This document shows, piece after piece, positions 1-64,000 of a DNA stretch of 64,000 nucleotides. Position numbers and translations under genes: made by a program. Origin of the DNA: Candidatus Nanohaloarchaea archaeon (GTDB lineage Archaea > Nanohalarchaeota > Nanosalinia > Nanosalinales > Nanosalinaceae). Under the pieces are notes generated by a model. It searched no databases and was not told the DNA's origin. It saw only the letters and a list, made by a program, of their open reading frames with translations. The DNA is taken from NCBI GenBank assembly GCA_013343275.1, contig CP046106.1, positions 704,001 through 768,000 on the forward strand. Reading direction: 5' to 3'. How positions within the stretch are numbered: position 1 is the stretch's first letter; the number at the start of each line of letters is the position of its first letter.

Positions 1-176
1 TAACTGCTGCCTGATTTCAATCAAGGTGCCGGATGTAAACCTCTAGTTCTAATGCAGGCTTTTCTAAGCTTTGAAACACAGAATAAGGCCCGCATTAATC
101 CTAAGGTTTTTATAGGGATTCAAACAATAACTATCATAGAAGATATAGTTTTTTCCAAAAGGAGGTGACAATTACC

Positions 177-374
177 ATGGCAGAACTACCACTAGCACCT
201 GTAAAGAGAATTATCAAACAGTCCGGAGCTTCCAGAGTTTCCGAAGATGCAGTAGAGGAACTAAGAGATGAACTGGAAGGATACGCTAGCGACCGAGCAC
301 GAGAAGCTAAAGAGTACGCTCAGCACGCTGGCAGAAAGACTGTACAGGCCGACGACGTAAAGGCTTCACAGTAA
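177..374 (+). CDS. Archaeal histone (HMf/HTk-type, single histone fold)
   Basis: MAELPLAPVKRIIK...RVSEDA...AQHAGRKTVQADDV. GGAGGTGA SD at 161-168 places the start at ATG 177. Confidence 0.95.
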   Translation: MAELPLAPVKRIIKQSGASRVSEDAVEELRDELEGYASDRAREAKEYAQHAGRKTVQADDVKASQ

Positions 375-435
375 GTCCTTTCTCGGCCAACGAGTTTTTA
401 CCTATTACCTTTCTTATTTTTCTTGAGTGAACTAG

Positions 436-1197
436 ATGAGGATTGAAAACAGCTTTATTCTCGCACCCGGAGTAGGAGAGAAGACTGAGAAGAAACTCTG
501 GAAAAAAGGAATAACACACTGGGACCATATAGAGAATACTAACGAAGTAAGCAGCCGGAAACAGGAAAAAATATCCAGCTTTGTACAGAAGGCCCGGAAA
601 AACCTTGAAGTAGAGAACTCAGTGTTCTTCCAGGAAAACCTCCCTAACAAAAGCCTCTGGAGACTTTACCGCAACTTCGAGGAAAAGGCCTGCTTCTTCG
701 ATATCGAGACCACCGGCCTCGACAAGAAAAAGAACAAGGTTACAACCGTCAGCTTCCACCGCGACGGAGATTCACGGACCTTGATACAGGGCCAGGACCT
801 GACAAAGGAAAGACTTGAGGAAGAGATGTTCGAATCAAAGATACTTGTATCGTTCAACGGAAAACGTTTCGACCAGCCGTTCCTCGAACAGAGCTTTGAC
901 ATGGATATCAACGTTCCGCATATCGATCTCATGTACCTATTCAAACGTATCGGCTACTCCGGCGGCCTGAAAAAGATCGAGAAACAGCTGGATGTTGACA
1001 GAGAGCTGGAGGATATCGATGGACGAGAAGCTGTCCGGCTCTGGAAGCAGTACGAGAATAACGGCAATCAGGAGGCACTGGATAAGCTGGTCAAGTACAA
1101 CCAGTACGATGCCAGAAACCTTGAGAGCCTTCTTGAGATAGTGCATGAGCGCTTAACGGGCGAAGTGTTTGAGCCTCACAGGCCTTCCGAACGATAG
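436..1197 (+). CDS. YprB/RNase_H_2-family DEDD 3'-5' exonuclease with N-terminal HhH-like segment
   Basis: PGVGEKTE, FFDIETTGL, VSFNGKRFDQPFL, HIDL, GGLKKIE and YNQYD motifs. Confidence 0.85.
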   Translation: MRIENSFILAPGVGEKTEKKLWKKGITHWDHIENTNEVSSRKQEKISSFVQKARKNLEVENSVFFQENLPNKSLWRLYRNFEEKACFFDIETTGLDKKKNKVTTVSFHRDGDSRTLIQGQDLTKERLEEEMFESKILVSFNGKRFDQPFLEQSFDMDINVPHIDLMYLFKRIGYSGGLKKIEKQLDVDRELEDIDGREAVRLWKQYENNGNQEALDKLVKYNQYDARNLESLLEIVHERLTGEVFEPHRPSER

Positions 1198-1199
1198 AC

Positions 1200-1221
1200 T
1201 TAAAAACGACTGATCCCAACT
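1200..1221 (+). promoter_or_regulatory. TATA-containing promoter resembling the tRNA-Ser promoter
   Basis: TTAAAAACGACTGATCCCAACT, compared with TTAAAGACTGACGATCCCAAACT at 61104-61126. Confidence 0.55.
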
Positions 1222-1233
1222 TTCAGATGAAAA

Positions 1234-1580
1234 TGGCCTTGGTACAAAATACACCGGCTCCGGAAAACATGTGGATGGATTCCGTGAGCTACTGCTATAC
1301 CCATCTGACCAGGGCCAAGGCTAAATTCTCAATTATTAACTTCCTGGCAGAGTAAAGCGGGATGAAGCCTTGGCTCCTACTGGAGTCAAGCGCCGACCGC
1401 GAATACTCAAGGCTTCTGGAAAATAGGATTCCAATTCTTCTACCTCTGTGGAACATAGGGTAGAGTTTTGGAATCGGAGGTATGCTGTGCTTGCAAGGTG
1501 CAGTGTACCTCACGGTTACCTATTCAACTTACTGACTGATCAAACACAAGTCGAACCGAAAAACACAACACGCCAGGTGA
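1234..1580 (+). ncRNA. Large structured RNA or leader of unknown family
   Basis: Stems 1234-1243/1308-1317, 1364-1372/1408-1416, 1427-1434/1468-1475, a fully paired hairpin 1477-1511 with G-U pairs, and 1343-1348/1572-1577. Confidence 0.65.
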
Positions 1581-1588
1581 CAACACCA

Positions 1589-1702
1589 ATGGACGCAAAC
1601 GCGCGGCATTTCGAAGTAGAACTTCAGGCCCAGCTTGAGGAAGAGGAAACTCAGGCACAGGTACATCCTGAAGCAAACGTCGTCGCAGTTCAAACTCTCT
1701 GA
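1589..1702 (+). CDS. 37-aa acidic micro-protein
   Basis: AGGTGA SD 8 nt before ATG, the same spacing as the histone, radA and cysD-like genes. MDANARHFEVELQAQLEEEETQAQVHPEANVVAVQTL. Confidence 0.6.
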   Translation: MDANARHFEVELQAQLEEEETQAQVHPEANVVAVQTL

Positions 1703-1719
1703 GAAAGAATAATAGAGAA

Positions 1720-1753
1720 CTTCCGCAGACCCTAGAAACCGCTCTAGCGGGAG
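1720..1753 (+). terminator. Hairpin between convergent genes
   Basis: CTAGA/TCTAG (1732-1736/1743-1747) enclosed by CTTCCGC/GCGGGAG. Confidence 0.35.
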
Positions 1754-2242
1754 CTATTCGTCTTGCTGATACGCTGCCGACTCGAATGCAGCCCAGCCAT
1801 TAGCCATAGAATCAAGTATCGAAGTAAACGAACGCGCCGGCTTCACAACCTTTCGACGGCCCTGCTTGCCCTCACGCTGGCCACGATACTCCAGGTATTC
1901 ATACTGTATAACACCAATCCTTCTCAACTTAGGCAGAATATTGTTCTTCAAGTTTGAAAGGCCTTTCTCATGACCCCATTCGCCGAAATTATTCAACTTC
2001 TCGGAGTCTATCTCTCCTTCATCCTTTAACTCGCGCAGAAATATCTTTGCGTACTTATTCCTCTTCGGAGACTGCTCCTGAGGGAAAAACAGGTCAACGA
2101 TCTTCTCCCAGTTCCATGCACGATCAGACTTCCTGTACTTCTGACTGTCGCGCGGAATAGCGATCGAGTTCTTAGTAACTATAGTAGTAGATTTACGGGC
2201 CTCTTCATCTACAAAAGGGTGCTCCTCATCATTCTCCGACAT
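1754..2242 (-). CDS. Uncharacterised protein, probable winged-helix DNA-binding fold
   Basis: NILPKLRRIGVIQY recognition-helix/wing pattern, a basic wing, and a C-terminal amphipathic helix. Confidence 0.55.
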   Translation of the reverse strand: MSENDEEHPFVDEEARKSTTIVTKNSIAIPRDSQKYRKSDRAWNWEKIVDLFFPQEQSPKRNKYAKIFLRELKDEGEIDSEKLNNFGEWGHEKGLSNLKNNILPKLRRIGVIQYEYLEYRGQREGKQGRRKVVKPARSFTSILDSMANGWAAFESAAYQQDE

Positions 2243-2252
2243 AACAGGTGTT

Positions 2253-2268
2253 TAACAAAGGAGGTATA
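2253..2268 (+). promoter_or_regulatory. 16-bp motif TAACAAAGGAGGTATA, putative operator
   Basis: Identical copy inverted at 9804-9819 and two 14/16 variants at 9652 and 9744. Confidence 0.6.
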
Positions 2269-2315
2269 TCAAAGAACCGGAAAGTGATAAAGCAGGACAG
2301 AACAACTAATTATAC

Positions 2316-2729
2316 ATGAACCAGCGTAAAGGAATCACCCCTGTAGTGGCAGTAACACTTCTCATCAGCATAACTGTAGCCGCTACCGGAACACTCTACT
2401 ACCAGATAGAGGGCGCTCAACAGGCCGCGAGAGGAGGAACCTCTGATATATTCGAGCAGTCAAGGCTAACTATCGAGGCCTGCAACAGCAACTCTGCCAG
2501 AAGCATTCTCTACGTCAGGAACAGCAACACCATGGCAATAAACACGAGCGAACTCAGCGTGTATATAAACAGCAGGCCTGTATCAGACTCCGAATATAGC
2601 TTCACTCCGACCGTTGTGGATCCTCAGAGAGATTTCAGGCTGAGGATAGACGGCAGAAATCTGAACAGATCGCAGGTGGTGGAGATTCAGGGCCGGAACA
2701 ACCAGTTCACCTACCGCTGTCTCAACTAG
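2316..2729 (+). CDS. Type IV pilin/archaellin-like protein with class III signal peptide
   Basis: RKG|ITPVVAVTLLISITVAA. Confidence 0.85.
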   Translation: MNQRKGITPVVAVTLLISITVAATGTLYYQIEGAQQAARGGTSDIFEQSRLTIEACNSNSARSILYVRNSNTMAINTSELSVYINSRPVSDSEYSFTPTVVDPQRDFRLRIDGRNLNRSQVVEIQGRNNQFTYRCLN

Positions 2730-2770
2730 GAAATTTATTTTTTGAAACTTGACCTTCCACTGATTTCACT

Positions 2771-3265
2771 ATGAGCTACGAAGAACTCTCCCGAGAAGAA
2801 CTAGTCGAGGCCCTGCAACAGGTAGAAAGAGAACTTGAAGAAGCACAGCAGGAAAGAGATGATAAAGAGGAACTGGCGAAGAAGGTCAAGGCCGACTTCG
2901 AGAACTACAAGAAAAGAGAACAGGAGAGAAAAGAACAGTGGCAGATCGAGGCCCAGCAGAAACTCGCGGAAGACCTGATCGAAGTACTTGATAACCTGGA
3001 GAGAGCTATTCTATCAGCAGATGAAGACTCTACCGTTGTACAGGGAGTGAAGATGGTTGCCGATCAGCTATACGAGACACTGGAGAAAAAAGGCCTTGAA
3101 AGAATAGATGCAGAGGGAGAGGAGTTCGATCCTGAACTGCACAAGGCCGTAGAGACCGAGGAAGGTACTCACAACAAAGTTCTGCGGCAGAAGAGAAAGG
3201 GCTATATGTTCGATGAAGAGGTACTTCGGGAGGCAGAGGTTGTAGTCGGTAAAGAAGAGGAGTAG
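2771..3265 (+). CDS. grpE: Nucleotide exchange factor GrpE
   Basis: ADFENYKKR, LDNLERA, FDPELHKAV; upstream of dnaK. Confidence 0.97.
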   Translation: MSYEELSREELVEALQQVERELEEAQQERDDKEELAKKVKADFENYKKREQERKEQWQIEAQQKLAEDLIEVLDNLERAILSADEDSTVVQGVKMVADQLYETLEKKGLERIDAEGEEFDPELHKAVETEEGTHNKVLRQKRKGYMFDEEVLREAEVVVGKEEE

Positions 3266-3345
3266 AGTTTTTGTGGAACTGATTTAAAAATTTTTATTCA
3301 TGTAATCAAAAAATAGTTGACAACCATTCCAGGTGAATAAATTCT

Positions 3346-5298
3346 ATGAGCGAGAACAACAAGATTATCGGCATCGATCTAGGTACGACAAGAAGCGCAA
3401 TGGCAGCAATCCAGGACGGAGAGCCAAAAATTCTGGAAAACAACGAAGGAGAGAGAATCACTCCCTCAATAGTGGCCTTTGACGATGAAGAGAGACTGGT
3501 CGGAAAACAGGCCAAGAACCAGATGGTGACGAACGAAGAAAATACTGTTAAATCCATCAAGCGCCACATGGGCGAAGATTATACTGTAGAACTTGAAGGA
3601 GAGGACTACACCCCGCAGGAAATTTCCTCAATGATCCTGCAGAAGCTGAAAACAGATGCTGAAGACAAGCTCGGCAACGATGTAGAGAAGGCCGTTATCA
3701 CTGTTCCCGCTCACTTCGACGACACCCAGAGACAGGCCACGAAGGATGCTGGAGAGATCGCAGGCCTTGAAGTTGAGAGAATTCTGAACGAGCCGACCGC
3801 TGCAGCTCTCGCGTACGGCCTTGACGATGAGAACGATCAGACTGTTCTTGTATACGATTTCGGAGGCGGAACATTCGACGTCACCGTGCTCGAGATGGGA
3901 GACGGAATCTACGAGGTCCAGTCCACTGAAGGAGACAACGATCTGGGAGGCGACGATTTCGACGAAGAGATAGTCGACTGGGTGCTGGAAAAGTTTGAGG
4001 ACGAAAACAGAATCGACCTCTCGGATAAGGACGAAGCGATGCAGAGAATCAGAGAAAAAGCCGAGGAAGCGAAAAAAGAGCTTTCCAGCCGGAAACAGGC
4101 CAAGATAAACATTCCGTTCATCCATCAGGAGGACGGCGAGACATACAATATTGACTACGAGCTGACACGCTCCAAGTTCGAGGATCTTATCGAGGATCTC
4201 GTTCAGAGGACGACAGAGCCTACCGAGACAGCCATAGAAGACGCAGGTATCGAAAAGTCAGACATTGACGAAGTTATCCTTGTCGGAGGAACCACGAGAG
4301 TTCCAGCCGTCAGAGAACATGTCCAGGCAATCACCGCCCAGGAACCAAACCAGGAGGTCAATCCTGCAGAGGCCGTAGCACAGGGCGCAGCAATTCAGGC
4401 CGGATCCATCACAGGAGAGATGGACGACATTCTTCTGCTCGATGTAGCACCTCTCAGCCTCGGAGTTGAGGTTAAAGGAGGCCTTACAGAGACACTAATT
4501 GAGAAAAACACGACAGTACCAGCCGAAGAGTCCAAGACCTTCACTACCGCGATGGACAACCAGACCGCAGTAACCATCAACGTAGTGCAGGGAGAACGCG
4601 AGATGGCAGAAGACAACAAATCTCTAGGAGAGTTCAATCTACAGGGCATCCCTCCTGCTCCAGCCGGACAGCCACAGATCGAAGTAACATTCGAGATCGA
4701 CGCAGACGGAATTCTACAGGTATCTGCAGAGGAACAGCAGAGTGGAGAAGAGGCCTCAATTTCAATTGACGATACCTCCCGGCTTGACGAAGATGAAATC
4801 GAGGAAATGAAGGAAGAGGCCGAGAAACACGAGGAACAAGACCGCAAGAAACGCGAGTTTATCGAGGCCAAGAACAAGGCCGATCAGATGATCTCCCAGG
4901 CAGAGACACAGATCGAGAACTTTGAAGACCAGGTCGACGAAGAAGTGATCGAAGAAATAGAAGAAGCAATTGAAGATGTCAGAGAGGCCCGTGAAGAAGC
5001 AGAAGAGATTGAAGATCTCGAAGAGGCCAAAGAAGAGATTGAAGAAGCGATTGAAGGCCTTGAGGAGGAGCTTCAGGAGATCGGCCAGGAAATGTACGAC
5101 GGCCAGCAAGGAGGTCCCGGCGGAATGGGAGGAGCAGGTTTCGATCCTTCCAACATGTCCGAGGAAGATCTTAAAGAAGCCGCTCAGAACATGGGCGGTG
5201 CCGGAGGACCTCAGCAAGGCGGAGATGATGTAGTCGATGCAGACTACGAAGAAGTAGAGACAGAAGAAGAATCAGGAGAAGAAGGGAAAGAGGAGTAA
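3346..5298 (+). CDS. dnaK: Chaperone DnaK (Hsp70)
   Basis: [33 protein letters not shown]. Confidence 0.99.
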
Positions 5299-5306
5299 AA
5301 ACTCCT

Positions 5307-5504
5307 TTATTCCCTCTCCGTTATATCCTGATATGCGAGGACTGTGAAGATTACGGCCAGCGCAAATGAACTGAAAGCGAGAGTTGAGTTATCTGAGTAA
5401 AACTGGAGAATGCCTCCAAGATACATCATGCTCAGGCATACGGCCCAGATGATCTTCCTTTTCGATCTATCGAGCTCGAAATCAAGGTAATCAGTTAAAG
5501 ACAT
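5307..5504 (-). CDS. Small two-TM membrane protein
   Basis: Fills the dnaK-dnaJ gap; two hydrophobic stretches. Confidence 0.55.
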
Positions 5505-5536
5505 ACACAGAAAGTACAGGAGGACGAATAAAAACT

Positions 5537-6616
5537 ATGAGCAAGGAATACTACGAACTTCTAGGAGTAAGCGAAGACGCAAGTCAGGAGGAAATCAAGA
5601 AGGCCTACAGGAAGAAGGCCAAAAAATACCATCCGGACAGCAACTCTGATAGTGCTGACGAGGAGAAGTTCAAGAAGATTAACAAGGCCTACGATGTTCT
5701 CAGCGATGAGGAAAAAAGAAAGAAGTACGACAGATTTGGCAAGCAAGGTGTTGAAGGTAACGCCCGGGCAGGTCAGCAGAGGGCCTCGCAGAACTTCCAG
5801 GATATCTTCGAGCATCTGTTCGGAGGCGGAGGTCGTGGCGGTCGCCGCGGCAGAAACTCCGGGGAAAACCTGAGAATCCAGACAGCTGTAACCCTGGAAG
5901 AGGCCTATAAAGGAGTTGAGAAAAGTTTTGAGGTTGCCAGGAATAAAGAGTGTCCTGAATGTAATGGTTCTGGAGCTGAAAATGGTAATACATCTACATG
6001 TACAGAGTGTGATGGCCAGGGTAGAGTTCGACAGGTCCAGAGAACGCCTTTCGGCCGTACACAGACAGTTACAGAGTGTCCTACGTGTAATGGAACAGGC
6101 GAAGTTCCTGAAGAGAAATGCAGCGAATGCAGTGGCGAAGGAGTAACTGAGCAGGAGGAGCAGATAACAGTTGATATTCCTGCAGGAGTGAAGGACGGCC
6201 AGAGACTGAAGGTTGCCGGCAAAGGTAATGAGGCCAGAGGAAGGCCTGGCGACCTGATAATCCGTGTCAGCGTGGAGCCTCACGACTCACTTGAGCGCAG
6301 AGATAACGACTTGTTTACTACTGCAAAGGTCGGTATCGGAGACGTAGCTCTTGGAACAGAGATCACGGTACCAACTCCGGACTCGGAGATACAGGTAGAG
6401 ATCCCTGAAGGCACTCAGCCAGGGCAGGTACTCAGAGTCAGCGGGAAAGGAATGCCTTCTAGACGGGGCCGTGGCTACGGAGATCTGTTCATCAAGGTGG
6501 ATGTTGAGATACCGGAGGACTTGACCGAGGAGCAGAGAGAAACGCTGGAAGAGCTCCGACAGGAAGACGAGGAATCAAAGACTTTCTTCGAGACAGTCAA
6601 GGACTTCATCGGGTAG
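5537..6616 (+). CDS. dnaJ: Chaperone DnaJ
   Basis: J-domain HPD motif and four CxxCxGxG repeats. Confidence 0.98.
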
Positions 6617-6670
6617 AAGCAATCCAGCTCAGTTAATAATTTTTTAAACTATTCTATTAATTTTTCTTTT

Positions 6671-7063
6671 ATGGAGATTGTAAGCCTTTCAGTAGACGAA
6701 GAGACACTGGAGAAAATCGAAGAAATACAGGAAGAAGGAAATTTTAACGGAAGAAGCGAACTGGTCAGAAAGGCCATCGAAAGGCTTCACCAAGAGACAA
6801 TGGAGAACCAGAAACTGGAGGGCGAACTCAATGCAGTGATCGTAGCCCGGCACCCATATCAGAAAGAGCAGGAAGTAGCCAAGATATCACACGAATTCGA
6901 TGAAGTAGTAACCACCCAGCTGCACAGCAAGCTCAGCGGAGGCCGATGCCTCAAAGTATTCCACACCAACGGCACAGCCAGCAAAGTAATAGAGTTCTAC
7001 AACGAACTTGAAGGAAGCAAACACACAGACTCAGTCAACATGCTGCCACAAGACCAAAAATGA
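6671..7063 (+). CDS. NikR-like regulator (RHH plus C-terminal metal-binding domain)
   Basis: IVSLSVD...RSELVRKAI RHH; ISHEF...QLH...RCL. Confidence 0.8.
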   Translation: MEIVSLSVDEETLEKIEEIQEEGNFNGRSELVRKAIERLHQETMENQKLEGELNAVIVARHPYQKEQEVAKISHEFDEVVTTQLHSKLSGGRCLKVFHTNGTASKVIEFYNELEGSKHTDSVNMLPQDQK

Positions 7064-7262
7064 AATAACTTGGTAGCTGTCAAGTGAAACAAGAGATTCT
7101 TCCCAGCAAATTAGAGGATAATAGTTTTAGTATTCCTTCCGAGGGACAAAGGCGGTATTTGGTGTTTAATAGGTTGTTTTTGTTTTCTAAAGGTCTAATC
7201 TGTTAAAAAGCAAATTTTTTGGGAAAAAGATTTTTACTTTTGTAGTATCAAGTCCTTCCTGA

Positions 7263-8057
7263 ATGGATTTCCTGAAACAAGAATATAGGGAGAAAGAGAC
7301 ATGGATTCCCGATTCTCGTTTATTAGCTGCAGCTGTAGCTGTTGTTGTGCTTCAAGCAGTGTTCTATAAATTTGTTATCACATCTTTCCTGAGTTTAGTT
7401 CCTTTTAACTTTGTTACTGACATATTAATCGGCCTAACTGGTTTTTTAATAGAAATTTTAGTTATTAAGTATGTTTTAGATAGTTATCAGAGTATTAAGG
7501 AGGGTTTACGGTACGGCATTTCTGTAGCTTCGATTTGGTTATTACTTAACATATCTTGGGTTTTCCACGACTTAATAATAGGTGTATCATGGGCAAATAA
7601 TATCGAATCTTTACTAGCTGGCCCAGTAGTTAGTTTACTTGAAAGCACTTCCATATTTTTAGTTTATAAGAGATTTCCAACAGGTATAGATATAGAGCGA
7701 TTTAAGGAGTATACTATTTATTCTGTAATTGCAGTTATGCTATTTTTTATAACAGGTATAATCTTTAACGGGCTTTCTGACCTAAATTATGTGTTCGCTG
7801 ATGCCGGATTCTTACTGGTTCCGACTATATTGGAGATCTACTGTCTAAGAGAAATATTGCCAGAAATTTCGGAGCTAGACAGCTTAAGATTCACTTCCTA
7901 TGCTGTTCTAGCAGTATCTGCCATAATCTTAATTACTTCTATAATAGAATTTCTACTTCAGCTAAGAGTAAATATCCCTGGAGATATAAGTTTAGCCTTT
8001 ACTCTTACAGTGGTAATGCTCATTATATGGCATCAGGAGCTGCGAACTGAAAAATAA
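7263..8057 (+). CDS. Multi-pass membrane protein, AT-rich
   Basis: About 8 hydrophobic segments with internal two-fold similarity; visibly low GC. Confidence 0.7.
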   Translation: MDFLKQEYREKETWIPDSRLLAAAVAVVVLQAVFYKFVITSFLSLVPFNFVTDILIGLTGFLIEILVIKYVLDSYQSIKEGLRYGISVASIWLLLNISWVFHDLIIGVSWANNIESLLAGPVVSLLESTSIFLVYKRFPTGIDIERFKEYTIYSVIAVMLFFITGIIFNGLSDLNYVFADAGFLLVPTILEIYCLREILPEISELDSLRFTSYAVLAVSAIILITSIIEFLLQLRVNIPGDISLAFTLTVVMLIIWHQELRTEK

Positions 8058-8175
8058 ATAATGATATAGGTTTACGTACGCACACATGGTTTTTCGACTA
8101 TTATGTAGAAGAGCAATTATCTCCTAGAAAAATGTAAATGTTATCGCCACGAAACAGATACATGGTGTATCAGAG

Positions 8176-8568
8176 ATGAAATTAGCGCACACAATGCTTA
8201 GAGTAGGTAACCCAGAAGAGGTAATCGAGTTCTACAAAGAGGCCTTCGACATGGAACTGAAGAGAAAGTCAGAACAAGACTCCTTCACACTTTACTTCCT
8301 CGGACACCCAGGCCAGACAGCAGAACTCGAACTCACATACAACCACGGCCAGGACGACAAATACGGGAAAGGTGAAGGATTCGGCCACATCGCAATCCAC
8401 ACACCAGAGGACATGACACTGCAGGAAGCATACGACAACGCAGTAGAGGCCGGCGGAGAAGACTACAGGCCTCCAGAAGAATGTCCCGGCGACTACGCAT
8501 TCGTCAAAGATCCTGAAGGCTACGAAGTAGAGATACTTGCAAGGCCTGCAGCCACACCGGAAGAATAA
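8176..8568 (+). CDS. gloA: Lactoylglutathione lyase (glyoxalase I)
   Basis: HTMLRV, LELTYN, GFGHIAI, FVKDPEGYEVE. Confidence 0.9.
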   Translation: MKLAHTMLRVGNPEEVIEFYKEAFDMELKRKSEQDSFTLYFLGHPGQTAELELTYNHGQDDKYGKGEGFGHIAIHTPEDMTLQEAYDNAVEAGGEDYRPPEECPGDYAFVKDPEGYEVEILARPAATPEE

Positions 8569-8616
8569 CTCCTCCAACGCTTTCTTCTTTAATTCTCCAG
8601 AACCAACTATACTCAC

Positions 8617-9132
8617 ATGAAGGAGATCGAGGCCAAAATCCTGGAAGTAGATCCTGCAGAAATCCGTCGAAAAATGCAGGAAATGAACGCTGAGAAAAAA
8701 TTCGAGGGCAAAGTACAGTCAGAGTTCTACGACTACGAAGACGGCCGTATCGAGGAAAACGGCATACTTCGGCTCCGAAGGCTAGGGTCGGAGACCATTC
8801 TCACCCGGAAAACAGATGAAGAAAATCAGGACGGAGCAAAAGTCATGGAAGAGATCGAGTTCGAGGTCGGCGATATGGATGAAGCCCGTGCACTACTCAC
8901 ATCACTCGGCCTTGAACAGATACACTCCAGTGAGAAAACCAGAGCCAAATGGCATCACGGCCGAATAGAATACGTCATCGACTGGTACCCGGACATACCA
9001 GCACTACTGGAAATCGAGGCCCCGACACAGCAGGAACTCACAGAAGCCATCGAAGACCTGGGCTACAACCCTGACGAGGCCAAAGACTGGGACAGCCACG
9101 ACCTCTACCAGCACTACGACGCAGAAAGATAA
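8617..9132 (+). CDS. CYTH (class IV adenylate cyclase-like) protein
   Basis: EIEAK, LRLR, EEIE, EKTR, LEIE. Confidence 0.85.
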   Translation: MKEIEAKILEVDPAEIRRKMQEMNAEKKFEGKVQSEFYDYEDGRIEENGILRLRRLGSETILTRKTDEENQDGAKVMEEIEFEVGDMDEARALLTSLGLEQIHSSEKTRAKWHHGRIEYVIDWYPDIPALLEIEAPTQQELTEAIEDLGYNPDEAKDWDSHDLYQHYDAER

Positions 9133-9202
9133 CATACATTTTCACTTCCCCTCTATATTTCTCCCTCTCAGACCTCGATAATACTCACAACAAAGGCCCG
9201 AT

Positions 9203-9256
9203 TGTTCAAAATTATCGAACACCATACCACACAGCCGTGTTAATTTATAGCGAACA
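9203..9256. promoter_or_regulatory. Two TGTTC-N9-GAACA-type palindromic boxes
   Basis: 9203-9221 perfect; 9238-9256 TGTTA-N9-GAACA. Confidence 0.55.
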
Positions 9257-9296
9257 TTCAATATTTTTTAATAGGTTTTGAGACAACTTATGAGTT

Positions 9297-9596
9297 ATGA
9301 CACAACCCTACGAGAGTTCAGACAGCATGAACACTCTCACAGAACAGGCCTATGAGCATATAGAAGAGGCGTTAGACGACCAGATAGACTACTGGGAAGA
9401 TCAGCAGGCAGCTGTTGCACTAGGCCAGTTCCTGGAAGGAGATCACGAAGGCGCCGAAGAACTCGAAAGAATAGAAGGTGAGATTTTCATGGGAGAGAGC
9501 CTGAAAACCATGTTAGAGGCCTCTGTAGGAGAACAAATTAATACCGAAAACGCCGTCCAGATGGTACAAGGATACCTTCAGGAGAACACTTACTGA
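9297..9596 (+). CDS. Hypothetical acidic protein
   Basis: 99-aa ORF with acidic halophile-type composition. Confidence 0.65.
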   Translation: MTQPYESSDSMNTLTEQAYEHIEEALDDQIDYWEDQQAAVALGQFLEGDHEGAEELERIEGEIFMGESLKTMLEASVGEQINTENAVQMVQGYLQENTY

Positions 9597-9650
9597 GTGT
9601 GCAAAAAGACCAAACACCCATTGATTTCAGGCCCATTCCAGAAAACCCTC

Positions 9651-9820
9651 ATAATAAAGAAGGTATATCGCAACTTAGGCCGCATGTGTTTTCTGGCATC
9701 TTCTTGGTGCTTTAGCTTGGGGTCGCGCCATAGATCAGCCATATAATAAAGAAGGTATATTTTCACCTTGCTGAATGACCAGGTCCAATTCACTGGTCTC
9801 TATTATACCTCCTTTGTTAT
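9651..9820. repeat. Cluster of three TAAYAAAGRAGGTATA repeats (two direct, one inverted)
   Basis: ATAATAAAGAAGGTATAT at 9651-9668 and 9743-9760; TATACCTCCTTTGTTA at 9804-9819. Confidence 0.8.
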
Positions 9821-9903
9821 GAGCATTTCTAGAATATTGCCAGAAAATCAGGAAAGTTCGGCCGGTCTTCATACTCATTGAGAAGAAAATATGGAGAAAA
9901 AGT

Positions 9904-10281
9904 TTATTCTCTGAGGCCTTCAAGTCGTTCACTCCAGTACTCGAAGGAGTTTTCCGCTGCCTGACGGCCTAGATCCCTGTTGCTCCACCTCTCCTTCAGG
10001 TATCCGCTTAGTGCAGCACCCACAGCTACAGCTGCGAACTCTTCTGGGCCTCCTCCAGACATGTAGGAGAATGTGCCTCCGCCTGCTGCTGCACCGGCTG
10101 TCGCCCCATTCAGATCATCGCGATCAGGAGATAGGTAGTCGCTGATAGTGTAGTCTCCTGTCTCAGCAGCGATCAAATCCGCAAATTCGCTATTGCCCAA
10201 GGCTCTAGCTCTTTCCTCCATTATTGGAGCAATTTCCTCGTTAATTTCTATGTACGCTTCTTCTGATTCCATTTTCACCAC
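9904..10281 (-). CDS. Hypothetical protein with Gly/Ala-rich (glycine-zipper-like) segment
   Basis: GATAGAAAGGG...AAVAVGAALSG; GAGGTG SD nearby. Confidence 0.65.
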   Translation of the reverse strand: MVKMESEEAYIEINEEIAPIMEERARALGNSEFADLIAAETGDYTISDYLSPDRDDLNGATAGAAAGGGTFSYMSGGGPEEFAAVAVGAALSGYLKERWSNRDLGRQAAENSFEYWSERLEGLRE

Positions 10282-10333
10282 CTCAAATAATAGTTGTTAC
10301 CCAATAGATAAAAATTTACTGGTTATAACCCTA

Positions 10334-10543
10334 TTAGGCCTTTTCTGTGTGTTCATTTAGCAATTGAAGCACAATATCTCTGTTATTCTCTGTATAAAGA
10401 ATATTCGCAGTGGCGTCTTCTGATTCAGTAACCGATATTCCTAGGCCTGTATTATCGAATACCTCCTTTAGCCTGGAGTAGAGGCCTGTTTCTCCGTGTA
10501 GAATAAACTTGCTTCCATCGTCCTGTATTTTGTAAACTCTCAT
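10334..10543 (-). CDS. Hypothetical protein
   Basis: ORF track 10334-10600; ATG 10543 preferred because the upstream part carries a palindromic box. Confidence 0.5.
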   Translation of the reverse strand: MRVYKIQDDGSKFILHGETGLYSRLKEVFDNTGLGISVTESEDATANILYTENNRDIVLQLLNEHTEKA

Positions 10544-10580
10544 AACGTATTTTTCGAGGCCATCAGTCAAAAAGAATGGG

Positions 10581-10700
10581 TGTTCGCATAGTTTGAACAC
10601 TCAACAACCATGAATTAACTCTTCAGTACAAACAACAGCTTTTAAAAGACATTGAATGTTCGTCTTTCTTTAACAGTGTATTGTTCACAGAAATCGAACA
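10581..10700. promoter_or_regulatory. Three TGTTC-N9-GAACA-type palindromic boxes
   Basis: 10581-10599 and 10682-10700 perfect; 10657-10675 TGTTC-N9-TAACA. Confidence 0.6.
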
Positions 10701-10778
10701 CCCTGAAACGAGATGTGAGTAGAACAGGGCCTCTGAAGGAGGAAAAATTCTTCAGTACCTAGCCGAATACTGTAAGGT

Positions 10779-11423
10779 ATGAGCAACGGCCTGGTAGTTG
10801 AGGAGAATCCTGATGCAGGTCATGGCCTTCTGGTAGTGCCTGGTATCAGTAGTGGGCCTTTCGGCAGTCCTTTCGATGAAGTAGTGGATGAGATGAGTGA
10901 ATACTGCAGTGTTGTGAGGGTTGACGCATGGGATGATGCAAGAGACCTGGAGGATATGACACTGAGAGATCTACATGAGATAGTTGAAGGCGCCGTGGAG
11001 AGATTGAGAGATCTGGGCTGCGAAGGGATACATGTGCTGGGCAAGTCCTTCGGAGGCCAGCTTGCATTAACCTATCCAGAGAATGTGAGTTTTGATTCAA
11101 TGGTTCTGTGGGCTCCAGCAGTAGGCCTTGGTGAGAACAATGTGGAAAAGTGGAGATCTACTGCTCTTAGGCAGGCCTCTACAGCTACAGATATCTCCAT
11201 CGACATATCAGAGCTTGAAGGCCTTGACGTAGAGACTCTTCTGATACATGGAGAGAACGATCAGGTAGTTGAAGTAGAGAACTCAAGAAGGATAGCCGAT
11301 CAGTTGCCGGATGGCGATGTGAGAGTTATCGAAGATACCGGTCACTCCTTTGAAGGTCACGAAGGAGAGGTCGCAGAAATTACGGTAGATTTTCTCAGTC
11401 AAGCAACTTCATCAGATCGTTAA
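10779..11423 (+). CDS. Alpha/beta hydrolase
   Basis: GKSFGG nucleophile elbow, HGENDQVV, TGHSF. Confidence 0.9.
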   Translation: MSNGLVVEENPDAGHGLLVVPGISSGPFGSPFDEVVDEMSEYCSVVRVDAWDDARDLEDMTLRDLHEIVEGAVERLRDLGCEGIHVLGKSFGGQLALTYPENVSFDSMVLWAPAVGLGENNVEKWRSTALRQASTATDISIDISELEGLDVETLLIHGENDQVVEVENSRRIADQLPDGDVRVIEDTGHSFEGHEGEVAEITVDFLSQATSSDR

Positions 11424-11664
11424 GTGCGTGGGCTACATCCTGGCCTCGTGATGTGAGTTCGATATACTTTTTCCTGCCTTTTTTCCGGGTCTCAATCAGG
11501 CCTATTTCCTCAAGCTTCTGTATTATCCTTACAGCATGGGAGTAAGTGCAGTCAATGTTGGAGGACAAGGCAGATGCATAGTTTTCTGCGGAGGGATCAG
11601 CCAGCCTCACCATCATCTTGGCGGGCTTGGTGTGCAGGAAGAACTCCTGTTCGCTTTCATCCAT
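11395..11664 (-). CDS. MarR-like winged-helix regulator
   Basis: TYSHAVRIIQKLEEIGLIE...GRKKYIELTSRG. Confidence 0.85.
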   Translation of the reverse strand: MDESEQEFFLHTKPAKMMVRLADPSAENYASALSSNIDCTYSHAVRIIQKLEEIGLIETRKKGRKKYIELTSRGQDVAHALNDLMKLLD

Positions 11665-11773
11665 TATATCAACTGTACATGTTTATTGTGGTTCTAAGTT
11701 AATATTCTCTTTGGTTGTGATAGAGTCCATCTTTGACTTTATAATGGTTTTGTGCACTATTCTAAACGTGACA

Positions 11774-11971
11774 ATGGAATTCTCTACAGCTAAAATGAAG
11801 GAAATGATCAAAGGCCAAGGAGACAAAAGAGTTTCCGAGGAAAGCGCCGAAAGACTGGGAGAGATCCTGGAAACATTCGCCGGCGACGTAGCAGAGGAAG
11901 CAATCGCAGTCGCTAAGGAAGACGACCGCAAGACAGTAAGGAAAGAAGACGTCAAGAAGGCTCTTCGATAA
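11774..11971 (+). CDS. Archaeal histone-fold protein (divergent)
   Basis: MEFSTAKMKEMIK...RVSEESA...AKEDDRKTVRKEDV. Confidence 0.9.
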   Translation: MEFSTAKMKEMIKGQGDKRVSEESAERLGEILETFAGDVAEEAIAVAKEDDRKTVRKEDVKKALR

Positions 11972-12049
11972 CTCCTGCTACCTATTATTTTTCTATTTTT
12001 GAACTCTCACACGAAAGAGGATTTAAGATTTCCATTCACTTCTTACAGT

Positions 12050-13048
12050 ATGGACACCGAGGAAATTATAGAGAAAATAGTCGAAGAGACAGAACTCGAT
12101 GAAGACGAAGTAAAGGAAAAAGTAGAAGCTAAAATGGACGAGTTCGAAGGCCTTGTATCGGAAGAGGGCGCAGTCCACCTGGTTGCCAAGGAACACGGAG
12201 TTAACGTAGGCCAGGAAATGAGCGAAGACCTCAAAATAGAAAATATTGTACCAGACATGCGTAAAGTCAACTTCAAGGCCCGCGTAGTAAATATATCCGA
12301 CATGAATACTTTCGAGAGAGATGATGAAGAGGAAGATGGCCGTGTCCAGAACGTTGTCCTCGGTGACGACACAGGAACTATCAGAATGACCCTCTGGGAC
12401 GAACAGACAGATATAGCGGACAAGATCGACGAAGGCGACCCTATCGAGATAACCGGAGCCTACACCATGGAAGACGACCGCGGAAACGCAGAGATCCGGC
12501 TAGGCGACTCCGCAAAGGTCGCAATGGCTGACGAAGAAGACGTACCGGAAGTAGAGACCGGCGGATCAGATACAGAAGAGGCCTCGATCAGAGAAGTTAA
12601 CTCGGAGAACTCCTCTTACAGGATCAGCGGTATGCTGATGGCTGTATACACCAACAATCCTTTCTACCGTGTCGACCCTGAAACCGGCGACACAGTAAGA
12701 GAGAACGACGACGGAGAATACGTAACAGACGATGGAGATGTTGTAGAGGAACCAGGCCACCGACTGGCACTTTCAGGAGTACTGGACGACGGCACAGGCA
12801 ACATCAGAGTAGTATTCTTCGGAGAGCAGGCCCGTGATGTGCTCGGTATCGATGAAGAGACAGAGAAAGAAGGAGACCTGCAGGCCGTAGAGGATGCCGG
12901 TGAAGAAGCAGTAGGAACAGAGCTGGAAGTTGAAGGTAGGACCCGATACAACGACTACTTCGGCCGCATCGAGCTTCTTGCAAACAGTGTCGAAGAAGTA
13001 GACACAGAAGAACAGCTGGAAGATCTCCTGGAAGTAATGGAGGTCTAA
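12050..13048 (+). CDS. rpa: Replication protein A (OB-fold ssDNA-binding protein)
   Basis: GLVSEEGA N-terminal domain, GDDTGTIRMTLW, LDDGTGNIRVVFF; next to radA. Confidence 0.88.
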   Translation: MDTEEIIEKIVEETELDEDEVKEKVEAKMDEFEGLVSEEGAVHLVAKEHGVNVGQEMSEDLKIENIVPDMRKVNFKARVVNISDMNTFERDDEEEDGRVQNVVLGDDTGTIRMTLWDEQTDIADKIDEGDPIEITGAYTMEDDRGNAEIRLGDSAKVAMADEEDVPEVETGGSDTEEASIREVNSENSSYRISGMLMAVYTNNPFYRVDPETGDTVRENDDGEYVTDDGDVVEEPGHRLALSGVLDDGTGNIRVVFFGEQARDVLGIDEETEKEGDLQAVEDAGEEAVGTELEVEGRTRYNDYFGRIELLANSVEEVDTEEQLEDLLEVMEV

Positions 13049-13122
13049 AAACTTATACTATGACAAGATTTCAAACAGTTAGAACGCATTCAACGAATTC
13101 AGAAACAAAGGTGAGTTACTAA

Positions 13123-14073
13123 ATGGGAAATAACACAGATCTTGAAGACCTGGACGGCGTAGGAGGAAAAACAGCAGAGAGACTGAGAGAGGAAGGCCTT
13201 ACCAACCTAATGGAGATAGCAAACATGAAGGCCGGAGAACTATCCGGAAAGGTCGACGGCATCGGAGAGTCAGCAGCAGAGAGCATAGTCAACTCTGCAA
13301 TGGACAAGGCTGATGTAGGAGGTTTCGAGACAGGAACCGACCGGTACGAGAAAAGGCAGGAGATGGAAAAGATTTCAACCAACTCCGAGAGCTTCAACGA
13401 ACTGCTTGACGGCGGAATCGAGACACAGTCCTTGACAGAGCTTTACGGAGAGTTCGGAGCAGGAAAAACTCAGATCGCACACCACCTCGCAGTAAACGTC
13501 CAGCGACCGGAAGAAGACGGCGGCCTCGGAAAAGGAGCAATCTACATCGACACAGAAGATACTTTCATACCCGAGAGAATCGAGCAGATGGCAGAGGCGC
13601 AGGGAATGGACTCTGAAGAAGTACTAGACAATATCCATGTAGCAAGGGCCCTGAACTCCGACCATCAGATGCTACTGGCAGAAGAAGCCAAACAGATATG
13701 TGAAGACGAGGAGATAGGCCTTATCGTCGTTGACTCACTGATGGCTCACTTCCGTTCAGAGTACGTAGGCAGAGGAGAGCTGGCTAAAAGACAGCAGAAA
13801 CTCAACAAGCACATGTCAACACTGCTGAAAGCAGCCAACACCTACAACGTGGCAGTCATCCTGACCAACCAGGTCATGGACAACCCAGATCAGATGTTTG
13901 GAGACCCTACAAAGGCTATCGGAGGAAACATCGTCGCACACAACTGCGCTACGATCATCTACCTCCGCAAAGGTAAGAAAGACACAAGGGTTGCAAGACT
14001 GGAAGACAGCCCTTACCTGCCGGAAGGAGAGGCCGTCTACTCAATCGAAGACGAAGGAATCATCGACGGCTAA
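13123..14073 (+). CDS. radA: Recombinase RadA
   Basis: GEFGAGKTQ, YIDTEDTF, VVDSL, RQQKLN; no intein. Confidence 0.97.
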   Translation: MGNNTDLEDLDGVGGKTAERLREEGLTNLMEIANMKAGELSGKVDGIGESAAESIVNSAMDKADVGGFETGTDRYEKRQEMEKISTNSESFNELLDGGIETQSLTELYGEFGAGKTQIAHHLAVNVQRPEEDGGLGKGAIYIDTEDTFIPERIEQMAEAQGMDSEEVLDNIHVARALNSDHQMLLAEEAKQICEDEEIGLIVVDSLMAHFRSEYVGRGELAKRQQKLNKHMSTLLKAANTYNVAVILTNQVMDNPDQMFGDPTKAIGGNIVAHNCATIIYLRKGKKDTRVARLEDSPYLPEGEAVYSIEDEGIIDG

Positions 14074-14198
14074 ACCATCTTCTCAAAATTTTTTATTTTA
14101 TCTAACTAATCAAAGAAAATTAGCAAATATGTTCGATCGATTGGAGAAAATCATTAATTTTCCGAAATCAATTTAAATTTTCTAAGCGAAATCAAGGT

Positions 14199-15683
14199 AT
14201 GGACGAAGAAAGAGTACTCTCCAGTCTTCGTAGAGACAACCCTTGGTGGTCTAAACAGAGTATAGATTGGGATGAGAATTATTACAAGAGGAGCCATTAC
14301 TATATGTTAAGGAGGCAGATAGAGGAAGAGGAGATTACAGGTTTACTAGGGCCAAGAAGAGTAGGTAAGACCACCATACTAAAGCAGATTGCAGAATACC
14401 TAGTTGAGGAGAAAGACGTTCCCACCGAGAGAATATTTTTTGTTCAGATGGATAATCCCTATCTAAATAGTTCTCTAGAAGATCCTCTAAAAGACATACT
14501 GGAAGTATATCAAGACTATATTTTAGAAGACAGCTTCGAGAATATCGAAGAGCCAGTCTATATATTTTTAGACGAAATTCAGGTTTTGGATAATTGGGCC
14601 GAAAAGCTGAAATATTGGTATGACCTCGATTATGAACTAGTATTTACTATTACTGGGTCCTCTAGCGCCAAAATAACCGCCGGCTCAGAGTCGCTATTAG
14701 GACGTATTATTGATAGAAACATGCTTCCTCTAAAGTTTTCAGAAACGATTAAAATGAAGAGAGAGTGTGGTGAGATGGACTTAGAGATGGAACATCAAAA
14801 AAATAAACATATAATGAAGTCTTCATTTGAGAAGGCTATTAAGGAAGATGATCCTAAGGGGCTGTATCGTGCATTCACCAAAAATACTTCTTTCCTAAGA
14901 AACGATAAATCCAAGATTAAACCCGAACTTGAGAGATACCTTAACAGAGGAGGTTATCCTCGAATTATACAGAAGGAAATTGAAGAGGGCCTAGATTTAG
15001 ATTACGCGTCTAGAAAACTAGAGAATGACGCTGAGAAAGCGATACAGAAAGATGCTTCTGAAATTTATGATGTCTCACCAGACAAACTCATGAAAATAGC
15101 TATTTTTATAGCTGACAACACTGCTCAGAAGCTAGTAAAGAGTAGCTTATCTGATTTTGTTGGAGTTTCCGGGTCCACGGCAGCAAAATATGTTGACCAC
15201 TTGGAGGAAGCCTACATCATTCACAGATCAAAACATTACTCAGGCAGTGCAGCGGCGTCAGAAAGAAAGCAGCAGAAATCCTATATTTGGGATCCGGGTT
15301 TTAGAAACGCCATTGTTGGTTCTCTAGGAGGCAACTACAACATGCCTCCCGAAGAAAAAGGTCTTGTTGTAGAATCTGTCTGCGCAGACCATATGAAGAG
15401 ATTATCCTATAGCATTGAAGGTTCCAAAGAAAACGTGTACTTCTGGGACTATCAGCAAGGAGAAGTAGACATAGTTCTTAATATATCAGATAAAACAGTT
15501 CCCATTGAGGTTAAATATCGTGATGAAGTGAAGAAATCTGACTTGAAAGGGCTAAATCGCTTTATCTACGATAACGGAATAGATTATGGAATAGTCATCA
15601 CAAAAGATAAAACAGATATTATGGAGTTAAGAGAAGGCAAAGCTGTACTTATCCCGCTTTGGAGCCTTCTAATGATGATATAA
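14199..15683 (+). CDS. AAA_14 ATPase with DUF4143/PD-(D/E)xK-like C-terminus
   Basis: NPWW, GPRRVGKTT, FLDEIQ, TGSSS, GGYP, EVDIV...PIEVK. Confidence 0.9.
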   Translation: MDEERVLSSLRRDNPWWSKQSIDWDENYYKRSHYYMLRRQIEEEEITGLLGPRRVGKTTILKQIAEYLVEEKDVPTERIFFVQMDNPYLNSSLEDPLKDILEVYQDYILEDSFENIEEPVYIFLDEIQVLDNWAEKLKYWYDLDYELVFTITGSSSAKITAGSESLLGRIIDRNMLPLKFSETIKMKRECGEMDLEMEHQKNKHIMKSSFEKAIKEDDPKGLYRAFTKNTSFLRNDKSKIKPELERYLNRGGYPRIIQKEIEEGLDLDYASRKLENDAEKAIQKDASEIYDVSPDKLMKIAIFIADNTAQKLVKSSLSDFVGVSGSTAAKYVDHLEEAYIIHRSKHYSGSAAASERKQQKSYIWDPGFRNAIVGSLGGNYNMPPEEKGLVVESVCADHMKRLSYSIEGSKENVYFWDYQQGEVDIVLNISDKTVPIEVKYRDEVKKSDLKGLNRFIYDNGIDYGIVITKDKTDIMELREGKAVLIPLWSLLMMI

Positions 15684-15698
15684 TCACAGGACGCCATC

Positions 15699-15944
15699 TT
15701 GGCTTACGATCACGAAGGTCCTGTATTCTTCAACGAAGACGAACGCAGAGAGCTGGATAGAGACTCCAATCTACTGATAGGAGACTACGGCCAGGTCAAA
15801 GACGAAGACACCGAAAACTGGCTGAGACATCGACTCGACCACCTGAACGCATACATCACAGCAAACAGAGATGTCGTCAAGATAATCAACTTCGAAGACG
15901 AAGAACTATCAGCCAGAGTTGAAGGAGAAGAATACAGAATATAA
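15699..15944 (+). CDS. Hypothetical protein
   Basis: Acidic 81-aa ORF with TTG start. Confidence 0.55.
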   Translation: MAYDHEGPVFFNEDERRELDRDSNLLIGDYGQVKDEDTENWLRHRLDHLNAYITANRDVVKIINFEDEELSARVEGEEYRI

Positions 15945-15978
15945 GAAAATACAGGCGATAGGCCTTTGAAGGCCCTGC

Positions 15979-16239
15979 TTAAATCATGTCATCTTCAGAG
16001 ACAATCACAAAGTCTCCGATAGACTTGACAGCGGAGAAAGGCACTAGATTACGGCCTTTCCTGTCTTCCTGAAGGCTCTGCTCCGAGATGTTCTCTGTAG
16101 TATTGGTTATCAAGATGTTCATCAGCTCTCCTGTATCAGATACAAAGGAGAGGTCATCTACTTCGCCAAATTTTTTACCATGTTCTTCTGAAACAATTGT
16201 CTTGCCTTTGATCTCGGTACCACGCGGATTGTTTGCCAT
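15979..16239 (-). CDS. PRC-barrel protein (CdpB-like)
   Basis: GKTIVSEEHGKKFGEVDDL...VPFSAVKSIGDFVIV. Confidence 0.88.
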   Translation of the reverse strand: MANNPRGTEIKGKTIVSEEHGKKFGEVDDLSFVSDTGELMNILITNTTENISEQSLQEDRKGRNLVPFSAVKSIGDFVIVSEDDMI

Positions 16240-16288
16240 TTTCAGTTCGCCTAAGTATTTATGAGCATCTCATAATTAAAAACTTTGT

Positions 16289-16828
16289 ATGCCGAGAGTA
16301 TTCTCCGCCGTAGAAATAGAAGACGAAGAAGTACTTGACAGACTGGAGGAAATACGCAACGAAGTAGACCAAGGATTCAAACCCGTACCACGGGAGAAAA
16401 TGCATATCACTCTCGAGTTCTTCAAAGACATAGACAGCCAGGAAATCCAGAGGATCAAGAAATCAATGCAAGATACCGGTATAGAGCCTTTTACGGCAGA
16501 GATCAGAGGCCTGGGCGCCTTCCCCTCCCGAGACTACATACGGGTTATCTGGGCCGGCGTAGAATCCGGAGAACTGCATGAACTGAAAGAAGATATTTCA
16601 GGCCACGAAGTCAGCAACTCAAACGAAGAAGAGTTCAGGCCTCATATAACACTACACAGGGTAGAAAACCTGGACAGCAGCGGAAAGAAAGAGATACAGC
16701 AGAAACTGGACAAGTACTCCGGCCAGAAGATTGCGGAGATAGAGGTAGACAAAGTAAAGCTGTTTGAAAGCGTTCTGGATGACGACGGCTCCCGATACAG
16801 AGAGCTGGAAGTGAAGGAGCTTGGATGA
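16289..16828 (+). CDS. thpR: RNA 2',3'-cyclic phosphodiesterase (2H family)
   Basis: Two HITL motifs, GAFP, RVIWAG. Confidence 0.9.
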   Translation: MPRVFSAVEIEDEEVLDRLEEIRNEVDQGFKPVPREKMHITLEFFKDIDSQEIQRIKKSMQDTGIEPFTAEIRGLGAFPSRDYIRVIWAGVESGELHELKEDISGHEVSNSNEEEFRPHITLHRVENLDSSGKKEIQQKLDKYSGQKIAEIEVDKVKLFESVLDDDGSRYRELEVKELG

Positions 16829-17163
16829 AAAAGGAAGGCCTGTACAGACTGGCTTTCCTGCTTGCTCTCGCTGGACTAACCCTTATGTACGGCGCAACAT
16901 TCCTTGAGCCTCAGAAAGTCCATGTCTCAGAACTAAAGCCTGCAATGGTTGGAGAAAAGGTCAAGATAAGCGGGACCGTACAGGAACCTTCCGGTAGCAA
17001 ACATTTCTTCTTCACACTGAAGGAAGGTAACTCCACTGTCAGAGCGGTAAAGTTCGACACCTCTCCAGGATATACCTCTGGCGCAGAGGTAACTGTAACC
17101 GGAGAGATAACGATGTACAAGGGAGAGCTGGAGATAATAGTCCAGAAGATCAGGCCTAGATAA
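16825..17163 (+). CDS. Membrane-anchored OB-fold protein
   Basis: N-terminal TM; VKISGTV...FFTL...VTGEITMYKGELEI. Confidence 0.75.
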   Translation: MKKEGLYRLAFLLALAGLTLMYGATFLEPQKVHVSELKPAMVGEKVKISGTVQEPSGSKHFFFTLKEGNSTVRAVKFDTSPGYTSGAEVTVTGEITMYKGELEIIVQKIRPR

Positions 17164-17206
17164 CAAACTGTCGAATGTTTAAATCTGGAGGCCTCAACAT
17201 TTCTAC

Positions 17207-17587
17207 ATGCTAGGAATTCTCCTGCTACTAATGATAGCAGTGCCTTTCACAGACCTGTACATACTTCTGCAGATAGCTGGAATGATCGGCTTCTGGCAGA
17301 CACTTGCCATAGTAATAGCAACCGGTGTTATCGGGGCAGCGATAGTCCGTAGAGAAGGCCGTCACGTACTGAAAAAACTGCAGCGATCCGTCACTGCTGG
17401 AGAGGTAAGCAGGAACGTAGCAGAGGGAGCCCTCCTCGTAATCGCAGGCTTGCTACTGATAACACCCGGAATAATAACAGATGTAACCGGTTTCCTGTTA
17501 ACCTTCAGGCCTCTAAGAGAACGACTTGTAGCCCGATGGATATCAGGTAACTCCGGCAATATCGAGGTTGAAGTCTTCCGCTTCTAG
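17207..17587 (+). CDS. fxsA: FxsA-family membrane protein
   Basis: IGFWQTL, GLLLITPGIITDVTG. Confidence 0.88.
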   Translation: MLGILLLLMIAVPFTDLYILLQIAGMIGFWQTLAIVIATGVIGAAIVRREGRHVLKKLQRSVTAGEVSRNVAEGALLVIAGLLLITPGIITDVTGFLLTFRPLRERLVARWISGNSGNIEVEVFRF

Positions 17588-18255
17588 CCCATCTTTAACG
17601 AGGCGAAGACCGATACCGCGAGAACCGCAAGACCTAGTTCTGAAGGCACCGCCACACCGAACTGCGAAACACCTATCATGCACAGAACCAGCGCTCCACC
17701 TCTCTCAATATAGGCCAGATTCATGCTCTCTATATCCACAAGAGATGCCAGATAGAGAACCAGTACCGCCATCAATGCTGTTCCCATGGCCGGCACGACA
17801 TACTGTAGGCTTGGTGCAGCAGCTGAAAGGCTTTTCACAGAGACGACGAGGCCTGTTACAATTATAGCTGGTACCGGGAACTTCTCCGCAATATCGAGCT
17901 CTATAATATGTGCTGCTATCGCTATGATAGCCAGGCCTGTAGCATACTTCAGGCGTGTCATATAGAATATACTAGCGAAAACCGGCGCTATCAAGGCTAC
18001 CACAAGCGCTCCCGCTACAAGGAACGGCGCTACCTGTGATACCATTCTCCGGGCCTCTCTACCATTGCTTGCAGATGAATAAAGCACCGCCAGAGCTCCT
18101 GCACCGCTGAAAATCGTTAGAGCAATATTCACTACATCTGAAAAGGTCTGTATAGCTCCTGTAACCAGTAAAGTAGCGAAGACTCCGTCTACGAGCGGGA
18201 GACAGAGAACGAGCAAAAGCCTTTGGGCGCCGTCGTCTAGAAAGTCCAGAACCAT
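17584..18255 (-). CDS. Integral membrane protein (DUF5794-like)
   Basis: LPLVDGVFATL...IFSGAGALAV; multiple TM segments. Confidence 0.65.
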   Translation of the reverse strand: MVLDFLDDGAQRLLLVLCLPLVDGVFATLLVTGAIQTFSDVVNIALTIFSGAGALAVLYSSASNGREARRMVSQVAPFLVAGALVVALIAPVFASIFYMTRLKYATGLAIIAIAAHIIELDIAEKFPVPAIIVTGLVVSVKSLSAAAPSLQYVVPAMGTALMAVLVLYLASLVDIESMNLAYIERGGALVLCMIGVSQFGVAVPSELGLAVLAVSVFASLKMG

Positions 18256-18288
18256 GCAGAACACCGGAGAAAGCAGGTCTGGAACCAG

Positions 18289-18363
18289 TTACCACATAAA
18301 CTTGGACTTGGTTCCCTTGAAAGCCTTGAAATTAAAGAAATTAGATAGCATAGTCTCTGACAT
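18289..18363 (-). CDS. Possible 24-aa upstream (leader) peptide
   Basis: MSETMLSNFFNFKAFKGTKSKFMW ends 33 nt before the membrane-protein ATG. Confidence 0.3.
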   Translation of the reverse strand: MSETMLSNFFNFKAFKGTKSKFMW

Positions 18364-18459
18364 AATACTCATCTGTACAGCGCCAGAGCATGCTGAAACA
18401 TTCATTCGTAGACAGTAATTATGGCCCGGACAGTTAAAAACATTTTTGCTGTAGAGAAA

Positions 18460-19278
18460 TCAGCGGCCTGCAAGCTTCTTCGAAACCTCATCAAGCAGAC
18501 CAGAAATATCCTCAACATGATCCTGGAGCTCGTCGAAATCGTCCTGAGCAGGCACAGGCTCGATATCCTCCTGAACCTCCTCCTTCGCGTCCTCAATCTC
18601 AGTCTTCAAGTCAGACTCAATCCGGCGGCCTTCCTCCTGCATTCTCTCAATCTTGTCACGCAGAGAACCAATCTTATCGTGGGCCTCCGAAACATTCGAA
18701 CGCAAGGCCTCCATATTCTTCCTCACATCGTTTATCTCGGAAGTAACCTCATTATATCTGAAGTCTATCTTGTTATCTATTTCCTCTCGCTCGGACTGAA
18801 TCCGGCGATCCAGTTGACTGCTATCGACCTTCTCCTCGATCTCTATATCCTCTAGCTCCCTCTGAATAGACTCTATCCTGTCATCAGCATCGGACCTTAT
18901 ACTGTTAACCTTCTCCCGGAAGTTTTCCTCAGCAAGCCTGTTCTCAACAGCAGAGAAAACCTGTTCAAAGACTTCATCCCTGAAATCCTCCATTCTCTCC
19001 TCGAGATCGGACTTGGTAACGGCCTGCGAGATCTCCAGTTTATCGACCTCCTGCTTGAGATCGTTCTCAGTTAGATCACTGTAATCATCTTCCTCAACAA
19101 GAACTTTACCGCCGCTGTTGGCCTCCTCTAACTCCCTTACACGATCGTTCAGACGGCGGATCTCCTTCTTCAGCTCTTCCTCATCGACATCAGAACCAGA
19201 GCCAGTGCTGGCCGACTGCTTCTTGGCTTCGGAAAGCGCCTCGGACAGAGACTTCTCGATATCAGCTGAACCTACCAT
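18460..19278 (-). CDS. Acidic coiled-coil protein
   Basis: Long heptad-like E/D/K/R-rich helices. Confidence 0.75.
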   Translation of the reverse strand: MVGSADIEKSLSEALSEAKKQSASTGSGSDVDEEELKKEIRRLNDRVRELEEANSGGKVLVEEDDYSDLTENDLKQEVDKLEISQAVTKSDLEERMEDFRDEVFEQVFSAVENRLAEENFREKVNSIRSDADDRIESIQRELEDIEIEEKVDSSQLDRRIQSEREEIDNKIDFRYNEVTSEINDVRKNMEALRSNVSEAHDKIGSLRDKIERMQEEGRRIESDLKTEIEDAKEEVQEDIEPVPAQDDFDELQDHVEDISGLLDEVSKKLAGR

Positions 19279-19344
19279 AGCGGCCTAAACACAAATTGTC
19301 GAAACCTGCTTAAAATATGAACGATAGAAAAAGAGGAAGAAAGG

Positions 19345-20301
19345 TTACTCATTCATGAAAACAGTCTCGCCCCTGTCAAGAACCTTTCTATCATCAAACC
19401 AGACAGTAGGCTTTTCACACACCGTATCCCAGTGAATATCACAGCTAACCTTTCTCTCATGGCCATCAGGCATGTAACTCGAGTTATCGCCGAACGCAAT
19501 ATGGACTGTTCCAAGCACTTTCTCATCCTGGAGAACGTTACCGATCAAAGTGGCTTTAGGATTAGTACCGAAACCGAACTCGGCCAAGTTACGGGCACCT
19601 TCAATGTTCTCAAAGGCCTCAGCAAGTCCCGAAGTCTCATCGCCGACATGCTTCACGGCAACGGCCTCGGAGTCCTCGATCTCGACCTCAGTACCCTCCG
19701 GCGCGAACGGGAAGTGGTCAGTAACCAGAGTACCGTTGACATTCAGAATCCCGCCATCGGCCTCTCCAGCAGGAAGATTACCGAAGTCTCCCGGCTCATG
19801 TATAATACCGGTATCGGTATGGAAGAGATCAATATCGATCTCGAAAGTCAGATCGGTACCTGAAGGAGTAGTAATTCTTACCTCATCAGTATCTTCAAGA
19901 AGTTCGTAGACCTTCTCGGAAATTCTCTCAACTTCGGAGTAATCGGCCTGAAGGCTGGAGTTCCAGATAGTCTTGTTGATTCCTGGCAGAGTAGCAACCC
20001 GAGAACCAGCATCACAGGCCTCTCTTCTTGCATCGGTATGGCTAAGCGACTTCTTTGTCGGTGCGATCACGACATCCGCTGCCTGCATGGCATCGGCCAC
20101 CTTCTCAGGAGGTTCCTCGCCGTGGTTCTCCGGCTCCTCGTACTCGATGTACGTCCCCTCGACGTCCCGACTATCGATCACTTCAAACAGTGCATCGATC
20201 AAATCGGAATCATTACCGTCATTTACAACGAGAACCTCCTCGCCGTCCTGAACGTTTAAACACTGGTTAACAATTGTCTCGGCACCTTCAACTAAACTCA
20301 T
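19345..20301 (-). CDS. Aminopeptidase, M29 family
   Basis: GTDL, NLPAGE, LAEFGFGTNP, DEKVLGTVHIAFG, IHWD. Confidence 0.92.
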   Translation of the reverse strand: MSLVEGAETIVNQCLNVQDGEEVLVVNDGNDSDLIDALFEVIDSRDVEGTYIEYEEPENHGEEPPEKVADAMQAADVVIAPTKKSLSHTDARREACDAGSRVATLPGINKTIWNSSLQADYSEVERISEKVYELLEDTDEVRITTPSGTDLTFEIDIDLFHTDTGIIHEPGDFGNLPAGEADGGILNVNGTLVTDHFPFAPEGTEVEIEDSEAVAVKHVGDETSGLAEAFENIEGARNLAEFGFGTNPKATLIGNVLQDEKVLGTVHIAFGDNSSYMPDGHERKVSCDIHWDTVCEKPTVWFDDRKVLDRGETVFMNE

Positions 20302-20343
20302 AAACAGAAAAACGGCTGCAAAACTAAAACATCTTTCCCTCTA

Positions 20344-20541
20344 CTACCTGAGATCGACGTAGGTACCACGGCCCTCATCCAGGAACTCAAGCTTGTCCTC
20401 ACGAGCCAGCCAACCAATCGCCATATTCACCTTCGAACGCGGAAAATCCAGAGAGCTCGAAATCGAAGAAACAGAACACTCTCCTTCATCCTCTAAGTAT
20501 CTCCAAACATAACCTGCAACCTCACCAATCTTATCCTCCAA
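20344..20541 (-). CDS. Small winged-helix protein (DUF2582-like)
   Basis: IGEVAGYVWRYL...AIGWLAREDK. Confidence 0.85.
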   Translation of the reverse strand: MEDKIGEVAGYVWRYLEDEGECSVSSISSSLDFPRSKVNMAIGWLAREDKLEFLDEGRGTYVDLR

Positions 20542-20633
20542 AAACAGTTCACCTAAACAAAAAATACGCAGGCCCGTTTAAATCAACTTCTCCATATAAA
20601 AAATTCTGTAACCTACACAGAAAACACAGAAAG

Positions 20634-20784
20634 GCCTCGATGGCTCAGCCTGGCTAGAGCGGTCCCCTCGTACGCCTGCCAATGCCCAGAGCGGCACGCA
20701 TCAGACCATGCTCAGCATGGCCTACAATCAAACTTGACAGGCACAGAAAGGGACAGGTCCCGGGTTCAAATCCCGGTCGGGGCT
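20634..20784 (+). tRNA. tRNA-Thr(CGT) with 76-nt intron at 37/38 (20673-20748)
   Basis: Acceptor GCCTCGA/TCGGGGC, D-arm GCTC/GAGC, anticodon stem GTCCC/GGGAC, T-arm CCGGG-TTCAAAT-CCCGG; CCA not encoded. Confidence 0.93.
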
Positions 20785-20844
20785 TCAAATTCCATAATAA
20801 ATTTTCCAGTAAGACCAGCTCTAACTTAACGTTTTAGATGCAAG

Positions 20845-21366
20845 TTGTATGGTGTGGCAGAACCTCAGGAAGAGTATGATACACTTGTTAGAGGAAGTCT
20901 TCTGAGAGGTGTTGATGAGCGCGGCGAGTATACCCAGGCCTCTTTCCAGGAGGACGGTGTTTTTGTGGATATAGTTAGAAGACCTAGAGGCTACGAGCTA
21001 AGTTTTGAAACTGATAAAGGCCTGAAAGATATTTACGAAGGTATTGTGGAGAACTATCATCCGAAAGGTCTGGTAGAGGCTATCAATTCAGAAGGAGATA
21101 GTTTTGGGCTGGATCCTGATGCCTGGAACGGTGGCAATTACGAGGATTTTGTCGAGGCCTATTTTAACTTCGGTAATTTCAGCGTTGAATGGTTTGCCAT
21201 CGATGATGAATCTGAAAGAGAGTATATGGTTGACGTTTTCAGCAACACTATTCACTTTGATACCACCGAACCAGTATCAGAGGCCGGCTGGATGATCGGC
21301 GAGGCCGTAACAGATGCGGACAGCAGTCTATTTGATGAGGTCCAGCGTTTCCTGAACGAAGATTAA
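20845..21366 (+). CDS. Hypothetical acidic protein downstream of tRNA
   Basis: 173-aa ORF; start codon uncertain. Confidence 0.65.
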   Translation: MYGVAEPQEEYDTLVRGSLLRGVDERGEYTQASFQEDGVFVDIVRRPRGYELSFETDKGLKDIYEGIVENYHPKGLVEAINSEGDSFGLDPDAWNGGNYEDFVEAYFNFGNFSVEWFAIDDESEREYMVDVFSNTIHFDTTEPVSEAGWMIGEAVTDADSSLFDEVQRFLNED

Positions 21367-21384
21367 GAGATGGAACTACAAGAA

Positions 21385-21492
21385 CTAGAACAGGTTCGAC
21401 ATGCAGACTTCGTGTACTGGTCCTTCCGATGTCTTCATTCCTGAAGACCGGATATCTTCTCCACAGACCAGACATTCTTCAGCTACTTCCAT
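21385..21492 (-). CDS. 35-aa zinc-finger micro-protein
   Basis: MEVAEECLVCGEDIRSSGMKTSEGPVHEVCMSNLF, CxxC...HxxC; too short for the ORF track. Confidence 0.7.
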   Translation of the reverse strand: MEVAEECLVCGEDIRSSGMKTSEGPVHEVCMSNLF

Positions 21493-21570
21493 ACAGTATT
21501 ATACGTATAGCTAATATATTAATGTATCTCCAAACATTTGTTTTAAAATTGTTGAGTTTATACCTTTTCT

Positions 21571-22020
21571 ATGGCAGAGTTTAGTGTTGATGATAAGGAT
21601 CGGCAAATAATTGAACAGTTGTTGTCGGATGGAAGGGCCTCTCTGAGGAAAATTGCGGAGAAAATCAGCGTCTCGCCTTCCACAGCAAGCAATCGATTCA
21701 AGAAGCTTCGAGATAACGGTGTTATACAGAGTTTTGTGCCAGTGCTTGACTACGAGAAGATGGGCTACACCTTCAGTACGTTGACTCATATCAAGTCCGA
21801 GCCCGGCGAAGTAAGCCCCATTGCTCAGAAGTTGAAGGAGAAAGCCTTTATCGAGCAGTGCTTTACGATTACCGGTGATGCAGATATCATAATTCTCTCT
21901 CATTTCGAGGACCGTGAGAAGATGAACGATTCTTTACAGGATATTCAGAGTATGGAAGGGATAGAAGAGACGAAGACGAACGTGATTCTGGAGTCTTACA
22001 GGCAGCAGATGAAGCTATAG
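21571..22020 (+). CDS. Lrp/AsnC family regulator
   Basis: DDKDRQII..L.DGRASLRKIA, ITGDAD. Confidence 0.93.
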   Translation: MAEFSVDDKDRQIIEQLLSDGRASLRKIAEKISVSPSTASNRFKKLRDNGVIQSFVPVLDYEKMGYTFSTLTHIKSEPGEVSPIAQKLKEKAFIEQCFTITGDADIIILSHFEDREKMNDSLQDIQSMEGIEETKTNVILESYRQQMKL

Positions 22021-23130
22021 GTCGTCTTTCGTCATTATGAAGACTTCGCTGGATGAGACTGTCTCGTTTCGCGACTTCCCTACTATGTAATCTGCTTCAA
22101 GCTGTTCAGCTGTTTCAACAGCTTTCTCATCTACTTCTCCATCCATGACTACGGCATAACACTTCTTCTCCAGTTCTGAGATAGCAGAGACAGGCCTTTT
22201 CTCTACCACTTCTCCTTCCTCATCGAGGGTGTTTACTGCCCTGGTACCTGTTAGCTCCGAGATCTTGCCGGAGAAAGTTTCAATATCCTCATCCGCGATC
22301 TGTTGCTCTACCTCAGGCTCCTCCGTATATTTAACAGGCTCCCTGTCTCTGAGGGCTGAGTGCACTTCCCTCTTCGAGAGTTCTTCTACCTCTTTTCCTT
22401 CAGGAGCTCGGGCCACGTACTCGGGCTCGGCTTTCTCCTTCAGTTCCTTGAGTATGAGGTCTCCTCCTCTGTCGCCGTCGAGGAAAGCGGTTATCTCCTT
22501 CTCTTCTGCTATTCTCTGGATCTGTGAGGGTACTGATGTGCCGCCGATCGCCAGTGCGTTCTTCACTCCTTTCTCCAGAAGGTTGACGACGTCGGCCTTC
22601 CCCTCCACAATTACGATGCTGTCGTCCCATTCTACATCCGGGCCTGCGATAAATGAGTGGTACTCTGTAAGCTCCTCCTTCCTGACCTCCTGCTTGATAT
22701 CATTCATAAGCTCCTTTTTATCAGGCGTCTCGCGCTCTATATCCTGCAGAAGCTGTTTTGAGCGCTTGACAATGTAGTCTCTTTTCGATACTCTCAGGTC
22801 TTCAATACTGTCAACTGTTAGATCGGCATTGCTTGGGCCGATCTTTTCTATGGTTTCAAGCGAGGCCGCTAGCAGAGCAGTTTCAGTCGCGTCGAGAGAG
22901 GTTGGGAGTTCGAAGGAGGCCTCTGTGCTGCCGTCCTTCTCCTCTATCTCGACGTTCATTCTGCCGATCTTTCCTCGATCCTTGAGTTCACGTAGATCGA
23001 GCTGGTCGCCGAGAAGGCCTTCGGTCTGTCCGAAGATTGCGCCGACTATATCTGATTTCTCGACAACTCCTGCTATTTCGATTGTTGCGTTTATCATGTA
23101 CTTTGCGGATTTCTGTGATGTCTTGCCCAT
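22015..23130 (-). CDS. dnaG: Archaeal DnaG (TOPRIM, exosome-associated)
   Basis: GAIFGQTEGLLG, IVEGKADV, FLDGDRGG, ARAPEGKEVEEL. Confidence 0.95.
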   Translation of the reverse strand: MGKTSQKSAKYMINATIEIAGVVEKSDIVGAIFGQTEGLLGDQLDLRELKDRGKIGRMNVEIEEKDGSTEASFELPTSLDATETALLAASLETIEKIGPSNADLTVDSIEDLRVSKRDYIVKRSKQLLQDIERETPDKKELMNDIKQEVRKEELTEYHSFIAGPDVEWDDSIVIVEGKADVVNLLEKGVKNALAIGGTSVPSQIQRIAEEKEITAFLDGDRGGDLILKELKEKAEPEYVARAPEGKEVEELSKREVHSALRDREPVKYTEEPEVEQQIADEDIETFSGKISELTGTRAVNTLDEEGEVVEKRPVSAISELEKKCYAVVMDGEVDEKAVETAEQLEADYIVGKSRNETVSSSEVFIMTKDDL

Positions 23131-23379
23131 TTAGTATTCAGCCTCTATTTTTCGTTCAACTTTCTCTTCAGGTAGATCTACCTTCAGCTTTTTTCTCCTG
23201 CTCTGATGACCTGATATAATACCAGGTTTCTCTCCAAGTATCTCGGTCAGCTTATTTACCAGTTCCGAGTTGGCCCTGCCGTTCTCTGCCTCTGACCCGA
23301 GGTGGACTGTTGGAAATCTTCCTTCCTCAATCCTGAATTCGTTTTGATCCGGTTTAACTTTAACATAGAATTCTGTCAT
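23131..23379 (-). CDS. DUF167 (YggU) family protein
   Basis: VKVKP...ENGRANSEL...IISGHQSRRK. Confidence 0.85.
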   Translation of the reverse strand: MTEFYVKVKPDQNEFRIEEGRFPTVHLGSEAENGRANSELVNKLTEILGEKPGIISGHQSRRKKLKVDLPEEKVERKIEAEY

Positions 23380-23410
23380 TTTTCTCCAGGCCTCTTGGAA
23401 AGGATAAAAG

Positions 23411-23509
23411 TAGTGTGGCTGCCCTGTAACACAGATGATCATTCCTGTAGTCCCGGAAGGTCACATCTGCTGACCGAGGGCAGCCGTGAGGAAGTGTTTA
23501 CCTTCCTCA
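23411..23509 (-). ncRNA. Box H/ACA guide sRNA, predicted target 23S rRNA helix 69 U1915
   Basis: 9-bp lower stem, pocket CGGUCA/GUUAC, K-turn (GUGA/AAUGAUC), ACA box 14 nt from the top of the pocket, extra 5' hairpin 23487-23509. Confidence 0.85.
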
Positions 23510-23554
23510 GTAAATACTGTGAACGTTAACCTTTTACCTCTGAGAATATTCTCT

Positions 23555-24241
23555 CTACTGGAAGAAGGTTCCGTCTGTCGGCGGCGTGTACGACTCCTGC
23601 TTTGTCTTCGTCTGTACCGGTTCCTCGCCGTGGTATTTGCGAATGTAGTCGAAGTACTCTGAAAGTCTTTCACGGGCGTACTCTATATCGTACTCTATCA
23701 TCTCCTCTCCCAGCCTGTTAACAAACCATTTCTTGAACAAGCGGTTAAGAGGGTAGGCGAAGATTCTCGGCAGCCAGTCGATGCCGTCCGGAAAATCGTA
23801 CTTAACCTCGAGAGTAACCCAGTACTCGATCAGGCCGAAGTTGTTGTCGCCTGACGGCGGGCTCTGGGTAGCAGGGTTTGTTGTCAGCTTCAGCTTGCCG
23901 TGATCGCTCGGAAGGCCTTCGGAAACCTCCATTATAGACTCGAAATCTCCGCTGTCAACGTTCTCGTAGTAGAAAGTCTCCGCCGGTTTATCCAGGTCCA
24001 TGTTCTGGTTGAAGATGTACTTGTGGTCCTTGTAGATACTGACAATATTCGGGCTCTCATACCATTCAGCCTTGTTCTGTATCTCAACCCAGCCCCCCTC
24101 GAAGAGATGCTCGTGATGCCATATATCATCAGCGTGCTCAAACTTATCCTTCTCGTAATCCGAGTTATACGGCTTGCCTGGAGTATGAAGCCAGCACATG
24201 GCCTTCTGCAGGAAGTTCAGGTCTTCTTCGTCATCCGACAT
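23555..24241 (-). CDS. Uncharacterised protein (paralogue trio, gene 3)
   Basis: Operon with the two upstream genes; shared C-terminal helix pattern. Confidence 0.8.
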   Translation of the reverse strand: MSDDEEDLNFLQKAMCWLHTPGKPYNSDYEKDKFEHADDIWHHEHLFEGGWVEIQNKAEWYESPNIVSIYKDHKYIFNQNMDLDKPAETFYYENVDSGDFESIMEVSEGLPSDHGKLKLTTNPATQSPPSGDNNFGLIEYWVTLEVKYDFPDGIDWLPRIFAYPLNRLFKKWFVNRLGEEMIEYDIEYARERLSEYFDYIRKYHGEEPVQTKTKQESYTPPTDGTFFQ

Positions 24242-24247
24242 TTTTCA

Positions 24248-24865
24248 TCACTGCCATGGCGGTGTGTAGTGTGAGCTGCCGGTCCGGACGATACCGTCCT
24301 CTACACCGAACTTCTCTCTCATTAGGTTTTGAAGTCGAACAACGATCTCTGAGGCCTCCTCCTCGTACCTGTGGATTTCCTTGGAGTAAAACTTGTTGTA
24401 CCATATTCCGACAAGGATCTTGTAGAACTTGGAGCGCTGGAACTGTGTCTTCTCATCTTCAAGGCCTGTGCTACCGTAGTTGCTCTGAGGGTATTCTGTA
24501 ATAGGGTAAGGCTCCCAGATCTCCTTGTTACCGCCAGGATATACAGTAATAACCTTGCCTGTGGTCTTTACACGGACTTTTTTGATATCGTCAGGCCTGT
24601 CCTCTTTGTATATGTCTTTTGGATCCTTTACCCTCCAGCTCAGGTTGAAGTACAGGACAGTGTTCCTGGATTTCTCCTTGAATGCGTGCATACGGATCTT
24701 GTCCTTCGGCCCGGTTACGGAGAACTCGTTACGGCCTTCCTCTATCCTGTCTATATCGAACTCCTCCACAAGCAGGTCCTTGATACCTCTGTAGATCCGG
24801 GCCGGATCCTCCTTGACGAAGTAGTGATCCTGCTTGGAGAGCGCGTCCTCCTCGAACTTAACCAC
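24248..24865 (-). CDS. Uncharacterised protein (paralogue trio, gene 2)
   Basis: VKEDPARIYRGIKDLL resembles the next gene. Confidence 0.8.
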   Translation of the reverse strand: MVKFEEDALSKQDHYFVKEDPARIYRGIKDLLVEEFDIDRIEEGRNEFSVTGPKDKIRMHAFKEKSRNTVLYFNLSWRVKDPKDIYKEDRPDDIKKVRVKTTGKVITVYPGGNKEIWEPYPITEYPQSNYGSTGLEDEKTQFQRSKFYKILVGIWYNKFYSKEIHRYEEEASEIVVRLQNLMREKFGVEDGIVRTGSSHYTPPWQ

Positions 24866-25322
24866 TGTAATCAGCCTCCATATCCTCCTTGATGTAGTCC
24901 ATCAAGGTATCAACCCTTCCCTCTACAGCGTGCTCGTAGCCTTCTCTAGTCTCTCCGTAAAGAAACTTGTCGTAGAGAGATCGGTACGCGTAGTAGAGAA
25001 GAGAGTCCTGATAGTTTTTCTCCGTAGGGTAAGAAGTCACAAGCTTGGCTTTCAGCTGTATATCCATCTCGGAGGCCTCACGGTCTATATGCAGGAATAT
25101 CTCCATCCTCTCAACCGTGAGATGGTCCATTGCGTTGGTTGTTACTATCTTGGCCCTGATATCTCTGCCGTCTACATCGTTGTAGTATTTCTCTTCGTTC
25201 ACCGAGGAGAACTTGATTCTGTCCTCCAGAAGCATTCTGAGTGAGGAGTAAACCTCTTCCGGATCCTCCACTTTCAGGGTAAGTCTCCTGCGTGTTACTT
25301 CCTCGGTGATCTTCATACTCAT
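24858..25322 (-). CDS. Uncharacterised protein (paralogue trio, gene 1)
   Basis: KVEDPEEVYSSLRMLL; overlaps the next start. Confidence 0.8.
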   Translation of the reverse strand: MSMKITEEVTRRRLTLKVEDPEEVYSSLRMLLEDRIKFSSVNEEKYYNDVDGRDIRAKIVTTNAMDHLTVERMEIFLHIDREASEMDIQLKAKLVTSYPTEKNYQDSLLYYAYRSLYDKFLYGETREGYEHAVEGRVDTLMDYIKEDMEADYSG

Positions 25323-25382
25323 AGTGTATAGACTGTAATTAGAGAAAGCTGGATAAAAAAGTATTAGAAGAATGTGAGGCCG

Positions 25383-25919
25383 TTACCGGCACTCCTCACA
25401 TAGAAGCATTCCGTTGACTTCTTTGAGGTCCTCGCTGTAGTTCTCACAGCTCTCACAGACTCCTTCCCTAGATGTCTCTCTTGGAGTTGCCTCGGCCTGC
25501 ATCTCTACTTCTTCACCCATTATCTCAGCGTAACCAGGCCATGCTCTCAGAATATCGGTCTGGGTAAGGATTCCGACAAGCATCTCATCTCTTACTACTG
25601 GAACTCTTGATATATCGTTTCTTGCCATCGCCATTGCGACATCATCCAGAAGCTCGTCTTCATCAGCCACCACTAGATCAGTACTCATTATATCCTTGAC
25701 AAGAACATCTTCAGGATCCTTGTTGTCGGCTACTACCTCGTAGACAATGTCTCTGCAGACTACTACACCTACAGCATCTTCATCGTCGACAACCACAAGG
25801 CCTCTGATCTCTTCATCTTTCAGAAGCTGTGCGGCCTCTTTTACTGTTTTTTCCTGTTCGACTGCGATGACTCCTTCAGTCATCAGCTCCTTTACCTGTA
25901 CTTCACTATCTACTGCCAT
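25383..25919 (-). CDS. CBS-domain protein with C-terminal zinc ribbon
   Basis: CBS pair plus CESC...CEEC. Confidence 0.92.
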   Translation of the reverse strand: MAVDSEVQVKELMTEGVIAVEQEKTVKEAAQLLKDEEIRGLVVVDDEDAVGVVVCRDIVYEVVADNKDPEDVLVKDIMSTDLVVADEDELLDDVAMAMARNDISRVPVVRDEMLVGILTQTDILRAWPGYAEIMGEEVEMQAEATPRETSREGVCESCENYSEDLKEVNGMLLCEECR

Positions 25920-25920
25920 T

Positions 25921-26340
25921 TTATTGCTCCACCTCTTTTTCCTGCATTATTTCTGCGAATCCAGGCCATGCTCTCAGAATATCTGACTGTGTGACTATTC
26001 CGACAAGCATGTCGCCTCTGACAACCGGTACACGGGAGACGTTGTTCTTGGACATTGCCATTGCGACATCATCCAGAAGCTCATCCTCTTCGGCCACTAT
26101 CAGGTCTGTACTCATTATGTCTTTCACCTTGGTCTCTCGGGCCTCTTTTCCTTCAGCTATTATGTCGTAGGTTATATCTCTGCAGACTACTACACCTACA
26201 GCATCTTCGTCCTCTATTACGACCAGGCCTCTGATATCTTCCTGTCGAAGCTTGTTCGCTGCCTCTACTGCATTACTATTGGCGTCTACTGCGACTACGC
26301 CTTCAGTCATAACCTCCTTCAGTTTTACTTTTCCGTCCAT
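25921..26340 (-). CDS. CBS-domain protein (tandem paralogue)
   Basis: CBS pair highly similar to the neighbouring gene. Confidence 0.92.
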   Translation of the reverse strand: MDGKVKLKEVMTEGVVAVDANSNAVEAANKLRQEDIRGLVVIEDEDAVGVVVCRDITYDIIAEGKEARETKVKDIMSTDLIVAEEDELLDDVAMAMSKNNVSRVPVVRGDMLVGIVTQSDILRAWPGFAEIMQEKEVEQ

Positions 26341-26385
26341 ATGAGAAACTGGGAGAAATGATTCTAAAGAAGCTTTTGGTTGCCT

Positions 26386-29300
26386 TCAGTTCGCGAACTG
26401 TTTCAGTCCGGTCTGGCGGTCGCTTTTACCGAAAAGGCTCTGAATTGTCTTGTTCAGTATAAGTATCTGCTGCCTGATGTAAGGAGAAACCTCGTAGTTA
26501 TCAATTATCTCCTTAGAAGGCTCAAGATACTTCTTGATAGTTCCCTCGGAGATAGTCAGCAACACCTTCCCATCACACTCCGGACACCGGGCCGTAGTCT
26601 TTCCCGTAGGCGCAATAGTCTGGTTAGTCATCGGCACCCGCCGGAACTTCTCGTTACAGTCCACACAGCGCATCTTCTGACTGGAGAACGAACGCAAGTT
26701 ACCCTTGATATCAGGAATAAAGTGCTTGTCCAGCAACAGATCAGCCACCGCATTCTCGTTAACAGCTCTAATTCTCTCACCCAGCTTCAACTGGTTATCA
26801 GTCTTCTCGCTCATCTCATCCAAAGTCACGTACTCTGACTGGTTAGGCCCATCATCGATATCCGAAGTCTCAATAGTGTAATCATGAGAATAAGGCTCAT
26901 CGCTGTGAACAATATCCTCACCAATCTCAATATCAGTCTCCAGATTCCAGGGCTCCTTGTACTCCTTCGTCTCCTCATAGAAACTACGCGGATAATCATC
27001 TACAGTCTCAACAGCCCAGGCCTCATCATCAACCTCATCAGAGTTAAGCACAGTCGATAAAATCAGCGGAGCATCCATAGTTCTAGCGCCAGTCATGTCA
27101 GGAAGGTACTTACGCGAAAAGTTCAGCAATCCATCCATCATAAGCAGTATGGCGTCCTCATCTCCGTCACAATTCCTGCGTTTAGCTGCATGCCAGTAAG
27201 GATGGGCATAAATCCCTTTAGCATCGGTAAAACCAATTATGCGGCCTACTGTGCCTCCTGATGTGTGTGGTGCGAGGCCGATAACTAGTTCTCCTACCAG
27301 ATCTTCTTTTGATTCGGCATCGTAGTATGGTTCGAGGCCGTAAAACTCTTCAAGTAGTTCGTCTATGTATTTAGCGGCTCTGAGCATGTAGTCTGAGGCT
27401 GCTAGAGTGTTGTCTCCGTCAGGGATCAGTATGTCTTGTGGTTTCAGTTCGACTACCTGTTCTTCGTTCTCGAGTGGTTCGCCGTCTTTGTCCTCTGTGT
27501 ATCCTAGCTCTCGCAGTTTTTCTACTGATACGCTGGCTTCTTTTGGTTTGAAATGTGTCATTGGGAGATCTGTGGCGTCGTATCTTACTGTTCCGTCCTT
27601 GTTGACGTAGAGGTCGTGCTTCTTTCTCAGAAGGCCTTTTTCGATTGGTTCTACGATCTTGGTCTTGGATGTCATTCCTCTGAAAGATTTGAGGAGTTCC
27701 GGAGGCCTGTTCATTCCAAGGTTGTCGAGAGCTTTGTCCATGATTTCGCGGACGTTGATATCGGTGTTCTGATATCTGTTGATGTATTCATTGCCGCAGC
27801 TGCCACAGACTTCTGTCTCCTCTTTGAACTCTTTGCCACAGTCGCTGCACACCCACAGAGGTTCTGTAGGGTTGCCGCAGTCCTGGCAGTATGAGAAGTG
27901 TGATTTATCTCCGCATTCAGGGCAGTAGTTCTGCACAATCTGTTCGTTTACTATTCCTTTTTCGCTGTGCATCGTGTTGTTGTATGCAGCAGTAAGATTT
28001 CTCATGCGGCCTCCTTCCTGTTTTCCACATGGGAAGAGCAGCTGTGGCTTCCCGTTCAGAGTTCTTCTCTCTGCTTTCTCCGGTCGGCCCATCCTGGCGC
28101 CCAGGTAGTGAGGTGCAGGATCACCCATCTCTACACCTGAAATCTCTTCAACTGCCTCAACTATCTCCGAGCTGCTGTCGACAGACTCAACTATCTCTTT
28201 ATTATCTTCTTCAGGTTTCAGCAGTAGCTTCAGGGCCTTGAGGTCTTCTTCCCTGACTTTTATCTGGTTGCCGTCTTTCTCGTGCTGTACCAGCAGTTCT
28301 TCAAGCGCGGCCTTTGTTTTCTCTCCGCTTAGCTCTCCTTCCTGCATAGATTCATAGAGAGCCTGGAATTTCTCTGGCGAGGTGTCTTCCCAGTGGTATG
28401 TCCATTTTGGATGCAGCTTTATTCCGAGCTTCTCGCTTATCTTGAATGCCTCCTGCGGGTTAGGGTCGCGTTCCGAGAAATCACGGCCTAACGCTACATT
28501 CTGCTCTTCGAGAGCATGTTCCAGGTCTTTCTCCCACCATTCCGGTACGTAAGGTGATGGCAGTAGTTTCTTGCCGTTCTCCACGAACTCTCCGTAAGTT
28601 ACAAGCATGTCGCCCAGGAAAAGTATTTCCTCTACATCATTCTCTATCTCTCGGGCCTCTTCCCGGCTCTCAACTTTCTTCACGTCGCCATTCTTGAGCT
28701 TAACTACCGGCGGATGTACGCTGTCGCAGGGCGTTGCTACAGTTCCTTTCATAGGGTACTCGGTTTTCAGCTGGGTTCCTATCGCGATAAACCTCTGGGA
28801 TATCTCCAAGGTTGCCGGATGCATCGATACTGCTGCAAGGCCGTTGGTCCTTGAGTGGCCGTATCTAAGTCTGAACCCTCCTTTCTCTCCGGGATGGGAG
28901 AATATAGGCCTTCCTGCAGTGATTGATCCCAGGAACTTGTCGGAAGGAGTATAATCTGCTTCTTCCTTGTCCTCTCCTTCCTCTTCATCGTCGTCGCTGC
29001 CTGAGGAGTGGATCTCTTTCTGTAGGTCCAGGTAGTCTTTCACCCATTCCCAGTGCTCGAGGCCGAAGTCCTTACCCCATTTCTCTATCCTTTTCTTGAT
29101 CTTCGGGGCCTTCAGCGGTAGGCCATCCAGGTACACGAGGCACATTCCTCCTCTGATCTGGTTAGTATCTATACGATCGAGGTCCTTGTAGTTCGAGACC
29201 TCTATCTGTTCTGTAGGCGACCCGGTGACTTCGACCGGAACATTCTCCGCGATCATAGATGTTTCCTCGCGTTCTGGGTAGTACTGCTTTGCCGTCACAC

Positions 29301-29892
29301 GTGTGTAGTAGTCATCTACTTCGGCTGCGTAACGGTTGACAACAGTCTCTGAAGGCTTAAACCTGTCAAGGCCTACACCTATCCTGACGTAGTCCGCCAG
29401 CAGAACGCTCATCGCTGATGCTGTTCCACCTGCTGACCTGATAGGGCCTGAGTAGTACATCGCCAGGTACTCTGTTCCATCATTGTTCTCTCTGATCTTG
29501 ACATCTCCAATTCCTTCAAGAGGTGCTGTAGTGATTCCTCCTGTCATGTAGCTGACGCCTACACGGATACCTGCCTCACAGGCCCTTTCAAGATCGTCGA
29601 ACTCATGGAAATCTCCTTCTGCAATCTCTCTGGCTATAGAGAAGGAGACTCTCTCATCGTTCTTGCCGTACTCATCTTCCAGTTCACGTATTCTCTCTGC
29701 AACACCTTGATCCTCGAGTTCCGGGAACTGTGCTGCGATAACAAGACTCGAGGCCTTTTCCGCCAGGTCCTCGGCAACAGGTATATCTACTCGCTGCTCC
29801 GGATCTTTCGACTGATCACGGGCTTCTTCAGCTATATCGTACGCTTTCTCCGTCTTGTCTCTTATGCTGTCGAAGTATTTTTCAGTATCCAT
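26386..29892 (-). CDS. polC: DNA polymerase D large subunit DP2
   Basis: APLEGI, GPIRSAGGTA, GGFRLRYG, RMGRPEKA, HAAKRRNCDGDED (no intein). Confidence 0.98.
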   Translation of the reverse strand: MDTEKYFDSIRDKTEKAYDIAEEARDQSKDPEQRVDIPVAEDLAEKASSLVIAAQFPELEDQGVAERIRELEDEYGKNDERVSFSIAREIAEGDFHEFDDLERACEAGIRVGVSYMTGGITTAPLEGIGDVKIRENNDGTEYLAMYYSGPIRSAGGTASAMSVLLADYVRIGVGLDRFKPSETVVNRYAAEVDDYYTRVTAKQYYPEREETSMIAENVPVEVTGSPTEQIEVSNYKDLDRIDTNQIRGGMCLVYLDGLPLKAPKIKKRIEKWGKDFGLEHWEWVKDYLDLQKEIHSSGSDDDEEEGEDKEEADYTPSDKFLGSITAGRPIFSHPGEKGGFRLRYGHSRTNGLAAVSMHPATLEISQRFIAIGTQLKTEYPMKGTVATPCDSVHPPVVKLKNGDVKKVESREEAREIENDVEEILFLGDMLVTYGEFVENGKKLLPSPYVPEWWEKDLEHALEEQNVALGRDFSERDPNPQEAFKISEKLGIKLHPKWTYHWEDTSPEKFQALYESMQEGELSGEKTKAALEELLVQHEKDGNQIKVREEDLKALKLLLKPEEDNKEIVESVDSSSEIVEAVEEISGVEMGDPAPHYLGARMGRPEKAERRTLNGKPQLLFPCGKQEGGRMRNLTAAYNNTMHSEKGIVNEQIVQNYCPECGDKSHFSYCQDCGNPTEPLWVCSDCGKEFKEETEVCGSCGNEYINRYQNTDINVREIMDKALDNLGMNRPPELLKSFRGMTSKTKIVEPIEKGLLRKKHDLYVNKDGTVRYDATDLPMTHFKPKEASVSVEKLRELGYTEDKDGEPLENEEQVVELKPQDILIPDGDNTLAASDYMLRAAKYIDELLEEFYGLEPYYDAESKEDLVGELVIGLAPHTSGGTVGRIIGFTDAKGIYAHPYWHAAKRRNCDGDEDAILLMMDGLLNFSRKYLPDMTGARTMDAPLILSTVLNSDEVDDEAWAVETVDDYPRSFYEETKEYKEPWNLETDIEIGEDIVHSDEPYSHDYTIETSDIDDGPNQSEYVTLDEMSEKTDNQLKLGERIRAVNENAVADLLLDKHFIPDIKGNLRSFSSQKMRCVDCNEKFRRVPMTNQTIAPTGKTTARCPECDGKVLLTISEGTIKKYLEPSKEIIDNYEVSPYIRQQILILNKTIQSLFGKSDRQTGLKQFAN

Positions 29893-30009
29893 TATTGTCA
29901 ATCCTCTTTGTAATCCATTCTGCGAATGGTTTTTGCGTGTGAATCTGAGCGTCGCAGACATTTTGTCTGCTCTGAACAGATTTTCTGAAATCTGTGGTAA
30001 CCAGTTCTC

Positions 30010-31584
30010 TTAGAACTGTTTTACGTCTGTGTTTCGGGTTTTGAAGTCTACAAGAGTGACTTTCCCTGGATCCGGTTCGTGGCCTACACGTTTCTGGAAA
30101 TCTGTCTGTGCCTGGAAAGTTGAAGATGCGATGACGTTTACTCCTTTGTAGCTTTCGTTGGCGTGGCTGTGGAGGTGTCCTGCGACAAATACATCCGGTT
30201 CGTGCTCTATAACCAGATTGTCTCGGCCTTCAGGCGATACCAGGTTGGAGCCGTAGGTCGGAGCTAGGTGTCTTCTCTTGAGAAGATCGATCATTACATG
30301 GCTTGGATCATCGTAGGCCTTCTCCCTCAAGGACTGTATCTGGTCGATCTGTTCGTCGAAACTGTAACCATGGTACATCAGGTTCTTGATTCCTTTACTT
30401 CTGATTGCGTGAAGCCTGACAGTCTGCGGGTTCTGTACCAGATGCACGTTGTTGAAGTCGGAGATAGTTGGGAGTGCGTCCTCCGCAATCCTTGGCTGTG
30501 GCTCAGCTAAACGTGTAATATCGTGGTTTCCTGGGCCGAGAAGAATCTGGATGTGCTCTGGAATCCTCTCCACCCATCTCTCGAACCGCTGGTACTGCTT
30601 GTATATATCTGTAACCTCGAGCTCTTCCTCCTGGCCTGGATAGGTTCCGACTCCTTCAACCACGTCGCCTGGAATCACCAGGTAGCCAACGTTCTCGGCC
30701 TGCGAAGAGTTCAACCATTCAGCAAACCTGTCAAGCCTCTTGTTCAAAGTATCCTTCGAACCCATATGGAAATCAGAGATATAGGCCGCAGAAACCTCGT
30801 CTTTAGTAGTTTTTACGCCCTGAGGTATTGGTAGGTCAGGCCTCACAATATCATCAGCATAAATTATATCGCCGCCGAGGTTTCCTCTAACACCTATTAC
30901 CTCGTCAGGAACAATTCTCTCGCCGTCTCTCTCACCTGCTAGTACCTTGAAGGTTCCTGTCTTGTCCTCGATCTCCACAATCCATTTACCAGACTGTGTT
31001 GAGTATTTGTCATTTACCAGGCCGATTGTCGTGGCCTCGTCTCCTTCGTCCCTTGATTCAAGCCTTTTGATCGAGGTTGCGGATTTCATCTCCATTCTCT
31101 GCATCAACATCTTCTTCATACGGTCGTAACGATCATTGTAGTATCCAAGGAACTCAGGTACATCTTTCTCGTCTTCAGAAATATCTATTTCGTCAAGTAT
31201 CTCGACCTTGGTCCTCATCTCGGACCTGTTGCGGTCGTCCTTAATCCTTACAGTCTTGTCCTTGCTGAACTTGGAGCTAGTCTCATCGAACTCCTCACCC
31301 AGCTCGACACTCTCCGTAGAATTATCCTCGTCGTCGGACTCTGTCTGCTCTTCCTCGAGCTTTGTCTTCTCTACCAGTTTACCCCCCTCTGTTTCATGTA
31401 CAACTTCGTCCTCAACACTGTTACTTCTTTCCCTAAGATTATTTAGCATCATCTCAGAGACATACATAGGCGTAACATCCAGGCCTTTAATCGCCTCTAC
31501 ATCTTCCTCAGTAAGGCCTTCTGCTGCATCCTTACCTATAATACATCCTTGCTGTGTTAGCTCTTTGAGTGCTTTCTCATTCAT
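30010..31584 (-). CDS. polB: DNA polymerase D small subunit DP1 (proofreading exonuclease)
   Basis: ISDFHMGS, GDVVEG, PGNHD, YHG, RRHLAP, GHLH, QTDFQ. Confidence 0.95.
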   Translation of the reverse strand: MNEKALKELTQQGCIIGKDAAEGLTEEDVEAIKGLDVTPMYVSEMMLNNLRERSNSVEDEVVHETEGGKLVEKTKLEEEQTESDDEDNSTESVELGEEFDETSSKFSKDKTVRIKDDRNRSEMRTKVEILDEIDISEDEKDVPEFLGYYNDRYDRMKKMLMQRMEMKSATSIKRLESRDEGDEATTIGLVNDKYSTQSGKWIVEIEDKTGTFKVLAGERDGERIVPDEVIGVRGNLGGDIIYADDIVRPDLPIPQGVKTTKDEVSAAYISDFHMGSKDTLNKRLDRFAEWLNSSQAENVGYLVIPGDVVEGVGTYPGQEEELEVTDIYKQYQRFERWVERIPEHIQILLGPGNHDITRLAEPQPRIAEDALPTISDFNNVHLVQNPQTVRLHAIRSKGIKNLMYHGYSFDEQIDQIQSLREKAYDDPSHVMIDLLKRRHLAPTYGSNLVSPEGRDNLVIEHEPDVFVAGHLHSHANESYKGVNVIASSTFQAQTDFQKRVGHEPDPGKVTLVDFKTRNTDVKQF

Positions 31585-31617
31585 TCCTTGCAATACCCCC
31601 TTCAATTCAAGCGCTGT

Positions 31618-32823
31618 CTAAAGGTAGAACTTCTCCTCTACCATCTCTTCCAGCTGTGAACGGATTTCCTCTGGAAGATCAACGCTGATCTGTCTTGTAC
31701 GGCCGTAACGGCCTTTACTGATTACTTTTGCATTTATCACACCGAGCATATCGAGCTCCGAGATAAGTCCAGAAACCCTTCTCTGCGTGAGTTCTGAAAC
31801 ATCTACGTCCTCACACAGCTCCTTGTACTCGCTGTATACATCCCCCGTAGCGATTTCGTCCTCGTCCTCAGTCATCTGAAGAATAGTGTAGAGAACCAGC
31901 TTCGACTGCTTAGGCTGAGAACGAACAGTCTCAACCATTCTATCGCGCTCAATCTTGTCCTGAGCACGATCAACATGCTTCTTGTAGATCTTGTCATCCT
32001 CCGATCTCTCGCACAGCTCCCCTGCAACACGCAGAAGATCAAGAGCTCTACGGGCATCGCCGTGCTCCTGGGCTGCGAGAGCCGAACACTTCGAGATAAC
32101 CCCTCCTTCCAGCTTGTCCTCAACAAAGGCCTTGTCAGTTCTCTCCTTCAAGATCTCTCTAAGCTCGAGAGCGTTGTAAGGAGGGAAGATAATCTCCTCC
32201 TCTGACAGGGAAGACTTGACTCTTGAATCCATGTACTCTGTGAAGTTAAGATCGTTGGATATACCGAGGATGGAAACCTTTGTCTCCTCTAGATCATCGT
32301 TGATACGTGTAAGATTGTAGAGGAACTCATCTCCCACTTTCTTGACGAGAGCATCGATCTCGTCCAGCGCAATAACTACTACACCCTTCTGATCTTTCAG
32401 AGCGTTAAAGAATCTATTATAAATTTCATCTGTCGGAAGGCCTGTACTAGGTACATCCTCTCCGAGCTGGCGAGCCAGTTTTGCGAGAAGTCGGTACTCT
32501 GTATCAGCTACCTTCTTCATCTTGCAGTTAATATACAGTACGTTGAGATCGATCTCCTGCTCATCAGCCACATCTTTCAGCTCTTCCGTAACATGTTTTA
32601 CAATCAAAGTCTTTCCAGTACCTACAGATCCATAAAGAAATACGTTGCTAGGATCGTTTCCTTTCAGCGCAGGCGCCAGGATAGAAGCTAGATCGTTGAT
32701 CTGCTCATCACGGTGCAGAATATTGTCTGGCTTCCAGCCAGTTGTAAGAGCATCTTTGTTTTTGAATACAGAATCCTTGTCGAGATAGTTCGAGAACATT
32801 GACTTCAGATTGCTCTGACTCAT
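31618..32823 (-). CDS. cdc6: Orc1/Cdc6 replication initiator
   Basis: GSVGTGKT, YINC, LDEID, FPPYN, GDARRALDLLR, C-terminal wHTH GRYGRT. Confidence 0.97.
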   Translation of the reverse strand: MSQSNLKSMFSNYLDKDSVFKNKDALTTGWKPDNILHRDEQINDLASILAPALKGNDPSNVFLYGSVGTGKTLIVKHVTEELKDVADEQEIDLNVLYINCKMKKVADTEYRLLAKLARQLGEDVPSTGLPTDEIYNRFFNALKDQKGVVVIALDEIDALVKKVGDEFLYNLTRINDDLEETKVSILGISNDLNFTEYMDSRVKSSLSEEEIIFPPYNALELREILKERTDKAFVEDKLEGGVISKCSALAAQEHGDARRALDLLRVAGELCERSEDDKIYKKHVDRAQDKIERDRMVETVRSQPKQSKLVLYTILQMTEDEDEIATGDVYSEYKELCEDVDVSELTQRRVSGLISELDMLGVINAKVISKGRYGRTRQISVDLPEEIRSQLEEMVEEKFYL

Positions 32824-32871
32824 CTATCTCGCCCCCCAGAAAACAGTATTTAATCTCATTTGATCTTCGAA

Positions 32872-33323
32872 CCCCGTATGTTTCTACGTGAAATTAAGGT
32901 TTATAATCCTTCTCCAATCGAAGCAAAGGTGGTACCCCCACCCACCCCCTGATTTCGTGTGGAGTTTTCTAATAACTACCTATACAAAGATATAACACTG
33001 TTATATTATTATGTCGGTGTTATAATTTTATTCTGCCGTTATATCCGAGTCTCGCTCTCTCGATACAGATTCCACTCGAAATAGAGGGGTGTGTGTCGTT
33101 TCTAGCTCAGATACTTCAGCTCCAATCTAGAAATTTCGGGCTCCGGATGAAGCCCAGGTCTCCTGATGAAATCAACCTTACTACTTTTCCCGGAAAATCT
33201 TCTGGCCTCAAAACAGAATCAAACACGATTGAATTCGAACTGAATCGAACAAAACTCTTAGAATCTTTCTTTTACGCCAGATTGGCCAGAAAATCCTTCC
33301 ACACCCCCTGATTTCATGTGGAG
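32872..33323. other. Replication origin oriC with four ORB-like boxes and an AT-rich unwinding element
   Basis: TCCAC-N3-GAAAT-N2/3-GGGG-type boxes at 32945-32964(-), 33070-33090(+), 33304-33323(-), a degenerate one at 32872-32892(-); AT-rich 32965-33035; adjacent to cdc6. Confidence 0.88.
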
Positions 33324-33440
33324 ATTATTTGAACAAGCCAGCTTTTAAATAAAACAGGAGTTCCTTTACTGCTCCAGAATAGTAAAATCAGAGCCTGCAG
33401 AGTTATTTCTTAAGTATTGGTTCTGAAACTTCAGATAGAA

Positions 33441-33602
33441 ATGAGCGAACATGGATCCAGCAGCAATCACCATGGACCAGGAAATCTCGAGAAAACACTG
33501 GCCAACATCTTCGCCGCAACCATTATCTCCGTGGCCCGGCTTGCGAAGTCATTCATGATGTCCGTTTTCAACTTTCTGCTCAGATTTCTACACTGGCTCT
33601 AG
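33441..33602 (+). CDS. Small hypothetical protein
   Basis: 53-aa ORF with hydrophobic/amphipathic C-terminus. Confidence 0.4.
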   Translation: MSEHGSSSNHHGPGNLEKTLANIFAATIISVARLAKSFMMSVFNFLLRFLHWL

Positions 33603-33663
33603 CCAGGGATTTGAACTAAATAAATGCAGCTCCAATTAACAGCCTGTGAGGTAGCAGAGAAAA

Positions 33664-34407
33664 ATGGTTGATAGAGAAGAAACAGCATTCGTGTATACGC
33701 TCAGCAGCAGGAAAGGAATGGTTCAGCAGGCACTAAGATCTATAGCTACACTCAAACAGCATGTAGATGTCGAGAAAATCAACATCTTCTACACACCACC
33801 CTACGACGAAGAAGACGAAAAGGCCTTGAAGGAGACCGGGGCTAATGTGGTAAAGAAGGAGAATCAGACAGAGGCTTTCAATGTTTCAAGAAGTCTTCCT
33901 GAAAGCCACTACGGCGAAAAAATCAATCTCTGCTCACTGGAAGAGAAAAATGTTGTCTTCCTAGATTGTGATACTATTGTAGGAAATAATATATGGGAAG
34001 TACTGGAGGGAGACTTCGAGTTCAAGGCAAGGCCTGCTCACAGATTCAACGACGATAAGGACTGGAAGAAGATGTTTGATGAGAGAGACAGGCCTTATCT
34101 CGACTGGATGCCGAATGCAGGATTCTTGGTGTTCAAAGAAGGAGCTCACAGGAAGATACAGGACGACTGGGCCAACCTGGTTTCGCAGGACCTCGAGTTC
34201 CAGATGGGTAAAGTCGATCACCACGAACAGTACGCACTGGCTCTCACAATCTCAGACCTGAAAATACATGAAATGAAGAAAAAAGAACATGTGTTTGAAT
34301 GGAAGGACGAGAAAGTAGCTGATGCATACATTTATCATGTAGCGCACTCAGCCGGAAGTTCAATAATGAACGTAGTCAAAAACTATCTAGGCAGGCTTAA
34401 ACCATGA
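33664..34407 (+). CDS. GT-A glycosyltransferase (GT8-like)
   Basis: FLDCD, NAGFLVF, EQYAL, IYH. Confidence 0.75.
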   Translation: MVDREETAFVYTLSSRKGMVQQALRSIATLKQHVDVEKINIFYTPPYDEEDEKALKETGANVVKKENQTEAFNVSRSLPESHYGEKINLCSLEEKNVVFLDCDTIVGNNIWEVLEGDFEFKARPAHRFNDDKDWKKMFDERDRPYLDWMPNAGFLVFKEGAHRKIQDDWANLVSQDLEFQMGKVDHHEQYALALTISDLKIHEMKKKEHVFEWKDEKVADAYIYHVAHSAGSSIMNVVKNYLGRLKP

Positions 34408-35228
34408 CTAAGATAATACTAGGATCTCGGCACTCTGGTCACGCTACAGCGACACCAGCAATCAAGGCCCGACTTGAAGAACAGATCGATGAAAAAATAG
34501 AGTACGTTGTAGTAACTGATCCTGAAGATGAATACGACTACAGCTTCGCCGAGAAAGTTTACAGGGTTCCAAGCTTCAGGCCTACAGGAGGAAAAGTTTA
34601 CAGGCCTTACAGTATGCTGAAAAATTTCTACAGGAGCTGGGAGATACTTAAAAAAGAAGATCCGGAGAAAGTTGTGGCCTACGGTGCGAACACCAGTTTT
34701 CCTATAGGAGTAATTGCAGGCCTGAAAGGTATAGAGGTTATAGCTGTAGAGGCTGAAAACAGGACTAATCAACCTTCTATGACTCCGAAGATGCTGTCAA
34801 GACTGTCGAATACACGTGTCTGGGTTTCCCATAACCAGATAATGGATAAATATCCTACTGAAAAGGTAGAAAACAAGCAGATTATACAGTACCGCAGTTT
34901 CGAGAATCATGAATCCGAGGATAAGGACAACAAACTACTGGTAATACCTTCGAGCAACGACCCTGAGCTACAGGAGAAATACTGGAAAGACATTTCTCAC
35001 AGCGAGTTCTTGGACCTGATGGGCCGGACTGAGATAGTGGTGACTAGGGCCGGAATGACTTCTTACGAGGCTGCTAATCTCGCGGAGAAGGTAGTGGTAA
35101 TTCCGTATGATCACAGTCATCAGGAGAACTTTGCTCACTGGCTGGCCTCGGAGTACAGGAATGTGGAAGTGGTGAAGGATAAAAGCTTCAAAGAAGTAAT
35201 CAACGAGTACGAGGCCGACGACAAATGA
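34404..35228 (+). CDS. Alg14/Alg13 (GT28/MurG-like) fused glycosyltransferase
   Basis: SGH N-motif, ILKKEDPEKVVAYGA, EAENR..PSMT, VTRAG, VIPY..HQ. Confidence 0.7.
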   Translation: MTKIILGSRHSGHATATPAIKARLEEQIDEKIEYVVVTDPEDEYDYSFAEKVYRVPSFRPTGGKVYRPYSMLKNFYRSWEILKKEDPEKVVAYGANTSFPIGVIAGLKGIEVIAVEAENRTNQPSMTPKMLSRLSNTRVWVSHNQIMDKYPTEKVENKQIIQYRSFENHESEDKDNKLLVIPSSNDPELQEKYWKDISHSEFLDLMGRTEIVVTRAGMTSYEAANLAEKVVVIPYDHSHQENFAHWLASEYRNVEVVKDKSFKEVINEYEADDK

Positions 35229-36058
35229 CCGAAATGCAGGACGTAAACGGAAGCAACTGGAACTACCTCATCGTGCTCGACGCATGCAGATATGACATGT
35301 TCAAAGATAACTACGAAGATTTTCTATCAGGAGAGCTCTCCAAGAAGAAATCACGTGGAGCAGCAACACCTGAATGGCTGTGGAACACATTCACCTCACG
35401 ATACAACTACAACTACGTCTCCGCAAATCCATACATCAACAGCTACGGCCTCACACTGAAAGAGATGGTAGGAGGCTGCGAACAGGACTGGGACGCAAGA
35501 AACAAGTTCCAGAACATCGTCGACGTATGGGACACCAACTGGGACGACAAACTGAACACGGTAAGACCTGAAGAAATGACAGATACAGCACTTGAAAACC
35601 TAGAATACAGCAAAACAATAATACACTATATCCAGCCACATCGCCCCTACATCTCAGGCAACGACACAGAACACAGCTGGGCCCCGAAAGCAGAGATAGA
35701 AGGCCAGGAAAAATCAGCGAAGAGAAAGTTCTTCGACAAAACCCGGCCACTATGGAGCCCGATATTCCGGAAAATGCCGTACACAATCCAGTCCAAGATC
35801 AAATCCGTATTTGGAATGGGTAACGACTTCGAAAAACTAGTCAGAGAAAAAGGTGAAGAACAGGTAATCGAATACTACCGTCAAGACCTGCGAATGGCCC
35901 TGGAAGAAGTAGCAAGGCTTGTAGAAGAACTCGACGGCAAAGTAGTAGTGACTGCCGACCACGGAGAACTCCTGGGAGAAGGAGGCTGGGGCCACTACAT
36001 CGGAGGGGAGGAAGACGAACTAAGGCATGTCCCATGGCTGGAGATAGAGGAAAAATAG
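35225..36058 (+). CDS. Alkaline phosphatase/sulfatase-superfamily protein
   Basis: LIVLDACRYD, HYIQPHRPY, TADHGELLGE, VPW. Confidence 0.85.
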   Translation: MTEMQDVNGSNWNYLIVLDACRYDMFKDNYEDFLSGELSKKKSRGAATPEWLWNTFTSRYNYNYVSANPYINSYGLTLKEMVGGCEQDWDARNKFQNIVDVWDTNWDDKLNTVRPEEMTDTALENLEYSKTIIHYIQPHRPYISGNDTEHSWAPKAEIEGQEKSAKRKFFDKTRPLWSPIFRKMPYTIQSKIKSVFGMGNDFEKLVREKGEEQVIEYYRQDLRMALEEVARLVEELDGKVVVTADHGELLGEGGWGHYIGGEEDELRHVPWLEIEEK

Positions 36059-36198
36059 CGATCTATAGAATTATACTAGGAATAAAAAGTATTACTTCTT
36101 CTCATTCACTAGGTCTAACTAATCGAGAAAGAGAGTATAACAAAGGTTTATCTATAAATGTAAAGATTTAATTCAAGTTATTACCAAAGGAGAATAGA

Positions 36199-37215
36199 AT
36201 GAGAAAAGCAATACTTACGCAGAAAAAGTTCTTGAACAATGGCTTACAGAAATTTGAAAGTCAGATAGCTCCTTATCTACTAGAAAACGGGTTTGAACCT
36301 ATATACCACAACCACAACGATTTTGATTCATTGGATTACCCTTTCAGTCAAACAGTAGAAATCTGGAAAGCCTCAAGAAAACTGAAGAAAGAAGCAGAAA
36401 AATATGACCAAATTTTCCTACCAGCACAAAACCGCCTAACAGTTAACCCTGAAGATCTAGATGCTCAAATAGTGCCGTACATCCATGATATATACCCTTA
36501 TACAGCTCATTTATATAGAGAGAATCAAAGTACGTTTAAGTACATTGTAAGAATGGTTCAATCAGCTATTGGACAAGAATATATGGATAATTTAGTGAAA
36601 TTGGATAAGGTTATTGTGTCTTCTTATAGAACTAAAAAGGATTTAGAAAATCGTACTAGCTTTACAGGAAACATAGAGGTTGTTCATCAAGGAGTTGATG
36701 GCGGCCTTGATGAGAAACCTTCGATAGATGATAGAGATATAGATCTTCTATATGTAGGAACCTTAAGGACAAGGAAGAATCCTGAAATTATTAGAAAAGT
36801 GTTTGAGAAAGCTCACAACAAAGGCTATAATGTAGTTTCAGTCAACTATGAAGAATTAGATTTACCTGGTGAACATTATACAGATATTTCTGAGGAGAAA
36901 CTACGAGATCTTTACAGTAAAACAAGATACTATCTGCATCCAGCGTTTATTGAAGGATTTGGTAGGGGAGCAGTAGAAGCTCAGAGGCACGGAGCAGTCC
37001 CTCTAGGCCTAGATCAACCTTTAAACCATGAAATACTTGGTGAAGAAGGAGAAACATGGATTCAAATAGAAAACACAGAAGATGTAATGAATATCATTGA
37101 CGATGAAATCTCTCAAGGTACTGTAGAACAGGCCTGGGAGAACAGCAAAAGATTCACTTGGGATAAAACTCGTAAACAAATAAAACAGGCTTTAGACAAA
37201 TGGAATCAAGAGTAG
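36199..37215 (+). CDS. GT4 glycosyltransferase
   Basis: HDIYP, YVGTLRTRKN, EGFGRGAVEA. Confidence 0.88.
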   Translation: MRKAILTQKKFLNNGLQKFESQIAPYLLENGFEPIYHNHNDFDSLDYPFSQTVEIWKASRKLKKEAEKYDQIFLPAQNRLTVNPEDLDAQIVPYIHDIYPYTAHLYRENQSTFKYIVRMVQSAIGQEYMDNLVKLDKVIVSSYRTKKDLENRTSFTGNIEVVHQGVDGGLDEKPSIDDRDIDLLYVGTLRTRKNPEIIRKVFEKAHNKGYNVVSVNYEELDLPGEHYTDISEEKLRDLYSKTRYYLHPAFIEGFGRGAVEAQRHGAVPLGLDQPLNHEILGEEGETWIQIENTEDVMNIIDDEISQGTVEQAWENSKRFTWDKTRKQIKQALDKWNQE

Positions 37216-37229
37216 CGAGGCTATAAAAT

Positions 37230-37751
37230 ATGAGAACTAAATACGACATTGGTTGCGGAAACGAAAAACCTGGAAAAGACTGGATAGGAGTAAACTATCC
37301 CGAAACAGAAGACGCTGATATAGTACATGACTTGGAAAAAGGCCTTCCTTTTGACCACGAATTATTTGAGGAGGATCGTGCTACAGTAATCAGGCTGCAT
37401 CATGTAATCGAGCATATTGAAAATCAAGACAAATTGTTGGAAGATATTGCAAAGTTAGCCGATGAAGATGCTGAAATAAGAATCACCGTACCCCACTATC
37501 TACATGTTAATTCCAAGGATTCGGACCATAAGAGAGATTACTCTATAATCAGTTTTGACACTTACTGCGTTGATCATGATCATCCAACTACAAAACCTCA
37601 ACTATTCAAAATGAAAGACAAAGAAGTCCATTGGGTAGAACTTAGGAAGAGCATGCGTCTGCTGAAGAAAGTTATGGGAGATGATTTTGTTAGAAATCAC
37701 TTTGCAAATACTGTAGAAGAGCTAAAGTTTGTATTAGGGGTGGCGGAATGA
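37230..37751 (+). CDS. SAM-dependent methyltransferase-like protein
   Basis: DIGCG, ADIVHDL, HVIEH, VPHY. Confidence 0.8.
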   Translation: MRTKYDIGCGNEKPGKDWIGVNYPETEDADIVHDLEKGLPFDHELFEEDRATVIRLHHVIEHIENQDKLLEDIAKLADEDAEIRITVPHYLHVNSKDSDHKRDYSIISFDTYCVDHDHPTTKPQLFKMKDKEVHWVELRKSMRLLKKVMGDDFVRNHFANTVEELKFVLGVAE

Positions 37752-38641
37752 GCCCTAGATTGGATAAAGTAGTTTACTATTTGAGGAAGTCTTTTAGGGA
37801 TCCAGAACTGATCGTTCCATTTATTAAGCAACAAATAGTAAGTAGATATCTGGATTTGAAGTGTAAAATACATAAGGAGAATCTTGACAGCCAACTTGAT
37901 TTAATCAATAATATTCGTGAAGAAGATGAATTCTTATTGATAGTATTAGATGCTTGCAGATATGATGTTCTAAATGATGTTGTGGAGGATTATTTCCCCC
38001 AAAGCAAGGCCAAACCTGTTTATAACAAAGCGAGAAACACTTTTGAATGGGGTAAAAATGTTTGGGGGAACGGGCTTTACACTTGTAAGTATATTTCGGG
38101 TGCAGTCCCCATCAACTCTAAGGAATTGGACTTTGAAGCTGATGGTTTCGAATCGCTATATGATGGTTATGTCCCTGCTGAACATCTTCTTAATTTGAGA
38201 GATGCCTGGGCCGAAGCATGGGATGAAGACCTTGGTATAGCACCTCCAGAACCTATAACAGAAATAGCTTTAGAGGAAGGCGAAGACAGGATGGTTGTTC
38301 ATTACTTCCAACCACATGCACCATATATTGGCGAAGAGCAGGAATTGGGCTATACTGAAGGTAAAGATGCATTGCCGAATAAAGGCAAGCCTGCCGATAA
38401 AATGATATGGGACAAGGTTAAAAGCGGCGAGATAAGTGATGAAAAATTGAGAGAGCTTTATAGGTTAAATCTTTACAGGGTTTTGAAATCAGTAGAAGAG
38501 TTAGTGGAAAAGGTAAACCATGATAATATAGTTATTACTGCAGATCATGGTGAGGCTCTGGGGGAATGTGGTATTTATGAACATCCAGAAAACCTAAATC
38601 ATCCTAAAGTAAGGGTTGTGCCTTGGGTTGAGGTGAATTAG
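37748..38641 (+). CDS. Alkaline phosphatase/sulfatase-superfamily protein
   Basis: LIVLDACRYD, HYFQPHAPY, TADHGEALGE, VPW. Confidence 0.85.
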   Translation: MSPRLDKVVYYLRKSFRDPELIVPFIKQQIVSRYLDLKCKIHKENLDSQLDLINNIREEDEFLLIVLDACRYDVLNDVVEDYFPQSKAKPVYNKARNTFEWGKNVWGNGLYTCKYISGAVPINSKELDFEADGFESLYDGYVPAEHLLNLRDAWAEAWDEDLGIAPPEPITEIALEEGEDRMVVHYFQPHAPYIGEEQELGYTEGKDALPNKGKPADKMIWDKVKSGEISDEKLRELYRLNLYRVLKSVEELVEKVNHDNIVITADHGEALGECGIYEHPENLNHPKVRVVPWVEVN

Positions 38642-38646
38642 AAATA

Positions 38647-39642
38647 GTGAGTTCTGATAATTATAGGTTTGCGGGTTTCGAGACTAATGCGGAGAAGGGT
38701 TCTATTCCTTATGTAACTAGGGAGTTTTACAAGTCCGAATTTATTGAGGAGATAGAACTTAATGATTATAAAATGCCTTTAGGAGAGACTTTGAAAGTGT
38801 TTCATAGGCTTCCTAAGAAGGCTAACAGTTTAACTGATTTTGATGCAGTTATTTTTCCTTCTCTTCAGTATGCTGCTGCTGCGCCTTATGAAGACATATT
38901 TTCGGTTTTCTATATTCATGACTTGTATGGGTTTACAAAGGAAAAGAATATTCTTTCTACTTTAGTTCATGGCAAAGCACTTCAGAACATCTCTAATTTT
39001 GACTTGGTCATAGCTAACTCTAATCATACTAGGAATAATCTTGAAAGCATTTTACATGATGAGGTTGATATTGAGGTAGTTGAGCCGGGTATAGATAGTT
39101 TTTATCTAGAGAATTGTTCTGTTCAGAGAGACGAGGAGATGTTGCTTTATGTTGGTTCCTTTCAGGATAGAAAGAACACTGATTTCTTGTTAGATGTTCT
39201 GGATAAACTCCCTAGTAGTTATGAATTAATCTGTGCAGGCAGATATTATTCGGAATGTAAGAAAAATGATTTTCTAAATTATGCGGAGGACAAAGGAGTT
39301 AATGATAGAGTTAGTATAATAGGTGAATGCAGTAAGGAGAAGCTTAGAGAGCTTTACTCATCTGCTGGGTTTTACTTTCATCCTGCAAAGAAAGGAGGAT
39401 GGGAGATAACTCCGCTTGAAGCTTCTGCATGCGGTGCTAGAGTAATAGTTAACTCTAGTATCCCTTCAGTAGAAGCCTTAGATAGAAATCATATAGTATT
39501 CGACCAGTTTGACTCTTCTGGATTGGCTGAAAAAATAGAAGATCGGCCTGATTATGGGTTCGATAACGATGCTAGGACTTGGCATGATGCGAGAGAAGAT
39601 CTAAGTTCAAAAATTGAGAAGAAATTGAAAAAGAAACCCTAG
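38647..39642 (+). CDS. GT4 glycosyltransferase
   Basis: HDL, ANSNHT, YVGSFQDRKN, PLEASACG. Confidence 0.85.
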   Translation: MSSDNYRFAGFETNAEKGSIPYVTREFYKSEFIEEIELNDYKMPLGETLKVFHRLPKKANSLTDFDAVIFPSLQYAAAAPYEDIFSVFYIHDLYGFTKEKNILSTLVHGKALQNISNFDLVIANSNHTRNNLESILHDEVDIEVVEPGIDSFYLENCSVQRDEEMLLYVGSFQDRKNTDFLLDVLDKLPSSYELICAGRYYSECKKNDFLNYAEDKGVNDRVSIIGECSKEKLRELYSSAGFYFHPAKKGGWEITPLEASACGARVIVNSSIPSVEALDRNHIVFDQFDSSGLAEKIEDRPDYGFDNDARTWHDAREDLSSKIEKKLKKKP

Positions 39643-39700
39643 TATTGAGTTTTAATCTGAGTATAATTATAGAATATTTTTACGACTTTATATGGCGTCT

Positions 39701-41248
39701 TTATTCTAATATTCTAATCAGCCTCATGACTTTAGATTTTGATCCGAGTATTTCGCCAATTCTAAGGAGTACTTCTTTCTCTTCTTTTCCTAGTCCCATA
39801 ATCTTTAGATATAGAACTATGTAAACGGCCCCATAGACCAGAGTACTTGGTATTAGGAACCAGTAAGGAGTATTTGTGAAAAGAATATCGTCGAGACTAA
39901 TTATCAGTATCAGGGGCAGAAGAGCGGTAGTTATTATTTTAGATATTTTCTGGTGAGGTATGCTGATTATGTTTTCTTTTCTCCATACTTCTGCGAACAT
40001 GAGAAGATTTCCGAGAATTATTGAAGAAGCTGTGGCGGTGGCTGCGCCTACTATTCCGTAGATAGGTATAAGTATAACATTCAGTATCAGATTGAGGGCT
40101 AGTGCGGCAATGTTGTTATAGAGAAGGTATCTGGTATAACCTTCTGCTTGGAGGTAGCTGCCGACCCGACCTACCAGTGCGTCGAAGAGGTAACCTGTTG
40201 CGAGTATAGATAGCGCCAATGAGGCTCGTGTGTATGTATCCCCCCAGAGAACCTCCAGTACCTGTTGAGAGAAAAGTAGTAAAATTAGGAATGTAGGGAA
40301 GACCAGTGAGAAAACCCATCTTGTAGCAGTCTGTAGCGAGCTTTCGATACTCTGTTCGTCCCTCTCTTTCAGTTCTGAGAAAGAGCTGAGAGCTAGGCTT
40401 CCGATTGCTTTGTGAGGCAAAAGGATTAGCATTGCGGTAGGTAATGCTGCATTGTACAGGCCTACTTGTAGGTCTGTCATGTAGTAACCAAGGAACGCTG
40501 TATCGGCCCATCCCATCATTGTTCCGATTAGGCCTGATAGGAGTAGTGGTGAGGAAAAGCGTAGCAGTTTCTTTCTGTGGTATTCTGGCGTTATATCTGA
40601 TGTTATTACCGGCCCGACTTTCTTCTCGAGGAAGTAGTATCCTAGTACCATTGCGACTAGACTTCCGGCTAGCCATCCCCAGGCCGCGCTTACTACGTTG
40701 AATCCAAATAGTAGAAGGCCTATGGTTACTCCTAGCTGGATTACGTTTTGCAGGATTCTGATTGTCCCAGTCTTATAGATTATCTTGTTGAACCCGATTG
40801 TGGTATCGAAGAATGTACGGGTCAGCGATCCTGTTATGATAGTGAAAGAGATTATCTTGATCAGCGGAATGATCGCAGTATTCTGGAAAAAAGTCGTCGC
40901 TATATATTCAGCTCCGAAAAACGTTATGGCCCAGAGAAGTACTGAGACAGGCAGTGTCAGGTGAATGGCGCTGAGAACCAGACCTTTGATACTGGCAAAG
41001 TCGTCTTTAGTTCTGAACTCAGGGATGAACTTCTGGAGGCCTTGACCCATGGCCAGATAAGCAATAGTCGAGGCGATACCGGTCACCATCAACGCCAGAG
41101 AAAGCTGTCCGTAGGCCTCTGGCCCAACGAAACGAGCGATCGAAATCCGGTAGAAGTATGTCAAGGCCTTCGATACCATCATGCCAACCGCAGTTACTCC
41201 TGCTCCTTTAGCCAGTGCGTTCAAGGCTTTTTGATCGGCATCTGTCAT
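39701..41248 (-). CDS. Wzx/AglR-like flippase (MOP superfamily)
   Basis: ARFVGPEAYG, VGLYNAA, LIPIYGIVGAA; about 14 TM segments. Confidence 0.92.
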   Translation of the reverse strand: MTDADQKALNALAKGAGVTAVGMMVSKALTYFYRISIARFVGPEAYGQLSLALMVTGIASTIAYLAMGQGLQKFIPEFRTKDDFASIKGLVLSAIHLTLPVSVLLWAITFFGAEYIATTFFQNTAIIPLIKIISFTIITGSLTRTFFDTTIGFNKIIYKTGTIRILQNVIQLGVTIGLLLFGFNVVSAAWGWLAGSLVAMVLGYYFLEKKVGPVITSDITPEYHRKKLLRFSSPLLLSGLIGTMMGWADTAFLGYYMTDLQVGLYNAALPTAMLILLPHKAIGSLALSSFSELKERDEQSIESSLQTATRWVFSLVFPTFLILLLFSQQVLEVLWGDTYTRASLALSILATGYLFDALVGRVGSYLQAEGYTRYLLYNNIAALALNLILNVILIPIYGIVGAATATASSIILGNLLMFAEVWRKENIISIPHQKISKIITTALLPLILIISLDDILFTNTPYWFLIPSTLVYGAVYIVLYLKIMGLGKEEKEVLLRIGEILGSKSKVMRLIRILE

Positions 41249-41331
41249 ATCAAAGTTTTTGGCAGTGTAAACTGTTTAAACTTCGTCCAGGACCGAGACC
41301 TTTAAGAAGCATTTTGCATAAGTTATGCATT

Positions 41332-41523
41332 ATGCCGAGGAAAACTATTTCCTTGCCTGAGGATCTGGCGGATTTTGTTGATGAGAATCACATTAATCTG
41401 TCCAGGTTTGTTCAGGACAAGTTGAGAGAGCTTTCTGAGTCCGAGAACAGCGATGAAGATCTATCCGATGATGAAGCGAAAGAGATCGCTCAGAAGCTTG
41501 AGGATCTAGGTTATCTAAACTAG
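41332..41523 (+). CDS. Small RHH/CcdA-like protein with LxDLGY tail
   Basis: MPRKTISLPEDL...INLSRFVQDKL...KLEDLGYL. Confidence 0.75.
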   Translation: MPRKTISLPEDLADFVDENHINLSRFVQDKLRELSESENSDEDLSDDEAKEIAQKLEDLGYLN

Positions 41524-41535
41524 GTGAAACACATA

Positions 41536-42453
41536 ATGCCAGAAGCACCTGTTACACGAGACGAAATTGAGAACGCACCAATCAAAGCCAAAATCAAAGC
41601 AGGAGAAGAAGTCGTCAAAAGAGCGCTTGAAGAGTACGATCCTTCCAAGACCGTAATCGGTTTCACAGGAGGTAAAGACTCTACAGTCACTGCGTGGCTT
41701 GTCAAGAGGGTCTGTGAGGAACATGGATTCGAGAAACCGCGTTTCATGTTCGTGGATCACGGCCAGCACTTCGACGAGCTTGAAGGATACGTAGAAAGGC
41801 TTGCAGATGACTGGGGATTCGATGTCATGGTTGCAAGAAACGATGATCTGATCGACCAGGCCGATGAGCCAGGAGACTATGTTCCAGTCGCAGAGCTCAA
41901 CGAACGCAACCAGGAAGAGGCCAAGAGAATCGACGAAGACCTCGAAGAGGTCCAGTGGTTGATGGATACGGAGTCCGGAAACCATCTTCTCAAGACAGTA
42001 CCTATGAACGAACTCCTGGAAGAGGAAGGAATCGAGGCCGTGATCAACGGAGTCCGATGGGACGAACACGAATCCAGAGGCGATGAAGACTTTTACTCTC
42101 CGAGAGACACTCCGGAGCACATGAGAGTCCATCCAATCCTCCAGCTAACCGAGAGAGACATCTGGGATGCATCATGGTTCCACATGGTACCTGACATCAC
42201 AGGAATCGATATCAACTCCTACCCTGAGGACGAAGACGATCTACCGGAAGGCCTCTCCAAGGACGATGTACCTATCAGTCCAAAGTACTGGGCAGGATTC
42301 AGATCTCTTGGATCAGAAGTATCGACAGACAAGACAGAGGAGACTCCGGCCTGGCTCCAGGACGTAGAGAACACAAAAGAAAGAGCAGGAAGAGCACAGA
42401 ACAAGGATGAGAAAGAGATAATGAATAAGCTCAGAGACCTAGGCTATATGTGA
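41536..42453 (+). CDS. PAPS reductase / sulfate adenylyltransferase subunit 2 (CysD) family protein
   Basis: FTGGKDS, GVRWDE, RVHPIL, GFRSLG, ERAGRAQ. Confidence 0.88.
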   Translation: MPEAPVTRDEIENAPIKAKIKAGEEVVKRALEEYDPSKTVIGFTGGKDSTVTAWLVKRVCEEHGFEKPRFMFVDHGQHFDELEGYVERLADDWGFDVMVARNDDLIDQADEPGDYVPVAELNERNQEEAKRIDEDLEEVQWLMDTESGNHLLKTVPMNELLEEEGIEAVINGVRWDEHESRGDEDFYSPRDTPEHMRVHPILQLTERDIWDASWFHMVPDITGIDINSYPEDEDDLPEGLSKDDVPISPKYWAGFRSLGSEVSTDKTEETPAWLQDVENTKERAGRAQNKDEKEIMNKLRDLGYM

Positions 42454-42540
42454 GGCCTTCTCAAATCCTATAACGCTTTTTATTTTCTTCTCTATTTTCT
42501 CTATGGAAAGCCAATTAACTTTTGATCTCAAACTTTCTGT

Positions 42541-42852
42541 ATGGAATTTGACAAGTACCAGGAAGGAACCGGAAAGACTGCGGTGTATCCTGAGGATCAG
42601 AAGATAAGCTATCTAGCACTGGGTCTTAACGGTGAGGCTGGTGAGGTGGCTGAAAAAGTCAAGAAATCGATAAGAGATGATAAAGAGCTCGGAGAGGAGA
42701 CCAGGGATGAGCTTGGAGATGTGCTCTGGTATTTAACTCGGTTAGCTGACGAACTCGGGTACGATCTTTCAGATATTGCTAATAGAAATCTGGATAAGCT
42801 GCTGGACAGGAAGGAGCGTGATAAAATCCACGGCAGCGGTGACAACAGGTGA
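42541..42852 (+). CDS. MazG-like NTP pyrophosphohydrolase
   Basis: LGLNGEAGEVAEKVKK, ELGDVLWY. Confidence 0.92.
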   Translation: MEFDKYQEGTGKTAVYPEDQKISYLALGLNGEAGEVAEKVKKSIRDDKELGEETRDELGDVLWYLTRLADELGYDLSDIANRNLDKLLDRKERDKIHGSGDNR

Positions 42853-43544
42853 AAGAGAATATGGATGCAGTATTTCTCGGAATAAACGATGCAGGAGAGG
42901 AAATCTACAGCTGGCTGAACCAGCGAGAAGACATTGATGTCAAGGCCCTGCTAACAGAGAAAGAACAGCTTGATCTAATCAAGGAGCTGGAACCGGAAAT
43001 CGTTATATCAGCGGGTTTCGAGCACAAGGTTCCCGAAGAGATAATTGAAGTACCGGAGAAAGGTATAGTCAACGTGCATCCATCATTCCTGCCACACAAC
43101 CGTGGATCCTATCCCTATATCTGGCCTATCATGGATAAAACGCCGGCAGGAGTCTCGATCCACTACATGACGGACGGCATAGATGAAGGACCGATAATAG
43201 ACCAGATGGAGGTACCTGTCAAACCTGATGACACCGCTAAAGATCTCTACGAGAGACTTAAGGCCGAATCAGTTCTCCTCTTCAAGGAGTCATGGCCTGA
43301 GATAAAGAAAGGTGTGAAAGGCAGGACACAGGACCTGGATGTAGGACAGGTCCACTACATGGATGAAATGGATGATATAGTAGAAATAGACAGAGATGAG
43401 AAAGTCCGGGCCGGAGAGCTGATCGACAGGCTGCGAGCGCTGACCTTCCCGCCACACAGGAACGCATTCTTCACGGAGAAGGGAGAGAAATACTTTATCG
43501 AAGTGGAGATAACACCGGAATCAGAGATGGATGAAAGGCCTTAA
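42849..43544 (+). CDS. Sugar N-formyltransferase (FMT family)
   Basis: NVHPSFLPHNRG, DEGPII, RALTFPP. Confidence 0.85.
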   Translation: MKENMDAVFLGINDAGEEIYSWLNQREDIDVKALLTEKEQLDLIKELEPEIVISAGFEHKVPEEIIEVPEKGIVNVHPSFLPHNRGSYPYIWPIMDKTPAGVSIHYMTDGIDEGPIIDQMEVPVKPDDTAKDLYERLKAESVLLFKESWPEIKKGVKGRTQDLDVGQVHYMDEMDDIVEIDRDEKVRAGELIDRLRALTFPPHRNAFFTEKGEKYFIEVEITPESEMDERP

Positions 43545-44443
43545 AGCCTTTCAATTACTTCCCGAGCAGTCCTGCGCACTGACTCGGCAGAGTTCCTCTC
43601 AGGCTCCCAGCCCTCTGACTTCAGCTTCTCGATGTCCAGACGCATCTCGGGTACATCTCCGGTCCAGCCCTTCTCGCCACCGGTGTACGAAAACTCCGGA
43701 GTCAGGCCCATCTCATCAGCTACAATATCAGCGATACCATCGACATCGATAGAATCCTCCGAACCGATGTTGAAAACAGATTTATCTGATTTCCAGGCCT
43801 CCAGAATTCCGCGCACAGTATCGTCGATGTAGATATAGGATTTTCTCTGCTTTCCGTTGCCGAGGATAGTTAGCTCCTCTGGGTTCTCATCTAGTTTGTG
43901 CACGAAGTCGTAGATAACTCCTTTAGGGTTCTTCCCGCCGATAATATTAGCCAGTCTAACTATTGTAGTATCTATACCGAATGTCTGCCCGTAGACCTGA
44001 ACCATGTGTTCGTCGCCAGCCTTTGTAGCACCGTACATAGAAATAGGATCAAGCCTGTGATCTTCAGGTGTAGGAATTTCGGCCTCCTCCCCGTAAACAA
44101 CGGAAGAAGATGCAAATACGATATCGCCTACGTCTGCATCGACGCATGCATCCAGCACGTTTTTAGTACCTACAAAGTTCTCGTTAAAATCTTTCTCACG
44201 ATCATCCGGGAAAGTGTTGACTTTAGGGTTCGCGGCGAAGTGGAAAACAGTATTGACATCTTCAAGGTACTCTGCAAGACCTTCTTCCTTGATATCGAAC
44301 TCCAGGATCTCTACTCCTTCAGGCACATTCTCTTCTCGGCCTGATGAGAAATTGTCGATCACCAGGATCTCGTGTTCGTCCTTTAATTCTTCCGCAAGGG
44401 TTGATCCGATGAAACCTGCTCCGCCGGTAATCCCAATCTTCAT
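43541..44443 (-). CDS. NAD-dependent sugar epimerase/dehydratase
   Basis: TGGAGFIG, YGATK, GNGKQRKSY. Confidence 0.93.
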   Translation of the reverse strand: MKIGITGGAGFIGSTLAEELKDEHEILVIDNFSSGREENVPEGVEILEFDIKEEGLAEYLEDVNTVFHFAANPKVNTFPDDREKDFNENFVGTKNVLDACVDADVGDIVFASSSVVYGEEAEIPTPEDHRLDPISMYGATKAGDEHMVQVYGQTFGIDTTIVRLANIIGGKNPKGVIYDFVHKLDENPEELTILGNGKQRKSYIYIDDTVRGILEAWKSDKSVFNIGSEDSIDVDGIADIVADEMGLTPEFSYTGGEKGWTGDVPEMRLDIEKLKSEGWEPERNSAESVRRTAREVIERL

Positions 44444-44494
44444 ATCTTGGAATTAGGCCTCATTCATTAAAATATCAACGCGGAATCTTTGTAC

Positions 44495-45241
44495 ATGGGC
44501 AAAAAGAGGATCTCCCTCACTCTCGACGAAGATCTTGTGGAAAAGATAGATGCAGAGGCGGAAAGCCTTGATATCAACCGCTCTCAGACTGTAGAAAAGA
44601 TTGCAGAGGAATATTTCAAAGGTAAAGGCCTTAATACAGCAGTAATTCTGTGTGGGGATCCTGAGAACAAGACCTTGAATCTCTACGAGGGCAAACCAGT
44701 TCTAGGCCATATACTTGAGAACTTGAGTGGGCAGGGCGTCTCCAGAGTTATCTTGCTCGCCGGCCAGAATCGCGATGAGATCAGAGAACAGTTCGGAGAC
44801 GGCTACGATAGCATGACTCTGGAATATATCGAAGATCAATCGGAAGGCACTGCTGCAGCTCTTTCAAAGGCCGAGAAAAAAGTTAACGAAACATTTGTCG
44901 CACTCAACGGCCATGTCGTGGCAGATGTTGATTTAGAGGATATGCTGAGGGTTCACAGAGAGGAAGATTCTTCGGCAACTATGGCGCTGACAACAGTCAG
45001 CTCTCCATCGAACTATGGTGTAGCCAGGCTGAAAGGCCGGAAAATTCTTGGTTTCGAGGAAAAGCCTGAGAGAGGTGAAGAGCCTTCACAGCTGATCAAC
45101 GCAGGTACCTACATTCTCGACGAAGATATATTCCAGCATCTCAACGCCGAATCACTAGAAAAGGCCTTCGAGAACCTTGCAGATGAAGGCCTCCTGTCGG
45201 GTTACATCTACGGTGGGAAGTGGAAGGATATCGATCGCTAG
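44495..45241 (+). CDS. RHH domain fused to a degenerate sugar-phosphate nucleotidyltransferase domain
   Basis: KRISLTLD...NRSQ RHH; AVILCG, GTAAAL, FEEKP, INAG. Confidence 0.8.
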   Translation: MGKKRISLTLDEDLVEKIDAEAESLDINRSQTVEKIAEEYFKGKGLNTAVILCGDPENKTLNLYEGKPVLGHILENLSGQGVSRVILLAGQNRDEIREQFGDGYDSMTLEYIEDQSEGTAAALSKAEKKVNETFVALNGHVVADVDLEDMLRVHREEDSSATMALTTVSSPSNYGVARLKGRKILGFEEKPERGEEPSQLINAGTYILDEDIFQHLNAESLEKAFENLADEGLLSGYIYGGKWKDIDR

Positions 45242-45307
45242 GCTTTTTAGCGGGCGTTTCCTGGTTGAACCGATCATTTATAAATCAGAATCGTAATACA
45301 TCGTAAT

Positions 45308-45988
45308 ATGGATGAGGAGTTCAGTGATTCTCTCGCTGTTCTGAGAGACGAGCCAGAAGGCACCAACATCGTCGAAGAGGCTCTGGAAGACGAGTATCAG
45401 GAAGGCCAGAGATTTGATCTGCCGGAAATGGACGACTGCGCACTATGCAGAATAGATAAAACACCTCACACTGCCGGAGAAAACATTTACTGGCGCGACA
45501 GCGACGACAACTACGTGGTCGAGGCTGCCAACAAGAAAGGCCATCCGGTTAGAAACATGATGGTCTACGGCGATCACGGATACTTCCCTACAGATGCCGA
45601 TATGGAGATGCAGGATGAGGATCCTTTCAGAAGGCTTTTCGAGATCAGCGCTTCTCAAGTATACCATTCGGAAGATATAGACGACGACCAGCTGATCCAG
45701 ACAGTCGGAATGAACTCGGTACCCGGACATGCTCATGTAATGGCCTCAAATCTGGATATTGAGGCAGATGAAACAACCGATCACGCACTTACTGGGAGCT
45801 ATATCAGGTGGGATCTGTCCGATGGTGATTACTCTTTCGAGAACCCGGACGAAGTTATGATAAGAGACAGTATCGGCCGCGAAGTACTTGACAGGATGTA
45901 CAGGAACTCTCTAGGGCTTTCACCTGAAGAAGATTATGGCCAGGCCTCGGCAAGAGTTTCCGAGGAGCCGGCCTTTGGAATGGATTAA
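45308..45988 (+). CDS. Hypothetical acidic protein, possible HIT-like fold
   Basis: CALC near the N-terminus, SVPGHAHV. Confidence 0.55.
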   Translation: MDEEFSDSLAVLRDEPEGTNIVEEALEDEYQEGQRFDLPEMDDCALCRIDKTPHTAGENIYWRDSDDNYVVEAANKKGHPVRNMMVYGDHGYFPTDADMEMQDEDPFRRLFEISASQVYHSEDIDDDQLIQTVGMNSVPGHAHVMASNLDIEADETTDHALTGSYIRWDLSDGDYSFENPDEVMIRDSIGREVLDRMYRNSLGLSPEEDYGQASARVSEEPAFGMD

Positions 45989-46014
45989 AAGAACTTAGAG
46001 GAGGAAACTTTACT

Positions 46015-46974
46015 ATGAGCGAAAACAGTACTATGGAAAAAGCATTGATTACAGGAGGAGCTGGATTTATCGGCTCCAATATTGCAGAGAAACTGGTGGA
46101 GGAAGGAGTTGAAGTAGTCGTACTTGACTCTCTCTACCTTGGAGAAGAATCAAACTTGGAAGAGGTCAGAGATGAAATAGAGTTCGTGGAGGGATCTGTA
46201 CTTGATACTGATACGGTAGAGGAGGCCATCGAAGGCTGTGATACTGTATTCCATCAGGCCGCAAGAAGCTCAAGTCCGATGCACAAGGATGATGCTGCAG
46301 AAGGCGCAAGAGTAAATATCGAAGGATTCATCAATACGATCGAGGCCGCAAAGGAAGAGGAGAACATGGAGAAAGTCGTCTACGCATCCACATCCTCAAT
46401 GTACGGCAGCGTAGAACCTCCACACAAAGAAGATCAGGGAGAATACCCGACCAACCTCTACACAGCCTCCAAGATGAGCAGAGAGCTTTACGCAAAGGTG
46501 TACTCTCAGCAGACCGATATGCATTTCACAGGTCTCAGATATTTCTCGGTTTACGGCCCGCATGAGAAAGGAAAAGGAAAGTACGCCAACGTTGTCACCC
46601 AGTTCCTATGGAAGATGATGGACGGTGAGCAACCTGTCATATGGGGCGATGGAACCCAGAGCAGAGACTTCACTTTCGTCGAAGACATTGCAAGGGCCAA
46701 CTACCTGGCCGCAGAGAGGAAGGACGAGACTAACGGCGAGTACTACAACATTGGTACAGGCCGCGACATCGATTTCAACTCTCTGGTTGAGAAACTGAAT
46801 GAGGCCCTGGGGAAGGATATCGAACCGGAGCACATCGAACATCCGAGGGATAACCCTGTAATGACCACAAAGGCCGATTACTCCCGTGCAAAAAGAGATC
46901 TGGGTTACGAGCCTCAGTACAGTTTTGAGGAAGGCCTTGAGAAGACTGTGGAGTACTACAGGAATCACCTATAA
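46015..46974 (+). CDS. NAD-dependent sugar epimerase/dehydratase
   Basis: TGGAGFIG, YTASK, RYFSVYGP, GDGTQSRDF. Confidence 0.93.
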   Translation: MSENSTMEKALITGGAGFIGSNIAEKLVEEGVEVVVLDSLYLGEESNLEEVRDEIEFVEGSVLDTDTVEEAIEGCDTVFHQAARSSSPMHKDDAAEGARVNIEGFINTIEAAKEEENMEKVVYASTSSMYGSVEPPHKEDQGEYPTNLYTASKMSRELYAKVYSQQTDMHFTGLRYFSVYGPHEKGKGKYANVVTQFLWKMMDGEQPVIWGDGTQSRDFTFVEDIARANYLAAERKDETNGEYYNIGTGRDIDFNSLVEKLNEALGKDIEPEHIEHPRDNPVMTTKADYSRAKRDLGYEPQYSFEEGLEKTVEYYRNHL

Positions 46975-46999
46975 GAGATTTAATTTTTCTTTTTCTTCC

Positions 47000-47383
47000 A
47001 TGGGAAGAATTGAGAAGCCCTGGGGATACGAGGAACACGTACTTAGCACACAGGTAGATGTAGGTGACAAGGTAGGTATGCTTGGCATCAGGAGACTTGT
47101 GATCGATGCCGATGAAATGACTTCTTACTCCTACCACGAAGAGCAGTCAGATATCATCTACCTGGAGGAAGGAAACGCCCAGATCAGGAAAGAAGGCGGA
47201 ATCCAGGAGCTTGAGAAAGGAAACGCAATAGTAATACGATCCAACGAGAAACACCAGATCCAGAACATCGACACACAGGTAGCTAAGATACTGGAGATCT
47301 CATTCCCTTACAAGCCTGAAGACCTTCACAGGGTAGAAGACCCTTACGCAGAAGCAAGGGACGATGACGAGCAGGAAGAATAA
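47000..47383 (+). CDS. Cupin, mannose-6-phosphate isomerase type II-like
   Basis: EKPWG, YH, KHQI, LEIS, RVEDPY. Confidence 0.8.
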   Translation: MGRIEKPWGYEEHVLSTQVDVGDKVGMLGIRRLVIDADEMTSYSYHEEQSDIIYLEEGNAQIRKEGGIQELEKGNAIVIRSNEKHQIQNIDTQVAKILEISFPYKPEDLHRVEDPYAEARDDDEQEE

Positions 47384-47391
47384 ACTATCCT

Positions 47392-48501
47392 TTACAGAGC
47401 TCCTGCAACTCCGAACAGGTATAGCCCTGCCAGAACAATAACTGCCTCCAGACCCATCAACGCCAATGTAATCTGGCGCTCGTCAAGACCTCTACGCATC
47501 AAAGGATGAGTCAGGGAGTAGTTCTTATCGTACTTAGGCCTCAGCTCTCCATCAACTAGATCTCCCCATGAGGCCGCGTTGAAGCCACTTCTCAGCTTCA
47601 GAATGAACTCGATCAGCCAAGGTGCAAATATGAATACTCCGAACTTCTCCATGTTCCCTATTACGATAGCTGAGAACAGTGCCGCACCGGCAAGATAGGT
47701 CATTGAATCCCCTGGAAGAATCGAGGCGGGATAGAAGTTGTAGTACAGGAAGGCCGCCAGAGAAACTGCGAGACTGAAGGAGATGATCATGGCCTCGTTA
47801 CTTCCTATCATGTAACCCATGGTTCCCAGTCCTGCAGCTGCAATCATAGCCATGCCTGCTGAGAGGCCGTTGGTTCCCGCAAGCATATTCACCACGTTCG
47901 AAACGAACAGAAGGCCTAGAGGAAGAAGCACCAATGGATAGATAATTCCCCAGTTGATCTCTCCGATCACAGGGAAATGCATTGTCCAGGAGCCGGCCTT
48001 TACCGCCATCAGAGGAAATACTGCGGGAAGCACGAAAAGCATCTTCGGCAGCTGGGAAAGGCCTTTCCGATGCACCTCTGCTCCTTTGGCAATATCGTCT
48101 ACCAGCGGGATATCGAACTCTACTGAACTCTCTTTCTCTCCCTCACCTTCCAGCTCTATATCGATCTCGTACTCCTCCTTCACGTATTCATCAATCCTGA
48201 TGTGGATATCGTCGATAAACCCGATCAATGCGATTATGGAGACCGAGCTCAGTGCGGCGAGAAGTAGAGATACGTCTGCTGGCGGAGCGGATGAGAAAGA
48301 TATTAGACCAAGGTAGAGCGTCATCGATACCAGGAATCCGAAGAAAACCACTACGCCGCCTGAGGTCGGCAGCCGTGGCTTATCTTCTTTCTGCTGGTCC
48401 ACTCCGTAGATTCCGGAGCTGAAAAGGTATTTTCTGGCGAAAGGAACTCCTAGGAATGTAACCAGGAATCCCGCAACCAGAGATACAGCCAGGTACATCA
48501 T
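47392..48501 (-). CDS. UDP-GlcNAc:dolichol-P GlcNAc-1-P transferase (Alg7/AglH, MraY-like)
   Basis: GFIDD, NVVNMLAGTNGL, YNFYPASILPGDS. Confidence 0.85.
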   Translation of the reverse strand: MMYLAVSLVAGFLVTFLGVPFARKYLFSSGIYGVDQQKEDKPRLPTSGGVVVFFGFLVSMTLYLGLISFSSAPPADVSLLLAALSSVSIIALIGFIDDIHIRIDEYVKEEYEIDIELEGEGEKESSVEFDIPLVDDIAKGAEVHRKGLSQLPKMLFVLPAVFPLMAVKAGSWTMHFPVIGEINWGIIYPLVLLPLGLLFVSNVVNMLAGTNGLSAGMAMIAAAGLGTMGYMIGSNEAMIISFSLAVSLAAFLYYNFYPASILPGDSMTYLAGAALFSAIVIGNMEKFGVFIFAPWLIEFILKLRSGFNAASWGDLVDGELRPKYDKNYSLTHPLMRRGLDERQITLALMGLEAVIVLAGLYLFGVAGAL

Positions 48502-51164
48502 TCTCGATCAACTTTCCACATTCTCACGTAACCGTTTGATCCACCAGGAACAGGCTCCGCATACTCTACTCCATGACCGTTCATAAGGTAGAGCCTTACA
48601 AGCACAGTATCCGAAATCTTCCGCGGAACCAGAACCATTCTGGAGGCCTGTGCCCGGATATTAGATCTCTGAGCTGTCAGGAACCCTCTCTCCATAGTGA
48701 AGAAAGGACTTTCAGCAATACAGACCTCGCCCATACCCTGCAGCTGGACAGGATTCGAAACGTTGTAGTTGACAATTCCCTGATCCTCTGTAAGCTTGCA
48801 GCCGATAGGCCTTTGACCTCCGGAAGTCCGGACTGTAGGAGTATCGGTGATATCTATTCCGGTTCTCGAGGAGAGATTTGTAGGCACATATACTGACAGG
48901 CCTCCTCTACTGAACCTTACCAGTGTCTGATTGCCCTGAGTGAATGTCGACTGCCTGATATCGCTCGTTGTGTACAGCTGCAGCATGGAGTTGAACTGTG
49001 AATTGTTCCTGTTGTGAATCTGACTTACTGCCGAGTACTTGCCGATCATACTGTGGTCAAGCACTATGTAATCTACAGACATCTTCTGCAGCAGATCTGT
49101 GTTCTCGTCAGGTGGAGTTGCAAGATAGTCGGCTAGTGGGTAGTTGACAGGCCCACCATCTGAGTAATATGCAAGGTTACCTCCATCTGCAACAGATGCT
49201 CTTCTGCCAATGGTCTGGAAATGGTATCCGTAGTCCCACCAGGAAAGAATCACTGATCCGTTCTCAGTGTTGTCTTCCATGTATTCAAGGTTCTGATCCC
49301 ACAGACTGTTGGGAGACCCGCCTATCTGGCTGGAAGCTACAAGCCCTGTTGCCACGTTCGGAATTGCTACTGCAAGCACTACAACTGTAATTGCTGCAAT
49401 TCGACCGGCCTCAGCTTTGCCCTCTAGCAGCATCTCAAGATCTGCATCTCTGAGCCAGGTAACTGCTCTGGCAACCGTAATGCCTGCTACCAGTGCTACA
49501 GGGAAGACTGCCAGAGTCATAAGCCGGGACTTTGAAATAGCGCTCAAGAAGTTTGTCAGCATCCATAGAAGCGGCAGCAGCTGATACCACTCAATATTCA
49601 CAGCTACCTTCTTCAGGTTCTCTGTATAGTAGACTATACCTATAGAGCCAAGTACAGCTAACGTTGCTGGCAGAGCAGCTCTTGCAGAGTTAAGCTGTCC
49701 TGTAACCATCATCAGCTGTGTGGCTGCTGTGAACCCGAGAACCATCATCTCTAGGCTGAAAAGCGACTCTTCATCTGTATAGAGCAGCAATGTCCAGTAA
49801 CTTCCAAGGATTACTAAGGTAAGAACGATTCCTGGAAGAACAAATCCTTCGAAGAAACTTATGAAGAAGATGCTCCAGGCAGAGTAAGTTGCTGCGAGCG
49901 CTGCGTAGTACTGTTTGCCACTCACTTCTTCCTCAATGTAACCGTATTTCTTCAGAAGCATTAGGCCTACCTTAGTTCCTAGAATGGCTGTTCCTATCAA
50001 CGCTAGCTGTAAAGCCCCGGTAAGATTGCCTAGCGCTGCTAGGAATCCAAGGCCGAAGTTCGAAAGTAAAGGTTGAGCATAACTTGCTCCCAGGCTTGAT
50101 ACAAGGCTGCTGAAGCTTGCGGCCTGGTTTTCTGCTACTGTTCGGAGGATAACGCTTGTTCCCCCTGCTCCTGCTGCTTTGGAAATCAATCCAAAGAACT
50201 TGTCGGCAAGGAACTGCGAGTAAAGCGGTGAGAGCAGCAGAGCTATTAGTCCGAATACCGACATTGTTGGAACGTAGTATGATAGCTGTCTGTCAGAGAG
50301 CCAGTTAAATTCTCCGAGCAGGTAGCGGCTCCAAAGGAATCCAAGCATCCCAAAGTTGACGACCGCTAGATCGCCAGTGATCCAGAAACGGCTGTAATTG
50401 AAAACAGAGGCAACGCCAACCCCAAGAACAACTGTAGGTGTGTAAACTGTTACGAGCCTTCTTATGTCTTCGTTCAGCAGCATTACGATACCTACCGTCA
50501 TAGGGTAAAGCATCCAGAGCATCTTGGCTCCTCCCCAGGTAATAGTAAATGCACCTAGAGAGAGTCCTGCCAGAGCTCCCGAAATATGGCTATTGCGTTT
50601 CCATGAACGTGTGAAAAAGTAGAGCGAGGCCATCATCAGGAAGGTTCCGATCGGTTCCTTCTCGAAGAAACCCGCGGAGGTTCTGTGCATAATCCCTGCG
50701 ACTGTCGCAAGGAAGAAAGCTGATGAAAGACCTGTAACTTTCCCGTACAGCTCTTTACCTAAAAAGTACATAACTACGACACTGAAAGCACCCATTAAAG
50801 CAGGGTAAAACTGAGCCCACTCTGTAAAGTTAGCGAAAATTGCTGAAGGGCCTAGATGGTACATTATTGCTGGGAATACGATATCTCCCTGATTGAGAAC
50901 ATAGTTGGGGGCATTGTATGGGAAGTAACGCATAAAATCAGTTAGAGGTATATTGCCGGAAAGAGCGAGGTGACGTGACTGTCGGAATATGAAGTAAGGG
51001 TCCAGGGCCTGAAGATACTGCATACCTTGCTCAGGAAGGTATCTAAGCCATAGGGCGAGACTGAATATAGCTGTTATGCCTATTCCGCCCCAGTACTTCT
51101 TAACGGTTTCCAGACTTGCTTTCTCCTTAATATTCTCCTCACTGAGCATTTCCTTATAAGACAT
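48498..51164 (-). CDS. aglB: Oligosaccharyltransferase AglB (STT3)
   Basis: LDPY, RTSAGFFEKE, TVAEN, WWDYG, DHSMIGK. Confidence 0.95.
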   Translation of the reverse strand: MSYKEMLSEENIKEKASLETVKKYWGGIGITAIFSLALWLRYLPEQGMQYLQALDPYFIFRQSRHLALSGNIPLTDFMRYFPYNAPNYVLNQGDIVFPAIMYHLGPSAIFANFTEWAQFYPALMGAFSVVVMYFLGKELYGKVTGLSSAFFLATVAGIMHRTSAGFFEKEPIGTFLMMASLYFFTRSWKRNSHISGALAGLSLGAFTITWGGAKMLWMLYPMTVGIVMLLNEDIRRLVTVYTPTVVLGVGVASVFNYSRFWITGDLAVVNFGMLGFLWSRYLLGEFNWLSDRQLSYYVPTMSVFGLIALLLSPLYSQFLADKFFGLISKAAGAGGTSVILRTVAENQAASFSSLVSSLGASYAQPLLSNFGLGFLAALGNLTGALQLALIGTAILGTKVGLMLLKKYGYIEEEVSGKQYYAALAATYSAWSIFFISFFEGFVLPGIVLTLVILGSYWTLLLYTDEESLFSLEMMVLGFTAATQLMMVTGQLNSARAALPATLAVLGSIGIVYYTENLKKVAVNIEWYQLLPLLWMLTNFLSAISKSRLMTLAVFPVALVAGITVARAVTWLRDADLEMLLEGKAEAGRIAAITVVVLAVAIPNVATGLVASSQIGGSPNSLWDQNLEYMEDNTENGSVILSWWDYGYHFQTIGRRASVADGGNLAYYSDGGPVNYPLADYLATPPDENTDLLQKMSVDYIVLDHSMIGKYSAVSQIHNRNNSQFNSMLQLYTTSDIRQSTFTQGNQTLVRFSRGGLSVYVPTNLSSRTGIDITDTPTVRTSGGQRPIGCKLTEDQGIVNYNVSNPVQLQGMGEVCIAESPFFTMERGFLTAQRSNIRAQASRMVLVPRKISDTVLVRLYLMNGHGVEYAEPVPGGSNGYVRMWKVDRE

Positions 51165-51265
51165 GGCCCTGTTCTTGGATTAGGCATACATGTTTTTTAT
51201 TGCTTGCATGCGCTTCTCTACACCGCTGCCGCATGGTTTAAAAACGTTCTAAATGACTCTTTTTC

Positions 51266-52189
51266 GTGGACCTCGAAAAAAGATTCAATAATATATACGC
51301 AGATTTTGACAAGTACATCTGGATACCAATAGGCCTTGTTCTGGTCTCGCTGCTTATTCTCGGAGGAAACTATCTGGCTACAGGAGAGTTCGTAGGAAAA
51401 GGCCTGGATTTCACAGGAGGTACCGAGGTCACATATGCCGTAGAAGGAACGTTCAGTACGGGAGAGGTCGAAGAGGTATTCGCCAATCAGGGATATATGG
51501 GAGTAAATGCATTAAGACTGGAGTCTCAGGGATCAAACCAGTCTCAGCTTGTTGTACAGATCCCGCCGCCCAGCATTAATGGCTCGGAACAAGCAGAGCA
51601 AATTATGGAGAATGCAGGTTACAATGCAACTGCAAGAAGCTTTACCTCCATATCTACAGCAGTCTCAGGACAGTTCTTCCTGCAGGCCTCGCTCGCTTTC
51701 GCCCTGGCATTCATGATCATGAGTCTGGTAATATTCGCAGCATTCAAAGACGTAGTACCGTCAATGGCAGTAATATTTGCAGCTACAGGAGATATTATAG
51801 TTGCTCTGGCAGGAATGGCCTTGTTTAACATCCAGTTAACACTCGGCTCGTTCGCCGCATTACTGATGCTTATCGGTTACTCGGTCGACACAGATATCGT
51901 TCTGTCAACCCGCGCACTGAAGCGTGAGAGAGGAACACTGAGAAAGAGAATGTGGGAGTCGATGAAGACAGGAGTCACAATGAGCTCGGGCGGAATAGCA
52001 GGATTCACACTGCTCTTCATGGTATCCTATGCAATAGTCGGGCCTTCAGAACTCTCAAACATCGCCTCTGTAATGCTTATAGGCCTGCTGGCAGACATGC
52101 CGCTTACCTGGTTCGGAAACGCTATAATACTGAAAAAATACATTAAAGGAGACTTCAGCAGCCTGGAGGATATAATAAAATGGAAGTAA
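51266..52189 (+). CDS. secF: Protein translocase subunit SecF
   Basis: GLDFTGGT, AALLMLIGYSVDTDI. Confidence 0.93.
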   Translation: MDLEKRFNNIYADFDKYIWIPIGLVLVSLLILGGNYLATGEFVGKGLDFTGGTEVTYAVEGTFSTGEVEEVFANQGYMGVNALRLESQGSNQSQLVVQIPPPSINGSEQAEQIMENAGYNATARSFTSISTAVSGQFFLQASLAFALAFMIMSLVIFAAFKDVVPSMAVIFAATGDIIVALAGMALFNIQLTLGSFAALLMLIGYSVDTDIVLSTRALKRERGTLRKRMWESMKTGVTMSSGGIAGFTLLFMVSYAIVGPSELSNIASVMLIGLLADMPLTWFGNAIILKKYIKGDFSSLEDIIKWK

Positions 52190-53847
52190 AGGAATTCATG
52201 AAGGAATGGAGAGTATGGGTACTACTGCTAGCGCTAGGTATCTCAACGCTGTGGATAGGCCCCTCATATGAGACAAGAAATGGAGAAGTAGTTCTAACGA
52301 CCCAGCTCGAGGATAGGACAGGAATACAGTTCTCTGGAGGAACACGGATGCTGCTTACACCGCAGACAAATGCCACAGGCCAGGAACTGCAGGATATCGC
52401 AACTGACGTCAAGGATGTTCTCGGGCTCCGTATAGCGACATCCAGTATAGCTGATGCACAGGTAAGAGTGGTGGATCTTGGAGATGGCAATTACAAGTTG
52501 CAGCTGCAGACAGCAAACACCAATCAGACCAAACTGAAAGAACTAATTAAACAGCAGGGGAGCTTCGAGGCCCGGATGCCGCTATATGTCCGAGATGCGG
52601 AAAATATAACTGTAAACTATCAGAACAGGACAGTTCTCCAGTTCGATAAGCAGGAACAGAATATCTCGGTAAGCAGGTTCTCTGATACTGGAGAAGTTAA
52701 GATAGCAGAGTACCAGCCAGGAACAACCTTTATAGCCGCCGATACTACGTTTATCTACAAGAACTCTACTGAAGCAGTCAGCAAACTCGAGATAGTGGCC
52801 TACACAGGAGAAGATATACTTGAAGTCAGCTGGAACGAGAGAAGGACAAGAGGTTCCGGAAACCAGTTCAGAACCAGCTTCCCGATCCAGTTGCAGCGTT
52901 CAGCAGCTATGGATACAGGCCTTATATTCAGCAACTACTTGCCTTCCATAACAGGCGATAATTCACAGCTAGTACTTGAAAATGGTAGCGCAGCAAGACT
53001 TAGACTCTATGTGGACAGCGAACTGAGGAATGCTCTAACAGTGGCTGCAGGCCTGGGGGAGGAGCCTTACAGTACGACATCCTCGATCTCTGCGGTGGGA
53101 AGCACTCCTTCGGAGGCCCGTGATAATGCTAAAGAGCTGCAGACAATACTTAAATCAGGTAAGCTGCCTGTTCCTCTGAAGATAGAGAGTGTTTCCCGTA
53201 TCTCTGCGGCCCTGGGTTCTCAGTTCATGCTGGCCTCTATTCTATCTATTATAGGATCTCTGGTTGCTGTAGGAGCACTGGTGTTTGTGAGGTACGATGA
53301 TATCCGTTATGCTCTGCCTATTGTTCTTACCGGTGCTTCGGAAGTCTACATTCTTCTGGGTTTCTGGAGCTGGTTTACACAGCTGGGAAGCATCAGTCTA
53401 TCAGCGATCGCAGGTATAATTGCTGCGGTAGGTACAGGAGTAGACGATCAGATAATTATAACAGACGAATCCGGTAAAGAGCAGGTCAGAAGCGTATCGG
53501 AGAGGATGAAGAGAGCTTTCTTCGTAATCTTCACGTCAGCCGCTTCAACGATCGGTGCCATGTTCCCAATCCTCAGCGCGGGTACTGCAAGCACACTGAT
53601 CGGTATTGCAGGAGCAGGCCTGATCGGATACGCTTTCTACTCCAGGAACACCAACTACAGCTACGTGGCGATCGGCAGCCTGGCACTGGCAATGTCTGTA
53701 GTCACTTCGGCAGTCGGGCCTTCAAGTGCAGCGCTTCAGACAATCCACGGGTTCGCAGCAACTACAATCCTTGGAATCCTGATCGGAATCACAGTTACAA
53801 GGCCTGCCTACTCGAAATACGTCGAGTACATTGAGAAGGATAAGTAG
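52180..53847 (+). CDS. secD: Protein translocase subunit SecD
   Basis: LKSGKLP, IAGIIAAVGTGVDDQIII, RPAY. Confidence 0.93.
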   Translation: MEVKEFMKEWRVWVLLLALGISTLWIGPSYETRNGEVVLTTQLEDRTGIQFSGGTRMLLTPQTNATGQELQDIATDVKDVLGLRIATSSIADAQVRVVDLGDGNYKLQLQTANTNQTKLKELIKQQGSFEARMPLYVRDAENITVNYQNRTVLQFDKQEQNISVSRFSDTGEVKIAEYQPGTTFIAADTTFIYKNSTEAVSKLEIVAYTGEDILEVSWNERRTRGSGNQFRTSFPIQLQRSAAMDTGLIFSNYLPSITGDNSQLVLENGSAARLRLYVDSELRNALTVAAGLGEEPYSTTSSISAVGSTPSEARDNAKELQTILKSGKLPVPLKIESVSRISAALGSQFMLASILSIIGSLVAVGALVFVRYDDIRYALPIVLTGASEVYILLGFWSWFTQLGSISLSAIAGIIAAVGTGVDDQIIITDESGKEQVRSVSERMKRAFFVIFTSAASTIGAMFPILSAGTASTLIGIAGAGLIGYAFYSRNTNYSYVAIGSLALAMSVVTSAVGPSSAALQTIHGFAATTILGILIGITVTRPAYSKYVEYIEKDK

Positions 53848-53885
53848 AAAAGGTAGTGAAAAAATGCGGAAAAAATAGGCCTGGT

Positions 53886-54200
53886 TTACTGTAGATCCAT
53901 TACTGCTCCGGCTACGTCTTCGTTCTCTTCCAGAGCGTTCTTGGCTTCTTCTTCTGAGGCCCCGGTCTTCTCCATAACTAGCTGTACGTCTTCCCCACTG
54001 ACGTCTTCTTCCTCGGAGTAGTCGCCCTGAAGCTGGAACATGTCCTGTCCCTGAACTGAGATCTTGGAGAGTTCAGGATTGTTGAATACCATTTTCTTGT
54101 CACCGATTTCTACTACTACGCGATCGGCATCGATCTCTTCCATATCCATGCCCATCTGCTTCATCATTTTCGACATATCTTGGCCGCCAAACATACCCAA
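53886..54200 (-). CDS. nac: Nascent polypeptide-associated complex protein
   Basis: MMKQMG, NAC domain, UBA-like EDVQLVMEKTG. Confidence 0.92.
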   Translation of the reverse strand: MGMFGGQDMSKMMKQMGMDMEEIDADRVVVEIGDKKMVFNNPELSKISVQGQDMFQLQGDYSEEEDVSGEDVQLVMEKTGASEEEAKNALEENEDVAGAVMDLQ

Positions 54201-54227
54201 ACATTACACCCTGCTCTTTAAATCCGC

Positions 54228-55436
54228 TTGCCCGGTCAAAACAAAAATATCTCGATACAACTAATTCTGATAATTCTGGCCGGAGTAACAGCAGGAGTCT
54301 TCACAGGGATAATACCTGGGATACATCCAAACACTGTGGTTTTCACCTCTCTGCCCTACTACTTCGCAGTACAGCCAGAACTCATGAATTATCTGGTCTT
54401 CATTGTGGCGATATCTGTCTCCCACACCTTCCACGACTTCCTGCCCGCAATTTTCCTGCACGCACCGAACTCAACAACAGCACTCTCCACAATGCCGGGA
54501 GCAGAGGCAGTATCGAAAGGAGAGGGCCTGGAAGCATTCTACAGGACCGCGGCAGGAGGCCTGATAGCAGTTACAGGTATCCTGGTTCTACTGCCAGCTC
54601 TCTTCCTCCTGCTTAAACCGATATACTCTTTCATTGAACCTTTAATGCTGTACATCCTTGTGTTCTTCCTGATCTTCACCGTACTGAAATCAGATAGAAC
54701 TTTCCTGGCATTACAGATAGCAGCCCTCGCAGGGTTCCTGGGCCTTTACAGCTTTAACCTGCCCGTTAACCAGAACTACATCCTGATACCGGTATTTACA
54801 GGCCTTTTCGCAGTACCAGCAATGTCGTCAGCTCTTGGAAGAGAAGAAGGCCTTACAGATCAGAGTAGAGAAATTGAAGTGGATGTAAGTGCATCTTCTG
54901 GCATTATTGGAGCCGCTGCGGGCCTACTGGCTGGCGTAGTGCCTGGTATAGGCCCGGCGATCTCCACAAGCTTTCTAAGCCCTCTTTCCGAGGACAGCAG
55001 TTTTGTTGCCTCGCTTGGAGGTGTTAACTCCTCAGATATTGTCTCATCTCTAGTAGCTCTTTACCTGCTTAACGCTCCCAGAAGCGGTGCTTCGGTAGCT
55101 ATAAACCAGATTACATCTCTTTCAGCTCAGACAATGGTGGTTCTTGTAGGTGCAGCAGCTTTCTCAACTGCGGCATCCTTCTTTGTCTGCCTGAAGATGT
55201 CACGTTACTATGTGTCGTTCCTGGAGAAATTTAGCTACAGAAAAATTATCTACGCTGTAATGGTTCTGCTGTCAGGCCTTATCTTCTACTTTACCGGGTT
55301 TCTAGGGTTGCTCGTGCTATTCACTGCGTCTATGATAGGTTTCTGTGCGAAGGCTGTCGGCGAGAGAGCTGTTCTCATGTCGGTTCTGATGGTTCCTGCC
55401 GTTCTTTTCTTCTCCGGCACTGGAGTAGTTATGTAA
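54228..55436 (+). CDS. TctA/DUF112-family membrane protein
   Basis: TGIIPGIHPN, HTFHDFLPAIFL, PRSG; start codon uncertain. Confidence 0.85.
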   Translation: MPGQNKNISIQLILIILAGVTAGVFTGIIPGIHPNTVVFTSLPYYFAVQPELMNYLVFIVAISVSHTFHDFLPAIFLHAPNSTTALSTMPGAEAVSKGEGLEAFYRTAAGGLIAVTGILVLLPALFLLLKPIYSFIEPLMLYILVFFLIFTVLKSDRTFLALQIAALAGFLGLYSFNLPVNQNYILIPVFTGLFAVPAMSSALGREEGLTDQSREIEVDVSASSGIIGAAAGLLAGVVPGIGPAISTSFLSPLSEDSSFVASLGGVNSSDIVSSLVALYLLNAPRSGASVAINQITSLSAQTMVVLVGAAAFSTAASFFVCLKMSRYYVSFLEKFSYRKIIYAVMVLLSGLIFYFTGFLGLLVLFTASMIGFCAKAVGERAVLMSVLMVPAVLFFSGTGVVM

Positions 55437-55461
55437 AACTCTGTAACAGAGGTTAAACTGT

Positions 55462-56463
55462 ATGAACGAGCAGAAAAGCTTTCTGGTCTTCTTCATAGCA
55501 GCTATTGCAGCAGTTGCTGCACTGATGATAAAGCCTTTTCTGCCTTACGTGATGGGTGCCGCAATACTGGCCTTTATCTCAAGGCCTCTGCACAGAAAGC
55601 TTTCTGGTGGCATCGGTGAGGTTGCCAGCGCAGGATTCCTGGTATTTCTATCCATTTTTCTGGCCATAGTTCCGATGGTGCTGGCAGCTACAGTAGTTAT
55701 GGACGATGCACAGGACCTTGCAAACAGGGTAGGCGATCTTGAAACTATAGACCTGTCGAAGATAGATGCCAAAATCCACCAGCTTACAGGAGAGGATCTT
55801 AATATAGAGCAGAACGTCAGGGAGGCCGTCAAGAGATTTGCATCCCTTTCATTCGGAAATGTCTCACAGCTTTTCAACCTGATAGCTAACCTGGCGATAG
55901 GAATGTCGTTGATGCTTTTCCTGCAGTACTACTTCATCAAGGACGGCGACCATCTGATCGAATGGCTGAAGGAGATGACTCCTCTACCTGAAGACATACA
56001 GGACAGCCTGATAGAGAGAACAAATACAACTACATGGGCCGTAGTCAAAGGCCACGTACTCGTAGCTATTGCGCAGGGACTGGTAGCAGGAATAGGCCTC
56101 TACGCTACAGGAGTACCAAACCCTTACTTCTGGACCTTCGTCATGACATTACTGGCCTTCCTGCCTATAGTAGGATCATTCCTTATCTGGGGGCCTGCAG
56201 GGGTATACCTGATAATGATCGATCATATCACTGCCGGAATAGCCCTCCTTATCTACGGCGTGATAGTAGTCGGCCTCACAGACAACTTCCTGAGACCTAT
56301 AGTAGTGGATAAATCTGCAGAGCTACATCCCGCCGTCATAATAATCGGGGTTCTTGGAGGCCTGTACGTCTTCGGAGCGCCAGGCCTGTTTATTGGCCCT
56401 ATAGTCCTCGGTATTCTTCGATCAGCGCTTGTAGTCTTCAACAACCACTATTCGGAACTCTAG
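55462..56463 (+). CDS. AI-2E family transporter
   Basis: DNFLRP, HPAVIIIGVLGG..FG..GLFIGP. Confidence 0.92.
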   Translation: MNEQKSFLVFFIAAIAAVAALMIKPFLPYVMGAAILAFISRPLHRKLSGGIGEVASAGFLVFLSIFLAIVPMVLAATVVMDDAQDLANRVGDLETIDLSKIDAKIHQLTGEDLNIEQNVREAVKRFASLSFGNVSQLFNLIANLAIGMSLMLFLQYYFIKDGDHLIEWLKEMTPLPEDIQDSLIERTNTTTWAVVKGHVLVAIAQGLVAGIGLYATGVPNPYFWTFVMTLLAFLPIVGSFLIWGPAGVYLIMIDHITAGIALLIYGVIVVGLTDNFLRPIVVDKSAELHPAVIIIGVLGGLYVFGAPGLFIGPIVLGILRSALVVFNNHYSEL

Positions 56464-56510
56464 AGATGGCCCAAGGGTTAAAAGAGACCGGCGGGTAATT
56501 CGGGGTTACA

Positions 56511-57308
56511 GTGGAATCCAAGAAAGATACTGTAGTAACTGCTCTGGTAATTACTCTTGTTATATCTATCCCGGCGGCAGCACAGAGTATCGAGCTGGAT
56601 CAAGGCCAGAATAAATTCTTCAAATCTGATACACAGGGAAAGTTTGGATCCAGCTTCCAGCTAGATTTCTCCAGTGCCAGGAGATCTTCGTACCTCAAAA
56701 CACCTCAGTACTCGGTATCATCCACGACAACACCACAGAAAACAGTCAAAACGTATTCTACTGCAAAAGCAGATCTTACTATCTCTTATATTAACGCAAC
56801 AACTCGTATCGAAAAGATAACTACGCCTTATGGAACACTGGTTACAGGGGTCAGGAACGGCCGCCGATTTGAGAGGTTCACAGGGGTAAACAGAACCAGA
56901 GTAGAGAAGATAAAGTCCGAAGTCAAAGAGAAATACCATAAAAGCATATCGGAGCTGGAAAAAAGGGAGACAAAGGCCATAAGATCTGAACTACCTGACC
57001 TGAAGGTAGGGATCAAGGAAGGCGAAACAGAGTACGTAAACATTACAAACCAGGCCTCTGAACCTGTAGATCTATCAGGATGGAAGATGGTAAGTACTTC
57101 ATCAGATCTCTCCGATAACTTCACTGTGGGACAGGTGACGATACGACCAGGTCATACATACACTTTCTACGAGGGTGAAGGCCGGCGCGGTGAGTTGAAG
57201 ACAAATGCGGTTTACGATACAGGGTTGACAATCTACAGTGGCTCGGGGAGGCTGAAGGTGTATACTGACAGTGGCCTCACCTATGCAGATATACATTACT
57301 ACAGCTAA
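56511..57308 (+). CDS. Secreted protein with C-terminal lamin-tail-like domain
   Basis: Signal peptide; EYVNITN...VDLSGWK...IRPG. Confidence 0.75.
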   Translation: MESKKDTVVTALVITLVISIPAAAQSIELDQGQNKFFKSDTQGKFGSSFQLDFSSARRSSYLKTPQYSVSSTTTPQKTVKTYSTAKADLTISYINATTRIEKITTPYGTLVTGVRNGRRFERFTGVNRTRVEKIKSEVKEKYHKSISELEKRETKAIRSELPDLKVGIKEGETEYVNITNQASEPVDLSGWKMVSTSSDLSDNFTVGQVTIRPGHTYTFYEGEGRRGELKTNAVYDTGLTIYSGSGRLKVYTDSGLTYADIHYYS

Positions 57309-57592
57309 TTCTCCTCAACCTTCTCCAGAGTTCCGTTTACCACGTACTCATCGCCTGTAAACAGGCGCTTGACCTTCTGCTCTTCATCCTCAACTGCAAT
57401 CATAATCTGACCAAAGACTGATTCCAGGCCCATCGACTCCGATCTCACGTTAATTACTATCCCCATCAATACGTTAAGGTAGAGTAGTACGTTAAGAGAG
57501 GCCTGATTGAAGCCCAGAAACTCTACTGTTGCATATGTCAGGCCTGCGAAAATAAGTCCGTAGATAGCGCCGTCGCGTAACTCCTCTCTCAC
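57305..57592 (-). CDS. Small membrane protein
   Basis: Two TM segments. Confidence 0.6.
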   Translation of the reverse strand: MREELRDGAIYGLIFAGLTYATVEFLGFNQASLNVLLYLNVLMGIVINVRSESMGLESVFGQIMIAVEDEEQKVKRLFTGDEYVVNGTLEKVEEN

Positions 57593-57631
57593 AATACAAA
57601 AAGCTCTGCCCGACTTGTTAAAATGTACAGT

Positions 57632-57991
57632 ATGAAAGGAGTCTACCTGCTATTCCTGGAGCTTGAAGAAGACAGAGAAATAGAGATAGGCGCTCTAGGC
57701 CAGATAAACTTCTCCAAGGGAAAATACGTCTACGTGGGCTCCGCACAGAACTCTGTAGAGAAAAGGCTGCAGCGCCACTTCTCCACAGACAAGAAACTCC
57801 ACTGGCATATCGACTATCTACTCGAAGAATCGAGACCCTATGACTACTTCATACTACCTGAAAAGTCGGAATACGAACAGGTAATGGCCTCAATCATGGA
57901 AGAGATAGCTGAACCGGTGCCGGAGTTCGGGGCCTCTGACTCCAGCAAGAACTCTCATCTGTTCAGGTTACCGAAGAGCTTAACAGAATAA
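57632..57991 (+). CDS. DUF123 GIY-YIG-like nuclease
   Basis: KGVYLL, YVYVGSA, HWHIDYL, FGASD, SHL. Confidence 0.9.
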   Translation: MKGVYLLFLELEEDREIEIGALGQINFSKGKYVYVGSAQNSVEKRLQRHFSTDKKLHWHIDYLLEESRPYDYFILPEKSEYEQVMASIMEEIAEPVPEFGASDSSKNSHLFRLPKSLTE

Positions 57992-58008
57992 CAGCACAAT
58001 CATCAGTT

Positions 58009-58203
58009 ATGTCCGAGGTCTTCTACCAGTGTCCTGACTGCGGCTACAAGCAGCGTAGCAAGGCTCAGAAAAGAGTACAGTGCCATCAGTGCGGACGCAG
58101 CTACCTGAAGAGAGATGCCAAGAAGACTAAAGACAAGTCCGACGACTTTGATGAGGAGAAAGGTACAGGGTTCTTCAAGTACTCTAAAAGTGACTCGGAA
58201 TAA
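58009..58203 (+). CDS. Small CPxCG-type zinc-finger protein
   Basis: CPDCG...CHQCG. Confidence 0.8.
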   Translation: MSEVFYQCPDCGYKQRSKAQKRVQCHQCGRSYLKRDAKKTKDKSDDFDEEKGTGFFKYSKSDSE

Positions 58204-58230
58204 AAACATTTTCTCACTATTAGAGTATCT

Positions 58231-59118
58231 ATGCAGAAATTCTCGATACCGGCGGAGGACTTCGACCTGGAGCAGACAATGACCTGCGGCCAGACATTCT
58301 GCTGGCATCGAATAGATGGAAAACTCTACGAAGACGGATCTGAAGATCAGAGTTCTTCAAAACCACATTTCTACACTTTCAGAAACGGCGAACCGGTAAT
58401 TGTAGAGGAGAAAGATGACGAAATAATAGTTGAAACAGAGCTACCGCGAGAGGAAGTGGAAAAGGCCCTCGGAGTGCACCACGATCTGGAGGAAGTTTTC
58501 TCAACATTTCCTGACAATGAGAAGCTTTCAGACGCGAAAGAAGAGCTGTGGGGCCTGAGAATTGTTCAGGACGAGTTCTTCCCGTGCCTTATCTCGTATC
58601 TTCTATCACCGCAGATGAGGATACCGCGTATCAAGAAGATGCACAACGAGATCGCCAGAAAATACGGCGAAGTAAGAGAGGTAGATGGAAAAGAACTCCT
58701 GAGATTCCCGACAAGAGAAGAACTTTCACAGGCCTCTGAAGAAGAGCTCAGAGAACTGGGAACAGGCTACAGGGCCAAGTACATTGTAGAAACTTTGAAG
58801 ATTCTGGAGGAAGAAAATTTCGACCCTGAAGAGGTAAGAGAGATGGAGTACGGAGAGGCCCGTGAAAAAATGAAGGATCTGTACGGTGTCGGCGATAAAG
58901 TAGCTGACTGCGTACTTCTCTTCTCACTAGGATTTTACGAGGCCTATCCAATTGATACATGGGCGGACAAAGCCCTGAAGAACCACTTTGAAGATCTTTA
59001 TTCCAATAACTACAACGAACTCTCCGAAAATATGAGGGAGCACTTCGGCAAGTATTCGGGTTACGCCCAGGAATATATCTTTCACGCTGCAAGACAAGGA
59101 CATATAGAGGTCGAATGA
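58231..59118 (+). CDS. 8-oxoguanine DNA glycosylase (OGG1-like, HhH-GPD)
   Basis: CGQTF, GLRI, GYRAKY, GVGDKVADC, YPID, GYAQ. Confidence 0.9.
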   Translation: MQKFSIPAEDFDLEQTMTCGQTFCWHRIDGKLYEDGSEDQSSSKPHFYTFRNGEPVIVEEKDDEIIVETELPREEVEKALGVHHDLEEVFSTFPDNEKLSDAKEELWGLRIVQDEFFPCLISYLLSPQMRIPRIKKMHNEIARKYGEVREVDGKELLRFPTREELSQASEEELRELGTGYRAKYIVETLKILEEENFDPEEVREMEYGEAREKMKDLYGVGDKVADCVLLFSLGFYEAYPIDTWADKALKNHFEDLYSNNYNELSENMREHFGKYSGYAQEYIFHAARQGHIEVE

Positions 59119-59121
59119 AGA

Positions 59122-59439
59122 ATGTCTCTCCGCGAACAACAGAATAGAGTATCAGAATTTCTTGAGGAAAACGACATGCAGGCCCCGCCAGAGTTCAGAA
59201 TTATGGACTTCATCTCGGAGGCCGGAGAAATAGTAAAGGATGCAGTGAAGACTGCTGACTACGGAGAGGCCCGTGAAGACCTGAAGGTCAAAGAGGATGA
59301 GATCGGCGACGTACTTTTCTCAATTCTCGCCGTAGCTGACGCACTAGATATAGATGCCGAGAAGGCCTTCGAGTCTGCGATGGAGAAGTATGAGGAAAGA
59401 ATAGCTGAGAAAGGTGATGCAGGATCAGGATCACACTAG
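59122..59439 (+). CDS. MazG-like NTP pyrophosphohydrolase
   Basis: SEAGEI, DEIGDVLF, KYEER. Confidence 0.88.
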   Translation: MSLREQQNRVSEFLEENDMQAPPEFRIMDFISEAGEIVKDAVKTADYGEAREDLKVKEDEIGDVLFSILAVADALDIDAEKAFESAMEKYEERIAEKGDAGSGSH

Positions 59440-59636
59440 TAAGAGACGATCTGGAAGAGGAGGTTGAAAGAGAGGTAGAGGTCGACAGAGACGTATCTGT
59501 ACAGCAGTTCCTGAAGAATGAGGGAATTTCTGTTGAAGAAGTTCTTGTGTCGAAGAACGGCACTATAATCTCCAGCAGACATGAACTTGAGGACGGCGAC
59601 AGGATTCGAGTCTTCGATGTAATTGCCGGTGGCTGA
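59424..59636 (+). CDS. Ubiquitin-like ThiS/MoaD (SAMP) protein with non-canonical start
   Basis: (I)RITLV...VLVSKNGTI...LEDGDRIRVFDVIAGG-stop; in-frame TGA at 59415 and no ATG/GTG/TTG before the fold. Confidence 0.85.
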   Translation: MRITLVRDDLEEEVEREVEVDRDVSVQQFLKNEGISVEEVLVSKNGTIISSRHELEDGDRIRVFDVIAGG

Positions 59637-59673
59637 TAAGTTTTTATTACTGGCCTAATAGAAATTTCTCTAT

Positions 59674-60000
59674 ATGGATTTCTTTGATTTGGAGGGGAAG
59701 GAGGACGAAGATATAATCTTCGACATATTCGATCTTAACTCGCTACAGAAACAGATATTCGACGAACTGAAAGACAAACAATTGACAGTACAGGAACTGG
59801 CCTCAGAAGTAGATAGAAATCGCTCTACAGTCCAGAGAGCGCTCCAGGACATGCTTAACAAAGATATAATTATGAGAGAGGGTAAAACTGACAAAACAGT
59901 TTACTACGTGTACACAACGCTACCTTTCGAGGAGCTGAAGCAGATTGCGAAACAGGCCCTCGACTCTTGGCACGACAAAGTAAAGTCGAAACTTCAGTAA
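59674..60000 (+). CDS. TrmB-like HTH regulator
   Basis: LTVQELASEVDRNRSTVQRALQ...YYVY. Confidence 0.88.
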   Translation: MDFFDLEGKEDEDIIFDIFDLNSLQKQIFDELKDKQLTVQELASEVDRNRSTVQRALQDMLNKDIIMREGKTDKTVYYVYTTLPFEELKQIAKQALDSWHDKVKSKLQ

Positions 60001-60290
60001 ACCCAGAAAAGGTATCCCAGATAGGCCAGAGCAATTACCTGACTGACCTCAGATAAAACCGGCGATAGTTGAAGACCTAGCCCTGCGGAAATAACTCCTA
60101 GCAGGAGAAGGCCCAGGATAAATACGCGAGAGTTGTCCAGAAGGCTTTCCTGGAAACTTTCTAAATCAAGATTTTTTCTGTAGGCCAGGTAGAGAACTGT
60201 GGCGAGAATGTAGTATTTTACAATTACTGAGGCTGCCGTCCAGCTTGCCTTGATTATTTCGTGGCCTACTGCTACCAGAGCCTGGAGCAT
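59994..60290 (-). CDS. Small membrane protein
   Basis: Three hydrophobic segments. Confidence 0.65.
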   Translation of the reverse strand: MLQALVAVGHEIIKASWTAASVIVKYYILATVLYLAYRKNLDLESFQESLLDNSRVFILGLLLLGVISAGLGLQLSPVLSEVSQVIALAYLGYLFWVY

Positions 60291-60291
60291 G

Positions 60292-60567
60292 CTATTCTTC
60301 GTTCTCTCCTACGTCGCTTGTCTGGAAGTCACTGATGATTATGATGTCGTCGATTGACTGCACCATGTTGTACGGGATTACGACGTTCTTGGAGCCGCCT
60401 ACTTTCTGTGCAAGGTACGAGCCTGGTTCTGCCGCGACTACAACAGCTCTAACGGCGAACTTGCCGAGATTAAGCTCTACATCTTTGACTTTTCCACAGT
60501 AAGAACCTTTTTTCGTGAAGACGTCCTTGCCCTCGACATCCGAAAAATCGATGATATTCTCTGACAT
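60292..60567 (-). CDS. PRC-barrel protein (CdpB-like)
   Basis: GKDVFTKKGSYCGKVKDV...IPYNMVQSIDDIIII. Confidence 0.9.
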   Translation of the reverse strand: MSENIIDFSDVEGKDVFTKKGSYCGKVKDVELNLGKFAVRAVVVAAEPGSYLAQKVGGSKNVVIPYNMVQSIDDIIIISDFQTSDVGENEE

Positions 60568-60677
60568 TTTTTGTTACAACTCCTTATACCTCAAATAAAC
60601 AGTCTGAGACTTAAATAATTTGGTAAAGCCGTCGACCTGCAGGTTTTAAGTCTTAACCGTCAAATACAGAGATACGG

Positions 60678-61088
60678 ATGGGCTTTAGAAAAAAAGTAGT
60701 AAAGGGCTTCACAGACGCATACCTGAGAGCAGAAAGAAGACTTGTAGTCGATCTGCTCAGAAACGGCCGTCTTACCCGCGGAGAATGGCAGGAGATAGCG
60801 GACAGCCTCAACGAGATCGCCCAGAAATACAGCGAAGACCAGATAGATAACAGCAGATTCCTGCAGGACCGCAAACAGATCGAACGGCAGATAGTAGGAG
60901 AGAGAAGGGAGAAAAAACAGGGCCTGACAGGAGAAGAGGCCCGAACCCTGTACGAATCATACCGGCAAAGACATCAACCGGTGATGGAGCAGGCCTTCCA
61001 TAACTCCGGTAGAAACACTTTCTACTTCATCTACAAGCTGCCGGTAGTCAAAACACGCTACATGATCACAGGCCTCAGAATGCAGTAA
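60678..61088 (+). CDS. Hypothetical basic protein
   Basis: 136-aa ORF with a TATA-like element upstream. Confidence 0.65.
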   Translation: MGFRKKVVKGFTDAYLRAERRLVVDLLRNGRLTRGEWQEIADSLNEIAQKYSEDQIDNSRFLQDRKQIERQIVGERREKKQGLTGEEARTLYESYRQRHQPVMEQAFHNSGRNTFYFIYKLPVVKTRYMITGLRMQ

Positions 61089-61139
61089 AAACCAGGTTGA
61101 ATTTTAAAGACTGACGATCCCAAACTATACTACACTACT

Positions 61140-61226
61140 GTCGGGGTGGCAGAGTGGCTTAACGCGATGGCTTGCTAAGCCATTGGGCTTCTAAAGCCCG
61201 CCCGGGTTCGAATCCCGGCCCCGGCG
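61140..61226 (+). tRNA. tRNA-Ser(GCT)
   Basis: GTCGGGG/CCCCGGC acceptor, ATGGC-TTGCTAA-GCCAT, long variable arm, GGTTCGAATCC. Confidence 0.96.
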
Positions 61227-61235
61227 CTCACAAAT

Positions 61236-61505
61236 TTATTCTGACTGAACCTTCTCTATTAATGCGTCCAGCACCAGTCTTTCTGCACGGAAATGCGAGG
61301 CTGCATAACCTGAGAACATAGAAGATGCACCTACAATAGTTAAAGTGTACTTCATGAGCTCTGGCGCGGCTAGGAAGTATGCTGAGCTGCACGTAACTGC
61401 TGTAAGTATTCCTCCGACTAGAAAGGCCTGTCTGTCCTTGCGGTAGAGAAGGAAGGCAGCTACTGCTACTGCGACATGAGGGATGTACTGCTCGATAAGA
61501 ACCAT
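61236..61505 (-). CDS. Small membrane protein
   Basis: Three hydrophobic segments. Confidence 0.65.
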   Translation of the reverse strand: MVLIEQYIPHVAVAVAAFLLYRKDRQAFLVGGILTAVTCSSAYFLAAPELMKYTLTIVGASSMFSGYAASHFRAERLVLDALIEKVQSE

Positions 61506-61632
61506 AACGTGGTTTTGGTCTCCGATTTTAATTTGTTTGCGGGAGGTTTTTCCTATGAGGATGTCTATTCTCGAGCATGATTTTCGCGAGATGAAAGATT
61601 AATTTAAGGCCGTCTGTAATTAAAATACAGAG

Positions 61633-62103
61633 ATGGGAGACTTCAGAGAACACGTGCTGTTTGGTTTTCTTGCTGCAGCATTAGTAAGCTACTTTTTGAA
61701 AGATATGCTTGTTCTTAACCCTATAGAAACAATGGTATCCTCAATAGCTATAGTAGTAGGTTCTGTACTACCAGATATAGATCACAAGAATGCTTATGTC
61801 CATAGAGCGGCTAAAGCTTTCTTCAGTATAGGCCTTGCTATTCTTGGAATAGTCTTTCTCCCTCTACCGCTGCACGTCAGGTTTGCAGTAGCTTCAGGGA
61901 TCTTTCTGTTGAGCTACGTCGGGTTCTCCTCTATAAGAATGAAGCACAGAGGATTTACTCACTCCTTCACATTTCTGCTGCTTGTCAGTTCAGGAGTGGT
62001 AGTTGGCGGCGTCTACAGCTTTGCATCTCCGCTTCCTGGCATTGCAATGGCTCTAGGTATTCTATCCCACCTGACGCTTGATCAGGAGTTCAAGATGACC
62101 TAG
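61633..62103 (+). CDS. YdjM-like membrane metal-dependent hydrolase
   Basis: LPDIDH, HRGFTHS, SHLTLD. Confidence 0.9.
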   Translation: MGDFREHVLFGFLAAALVSYFLKDMLVLNPIETMVSSIAIVVGSVLPDIDHKNAYVHRAAKAFFSIGLAILGIVFLPLPLHVRFAVASGIFLLSYVGFSSIRMKHRGFTHSFTFLLLVSSGVVVGGVYSFASPLPGIAMALGILSHLTLDQEFKMT

Positions 62104-62558
62104 TCTTCCTTGACTTCTGCCACGTCGCCAAGAGTGGCTGATCTGTTATCGCCGGAGTCTGTTTCCTGATCCCAGGCCTCTGGAACTGTGTAAAGCTCGA
62201 TATTGAACTTTTTCTCCAGTTTCTGAGCCAGACTTTTCTCAGGCTTCAATTCCTGCTGCTCGATCTTCTTGAGCAATGACTCTTTCTCATTGAGGTCGTC
62301 GGCAAGCTCGCTGATCGAAAGCTGCTTGGATTCACGGGCCTTCTTCACTTCCTGACCGTAATCGTTGATCAGTACCTCCTCATTCCTCTTTCTTTGCCTC
62401 TTACTCTTCTTCTTTTTCTTCTGCTTTGATTTCTTGGAACTGGTCTTTACCTCCTCACCCATATCTGCGCATGAGTCACAGACCTGTAGAACCGCTCCTT
62501 CGATTTTAGTTTTGGTGGTTGAATCAGTTTCTTCTCCACAAAGTTGACATGTAGCCAT
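62100..62558 (-). CDS. Archaeal multiprotein bridging factor aMBF1
   Basis: CQLCG...VCDSC, Cro-type HTH, TLGD. Confidence 0.92.
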   Translation of the reverse strand: MATCQLCGEETDSTTKTKIEGAVLQVCDSCADMGEEVKTSSKKSKQKKKKKSKRQRKRNEEVLINDYGQEVKKARESKQLSISELADDLNEKESLLKKIEQQELKPEKSLAQKLEKKFNIELYTVPEAWDQETDSGDNRSATLGDVAEVKED

Positions 62559-62667
62559 TTCTCTCACTTGATGAAAATCCTGTTTTGGTTAGAATAGTTT
62601 TCAGTTTGAACTTTTTCTCTAACAGTTTAAGGACGTTGAAAGTTTAATAATTGCAGTGCTGACTTCA

Positions 62668-63204
62668 CTACTCCTGCAGCTGGTTCATAACAAGGCCGTA
62701 GATAATTGCAGAAATCGATATCGTCAGAAACCCGAGGCCCATGAAGAAGAAAATTTGCTCGGGATTACTGGAGGAGGCCTTCTCTGCCGCTTTCGGCGCC
62801 GACTCCATGCTGTGAGCCATTATTCCTGCGCTCCTGTCAGCGGCGTAGTTCTTCACTTCATGTTTCGGTGCTTCAATAAAGCTGGATCCTAGAAATCCAA
62901 GGCCTACTAGACCGGTGACTGTTGAGGAAACAATTGAGAACTTGACCTTCTTCTCTTTCTCATTAACTATTGTACGGGCCTTGTCTGTCGGATGGTAGAC
63001 CACTCTCTTCCTTCCGTCCTCCGAGTCCTTCTCAACCAGGCCTGAGCTCACCAGTGTTTCCAGGTGTGAGGAGATAGTGGATTTGCTTTTCCCTATGTCC
63101 TTACTGAGGTCTGTCGGTGTGTACTCTTTCTCCAGTACACGGCTTAGTATCTTTATGCGGGTTGGAGAGCTGAGGGCCTTCACGGTTTTGAAGTCTAACT
63201 CCAT
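62668..63204 (-). CDS. ArsR-type HTH regulator with two C-terminal TM segments
   Basis: KALSSPTRIKIL, KSTISSHL..L...GLV; hydrophobic tail. Confidence 0.85.
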   Translation of the reverse strand: MELDFKTVKALSSPTRIKILSRVLEKEYTPTDLSKDIGKSKSTISSHLETLVSSGLVEKDSEDGRKRVVYHPTDKARTIVNEKEKKVKFSIVSSTVTGLVGLGFLGSSFIEAPKHEVKNYAADRSAGIMAHSMESAPKAAEKASSSNPEQIFFFMGLGFLTISISAIIYGLVMNQLQE

Positions 63205-63386
63205 GTTTGATCAGTAGAGCTGGTAATTTTTAATTTAACCATGTTTATTCGGAATTTTTCGAACAAATCTTTCACTTCAACCTGATAACAAAAAATTGTT
63301 TTTCAGGCCTTGATAAGTTGCTTTTCCGGGTTTATTCCCCGTACCTATAAAAAAGAGGCAAGACAATACTTCTATGGTGATTTCAC

Positions 63387-63554
63387 GTGGTAGACGTACT
63401 AAAGAAGTCCGGAGTACGTGACGCTGCTGATGGCGTCAACGTAGGATCTGACTTCTACGACGCTCTAGATGAAGAAGTTAAAGACCTCATCGAGAGAGCT
63501 GTAGAAAGAGCAGACGCAAACGGACGTAAGACCGTCAAGGCAAGAGACGTATAA
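63387..63554 (+). CDS. Short DUF1931-type ('face-to-face'/Bd0055-like) histone
   Basis: MVDVLKKSGVRDAADGVNVGSDFYDALDEEVKDLIERAVERADANGRKTVKARDV; GGTGA SD and GTG start; absent from the ORF track. Confidence 0.9.
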   Translation: MVDVLKKSGVRDAADGVNVGSDFYDALDEEVKDLIERAVERADANGRKTVKARDV

Positions 63555-63607
63555 GTCTCTCACTCTTGACATACAACATTTACTCTCTTTTCTCTTTTTG
63601 ACTTATT

Positions 63608-63823
63608 CTAAAGCTCTTCTCCACGTCGCTCAGCTTCCTTCAACTCTTTCTCAACCTTATCCAGAGCTTCACGAAGCTGCTCAACAGTATCCAGATTCTC
63701 AACAGGTAGACGGCCTAAATCTCCGCCGTTAACCTCGATAACTGCTTTACCATCTTTCATCTTAACACTGTACTCGAGCACATCATAAGGCCCTTCTTCA
63801 AAATTATAGATAACTTCTGCCAT
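63608..63823 (-). CDS. Hypothetical protein
   Basis: MAEVIYNFEEG... acidic 71-aa ORF. Confidence 0.7.
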   Translation of the reverse strand: MAEVIYNFEEGPYDVLEYSVKMKDGKAVIEVNGGDLGRLPVENLDTVEQLREALDKVEKELKEAERRGEEL

Positions 63824-63848
63824 GTACAAAAACAGGTGAAAGAAAGTT

Positions 63849-64000
63849 TTATGCTTTCTGCAAAATATCCAGCGCGACCTCAAGACCTCGCTCAGCAACA
63901 TCTTCCCTCTCGGCCTCGGAAATAACACGGATCTTGGGTGAAGAACCTGACGGCCTGATTAATACCTCTGCTCCTTCAATCCAGGCCTTTACTCCGTCAA
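63849..64000 (-). CDS. Phosphoglucomutase/phosphomannomutase, C-terminal part (runs off the window)
   Basis: DGVKAW...LIRPSGSSPKIRVISEA. Confidence 0.8.
   Translation of the reverse strand, partial: DGVKAWIEGAEVLIRPSGSSPKIRVISEAEREDVAERGLEVALDILQKA

Follow-up and report, generated by a model that had tools for sequence, protein, structure and literature searches.

The locus considered here raises a simple question: what is the long, densely paired stretch that follows an exonuclease gene in this nanohaloarchaeal genome, and what does it do? The window, that is, the whole stretch of DNA that was analysed, is 64,000 nt long, and a sequence-only reading had proposed a large structured RNA at this place. 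This proposal is largely borne out, with helices H1, H2, H4 and H5 recurring in relatives. Our preferred explanation, to which we give a probability of roughly 0.6, is a dual-function antisense RNA of one nanohaloarchaeal family that bears a kink-turn (k-turn). Comparison at the sequence level establishes that the RNA is conserved, that a reading frame is under selection, that the k-turn, H4 and H5 covary, and that there is compensatory complementarity to the rpoE leader.

Table 1. Elements of the RNA locus and its proposed target (positions in the window unless a contig is given)
Feature	Position	Strand	Description
TATA-like box TTAAAAA	1200-1206	+	putative archaeal promoter, 33 nt 5' of ATG
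ORF1	1233-1355	+	(near-)leaderless 40-codon frame MALVQNT...FSIINFLAE, stop TAA
H1	1234-1243/1308-1317	+	ties 5' end just past AUG to codons 26-29
H2	1256-1265/1280-1290	+	hairpin within ORF1
k-turn hairpin	1357-1400	+	starts 1 nt past ORF1 stop
k-turn C stem	1357-1360/1397-1400	+	Watson-Crick
k-turn bulge GAU	1361-1363	+	
k-turn tandem G.A	G1364.A1396 and A1365.G1395	+	
k-turn 3b:3n	A1366:C1394	+	
k-turn NC stem	1367-1368/1392-1393	+	
k-turn apical stem-loop	1371-1388	+	
H4	1426-1475	+	49-nt hairpin; 1436-1456 complementary to start of rpoE/rpo7 mRNA leader
H5	1477-1511	+	16-bp hairpin, strong covariation, conserved top CUGC-UUGCAA-GGUG
Linker	1512-1574	+	A/C-rich, unpaired, poor conservation
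SD-like AGGTGA	1575-1580	+	precedes ORF2
ORF2	1589-1702	+	conserved acidic 37-residue protein MDANARHFEVELQ...VQTL
rpoE/rpo7 target	G000:C1:53864-53884		outside window

A folding z-score against shuffled sequence had been suggested as a check on the structure, and it upholds the claim: on the plus strand, 1198-1590 folds with -135.3 kcal/mol and a z of -5.99, a value equalled by 0/100 shuffles, and the minus strand gives a z of only -3.14. The argument that the G-U pairs of the H5 hairpin work only on the plus strand also holds, because 109 of the 336 H5 cells are G.U. As had been expected, the RNA belongs to no Rfam family; searches of either strand, at the gathering threshold and with E values up to 10, gave only chance-level matches (DUF2815 with 16.4 bits and two lncRNA pieces). 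Nor is it the SRP RNA or RNase P RNA, again as anticipated: model RF01857 matches at G000:197313-197586 (136 bits), RF00373 has its best match at G000:875212-875594 (62.8 bits), and neither archaeal model matches at the RNA locus.

Several details of the earlier fold do not survive comparison. The CCATCT piece of a supposed pseudoknot GGATGG/CCATCT is restricted to three congeneric genomes, AATAGG/CCTATT as a closing helix is gone already in the nearest relative (G001), and a 9-bp helix 1364-1372/1408-1416 has an unconserved 3' half, its 5' half being part of the covarying k-turn hairpin. As for the neighbours, the upstream gene is indeed an exonuclease (RNase H-like, PF13482, E 1.1e-41). The downstream neighbour, putatively wHTH-like, does not adjoin the RNA, because the conserved 37-codon gene ORF2 intervenes, and a Pfam search gave no significant family for it.

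The RNA is single-copy and almost restricted to one family. BLAST finds it in 22 of 24 other family genomes, and a model of the k-turn gives one match per genome in 45/49; outside the family, the model matches 1/10 genomes in f3 and 0/10 in f2, f4 and f5. It had been taken for an undescribed ncRNA, but a 2023 supplement already lists it as SVXNc_nc0001 of Ca. Nanohalococcus occultus, a highly expressed RNA of 'unknown family' with 322 nt and an RPKM of 39,987; in the same data, the SRP RNA has 173,757 and the neighbouring exonuclease gene 1,272 (PMC10266531, Tables S3 and S1). By eye, over 320 nt, the printed sequence is the reverse complement of locus L025 of a relative. It is of the same family, its homologues being aligned in alignment A1; it begins 17 nt 5' of the ORF1 ATG and reaches as far as the SD of ORF2, and we assume that its ends were set from read coverage. 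With its high expression taken from this source, a conserved, strand-specific, expressed structured RNA is supported. The 266-nt nanohaloarchaeal 'itsRNA STRG.4577.1' (PMC7002113) is a candidate for a further published copy. Regulatory RNAs are almost unknown in DPANN archaea, and this one stands at about 1/4 of the SRP RNA level in one published data set.

The publication interprets the RNA as a ribosome-associated H/ACA-box ncRNA, organism-specific and encoded on the printed strand, and leaves the ORFs, the k-turn and any target unmentioned (PMC10266531). In contrast, the present analysis finds the RNA family-wide, in 47/70 genomes of the order, with an anatomy defined by comparison. [quoted passage not shown] On strand and distribution this interpretation is already contradicted, and as a whole we regard it as extremely improbable. 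The published ncRNA is corrected here in strand, distribution and label, and two unannotated small genes are added. Membership of the H/ACA sRNAs was judged by a hairpin with a pseudouridylation pocket, a k-turn or k-loop in the upper stem and an ACA box after the stem; the class was rejected, given the Rfam result, a label assigned to the opposite strand, and a k-turn hairpin that lacks a pocket and whose lower stem is 4 bp.

Contigs from RNA libraries contain relatives' versions of 1242-1501 and 92 nt beyond, and give no ends, strand or level; their depths and the uncovered interval 1594-1621 can neither rank the parts of the transcript nor show an end, and are not used as evidence. None of the sequencing runs exceeded 0.22 of the sampled words, and habitat labels of runs with a small share were likewise left out of the evidence.

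The description of the region as about 350 non-coding nt is wrong for ORF1, a frame-conserved ORF that makes up a third of the RNA. Its ATG is invariant, and the frame is open in 24/24 relatives, with 35-41 codons, and in all 38 complete unique loci. In the 24 relatives, the three frames of this region contain 0, 54 and 67 stops, respectively. The distance from the ATG to the k-turn takes six different lengths, is 0 mod 3 in every relative, and changes only by multiples of 3; the stop codon itself varies (TAA 27, TAG 7 and TGA 4 among the 38 loci). An A/T box 32-42 nt 5' of the ATG was found by pattern search in 32/38 loci and by eye in the remaining 6, and the TATA-like box is conserved in A1. 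Transcription would thus start just before the ATG, and ORF1 is probably translated. The entropies of its three codon positions (0.74/0.80/0.93) leave third positions nearly as fixed as the first two, a pattern that, on sequence grounds, shows constraint at the RNA level added to selection on the reading frame. This is unlike a protein under amino-acid selection, and the act of translation may matter more than the peptide. Searches of Pfam and NCBIfam with ORF1 gave no match; gene callers have named its homologues 'hypothetical protein' (17 matches, 38-43 aa).

The helices within ORF1 differ in how far they covary. H1 forms a duplex of at least 8 bp in 24/24 relatives (-12.6 to -20.0 kcal/mol) and, lying beside the AUG, should hinder leaderless initiation. 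Its covariation is weak: pairing a half with its own partner rather than a foreign one gives -17.7 vs -15.9 kcal/mol and is better in 14/24 genomes, with register-shifted matching changes in G018, G004, G017, G039, G012, G021 and G022. RNAalifold includes H2 in the consensus, with double changes at some pairs, and the own halves of H2 are better in 19/24 genomes (-16.8 vs -13.5 kcal/mol). Beyond ORF1, H5 has double changes at 12 of 14 pairs and its own halves are better in 24/24 (-21.7 vs -12.7 kcal/mol). H4 is found in 24/24, with a mean z against shuffles of -3.4 and 20/24 below -2; it was judged by these z-scores alone, and the own-versus-foreign test was discounted for it because the halves had been chosen from each sequence's own fold, which biases the comparison. 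A long-range helix 1313-1321/1366-1374 covaries weakly (90.3% paired vs 88.7% in shuffles, its 3 double-change pairs being equalled in 40/500); a two-state switch between it and the k-turn is kept as a bare possibility.

By sequence, the hairpin that follows the ORF1 stop is a standard k-turn, with a 3-nt bulge, tandem G.A/A.G pairs, a C helix and an NC helix. In this hairpin, 94.0% of 299 cells are paired, compared with 84.4% in shuffles (0/500 as high) and 30-42% in slid controls, and 9 of 13 pairs show double changes. For the C and NC stems of 38 sequences, 228/228 cells are paired (slid controls 23-47%), C-G being replaced by U-A in 9/38, with one U-A in the C stem. The tandem GA is present on both strands in 38/38, and the bulge reads GAU in 33 and AAU in 5. 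The -1b:-1n pair is G:C in all 38 sequences.

In 2017, Daume reportedly described L7Ae-responsive k-turn stem-loops in archaeal l7ae 5' leaders. The present hairpin resembles such k-turns in being a stem-loop close to translation signals, with a GAU bulge, tandem G:A/A:G pairs and a -1b:-1n G:C (Huang, Ashraf and Lilley 2019, PMC6298567). A G:C at this position blocks ion-induced folding, and L7Ae folds every k-turn tested (PMC6298567). By analogy, the invariant G:C predicts that folding depends on a protein. The genome has one L7Ae-family gene (100 bits), whose product probably binds the k-turn. In contrast to the l7ae-leader k-turns, which flank an SD, the k-turn of this RNA follows a stop codon; the RNA is abundant and at a distance from the l7ae gene, which is at 517 kb of the contig, the RNA being at 705 kb, and L7Ae binding here is predicted.

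Box C/D sRNAs also have a k-turn made from AUGA-type and GA-type strands, with L7Ae as the expected partner. They were assessed by the C box RUGAUGA, the D box CUGA, internal C'/D' boxes and guides of 10-12 nt, and were rejected as a class for this RNA. Its strands read GGGAUGA[AC] and [CGU][CGU]GA, so that CCGA, CGGA or UUGA stands in place of the D box; there is no C'/D' pair, a hairpin of 36-43 nt rather than guide spacers is enclosed, and Rfam gives no C/D match. Neither the k-turn nor the match to the rpoE 5' UTR described below had appeared in the sequence-only reading.

A plain bicistronic mRNA for ORF1 and ORF2, in which the helices merely stabilise the message, would account for two conserved frames and for the ORF1 homologues named by gene callers. 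It would not lead one to expect third codon positions in ORF1 almost as fixed as the others, three covarying hairpins in a 230-nt spacer, one of them a textbook k-turn, or an RNA level that the published table puts at about 30x that of the gene next to it (PMC10266531). We therefore consider it improbable.

The antisense part of our preferred explanation comes from H4. Searched against the genome that encodes it, the RNA has, apart from itself, a 21-mer as its top match (E 6.6e-5). This 21-mer lies 44 nt 5' of where an unlinked gene on the minus strand is annotated to start. NCBIfam identifies this gene as rpoE (TIGR00448, 181.9 bits against a cut-off of 124.2; NF006333, 223.5 bits). In 16/33 genomes, the longest contiguous run that the RNA could pair with the region upstream of rpoE in the same genome measures 18-27 bp and always involves the same place of the RNA, which in sequence terms is a base-pairing region with a trans target; background runs have a mean of 10.1 and a maximum of 16 for shuffled leaders, and 10.5 and 14 for reverse-complemented ones. 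The sequences vary from genus to genus and, as G003 and G023 show, also inside a genus; the changes on the two sides match. The target starts 23-33 nt past a TATA-like box in 15/15 genomes and, in 10 of those, ends 0-7 nt before the AUG. Pairing of H4 with the rpoE leader in the cell, and an effect of it, may be expected from this evidence.

The match could also lie at the DNA level, as two copies of a protein-binding site or the remnant of a duplication. The rpoE copy is right at the promoter and half of the family has no match, both of which would suit this alternative, but the copies have diverged between genera and are still complementary. Moreover, the differences are transitions that give G.U in the sense transcripts and A.C with the opposite strands (24 G.U among 346 pairs; mean run 21.6 bp, vs 15.9 bp with opposite strands paired), and the stretch matches the extent of the predicted 5' UTR between start site and start codon and lies within a covarying RNA hairpin. 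We give this alternative little credence.

In the other 17/33 genomes, complementarity to rpoE does not exceed the background: the runs are 7-11, and for 12 of the genomes the mean z is +0.17. Since these genomes retain ORF1, the k-turn, H4 and H5, pairing with rpoE is not the sole or core function of the family. In these lineages the conserved H4 loop is CUCUACACCGUGG; when its targets were sought in 5 of the genomes with a 17-nt pattern and as many as 3 mismatches allowed, the counts resembled those of the control, and BLAST with the H4 region of G019 found the self match only. In G000, the present genome, repeats of 14 and 13 nt from H4 at 137464 and 726381 are inside coding regions for acidic proteins and were taken as chance. 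Here most of the antisense stretch is taken up by the H4 stem (-25 kcal/mol) and has to be freed. The G000 rpoE leader alone has no significant fold (z -1.61), so no switch is shown for it.

ORF2 is present in 24/24 loci and has entropies of the coding type (0.86/0.52/1.40, compared with 0.71/0.43/1.37 for the exonuclease gene), with GGTG or GAGG 6-12 nt 5' of its start in relatives. It falls into 40 clusters among 1.84 billion proteins, none with an added domain, and searches of Pfam and NCBIfam gave no match. ORF2 and the RNA occur together in 46 genomes, always adjacent; one further genome has the RNA with its ORF2 lost to a contig end, and another gives just a weak ORF2-like match (22.8 bits).

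This shared phyletic pattern speaks for an explanation in which the RNA is a cis-acting leader of ORF2 only, whose upstream ORF and protein-dependent structure would control the stability of ORF2 or its translation. What is seen as an abundant RNA would be a stable remnant of the leader, and the rpoE match, missing in half of the genomes, a lineage-specific add-on. The unpaired A/C-rich run and SD ahead of ORF2 are in keeping with such a role, and CCUCU or CACC in the H4 loop could pair with GAGG or GGUG. However, the best RNA partner of the SD window differs in place among genomes, the published transcript annotation ends at the SD and leaves ORF2 uncovered (PMC10266531), and the compensatory match that 16 genomes have to an unlinked gene would be left to explain. 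We consider a role as ORF2 leader only to be unlikely, if worth keeping in mind. An anti-SD scheme, with the H4 loop pairing with the ORF2 SD and AAGGUG of H5 as decoy, was rejected for 38 loci: no pairing is consistent because the best partner varies in place.

According to our preferred explanation, the dual-function antisense RNA would be one abundant transcript of about 320-350 nt (~1228 to ~1585), starting almost at the AUG and offering ribosomes an ORF1 of 35-41 codons, most bases of which would also be fixed by H1 and H2. The k-turn 1 nt past the stop would belong to those that need a bound L7Ae-type protein to fold, so the RNA is expected to be an L7Ae RNP, and the terminating ribosome and the bound protein would compete for the same bases. 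H4 would be the antisense module: in about half of the lineages, G000 among them, it could form 18-27 bp with the predicted 5' UTR of rpoE/rpo7, which encodes an RNA polymerase stalk subunit and is transcribed from another place in the genome. In lineages with short leaders, the duplex would extend from the predicted transcript start to 0-7 nt before the start codon and bury the SD, and translational repression would be the simplest outcome. In the present genus, the site would be the first 21 nt of a leader of ~82 nt, and the effect could go in either direction. H5 and the unpaired A/C-rich tail would come next, and ORF2 would then be read from read-through or processed transcripts.

A further step, which we regard as doubtful, is a sensor in which free L7Ae and ORF1-translating ribosomes, competing at the k-turn, set the fold of H4 and thus the synthesis of RpoE and the 37-residue protein, free L7Ae being a read-out of ribosome and RNP assembly. 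If true, translation capacity would feed back on transcription capacity through an RNP in a genome-reduced symbiont, an arrangement for which we know of no described archaeal counterpart. The locus is in any case a testable instance of possible sRNA control of the archaeal transcription machinery, in organisms for which co-cultures are now available.

SgrS/SgrT and RNAIII are dual-function small RNAs, i.e. both coding and base-pairing, and so, reportedly, are the spRNAs of Methanosarcina mazei. The present RNA is like these in having a small ORF and a region complementary to the mRNA leader of another gene. It differs from them in that the ORF begins at the 5' end and overlaps conserved helices, and in its k-turn, its proposed RNA polymerase-subunit target and its genome-reduced, symbiotic archaeal host. 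A leaderless mini-ORF laid over helices, a k-turn at the stop codon that is predicted to depend on a protein, and an antisense arm that appears to co-evolve with the rpoE leader form a rare combination.

The locus is most economically accounted for as a dual-function RNP RNA with a linked small gene; dual-function RNAs are a known kind. It would consist of a translated mini-ORF (ORF1) overlaid on helices, an L7Ae-type kink-turn (k-turn) abutting the ORF1 stop codon, an antisense arm that in about half of the lineages would be directed against the leader of rpoE/rpo7, the unlinked gene for an RNA polymerase stalk subunit, and a linked small gene (ORF2) downstream.

Features of the RNA locus (window positions)
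Feature	Position	Strand	Observation
ORF1	1233-1355	+	
H1	1234-1243/1308-1317	+	duplex of at least 8 bp in 24/24
H2	1256-1265/1280-1290	+	RNAalifold consensus, few double changes
k-turn hairpin	1357-1400		
H4	1426-1475		49-nt hairpin
H5	1477-1511	+	16-bp hairpin
ORF2	1589-1702	+	37-38 codons; in 24/24 loci; evolves like a protein gene

The sequence-only reading had proposed a structured RNA that is neither SRP RNA nor RNase P RNA, to be checked by an Rfam scan and by a folding z-score, and both analyses bear it out. On the + strand, 1198-1590 folds with an energy of -135.3 kcal/mol (z = -5.99 against 100 dinucleotide shuffles); the z-score of the - strand is -3.14. At gathering scores, two tRNAs are the sole Rfam matches anywhere in the window, and at E values up to 10 the best match in 1100-1800 reaches 16.4 bits. 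The genome itself (G000, archaeal, 916 kb in a single contig) contains its SRP RNA elsewhere (136 bits), and the strongest candidate for its RNase P RNA (62.8 bits, below the Rfam gathering score of 84; E = 1.5e-17) is at G000:C1:875212-875594 on the - strand (locus L002) and is probably a divergent RNase P RNA. Both identities were rejected for 1198-1590, since both matches map elsewhere. Separately, a tRNA match at 20634-20784 spans 151 nt against a 71-position model (44.5 bits) and probably carries a long intron.

In a 24-sequence alignment (A1), an A/T-rich box resembling a TATA box lies downstream of the exonuclease stop codon, and 32-42 nt beyond it is an invariant ATG; the box pattern is found in 32 of 38 loci and is seen by eye in the remaining six. 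Judging from the TATA distance, the leader of ORF1 would be a few bases at most. From this ATG, ORF1 is open for 35-41 codons in 24/24 sequences and its stop codon lies 3 nt before a conserved GGGATGA. No stops fall in this frame, as against 54 and 67 in the other two; the distance from the ATG to this anchor has six different lengths (111-129 nt), yet is divisible by 3 in 24/24, and the element after ORF1 (36-43 nt) changes in length without regard to 3. The chance of an open frame in shuffled sequence of ORF1-like composition is about 0.15. ORF1 is open in 38 of 40 unique loci, the other two being truncated by contig ends, and it stops at TAA (27), TAG (7) or TGA (4). Because in-frame stops are absent, the distances are always multiples of 3 and the frame is open in 38 loci, we conclude that ORF1 has been selected to be readable, and the earlier description of the roughly 350 nt as non-coding does not apply to it. 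Codon-position entropies are 0.74/0.80/0.93 for ORF1, 0.71/0.43/1.37 for the exonuclease and 0.86/0.52/1.40 for ORF2; the bases of ORF1 are fixed mainly by RNA structure. Its peptide (consensus MALVxNTxWxTGNMxMDxVRxxYNxxKAKAxFSIINxLAE) is only moderately conserved, has no Pfam or NCBIfam match, and is occasionally annotated as a hypothetical protein by gene callers (17 matches).

H1, which had been noticed in the single sequence, recurs in all relatives aligned; variants of its 5' strand are matched by the partner in G018, G004, G017, G039, G012, G021 and G022, some in a shifted register, with a small difference between own and foreign halves (-17.7 versus -15.9 kcal/mol). For H2, own halves pair better than foreign ones in 19/24. 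The pseudoknot suggested earlier is limited to the genus in A1.

One base past the ORF1 stop codon begins the sequence GCGG-GAU-GA-A-GC ... GC-C-GA-CCGC. In alignment A4 (24 sequences), 94.0% of 299 cells in its C, NC and apical stems are standard pairs, as compared with 84.4% in shuffles; none of 500 shuffles pairs as well, slid controls give 30-42%, and 9 of the 13 hairpin pairs show changes on both sides. In a set of 38 sequences, 228/228 cells of the six pairs in the C and NC stems are paired, with an NC pair changed from C-G to U-A in nine; every sequence has the tandem GA/GA, the bulge reads GAU in 33 and AAU in 5, -1b:-1n is G:C in 38/38, and 3b:3n is A:C in 20 and C:C in 11. By sequence and covariation, the motif is classed as a k-turn. 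According to PMC6298567, G:C at -1b:-1n blocks ion-induced folding, and all k-turns tested fold on L7Ae. Folding is thus probably protein-dependent, and we infer binding of an L7Ae-type protein; G000 has one L7Ae-family gene. From general knowledge of ribosome footprints, a ribosome halted on the ORF1 stop codon would presumably reach the 5' strand of the k-turn. A 9-bp helix proposed at 1364-1372/1408-1416 is not retained: its 5' bases are those of the k-turn, and its partner half is not conserved. A long-range alternative, in which GCCAAGGC in ORF1 (1313-1321) pairs with GCCUUGGC in the k-turn strand (1366-1374), is possible; it is 90.3% paired, barely above shuffles.

By BLAST, 1198-1600 is matched in 24 of 41 genomes, G000 included, that is, in 22 of 24 others of the same family, one of seven in family f3 and none of nine in families f2, f4 and f5. 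An exonuclease homologue (RNase H-like, PF13482) lies upstream in 24/24 loci. In G022 (L010, contig C38), an extra opposite-strand gene lies between the exonuclease gene and the promoter of the RNA, so this linkage is not obligatory. Between genera, the RNA is 71-87% identical in nucleotides, and the neighbouring protein 62-72% identical in amino acids. Of 70 genomes of the order, 47 are matched by the k-turn model and 47 by the ORF2 profile, with 46 in common; the two sets differ through a contig end (G048) and a match of 22.8 bits (G044), and the four family genomes that lack both matches are 72-85% complete.

ORF2 always lies 200-290 nt past the k-turn, and this linkage is where the leading rival explanation enters, namely that the RNA acts purely in cis, as the leader of ORF2; the dual-function RNA that we prefer would act on the unlinked rpoE in about half of the lineages. 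H5 is followed by an A/C-rich run, unpaired and poorly conserved, and then by an SD-like GGTG. The unannotated gene encodes an acidic product of 37 residues (MDANxRxFExELxAQ...VVTATAL), and a profile search of 1.84 billion proteins gave 40 clusters, all short calls or over-extended calls through the RNA, with no known family and no fused domain. For the convergent neighbour at 1754-2242 (- strand; 162 residues), earlier described as wHTH-like, neither Pfam nor NCBIfam gives a significant family; the best match is Rpc31 (E = 0.054).

H5, anticipated as a 16-bp hairpin containing G-U pairs, is the helix with the best support, with double changes in 12 of 14 pairs and one G.U pair invariant in 24/24. 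Its top is CUGC-UUGCAA-GGUG in most genomes. The six loop bases, UUGCAA, form a palindrome (CUUGCAAG with the closing pair, window 1490-1497), as do UUAUAA in G021, and several other genomes break the palindrome; it could allow a kissing contact between two RNAs.

The 49-nt hairpin H4 of the earlier reading also has counterparts: a hairpin is present 3' of the k-turn in every genome (mean z = -3.4 against shuffles, below -2 in 20/24). When the whole RNA is compared with G000, its best match other than itself is a 21-mer identical to 1436-1456, at G000:C1:53864-53884; both genus mates retain this 21-mer. It is on the strand opposite a gene starting 44-64 nt away, which is rpoE/rpo7 by its SHS2_Rpb7-N and S1 domains and by scores above cut-off for TIGR00448 (181.9 bits) and NF006333 (223.5 bits); H4 would therefore be complementary to the leader of the rpoE mRNA. 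We measured the longest contiguous complementary run (Watson-Crick and G.U) between each RNA and the 140 nt upstream of its own rpoE. Sixteen of 33 genomes, drawn from at least nine genera, have a run of 18-27 bp, which always begins 21-50 nt after the k-turn, in the H4 region; in the other 17 it is 7-11 bp. In the first 24 genomes, the controls give means of 10.1 (shuffled leader, maximum 16), 10.5 (reverse-complemented leader, maximum 14) and 11.0 (leaders of other genera). The paired sequences vary between genera, each H4 being altered to fit its own leader; for example, the leader stretch is UGUUCCACAGAGGUAGAAGA in G000, UGUCUUGUAGAGGUAGAGGAACUG in G021, UGUCCCAUAGAGGUAGAGGAAUU in G008 and UGUUCCACAGGGGCAGGAGAACG in G005, and G003 and G023, of the same genus, differ by a matched pair. 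G.U makes up 24 of the 346 pairs, and pairing the opposite strands instead shortens the mean run from 21.6 to 15.9 bp.

In 15/15 genomes (excluding G020, whose best run lies elsewhere), a TATA-like box begins 23-33 nt ahead of the complementary stretch, a spacing that places the stretch at the expected rpoE transcript start. The whole predicted leader, GAGGU included, is covered in 10 genomes, where 0-7 nt separate the stretch from the AUG. In G000, G001, G002, G005 and G015 the leader is longer; the stretch makes up its 5' end and stops 47-71 nt short of the AUG. In G000, CUACCUCU of H4 can also pair with GGAGGUAG immediately before the AUG. The leader in this genus (about 82 nt; L029 1431-1521, - strand, = G000:C1:53794-53884) opens with an SD-like AGAGGUAGAAG; CCUCUG follows 55 nt on, and the real GGAGGUAG precedes the AUG. 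In the G000 MFE structure the 5' element pairs with CCUCUG..AUGGA (z only -1.61), a possible decoy/anti-SD arrangement. In G020 (L021), the H4 region is 123 nt long and has two separate stretches complementary to its own leader, one fitting the leader 5' end and the other (19 bp) covering the SD and ending 8 nt short of the AUG.

A simple antisense picture is opposed by four observations: half of the family lacks the rpoE match (mean z = +0.17 in 12 genomes), those of the genomes lacking it that were searched gave no alternative long H4 target, the antisense bases in G000 are mostly buried within the H4 stem, and the G000 leader alone has no significant fold. The family-wide core (ORF1, k-turn, H4 loop and H5) must have a role beyond rpoE.

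The RNA had been taken as undescribed, and a relative's copy is in fact published as SVXNc_nc0001, one of five highly expressed ncRNAs listed in a 2023 paper on cultivated nanohaloarchaea (PMC10266531). There its RPKM is 39,987, with 173,757 for SRP RNA, 9,814 for a histone gene and 1,272 for the adjacent exonuclease gene, and neither ORF1 nor ORF2 is annotated. As printed, it is the reverse complement of the L025 copy (320 nt compared by eye); its ends lie 17 nt upstream of the ORF1 ATG and at the SD of ORF2. The published H/ACA and "ribosome-associated" labels are based on the wrong strand and were rejected. RNA-library contigs (two runs, one study) contain versions from two relatives, one contig of 350 nt running across 1242-1501 and continuing for 92 nt; they are uninformative for transcript ends, strand or level. 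In the literature searched, the name SVXNc_nc0001 was found in PMC10266531 alone, and no archaeal small RNA antisense to Rpo7 was found. PMC7002113 mentions a conserved 266-nt intergenic sRNA of a nanohaloarchaeon from a halite community, STRG.4577.1, which may be the same RNA.

Follow-up and report, generated by a model that had tools for sequence, protein, structure and literature searches.

We describe a compact multi-box locus, hereafter the core, in a 64-kb window (i.e. the whole stretch of 64,000 nucleotides that was analysed) of a nanohaloarchaeal genome, G000. The locus is real, occurs phylum-wide and is undescribed as far as we searched. From sequence comparisons, we read it, with a probability of about 40 %, as a centromere-like site at which a nucleoprotein complex would organise the origin region. 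In the literature within reach (subscription papers and preprint supplements lay beyond it), we found no description of the core element or of the family of the winged-helix protein P0001 discussed below, and none of the function of the related AF_0843 proteins.

The initial annotation of this DNA had pointed to a 16-mer upstream of the P0001 gene that recurred, exactly and inverted, next to two 14/16 variants. We found these copies at 2253-2268 (+) and 9804-9819 (-), with the variants at 9652 and 9744; the first copy indeed lies 11 to 26 nt from the start of the gene (ATG of 1754-2242, minus strand). Its view that chance would hardly produce such a recurrence was borne out as well, 0.41 matches being expected per window at up to three mismatches and four being reached in none of 100 shuffles. 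A genome-wide scan with the degenerate 16-mer returned exactly four copies in the 915,886-bp single-contig genome, all of them inside the window, i.e. one at the start of the P0001 gene and three in one 168-bp core. Among relatives, the three central bases vary freely and some copies are perfect palindromes; the real unit behind the 16-mer is thus, as the aligned sequences indicate, a 15-bp pseudo-palindrome with a free 3-nt centre, AYAWAS-N3-STWTRT (the A dyad). The strict 15-bp pattern alone is not rare (three matches against one to four expected), and what stands above chance is the clustering and the conserved geometry of the copies, not the pattern itself.

The copy at the P0001 gene (2255-2269) overlaps the inferred TATA box. 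An A dyad was present at the gene start in all 39 distinct genes of relatives, 34 of which were scored (at most one mismatch, within 60 nt upstream) and five read by eye. In the scored genes, it mostly lies at about -27, on a TATA-like sequence of the gene strand, and in the remaining five it overlaps the ATG. Its orientation is flipped in four of the 39 genes, and a divergent pilin gene is the neighbour in only ten. As the consensus was derived from the same sequences, it is the position and the flips that carry the operator argument, and not the match. Considering the dyad at all 39 gene starts, these flips and the joint change of dyad and protein in the sister families (see below), P0001 very probably binds the A dyad and represses its own gene through it. 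The proposal that P0001 is the cognate, self-repressing binder of the array at 9.65-9.82 kb is thus well supported by comparison; the initiator option was weakened (see below).

P0001 is a 162-aa protein. Its predicted structure (pLDDT 78, from a 67-row alignment) comprises a winged helix and a long C-terminal helix and, together with fold searches, supports the wHTH-like character suggested beforehand. The fold matches are ties (TFE-alpha, Z 9.4; TFIIE-alpha, 9.1-9.2; FUR, 8.9-9.0; LmrR, 8.8), the best one, TFE-alpha/TFIIE-alpha, reaching Z 9.4 with an rmsd of 3.8 over 101 aligned residues at 9-13 % identity. Pfam and PDB sequence searches gave no name for the family. In the family of the window (f1), one full copy per genome was found in 33 of 36 genomes by single-sequence search and in 44 of 48 by profile search, database matches sharing 65-93 % identity. 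The homologue search matched 206 genome stretches, the remote homologues being labelled Micrarchaeota, Naiadarchaeales, Altiarchaeales, Aenigmatarchaeota and, in one case, Woesearchaeota; no homologue was found on plasmids (one query) or viral contigs. The tree of the family, quick and with long branches, served only for picking subfamilies. Among the homologues listed, a single one carried the PF27297 (AF_0843) label, and a local Pfam scan of P0001 returned no PF27297 match. The P0001 profile was linked at 99.0 %, with an Atlas match of 0.90, to a set containing a PF27297 protein; the link is indirect, and P0001 may be a remote relative of the AF_0843-like archaeal family at the profile level, via the homologue set. 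In Ca. Nanohalococcus occultus, an RPKM of 507 is given for a gene between grpE and an RNase H-like gene (PMC10266531), its gene order making it a putative orthologue of P0001. Downstream of the P0001 gene, a long stretch (1200-1750 of the window) had no Rfam match. Additionally, an f1-type P0001 gene was noticed on a 2-kb contig (G051:C114) of an f3 genome that otherwise has an f3-type core, possibly a binning error.

The core contains three A boxes: box 1 (9654-9668), 92 bp before box 2; box 2 (9746-9760), which is preceded by a TATA-like run; and box 3 (9803-9817), inverted, 57 bp after box 2. This arrangement is rigid. Of the 37 distinct cores, 35 have box 1 at -92 and two have it at -91; wherever the sequence reaches box 3 (35 cores), this box is at +55 to +57. 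A matrix spanning box 1 to box 2 had one core match in G000 (score 124, the next best being -33.6) and recovered the core in 18 of 20 fetched regions, both misses being from G014; fetched regions of G017 and G013 likewise yielded no core. Between the boxes, a conserved element with the consensus GTTT..ATAT..TGGCGC (9686-9710, +) keeps a similar distance to box 2 in every family, and the TATA-like run abuts box 2 in all of them. An 11-bp periodicity between boxes 1 and 2 was weak (p 0.02-0.10). The geometry is kept where the P0001 gene has moved 6-28 kb away. In G001, a species of the same genus as G000, the core and an adjacent 69-aa gene are inverted and the flanking gene is a different one; as flanking genes are variable and these two species have the core in opposite orientations, the core serves no fixed neighbour. 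We also considered the core as a structured non-coding RNA and rejected it, since no conserved pairing was found (19 cores, aligned gap-free over 108 columns from box 1 to box 2, gave not one consensus base pair on either strand), nor any Rfam match in positions 1-20000 of the window.

Loci of the sister families f2-f5 were located by following an 89-aa winged-helix gene, which in the window lies at 11395-11664 (-). A short P0001 homologue (121-136 aa) comes further along, within 3 kb, in 13 of the 19 sister loci, several of which end at contig ends. Direct profile comparison between the f1 and sister proteins was weak (1.7 %), and comparison via an intermediate profile gave 97.4 % and 99.0 %; homology of the two proteins is deduced from these intermediate matches and from gene order. 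The sister cores share with those of f1 the GTTT..ATAT..TGGCGC element and the TATA-like run before box 2. Their dyad is a different one, GTTGAC-N6-GTCAAC, of which 16 cores have two to four copies, with box 3 at +43-45, +53-54 or +64, i.e. in steps of about one helical turn. The same dyad stands upstream of 11 of the 12 scored sister homologue genes (it is missing in L232), at -48/-49 in all seven displaced genes having it and shared with the core in four adjacent genes. The sister-family box (at most one mismatch) was found in 15 of the 19 sister genomes, once in each except twice in G056, and in none of 49 f1 genomes; against the core and operator of G000, the best matches of the sister dyad carry 5 and 6 mismatches. 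The reverse comparison makes the cross-test imperfect, the f1 dyad occurring upstream of three AT-rich sister genes at one or two mismatches. The predicted recognition helix of the sister homologue also differs from that of P0001. It is this co-variation of dyad and protein that mainly supports cognate binding by P0001. In four sister genomes, the homologue gene comes immediately after the core. This suggests that the two started out side by side and that the operator later moved along with the gene. In three f3 genomes (L221, L222 and L223), a perfect dyad, GTCCGA(A/G)CGCTCGGAC, was observed upstream of the core.

A second palindrome, B (consensus TGAGTGTTCR-N7-YGAACACTCA), flanks the core on the left at 9594-9620. 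Exact B matches number 40, in 25 of 50 genomes; none is more than 1.7 kb away from an A box, and 39 are no further than 500 bp. The left B site is at about -141, -150, -163 or -174, again in steps of about one helical turn. Further B sites form pairs about 100 bp apart that bracket TATA-like runs ahead of variable, mostly core-facing genes. In the window, these are a left promoter-like unit (9199-9337, +), in which a TATA-like run lies amid B sites at 9199, 9234 (weak) and 9311, ahead of a core-facing 99-aa acidic ORF (9297-9596, +), and a right one (10577-10704, -), with B at 10577, 10653 (weak) and 10678, ahead of a core-facing 69-aa ORF (10334-10543, -). The 99-aa ORF and a 125-aa acidic ORF (9904-10281, -) are variable flanking genes. 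The 69-aa ORF, of no known family and with sub-threshold Atlas matches only, is conserved in 33 of 49 f1 genomes, mostly beside the core. We rejected it as a self-regulated B binder, given that no B site precedes it in G017 or in the eight regions in which it has left the vicinity of the core. In 18 of the 19 sister loci (f1 loci L238 and L239 left out), B sites lie within 250 nt of the 3' end of the 89-aa gene and are followed by a 350-500-bp interval. From this linkage only, the 89-aa winged-helix protein is perhaps the B binder, which we hold at even odds. A divergent histone gene (11774-11971, +), 45 % identical to the histone at 177-374, is usually kept between the RPA gene and the 89-aa gene; G000 has four histone-fold genes in all (177-374 and 11774-11971 in the window, and G000:C1:98301 and 182246), the divergent one being linked to RPA and the core locus. 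A recurring protein type of about 200 aa (LGxWL...WP) was also seen beside the core, on either side, in several genera (L031, L032, L047, L054 and L183).

The canonical origin of this genome is a separate locus. ORB-like boxes occur only at 32946 (-), 33071 (+) and 33305 (-) of the window, upstream of cdc6-PolD, where they surround a duplex that is among the weakest in the genome, and none lies in the core; the origin (32830-33330) is 22 kb from it. The distance between core and cdc6 is 13-62 kb in 15 f1 genomes and 13-24 kb in the four sister genomes with both on one contig. GC and AT skews of the genome were uninformative. The core resembles an Orc1/Cdc6 origin in having repeated boxes near DNA-replication genes and differs from it by its motif and by the separate ORB origin at 32.9-33.3 kb. 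It was rejected as an Orc1/Cdc6 origin because it has no ORB box, lies 22 kb from the ORB origin and is harder to melt: at 60 bp, duplex weakness places the origin in the lowest 0.001 % of the genome and the core at 1.6 %.

G000 encodes SMC, ScpA-like and ScpB-like proteins and two ParA/MinD ATPases, this last pair about 57 kb from the P0001 gene. No ATPase gene or ParA-ParB operon is linked to the P0001 gene or the core, and ParB (PF02195) was not found in this genome, which is 96 % complete. The SMC has only 847 aa, short for an SMC, and the ScpA- and ScpB-like genes follow it (G000:C1:593102-597974). The partition function evoked in the initial annotation is plausible, though neither ParB nor a linked ATPase gene was found. 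We favour a centromere-like reading because the core is single, origin-proximal and independent of its neighbours, in a genome with SMC, ScpA/B and ParA/MinD in which ParB was not found. P0001 dimers would bind the A dyads of the core and of their own gene, and self-repression through the same dyad would hold P0001 low, matched to its few sites. With lower confidence, B would be bound by the neighbouring 89-aa protein, and P0001 and the B binder might wrap or loop the core into a complex. Such a complex would be a point-centromere-like mark of the origin region and would recruit SMC-ScpAB, or tether the new origins so that they segregate, in cells in which no ParB was found. Several points speak against this reading. 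A conserved block of DNA-metabolism genes (cdc6, PolD, RadA and RPA) may be all that keeps the core close to the origin, and the B sites of the flanking genes, set around TATA boxes, resemble ordinary operators. The missing linked ParA-ParB operon, the regions of G014, G017 and G013 that yielded no core, the Micrarchaeota without array or exact B site and the weak 11-bp periodicity count against it as well. In its most extended form, which we hold as no better than a doubtful, speculative picture, the Nanohaloarchaeota would possess a point centromere defined by its sequence, i.e. a near-origin locus of 170-450 bp on which two winged-helix proteins, and possibly the neighbouring histone variant, form a phased complex loading SMC-ScpAB without ParB, protein and DNA code co-evolving between families.

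Comparison with known systems rests on the accessible parts of the sources cited. There, AspA of the Sulfolobus plasmid pNOB8 (AspA-ParB-ParA) is a winged-helix dimer whose binding site, a palindrome and putative centromere, lies upstream of the gene encoding it (PMC5120986, PMC13722703). As compared with these partial accounts, P0001 is likewise a winged helix with a palindrome, presumably bound by it, upstream of its own gene. Unlike the AspA system, no aspA-parB-parA cassette surrounds P0001, ParB was not found, and the target is a core of its own, rigid and multi-box, accompanied by a second palindrome. The listed fold matches of P0001, where many winged-helix folds tie, did not include AspA. 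SegAB (Sulfolobus) and HpaAB (Haloferax pHV3) are described in the same partial accounts as site-specific centromere binders with few sites, of ribbon-helix-helix type and in an operon with ParA (PMC5120986, PMC13722703); P0001 is similarly a candidate archaeal site-specific binder with few sites, but is modelled as a winged helix and has no linked ParA or ATPase gene. Bacterial ParB-parS loads SMC-ScpAB, according to the available text of a further source (PMC11840125). As in that system, palindromes are clustered near the origin of a genome encoding SMC-ScpAB; in contrast to it, no ParB CTPase was found and the sites form one compact locus with fixed spacing. In its workings, the core appears closest to AspA, SegB or HpaB with their sites, or to parS, yet it departs from each of them in the cassette or the fold that defines the system. 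SMC loading and chromosome segregation in archaea with SMC-ScpAB but without ParB are presented as an open question in the accessible text of two sources (PMC11840125, PMC13722703), and our searches found no work on either process in DPANN archaea. The nanohaloarchaeal lineage has cultured members, as stated in the available part of another (PMC10266531); with one locus, two motifs and two candidate binders named, binding and role are directly testable. Should the role prove regulatory, an element that is rigid throughout the phylum and changes its motif together with the recognition helix of its binder would still be an unusually clean protein-DNA pair, for an archaeal family that lacks annotation and in a group that gave no TFE match.

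This last point bears on the best-surviving alternative, a possible if rather unlikely one, in which the core is a transcriptional hub: it would promote short or antisense RNAs against inward-pointing, B-controlled genes, with P0001 and the B binder as a two-regulator switch, and P0001 could be a site-specific, TFE-like open-complex factor. The TATA-like run abutting box 2 in all families, the operator layout of the flanking promoter units and the gene directly after the core in four sister loci fit this idea; yet no conserved gene or RNA follows the core, the 19 aligned cores gave no consensus pairing on either strand, and the geometry stays intact with the gene 6-28 kb away. As for a TFE-like factor, TFE-alpha (PF02002, E up to 1e-7) was found in none of 69 genomes of the order, and the same search found it in five of five Micrarchaeota and four archaeal controls. 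The extended winged helix of TFE-alpha/TFIIE-alpha is also the best-covering fold match of P0001 (Z 9.4, rmsd 3.8, 101 residues), but FUR (8.9-9.0) and LmrR (8.8) tie with it. Unlike TFE-alpha, P0001 has no cysteine and hence no zinc ribbon, and its gene has no PF02002 or TIGR00373 match; its family coexists with true TFE in Micrarchaeota, where all five genomes have both, and appears sequence-specific.

An accessory origin or replication-control locus is unlikely. P0001 would then be a winged-helix initiator (WhiP- or Rep-like), or the core would time initiation at the nearby origin, as datA/DARS do in E. coli. Initiators often autoregulate through their origin boxes, and two direct boxes and an inverted one in fixed geometry, with RPA and RadA as neighbours, agree with such a locus. 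So does duplex weakness at 30 bp, where the minimum of the core falls within the lowest 0.3 % of the genome. The canonical three-box ORB origin upstream of cdc6, 22 kb away, is however a far weaker duplex at 60 bp (0.001 % vs 1.6 %), and this weakened the initiator option of the initial annotation; moreover, the core has no ORB-like box, and P0001 homologues were found neither on plasmids (one query) nor on viral contigs.

We regard as very improbable a recombination site with accessory DNA (cer/psi- or pdif-like) in which B is the crossover site and P0001 an architectural factor. It would account for the variable flanking genes and for inversions such as the one that distinguishes the cores of G000 and G001. 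A crossover site would also fit B, whose dyad has a 7-bp centre and keeps a phased distance to a rigid, accessory-like stretch of about 170 bp. Xer/dif sites have 11-bp arms and a 6-bp centre; unlike these or cer-like sites, B has an odd-length centre, whose sequence differs between copies in one genome, and B sites are placed as operators in promoters. No XerA-like recombinase was found in G000; the sole tyrosine recombinase there, an integrase of 478 aa, is encoded at 123-125 kb, where GC is low. Finally, the idea of a general promoter element, or of a site serving the divergent pilin gene, can be practically dismissed: the dyad overlaps TATA-like sequence at about -27 in most genes, but the scan gave only four genome copies, several relatives have it flipped or moved onto the ATG, and the pilin gene is the neighbour in only 10 of 39.

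As no array was seen in five Micrarchaeota genomes and no exact B site in 151, the core locus is documented, from the sequences compared, for Nanohaloarchaeota only. In Micrarchaeota, a related-looking motif lies at -29/-30 of 37 of 68 homologue genes, overlapping the TATA box. In six loci of this group (L098, L111, L114, L115, L123 and L136), another dyad, ACCGT..ACGGT, immediately precedes the TATA box, and the conserved gene upstream encodes a 104-aa protein whose end is an acidic tail bearing a GFGSIFG-like motif.
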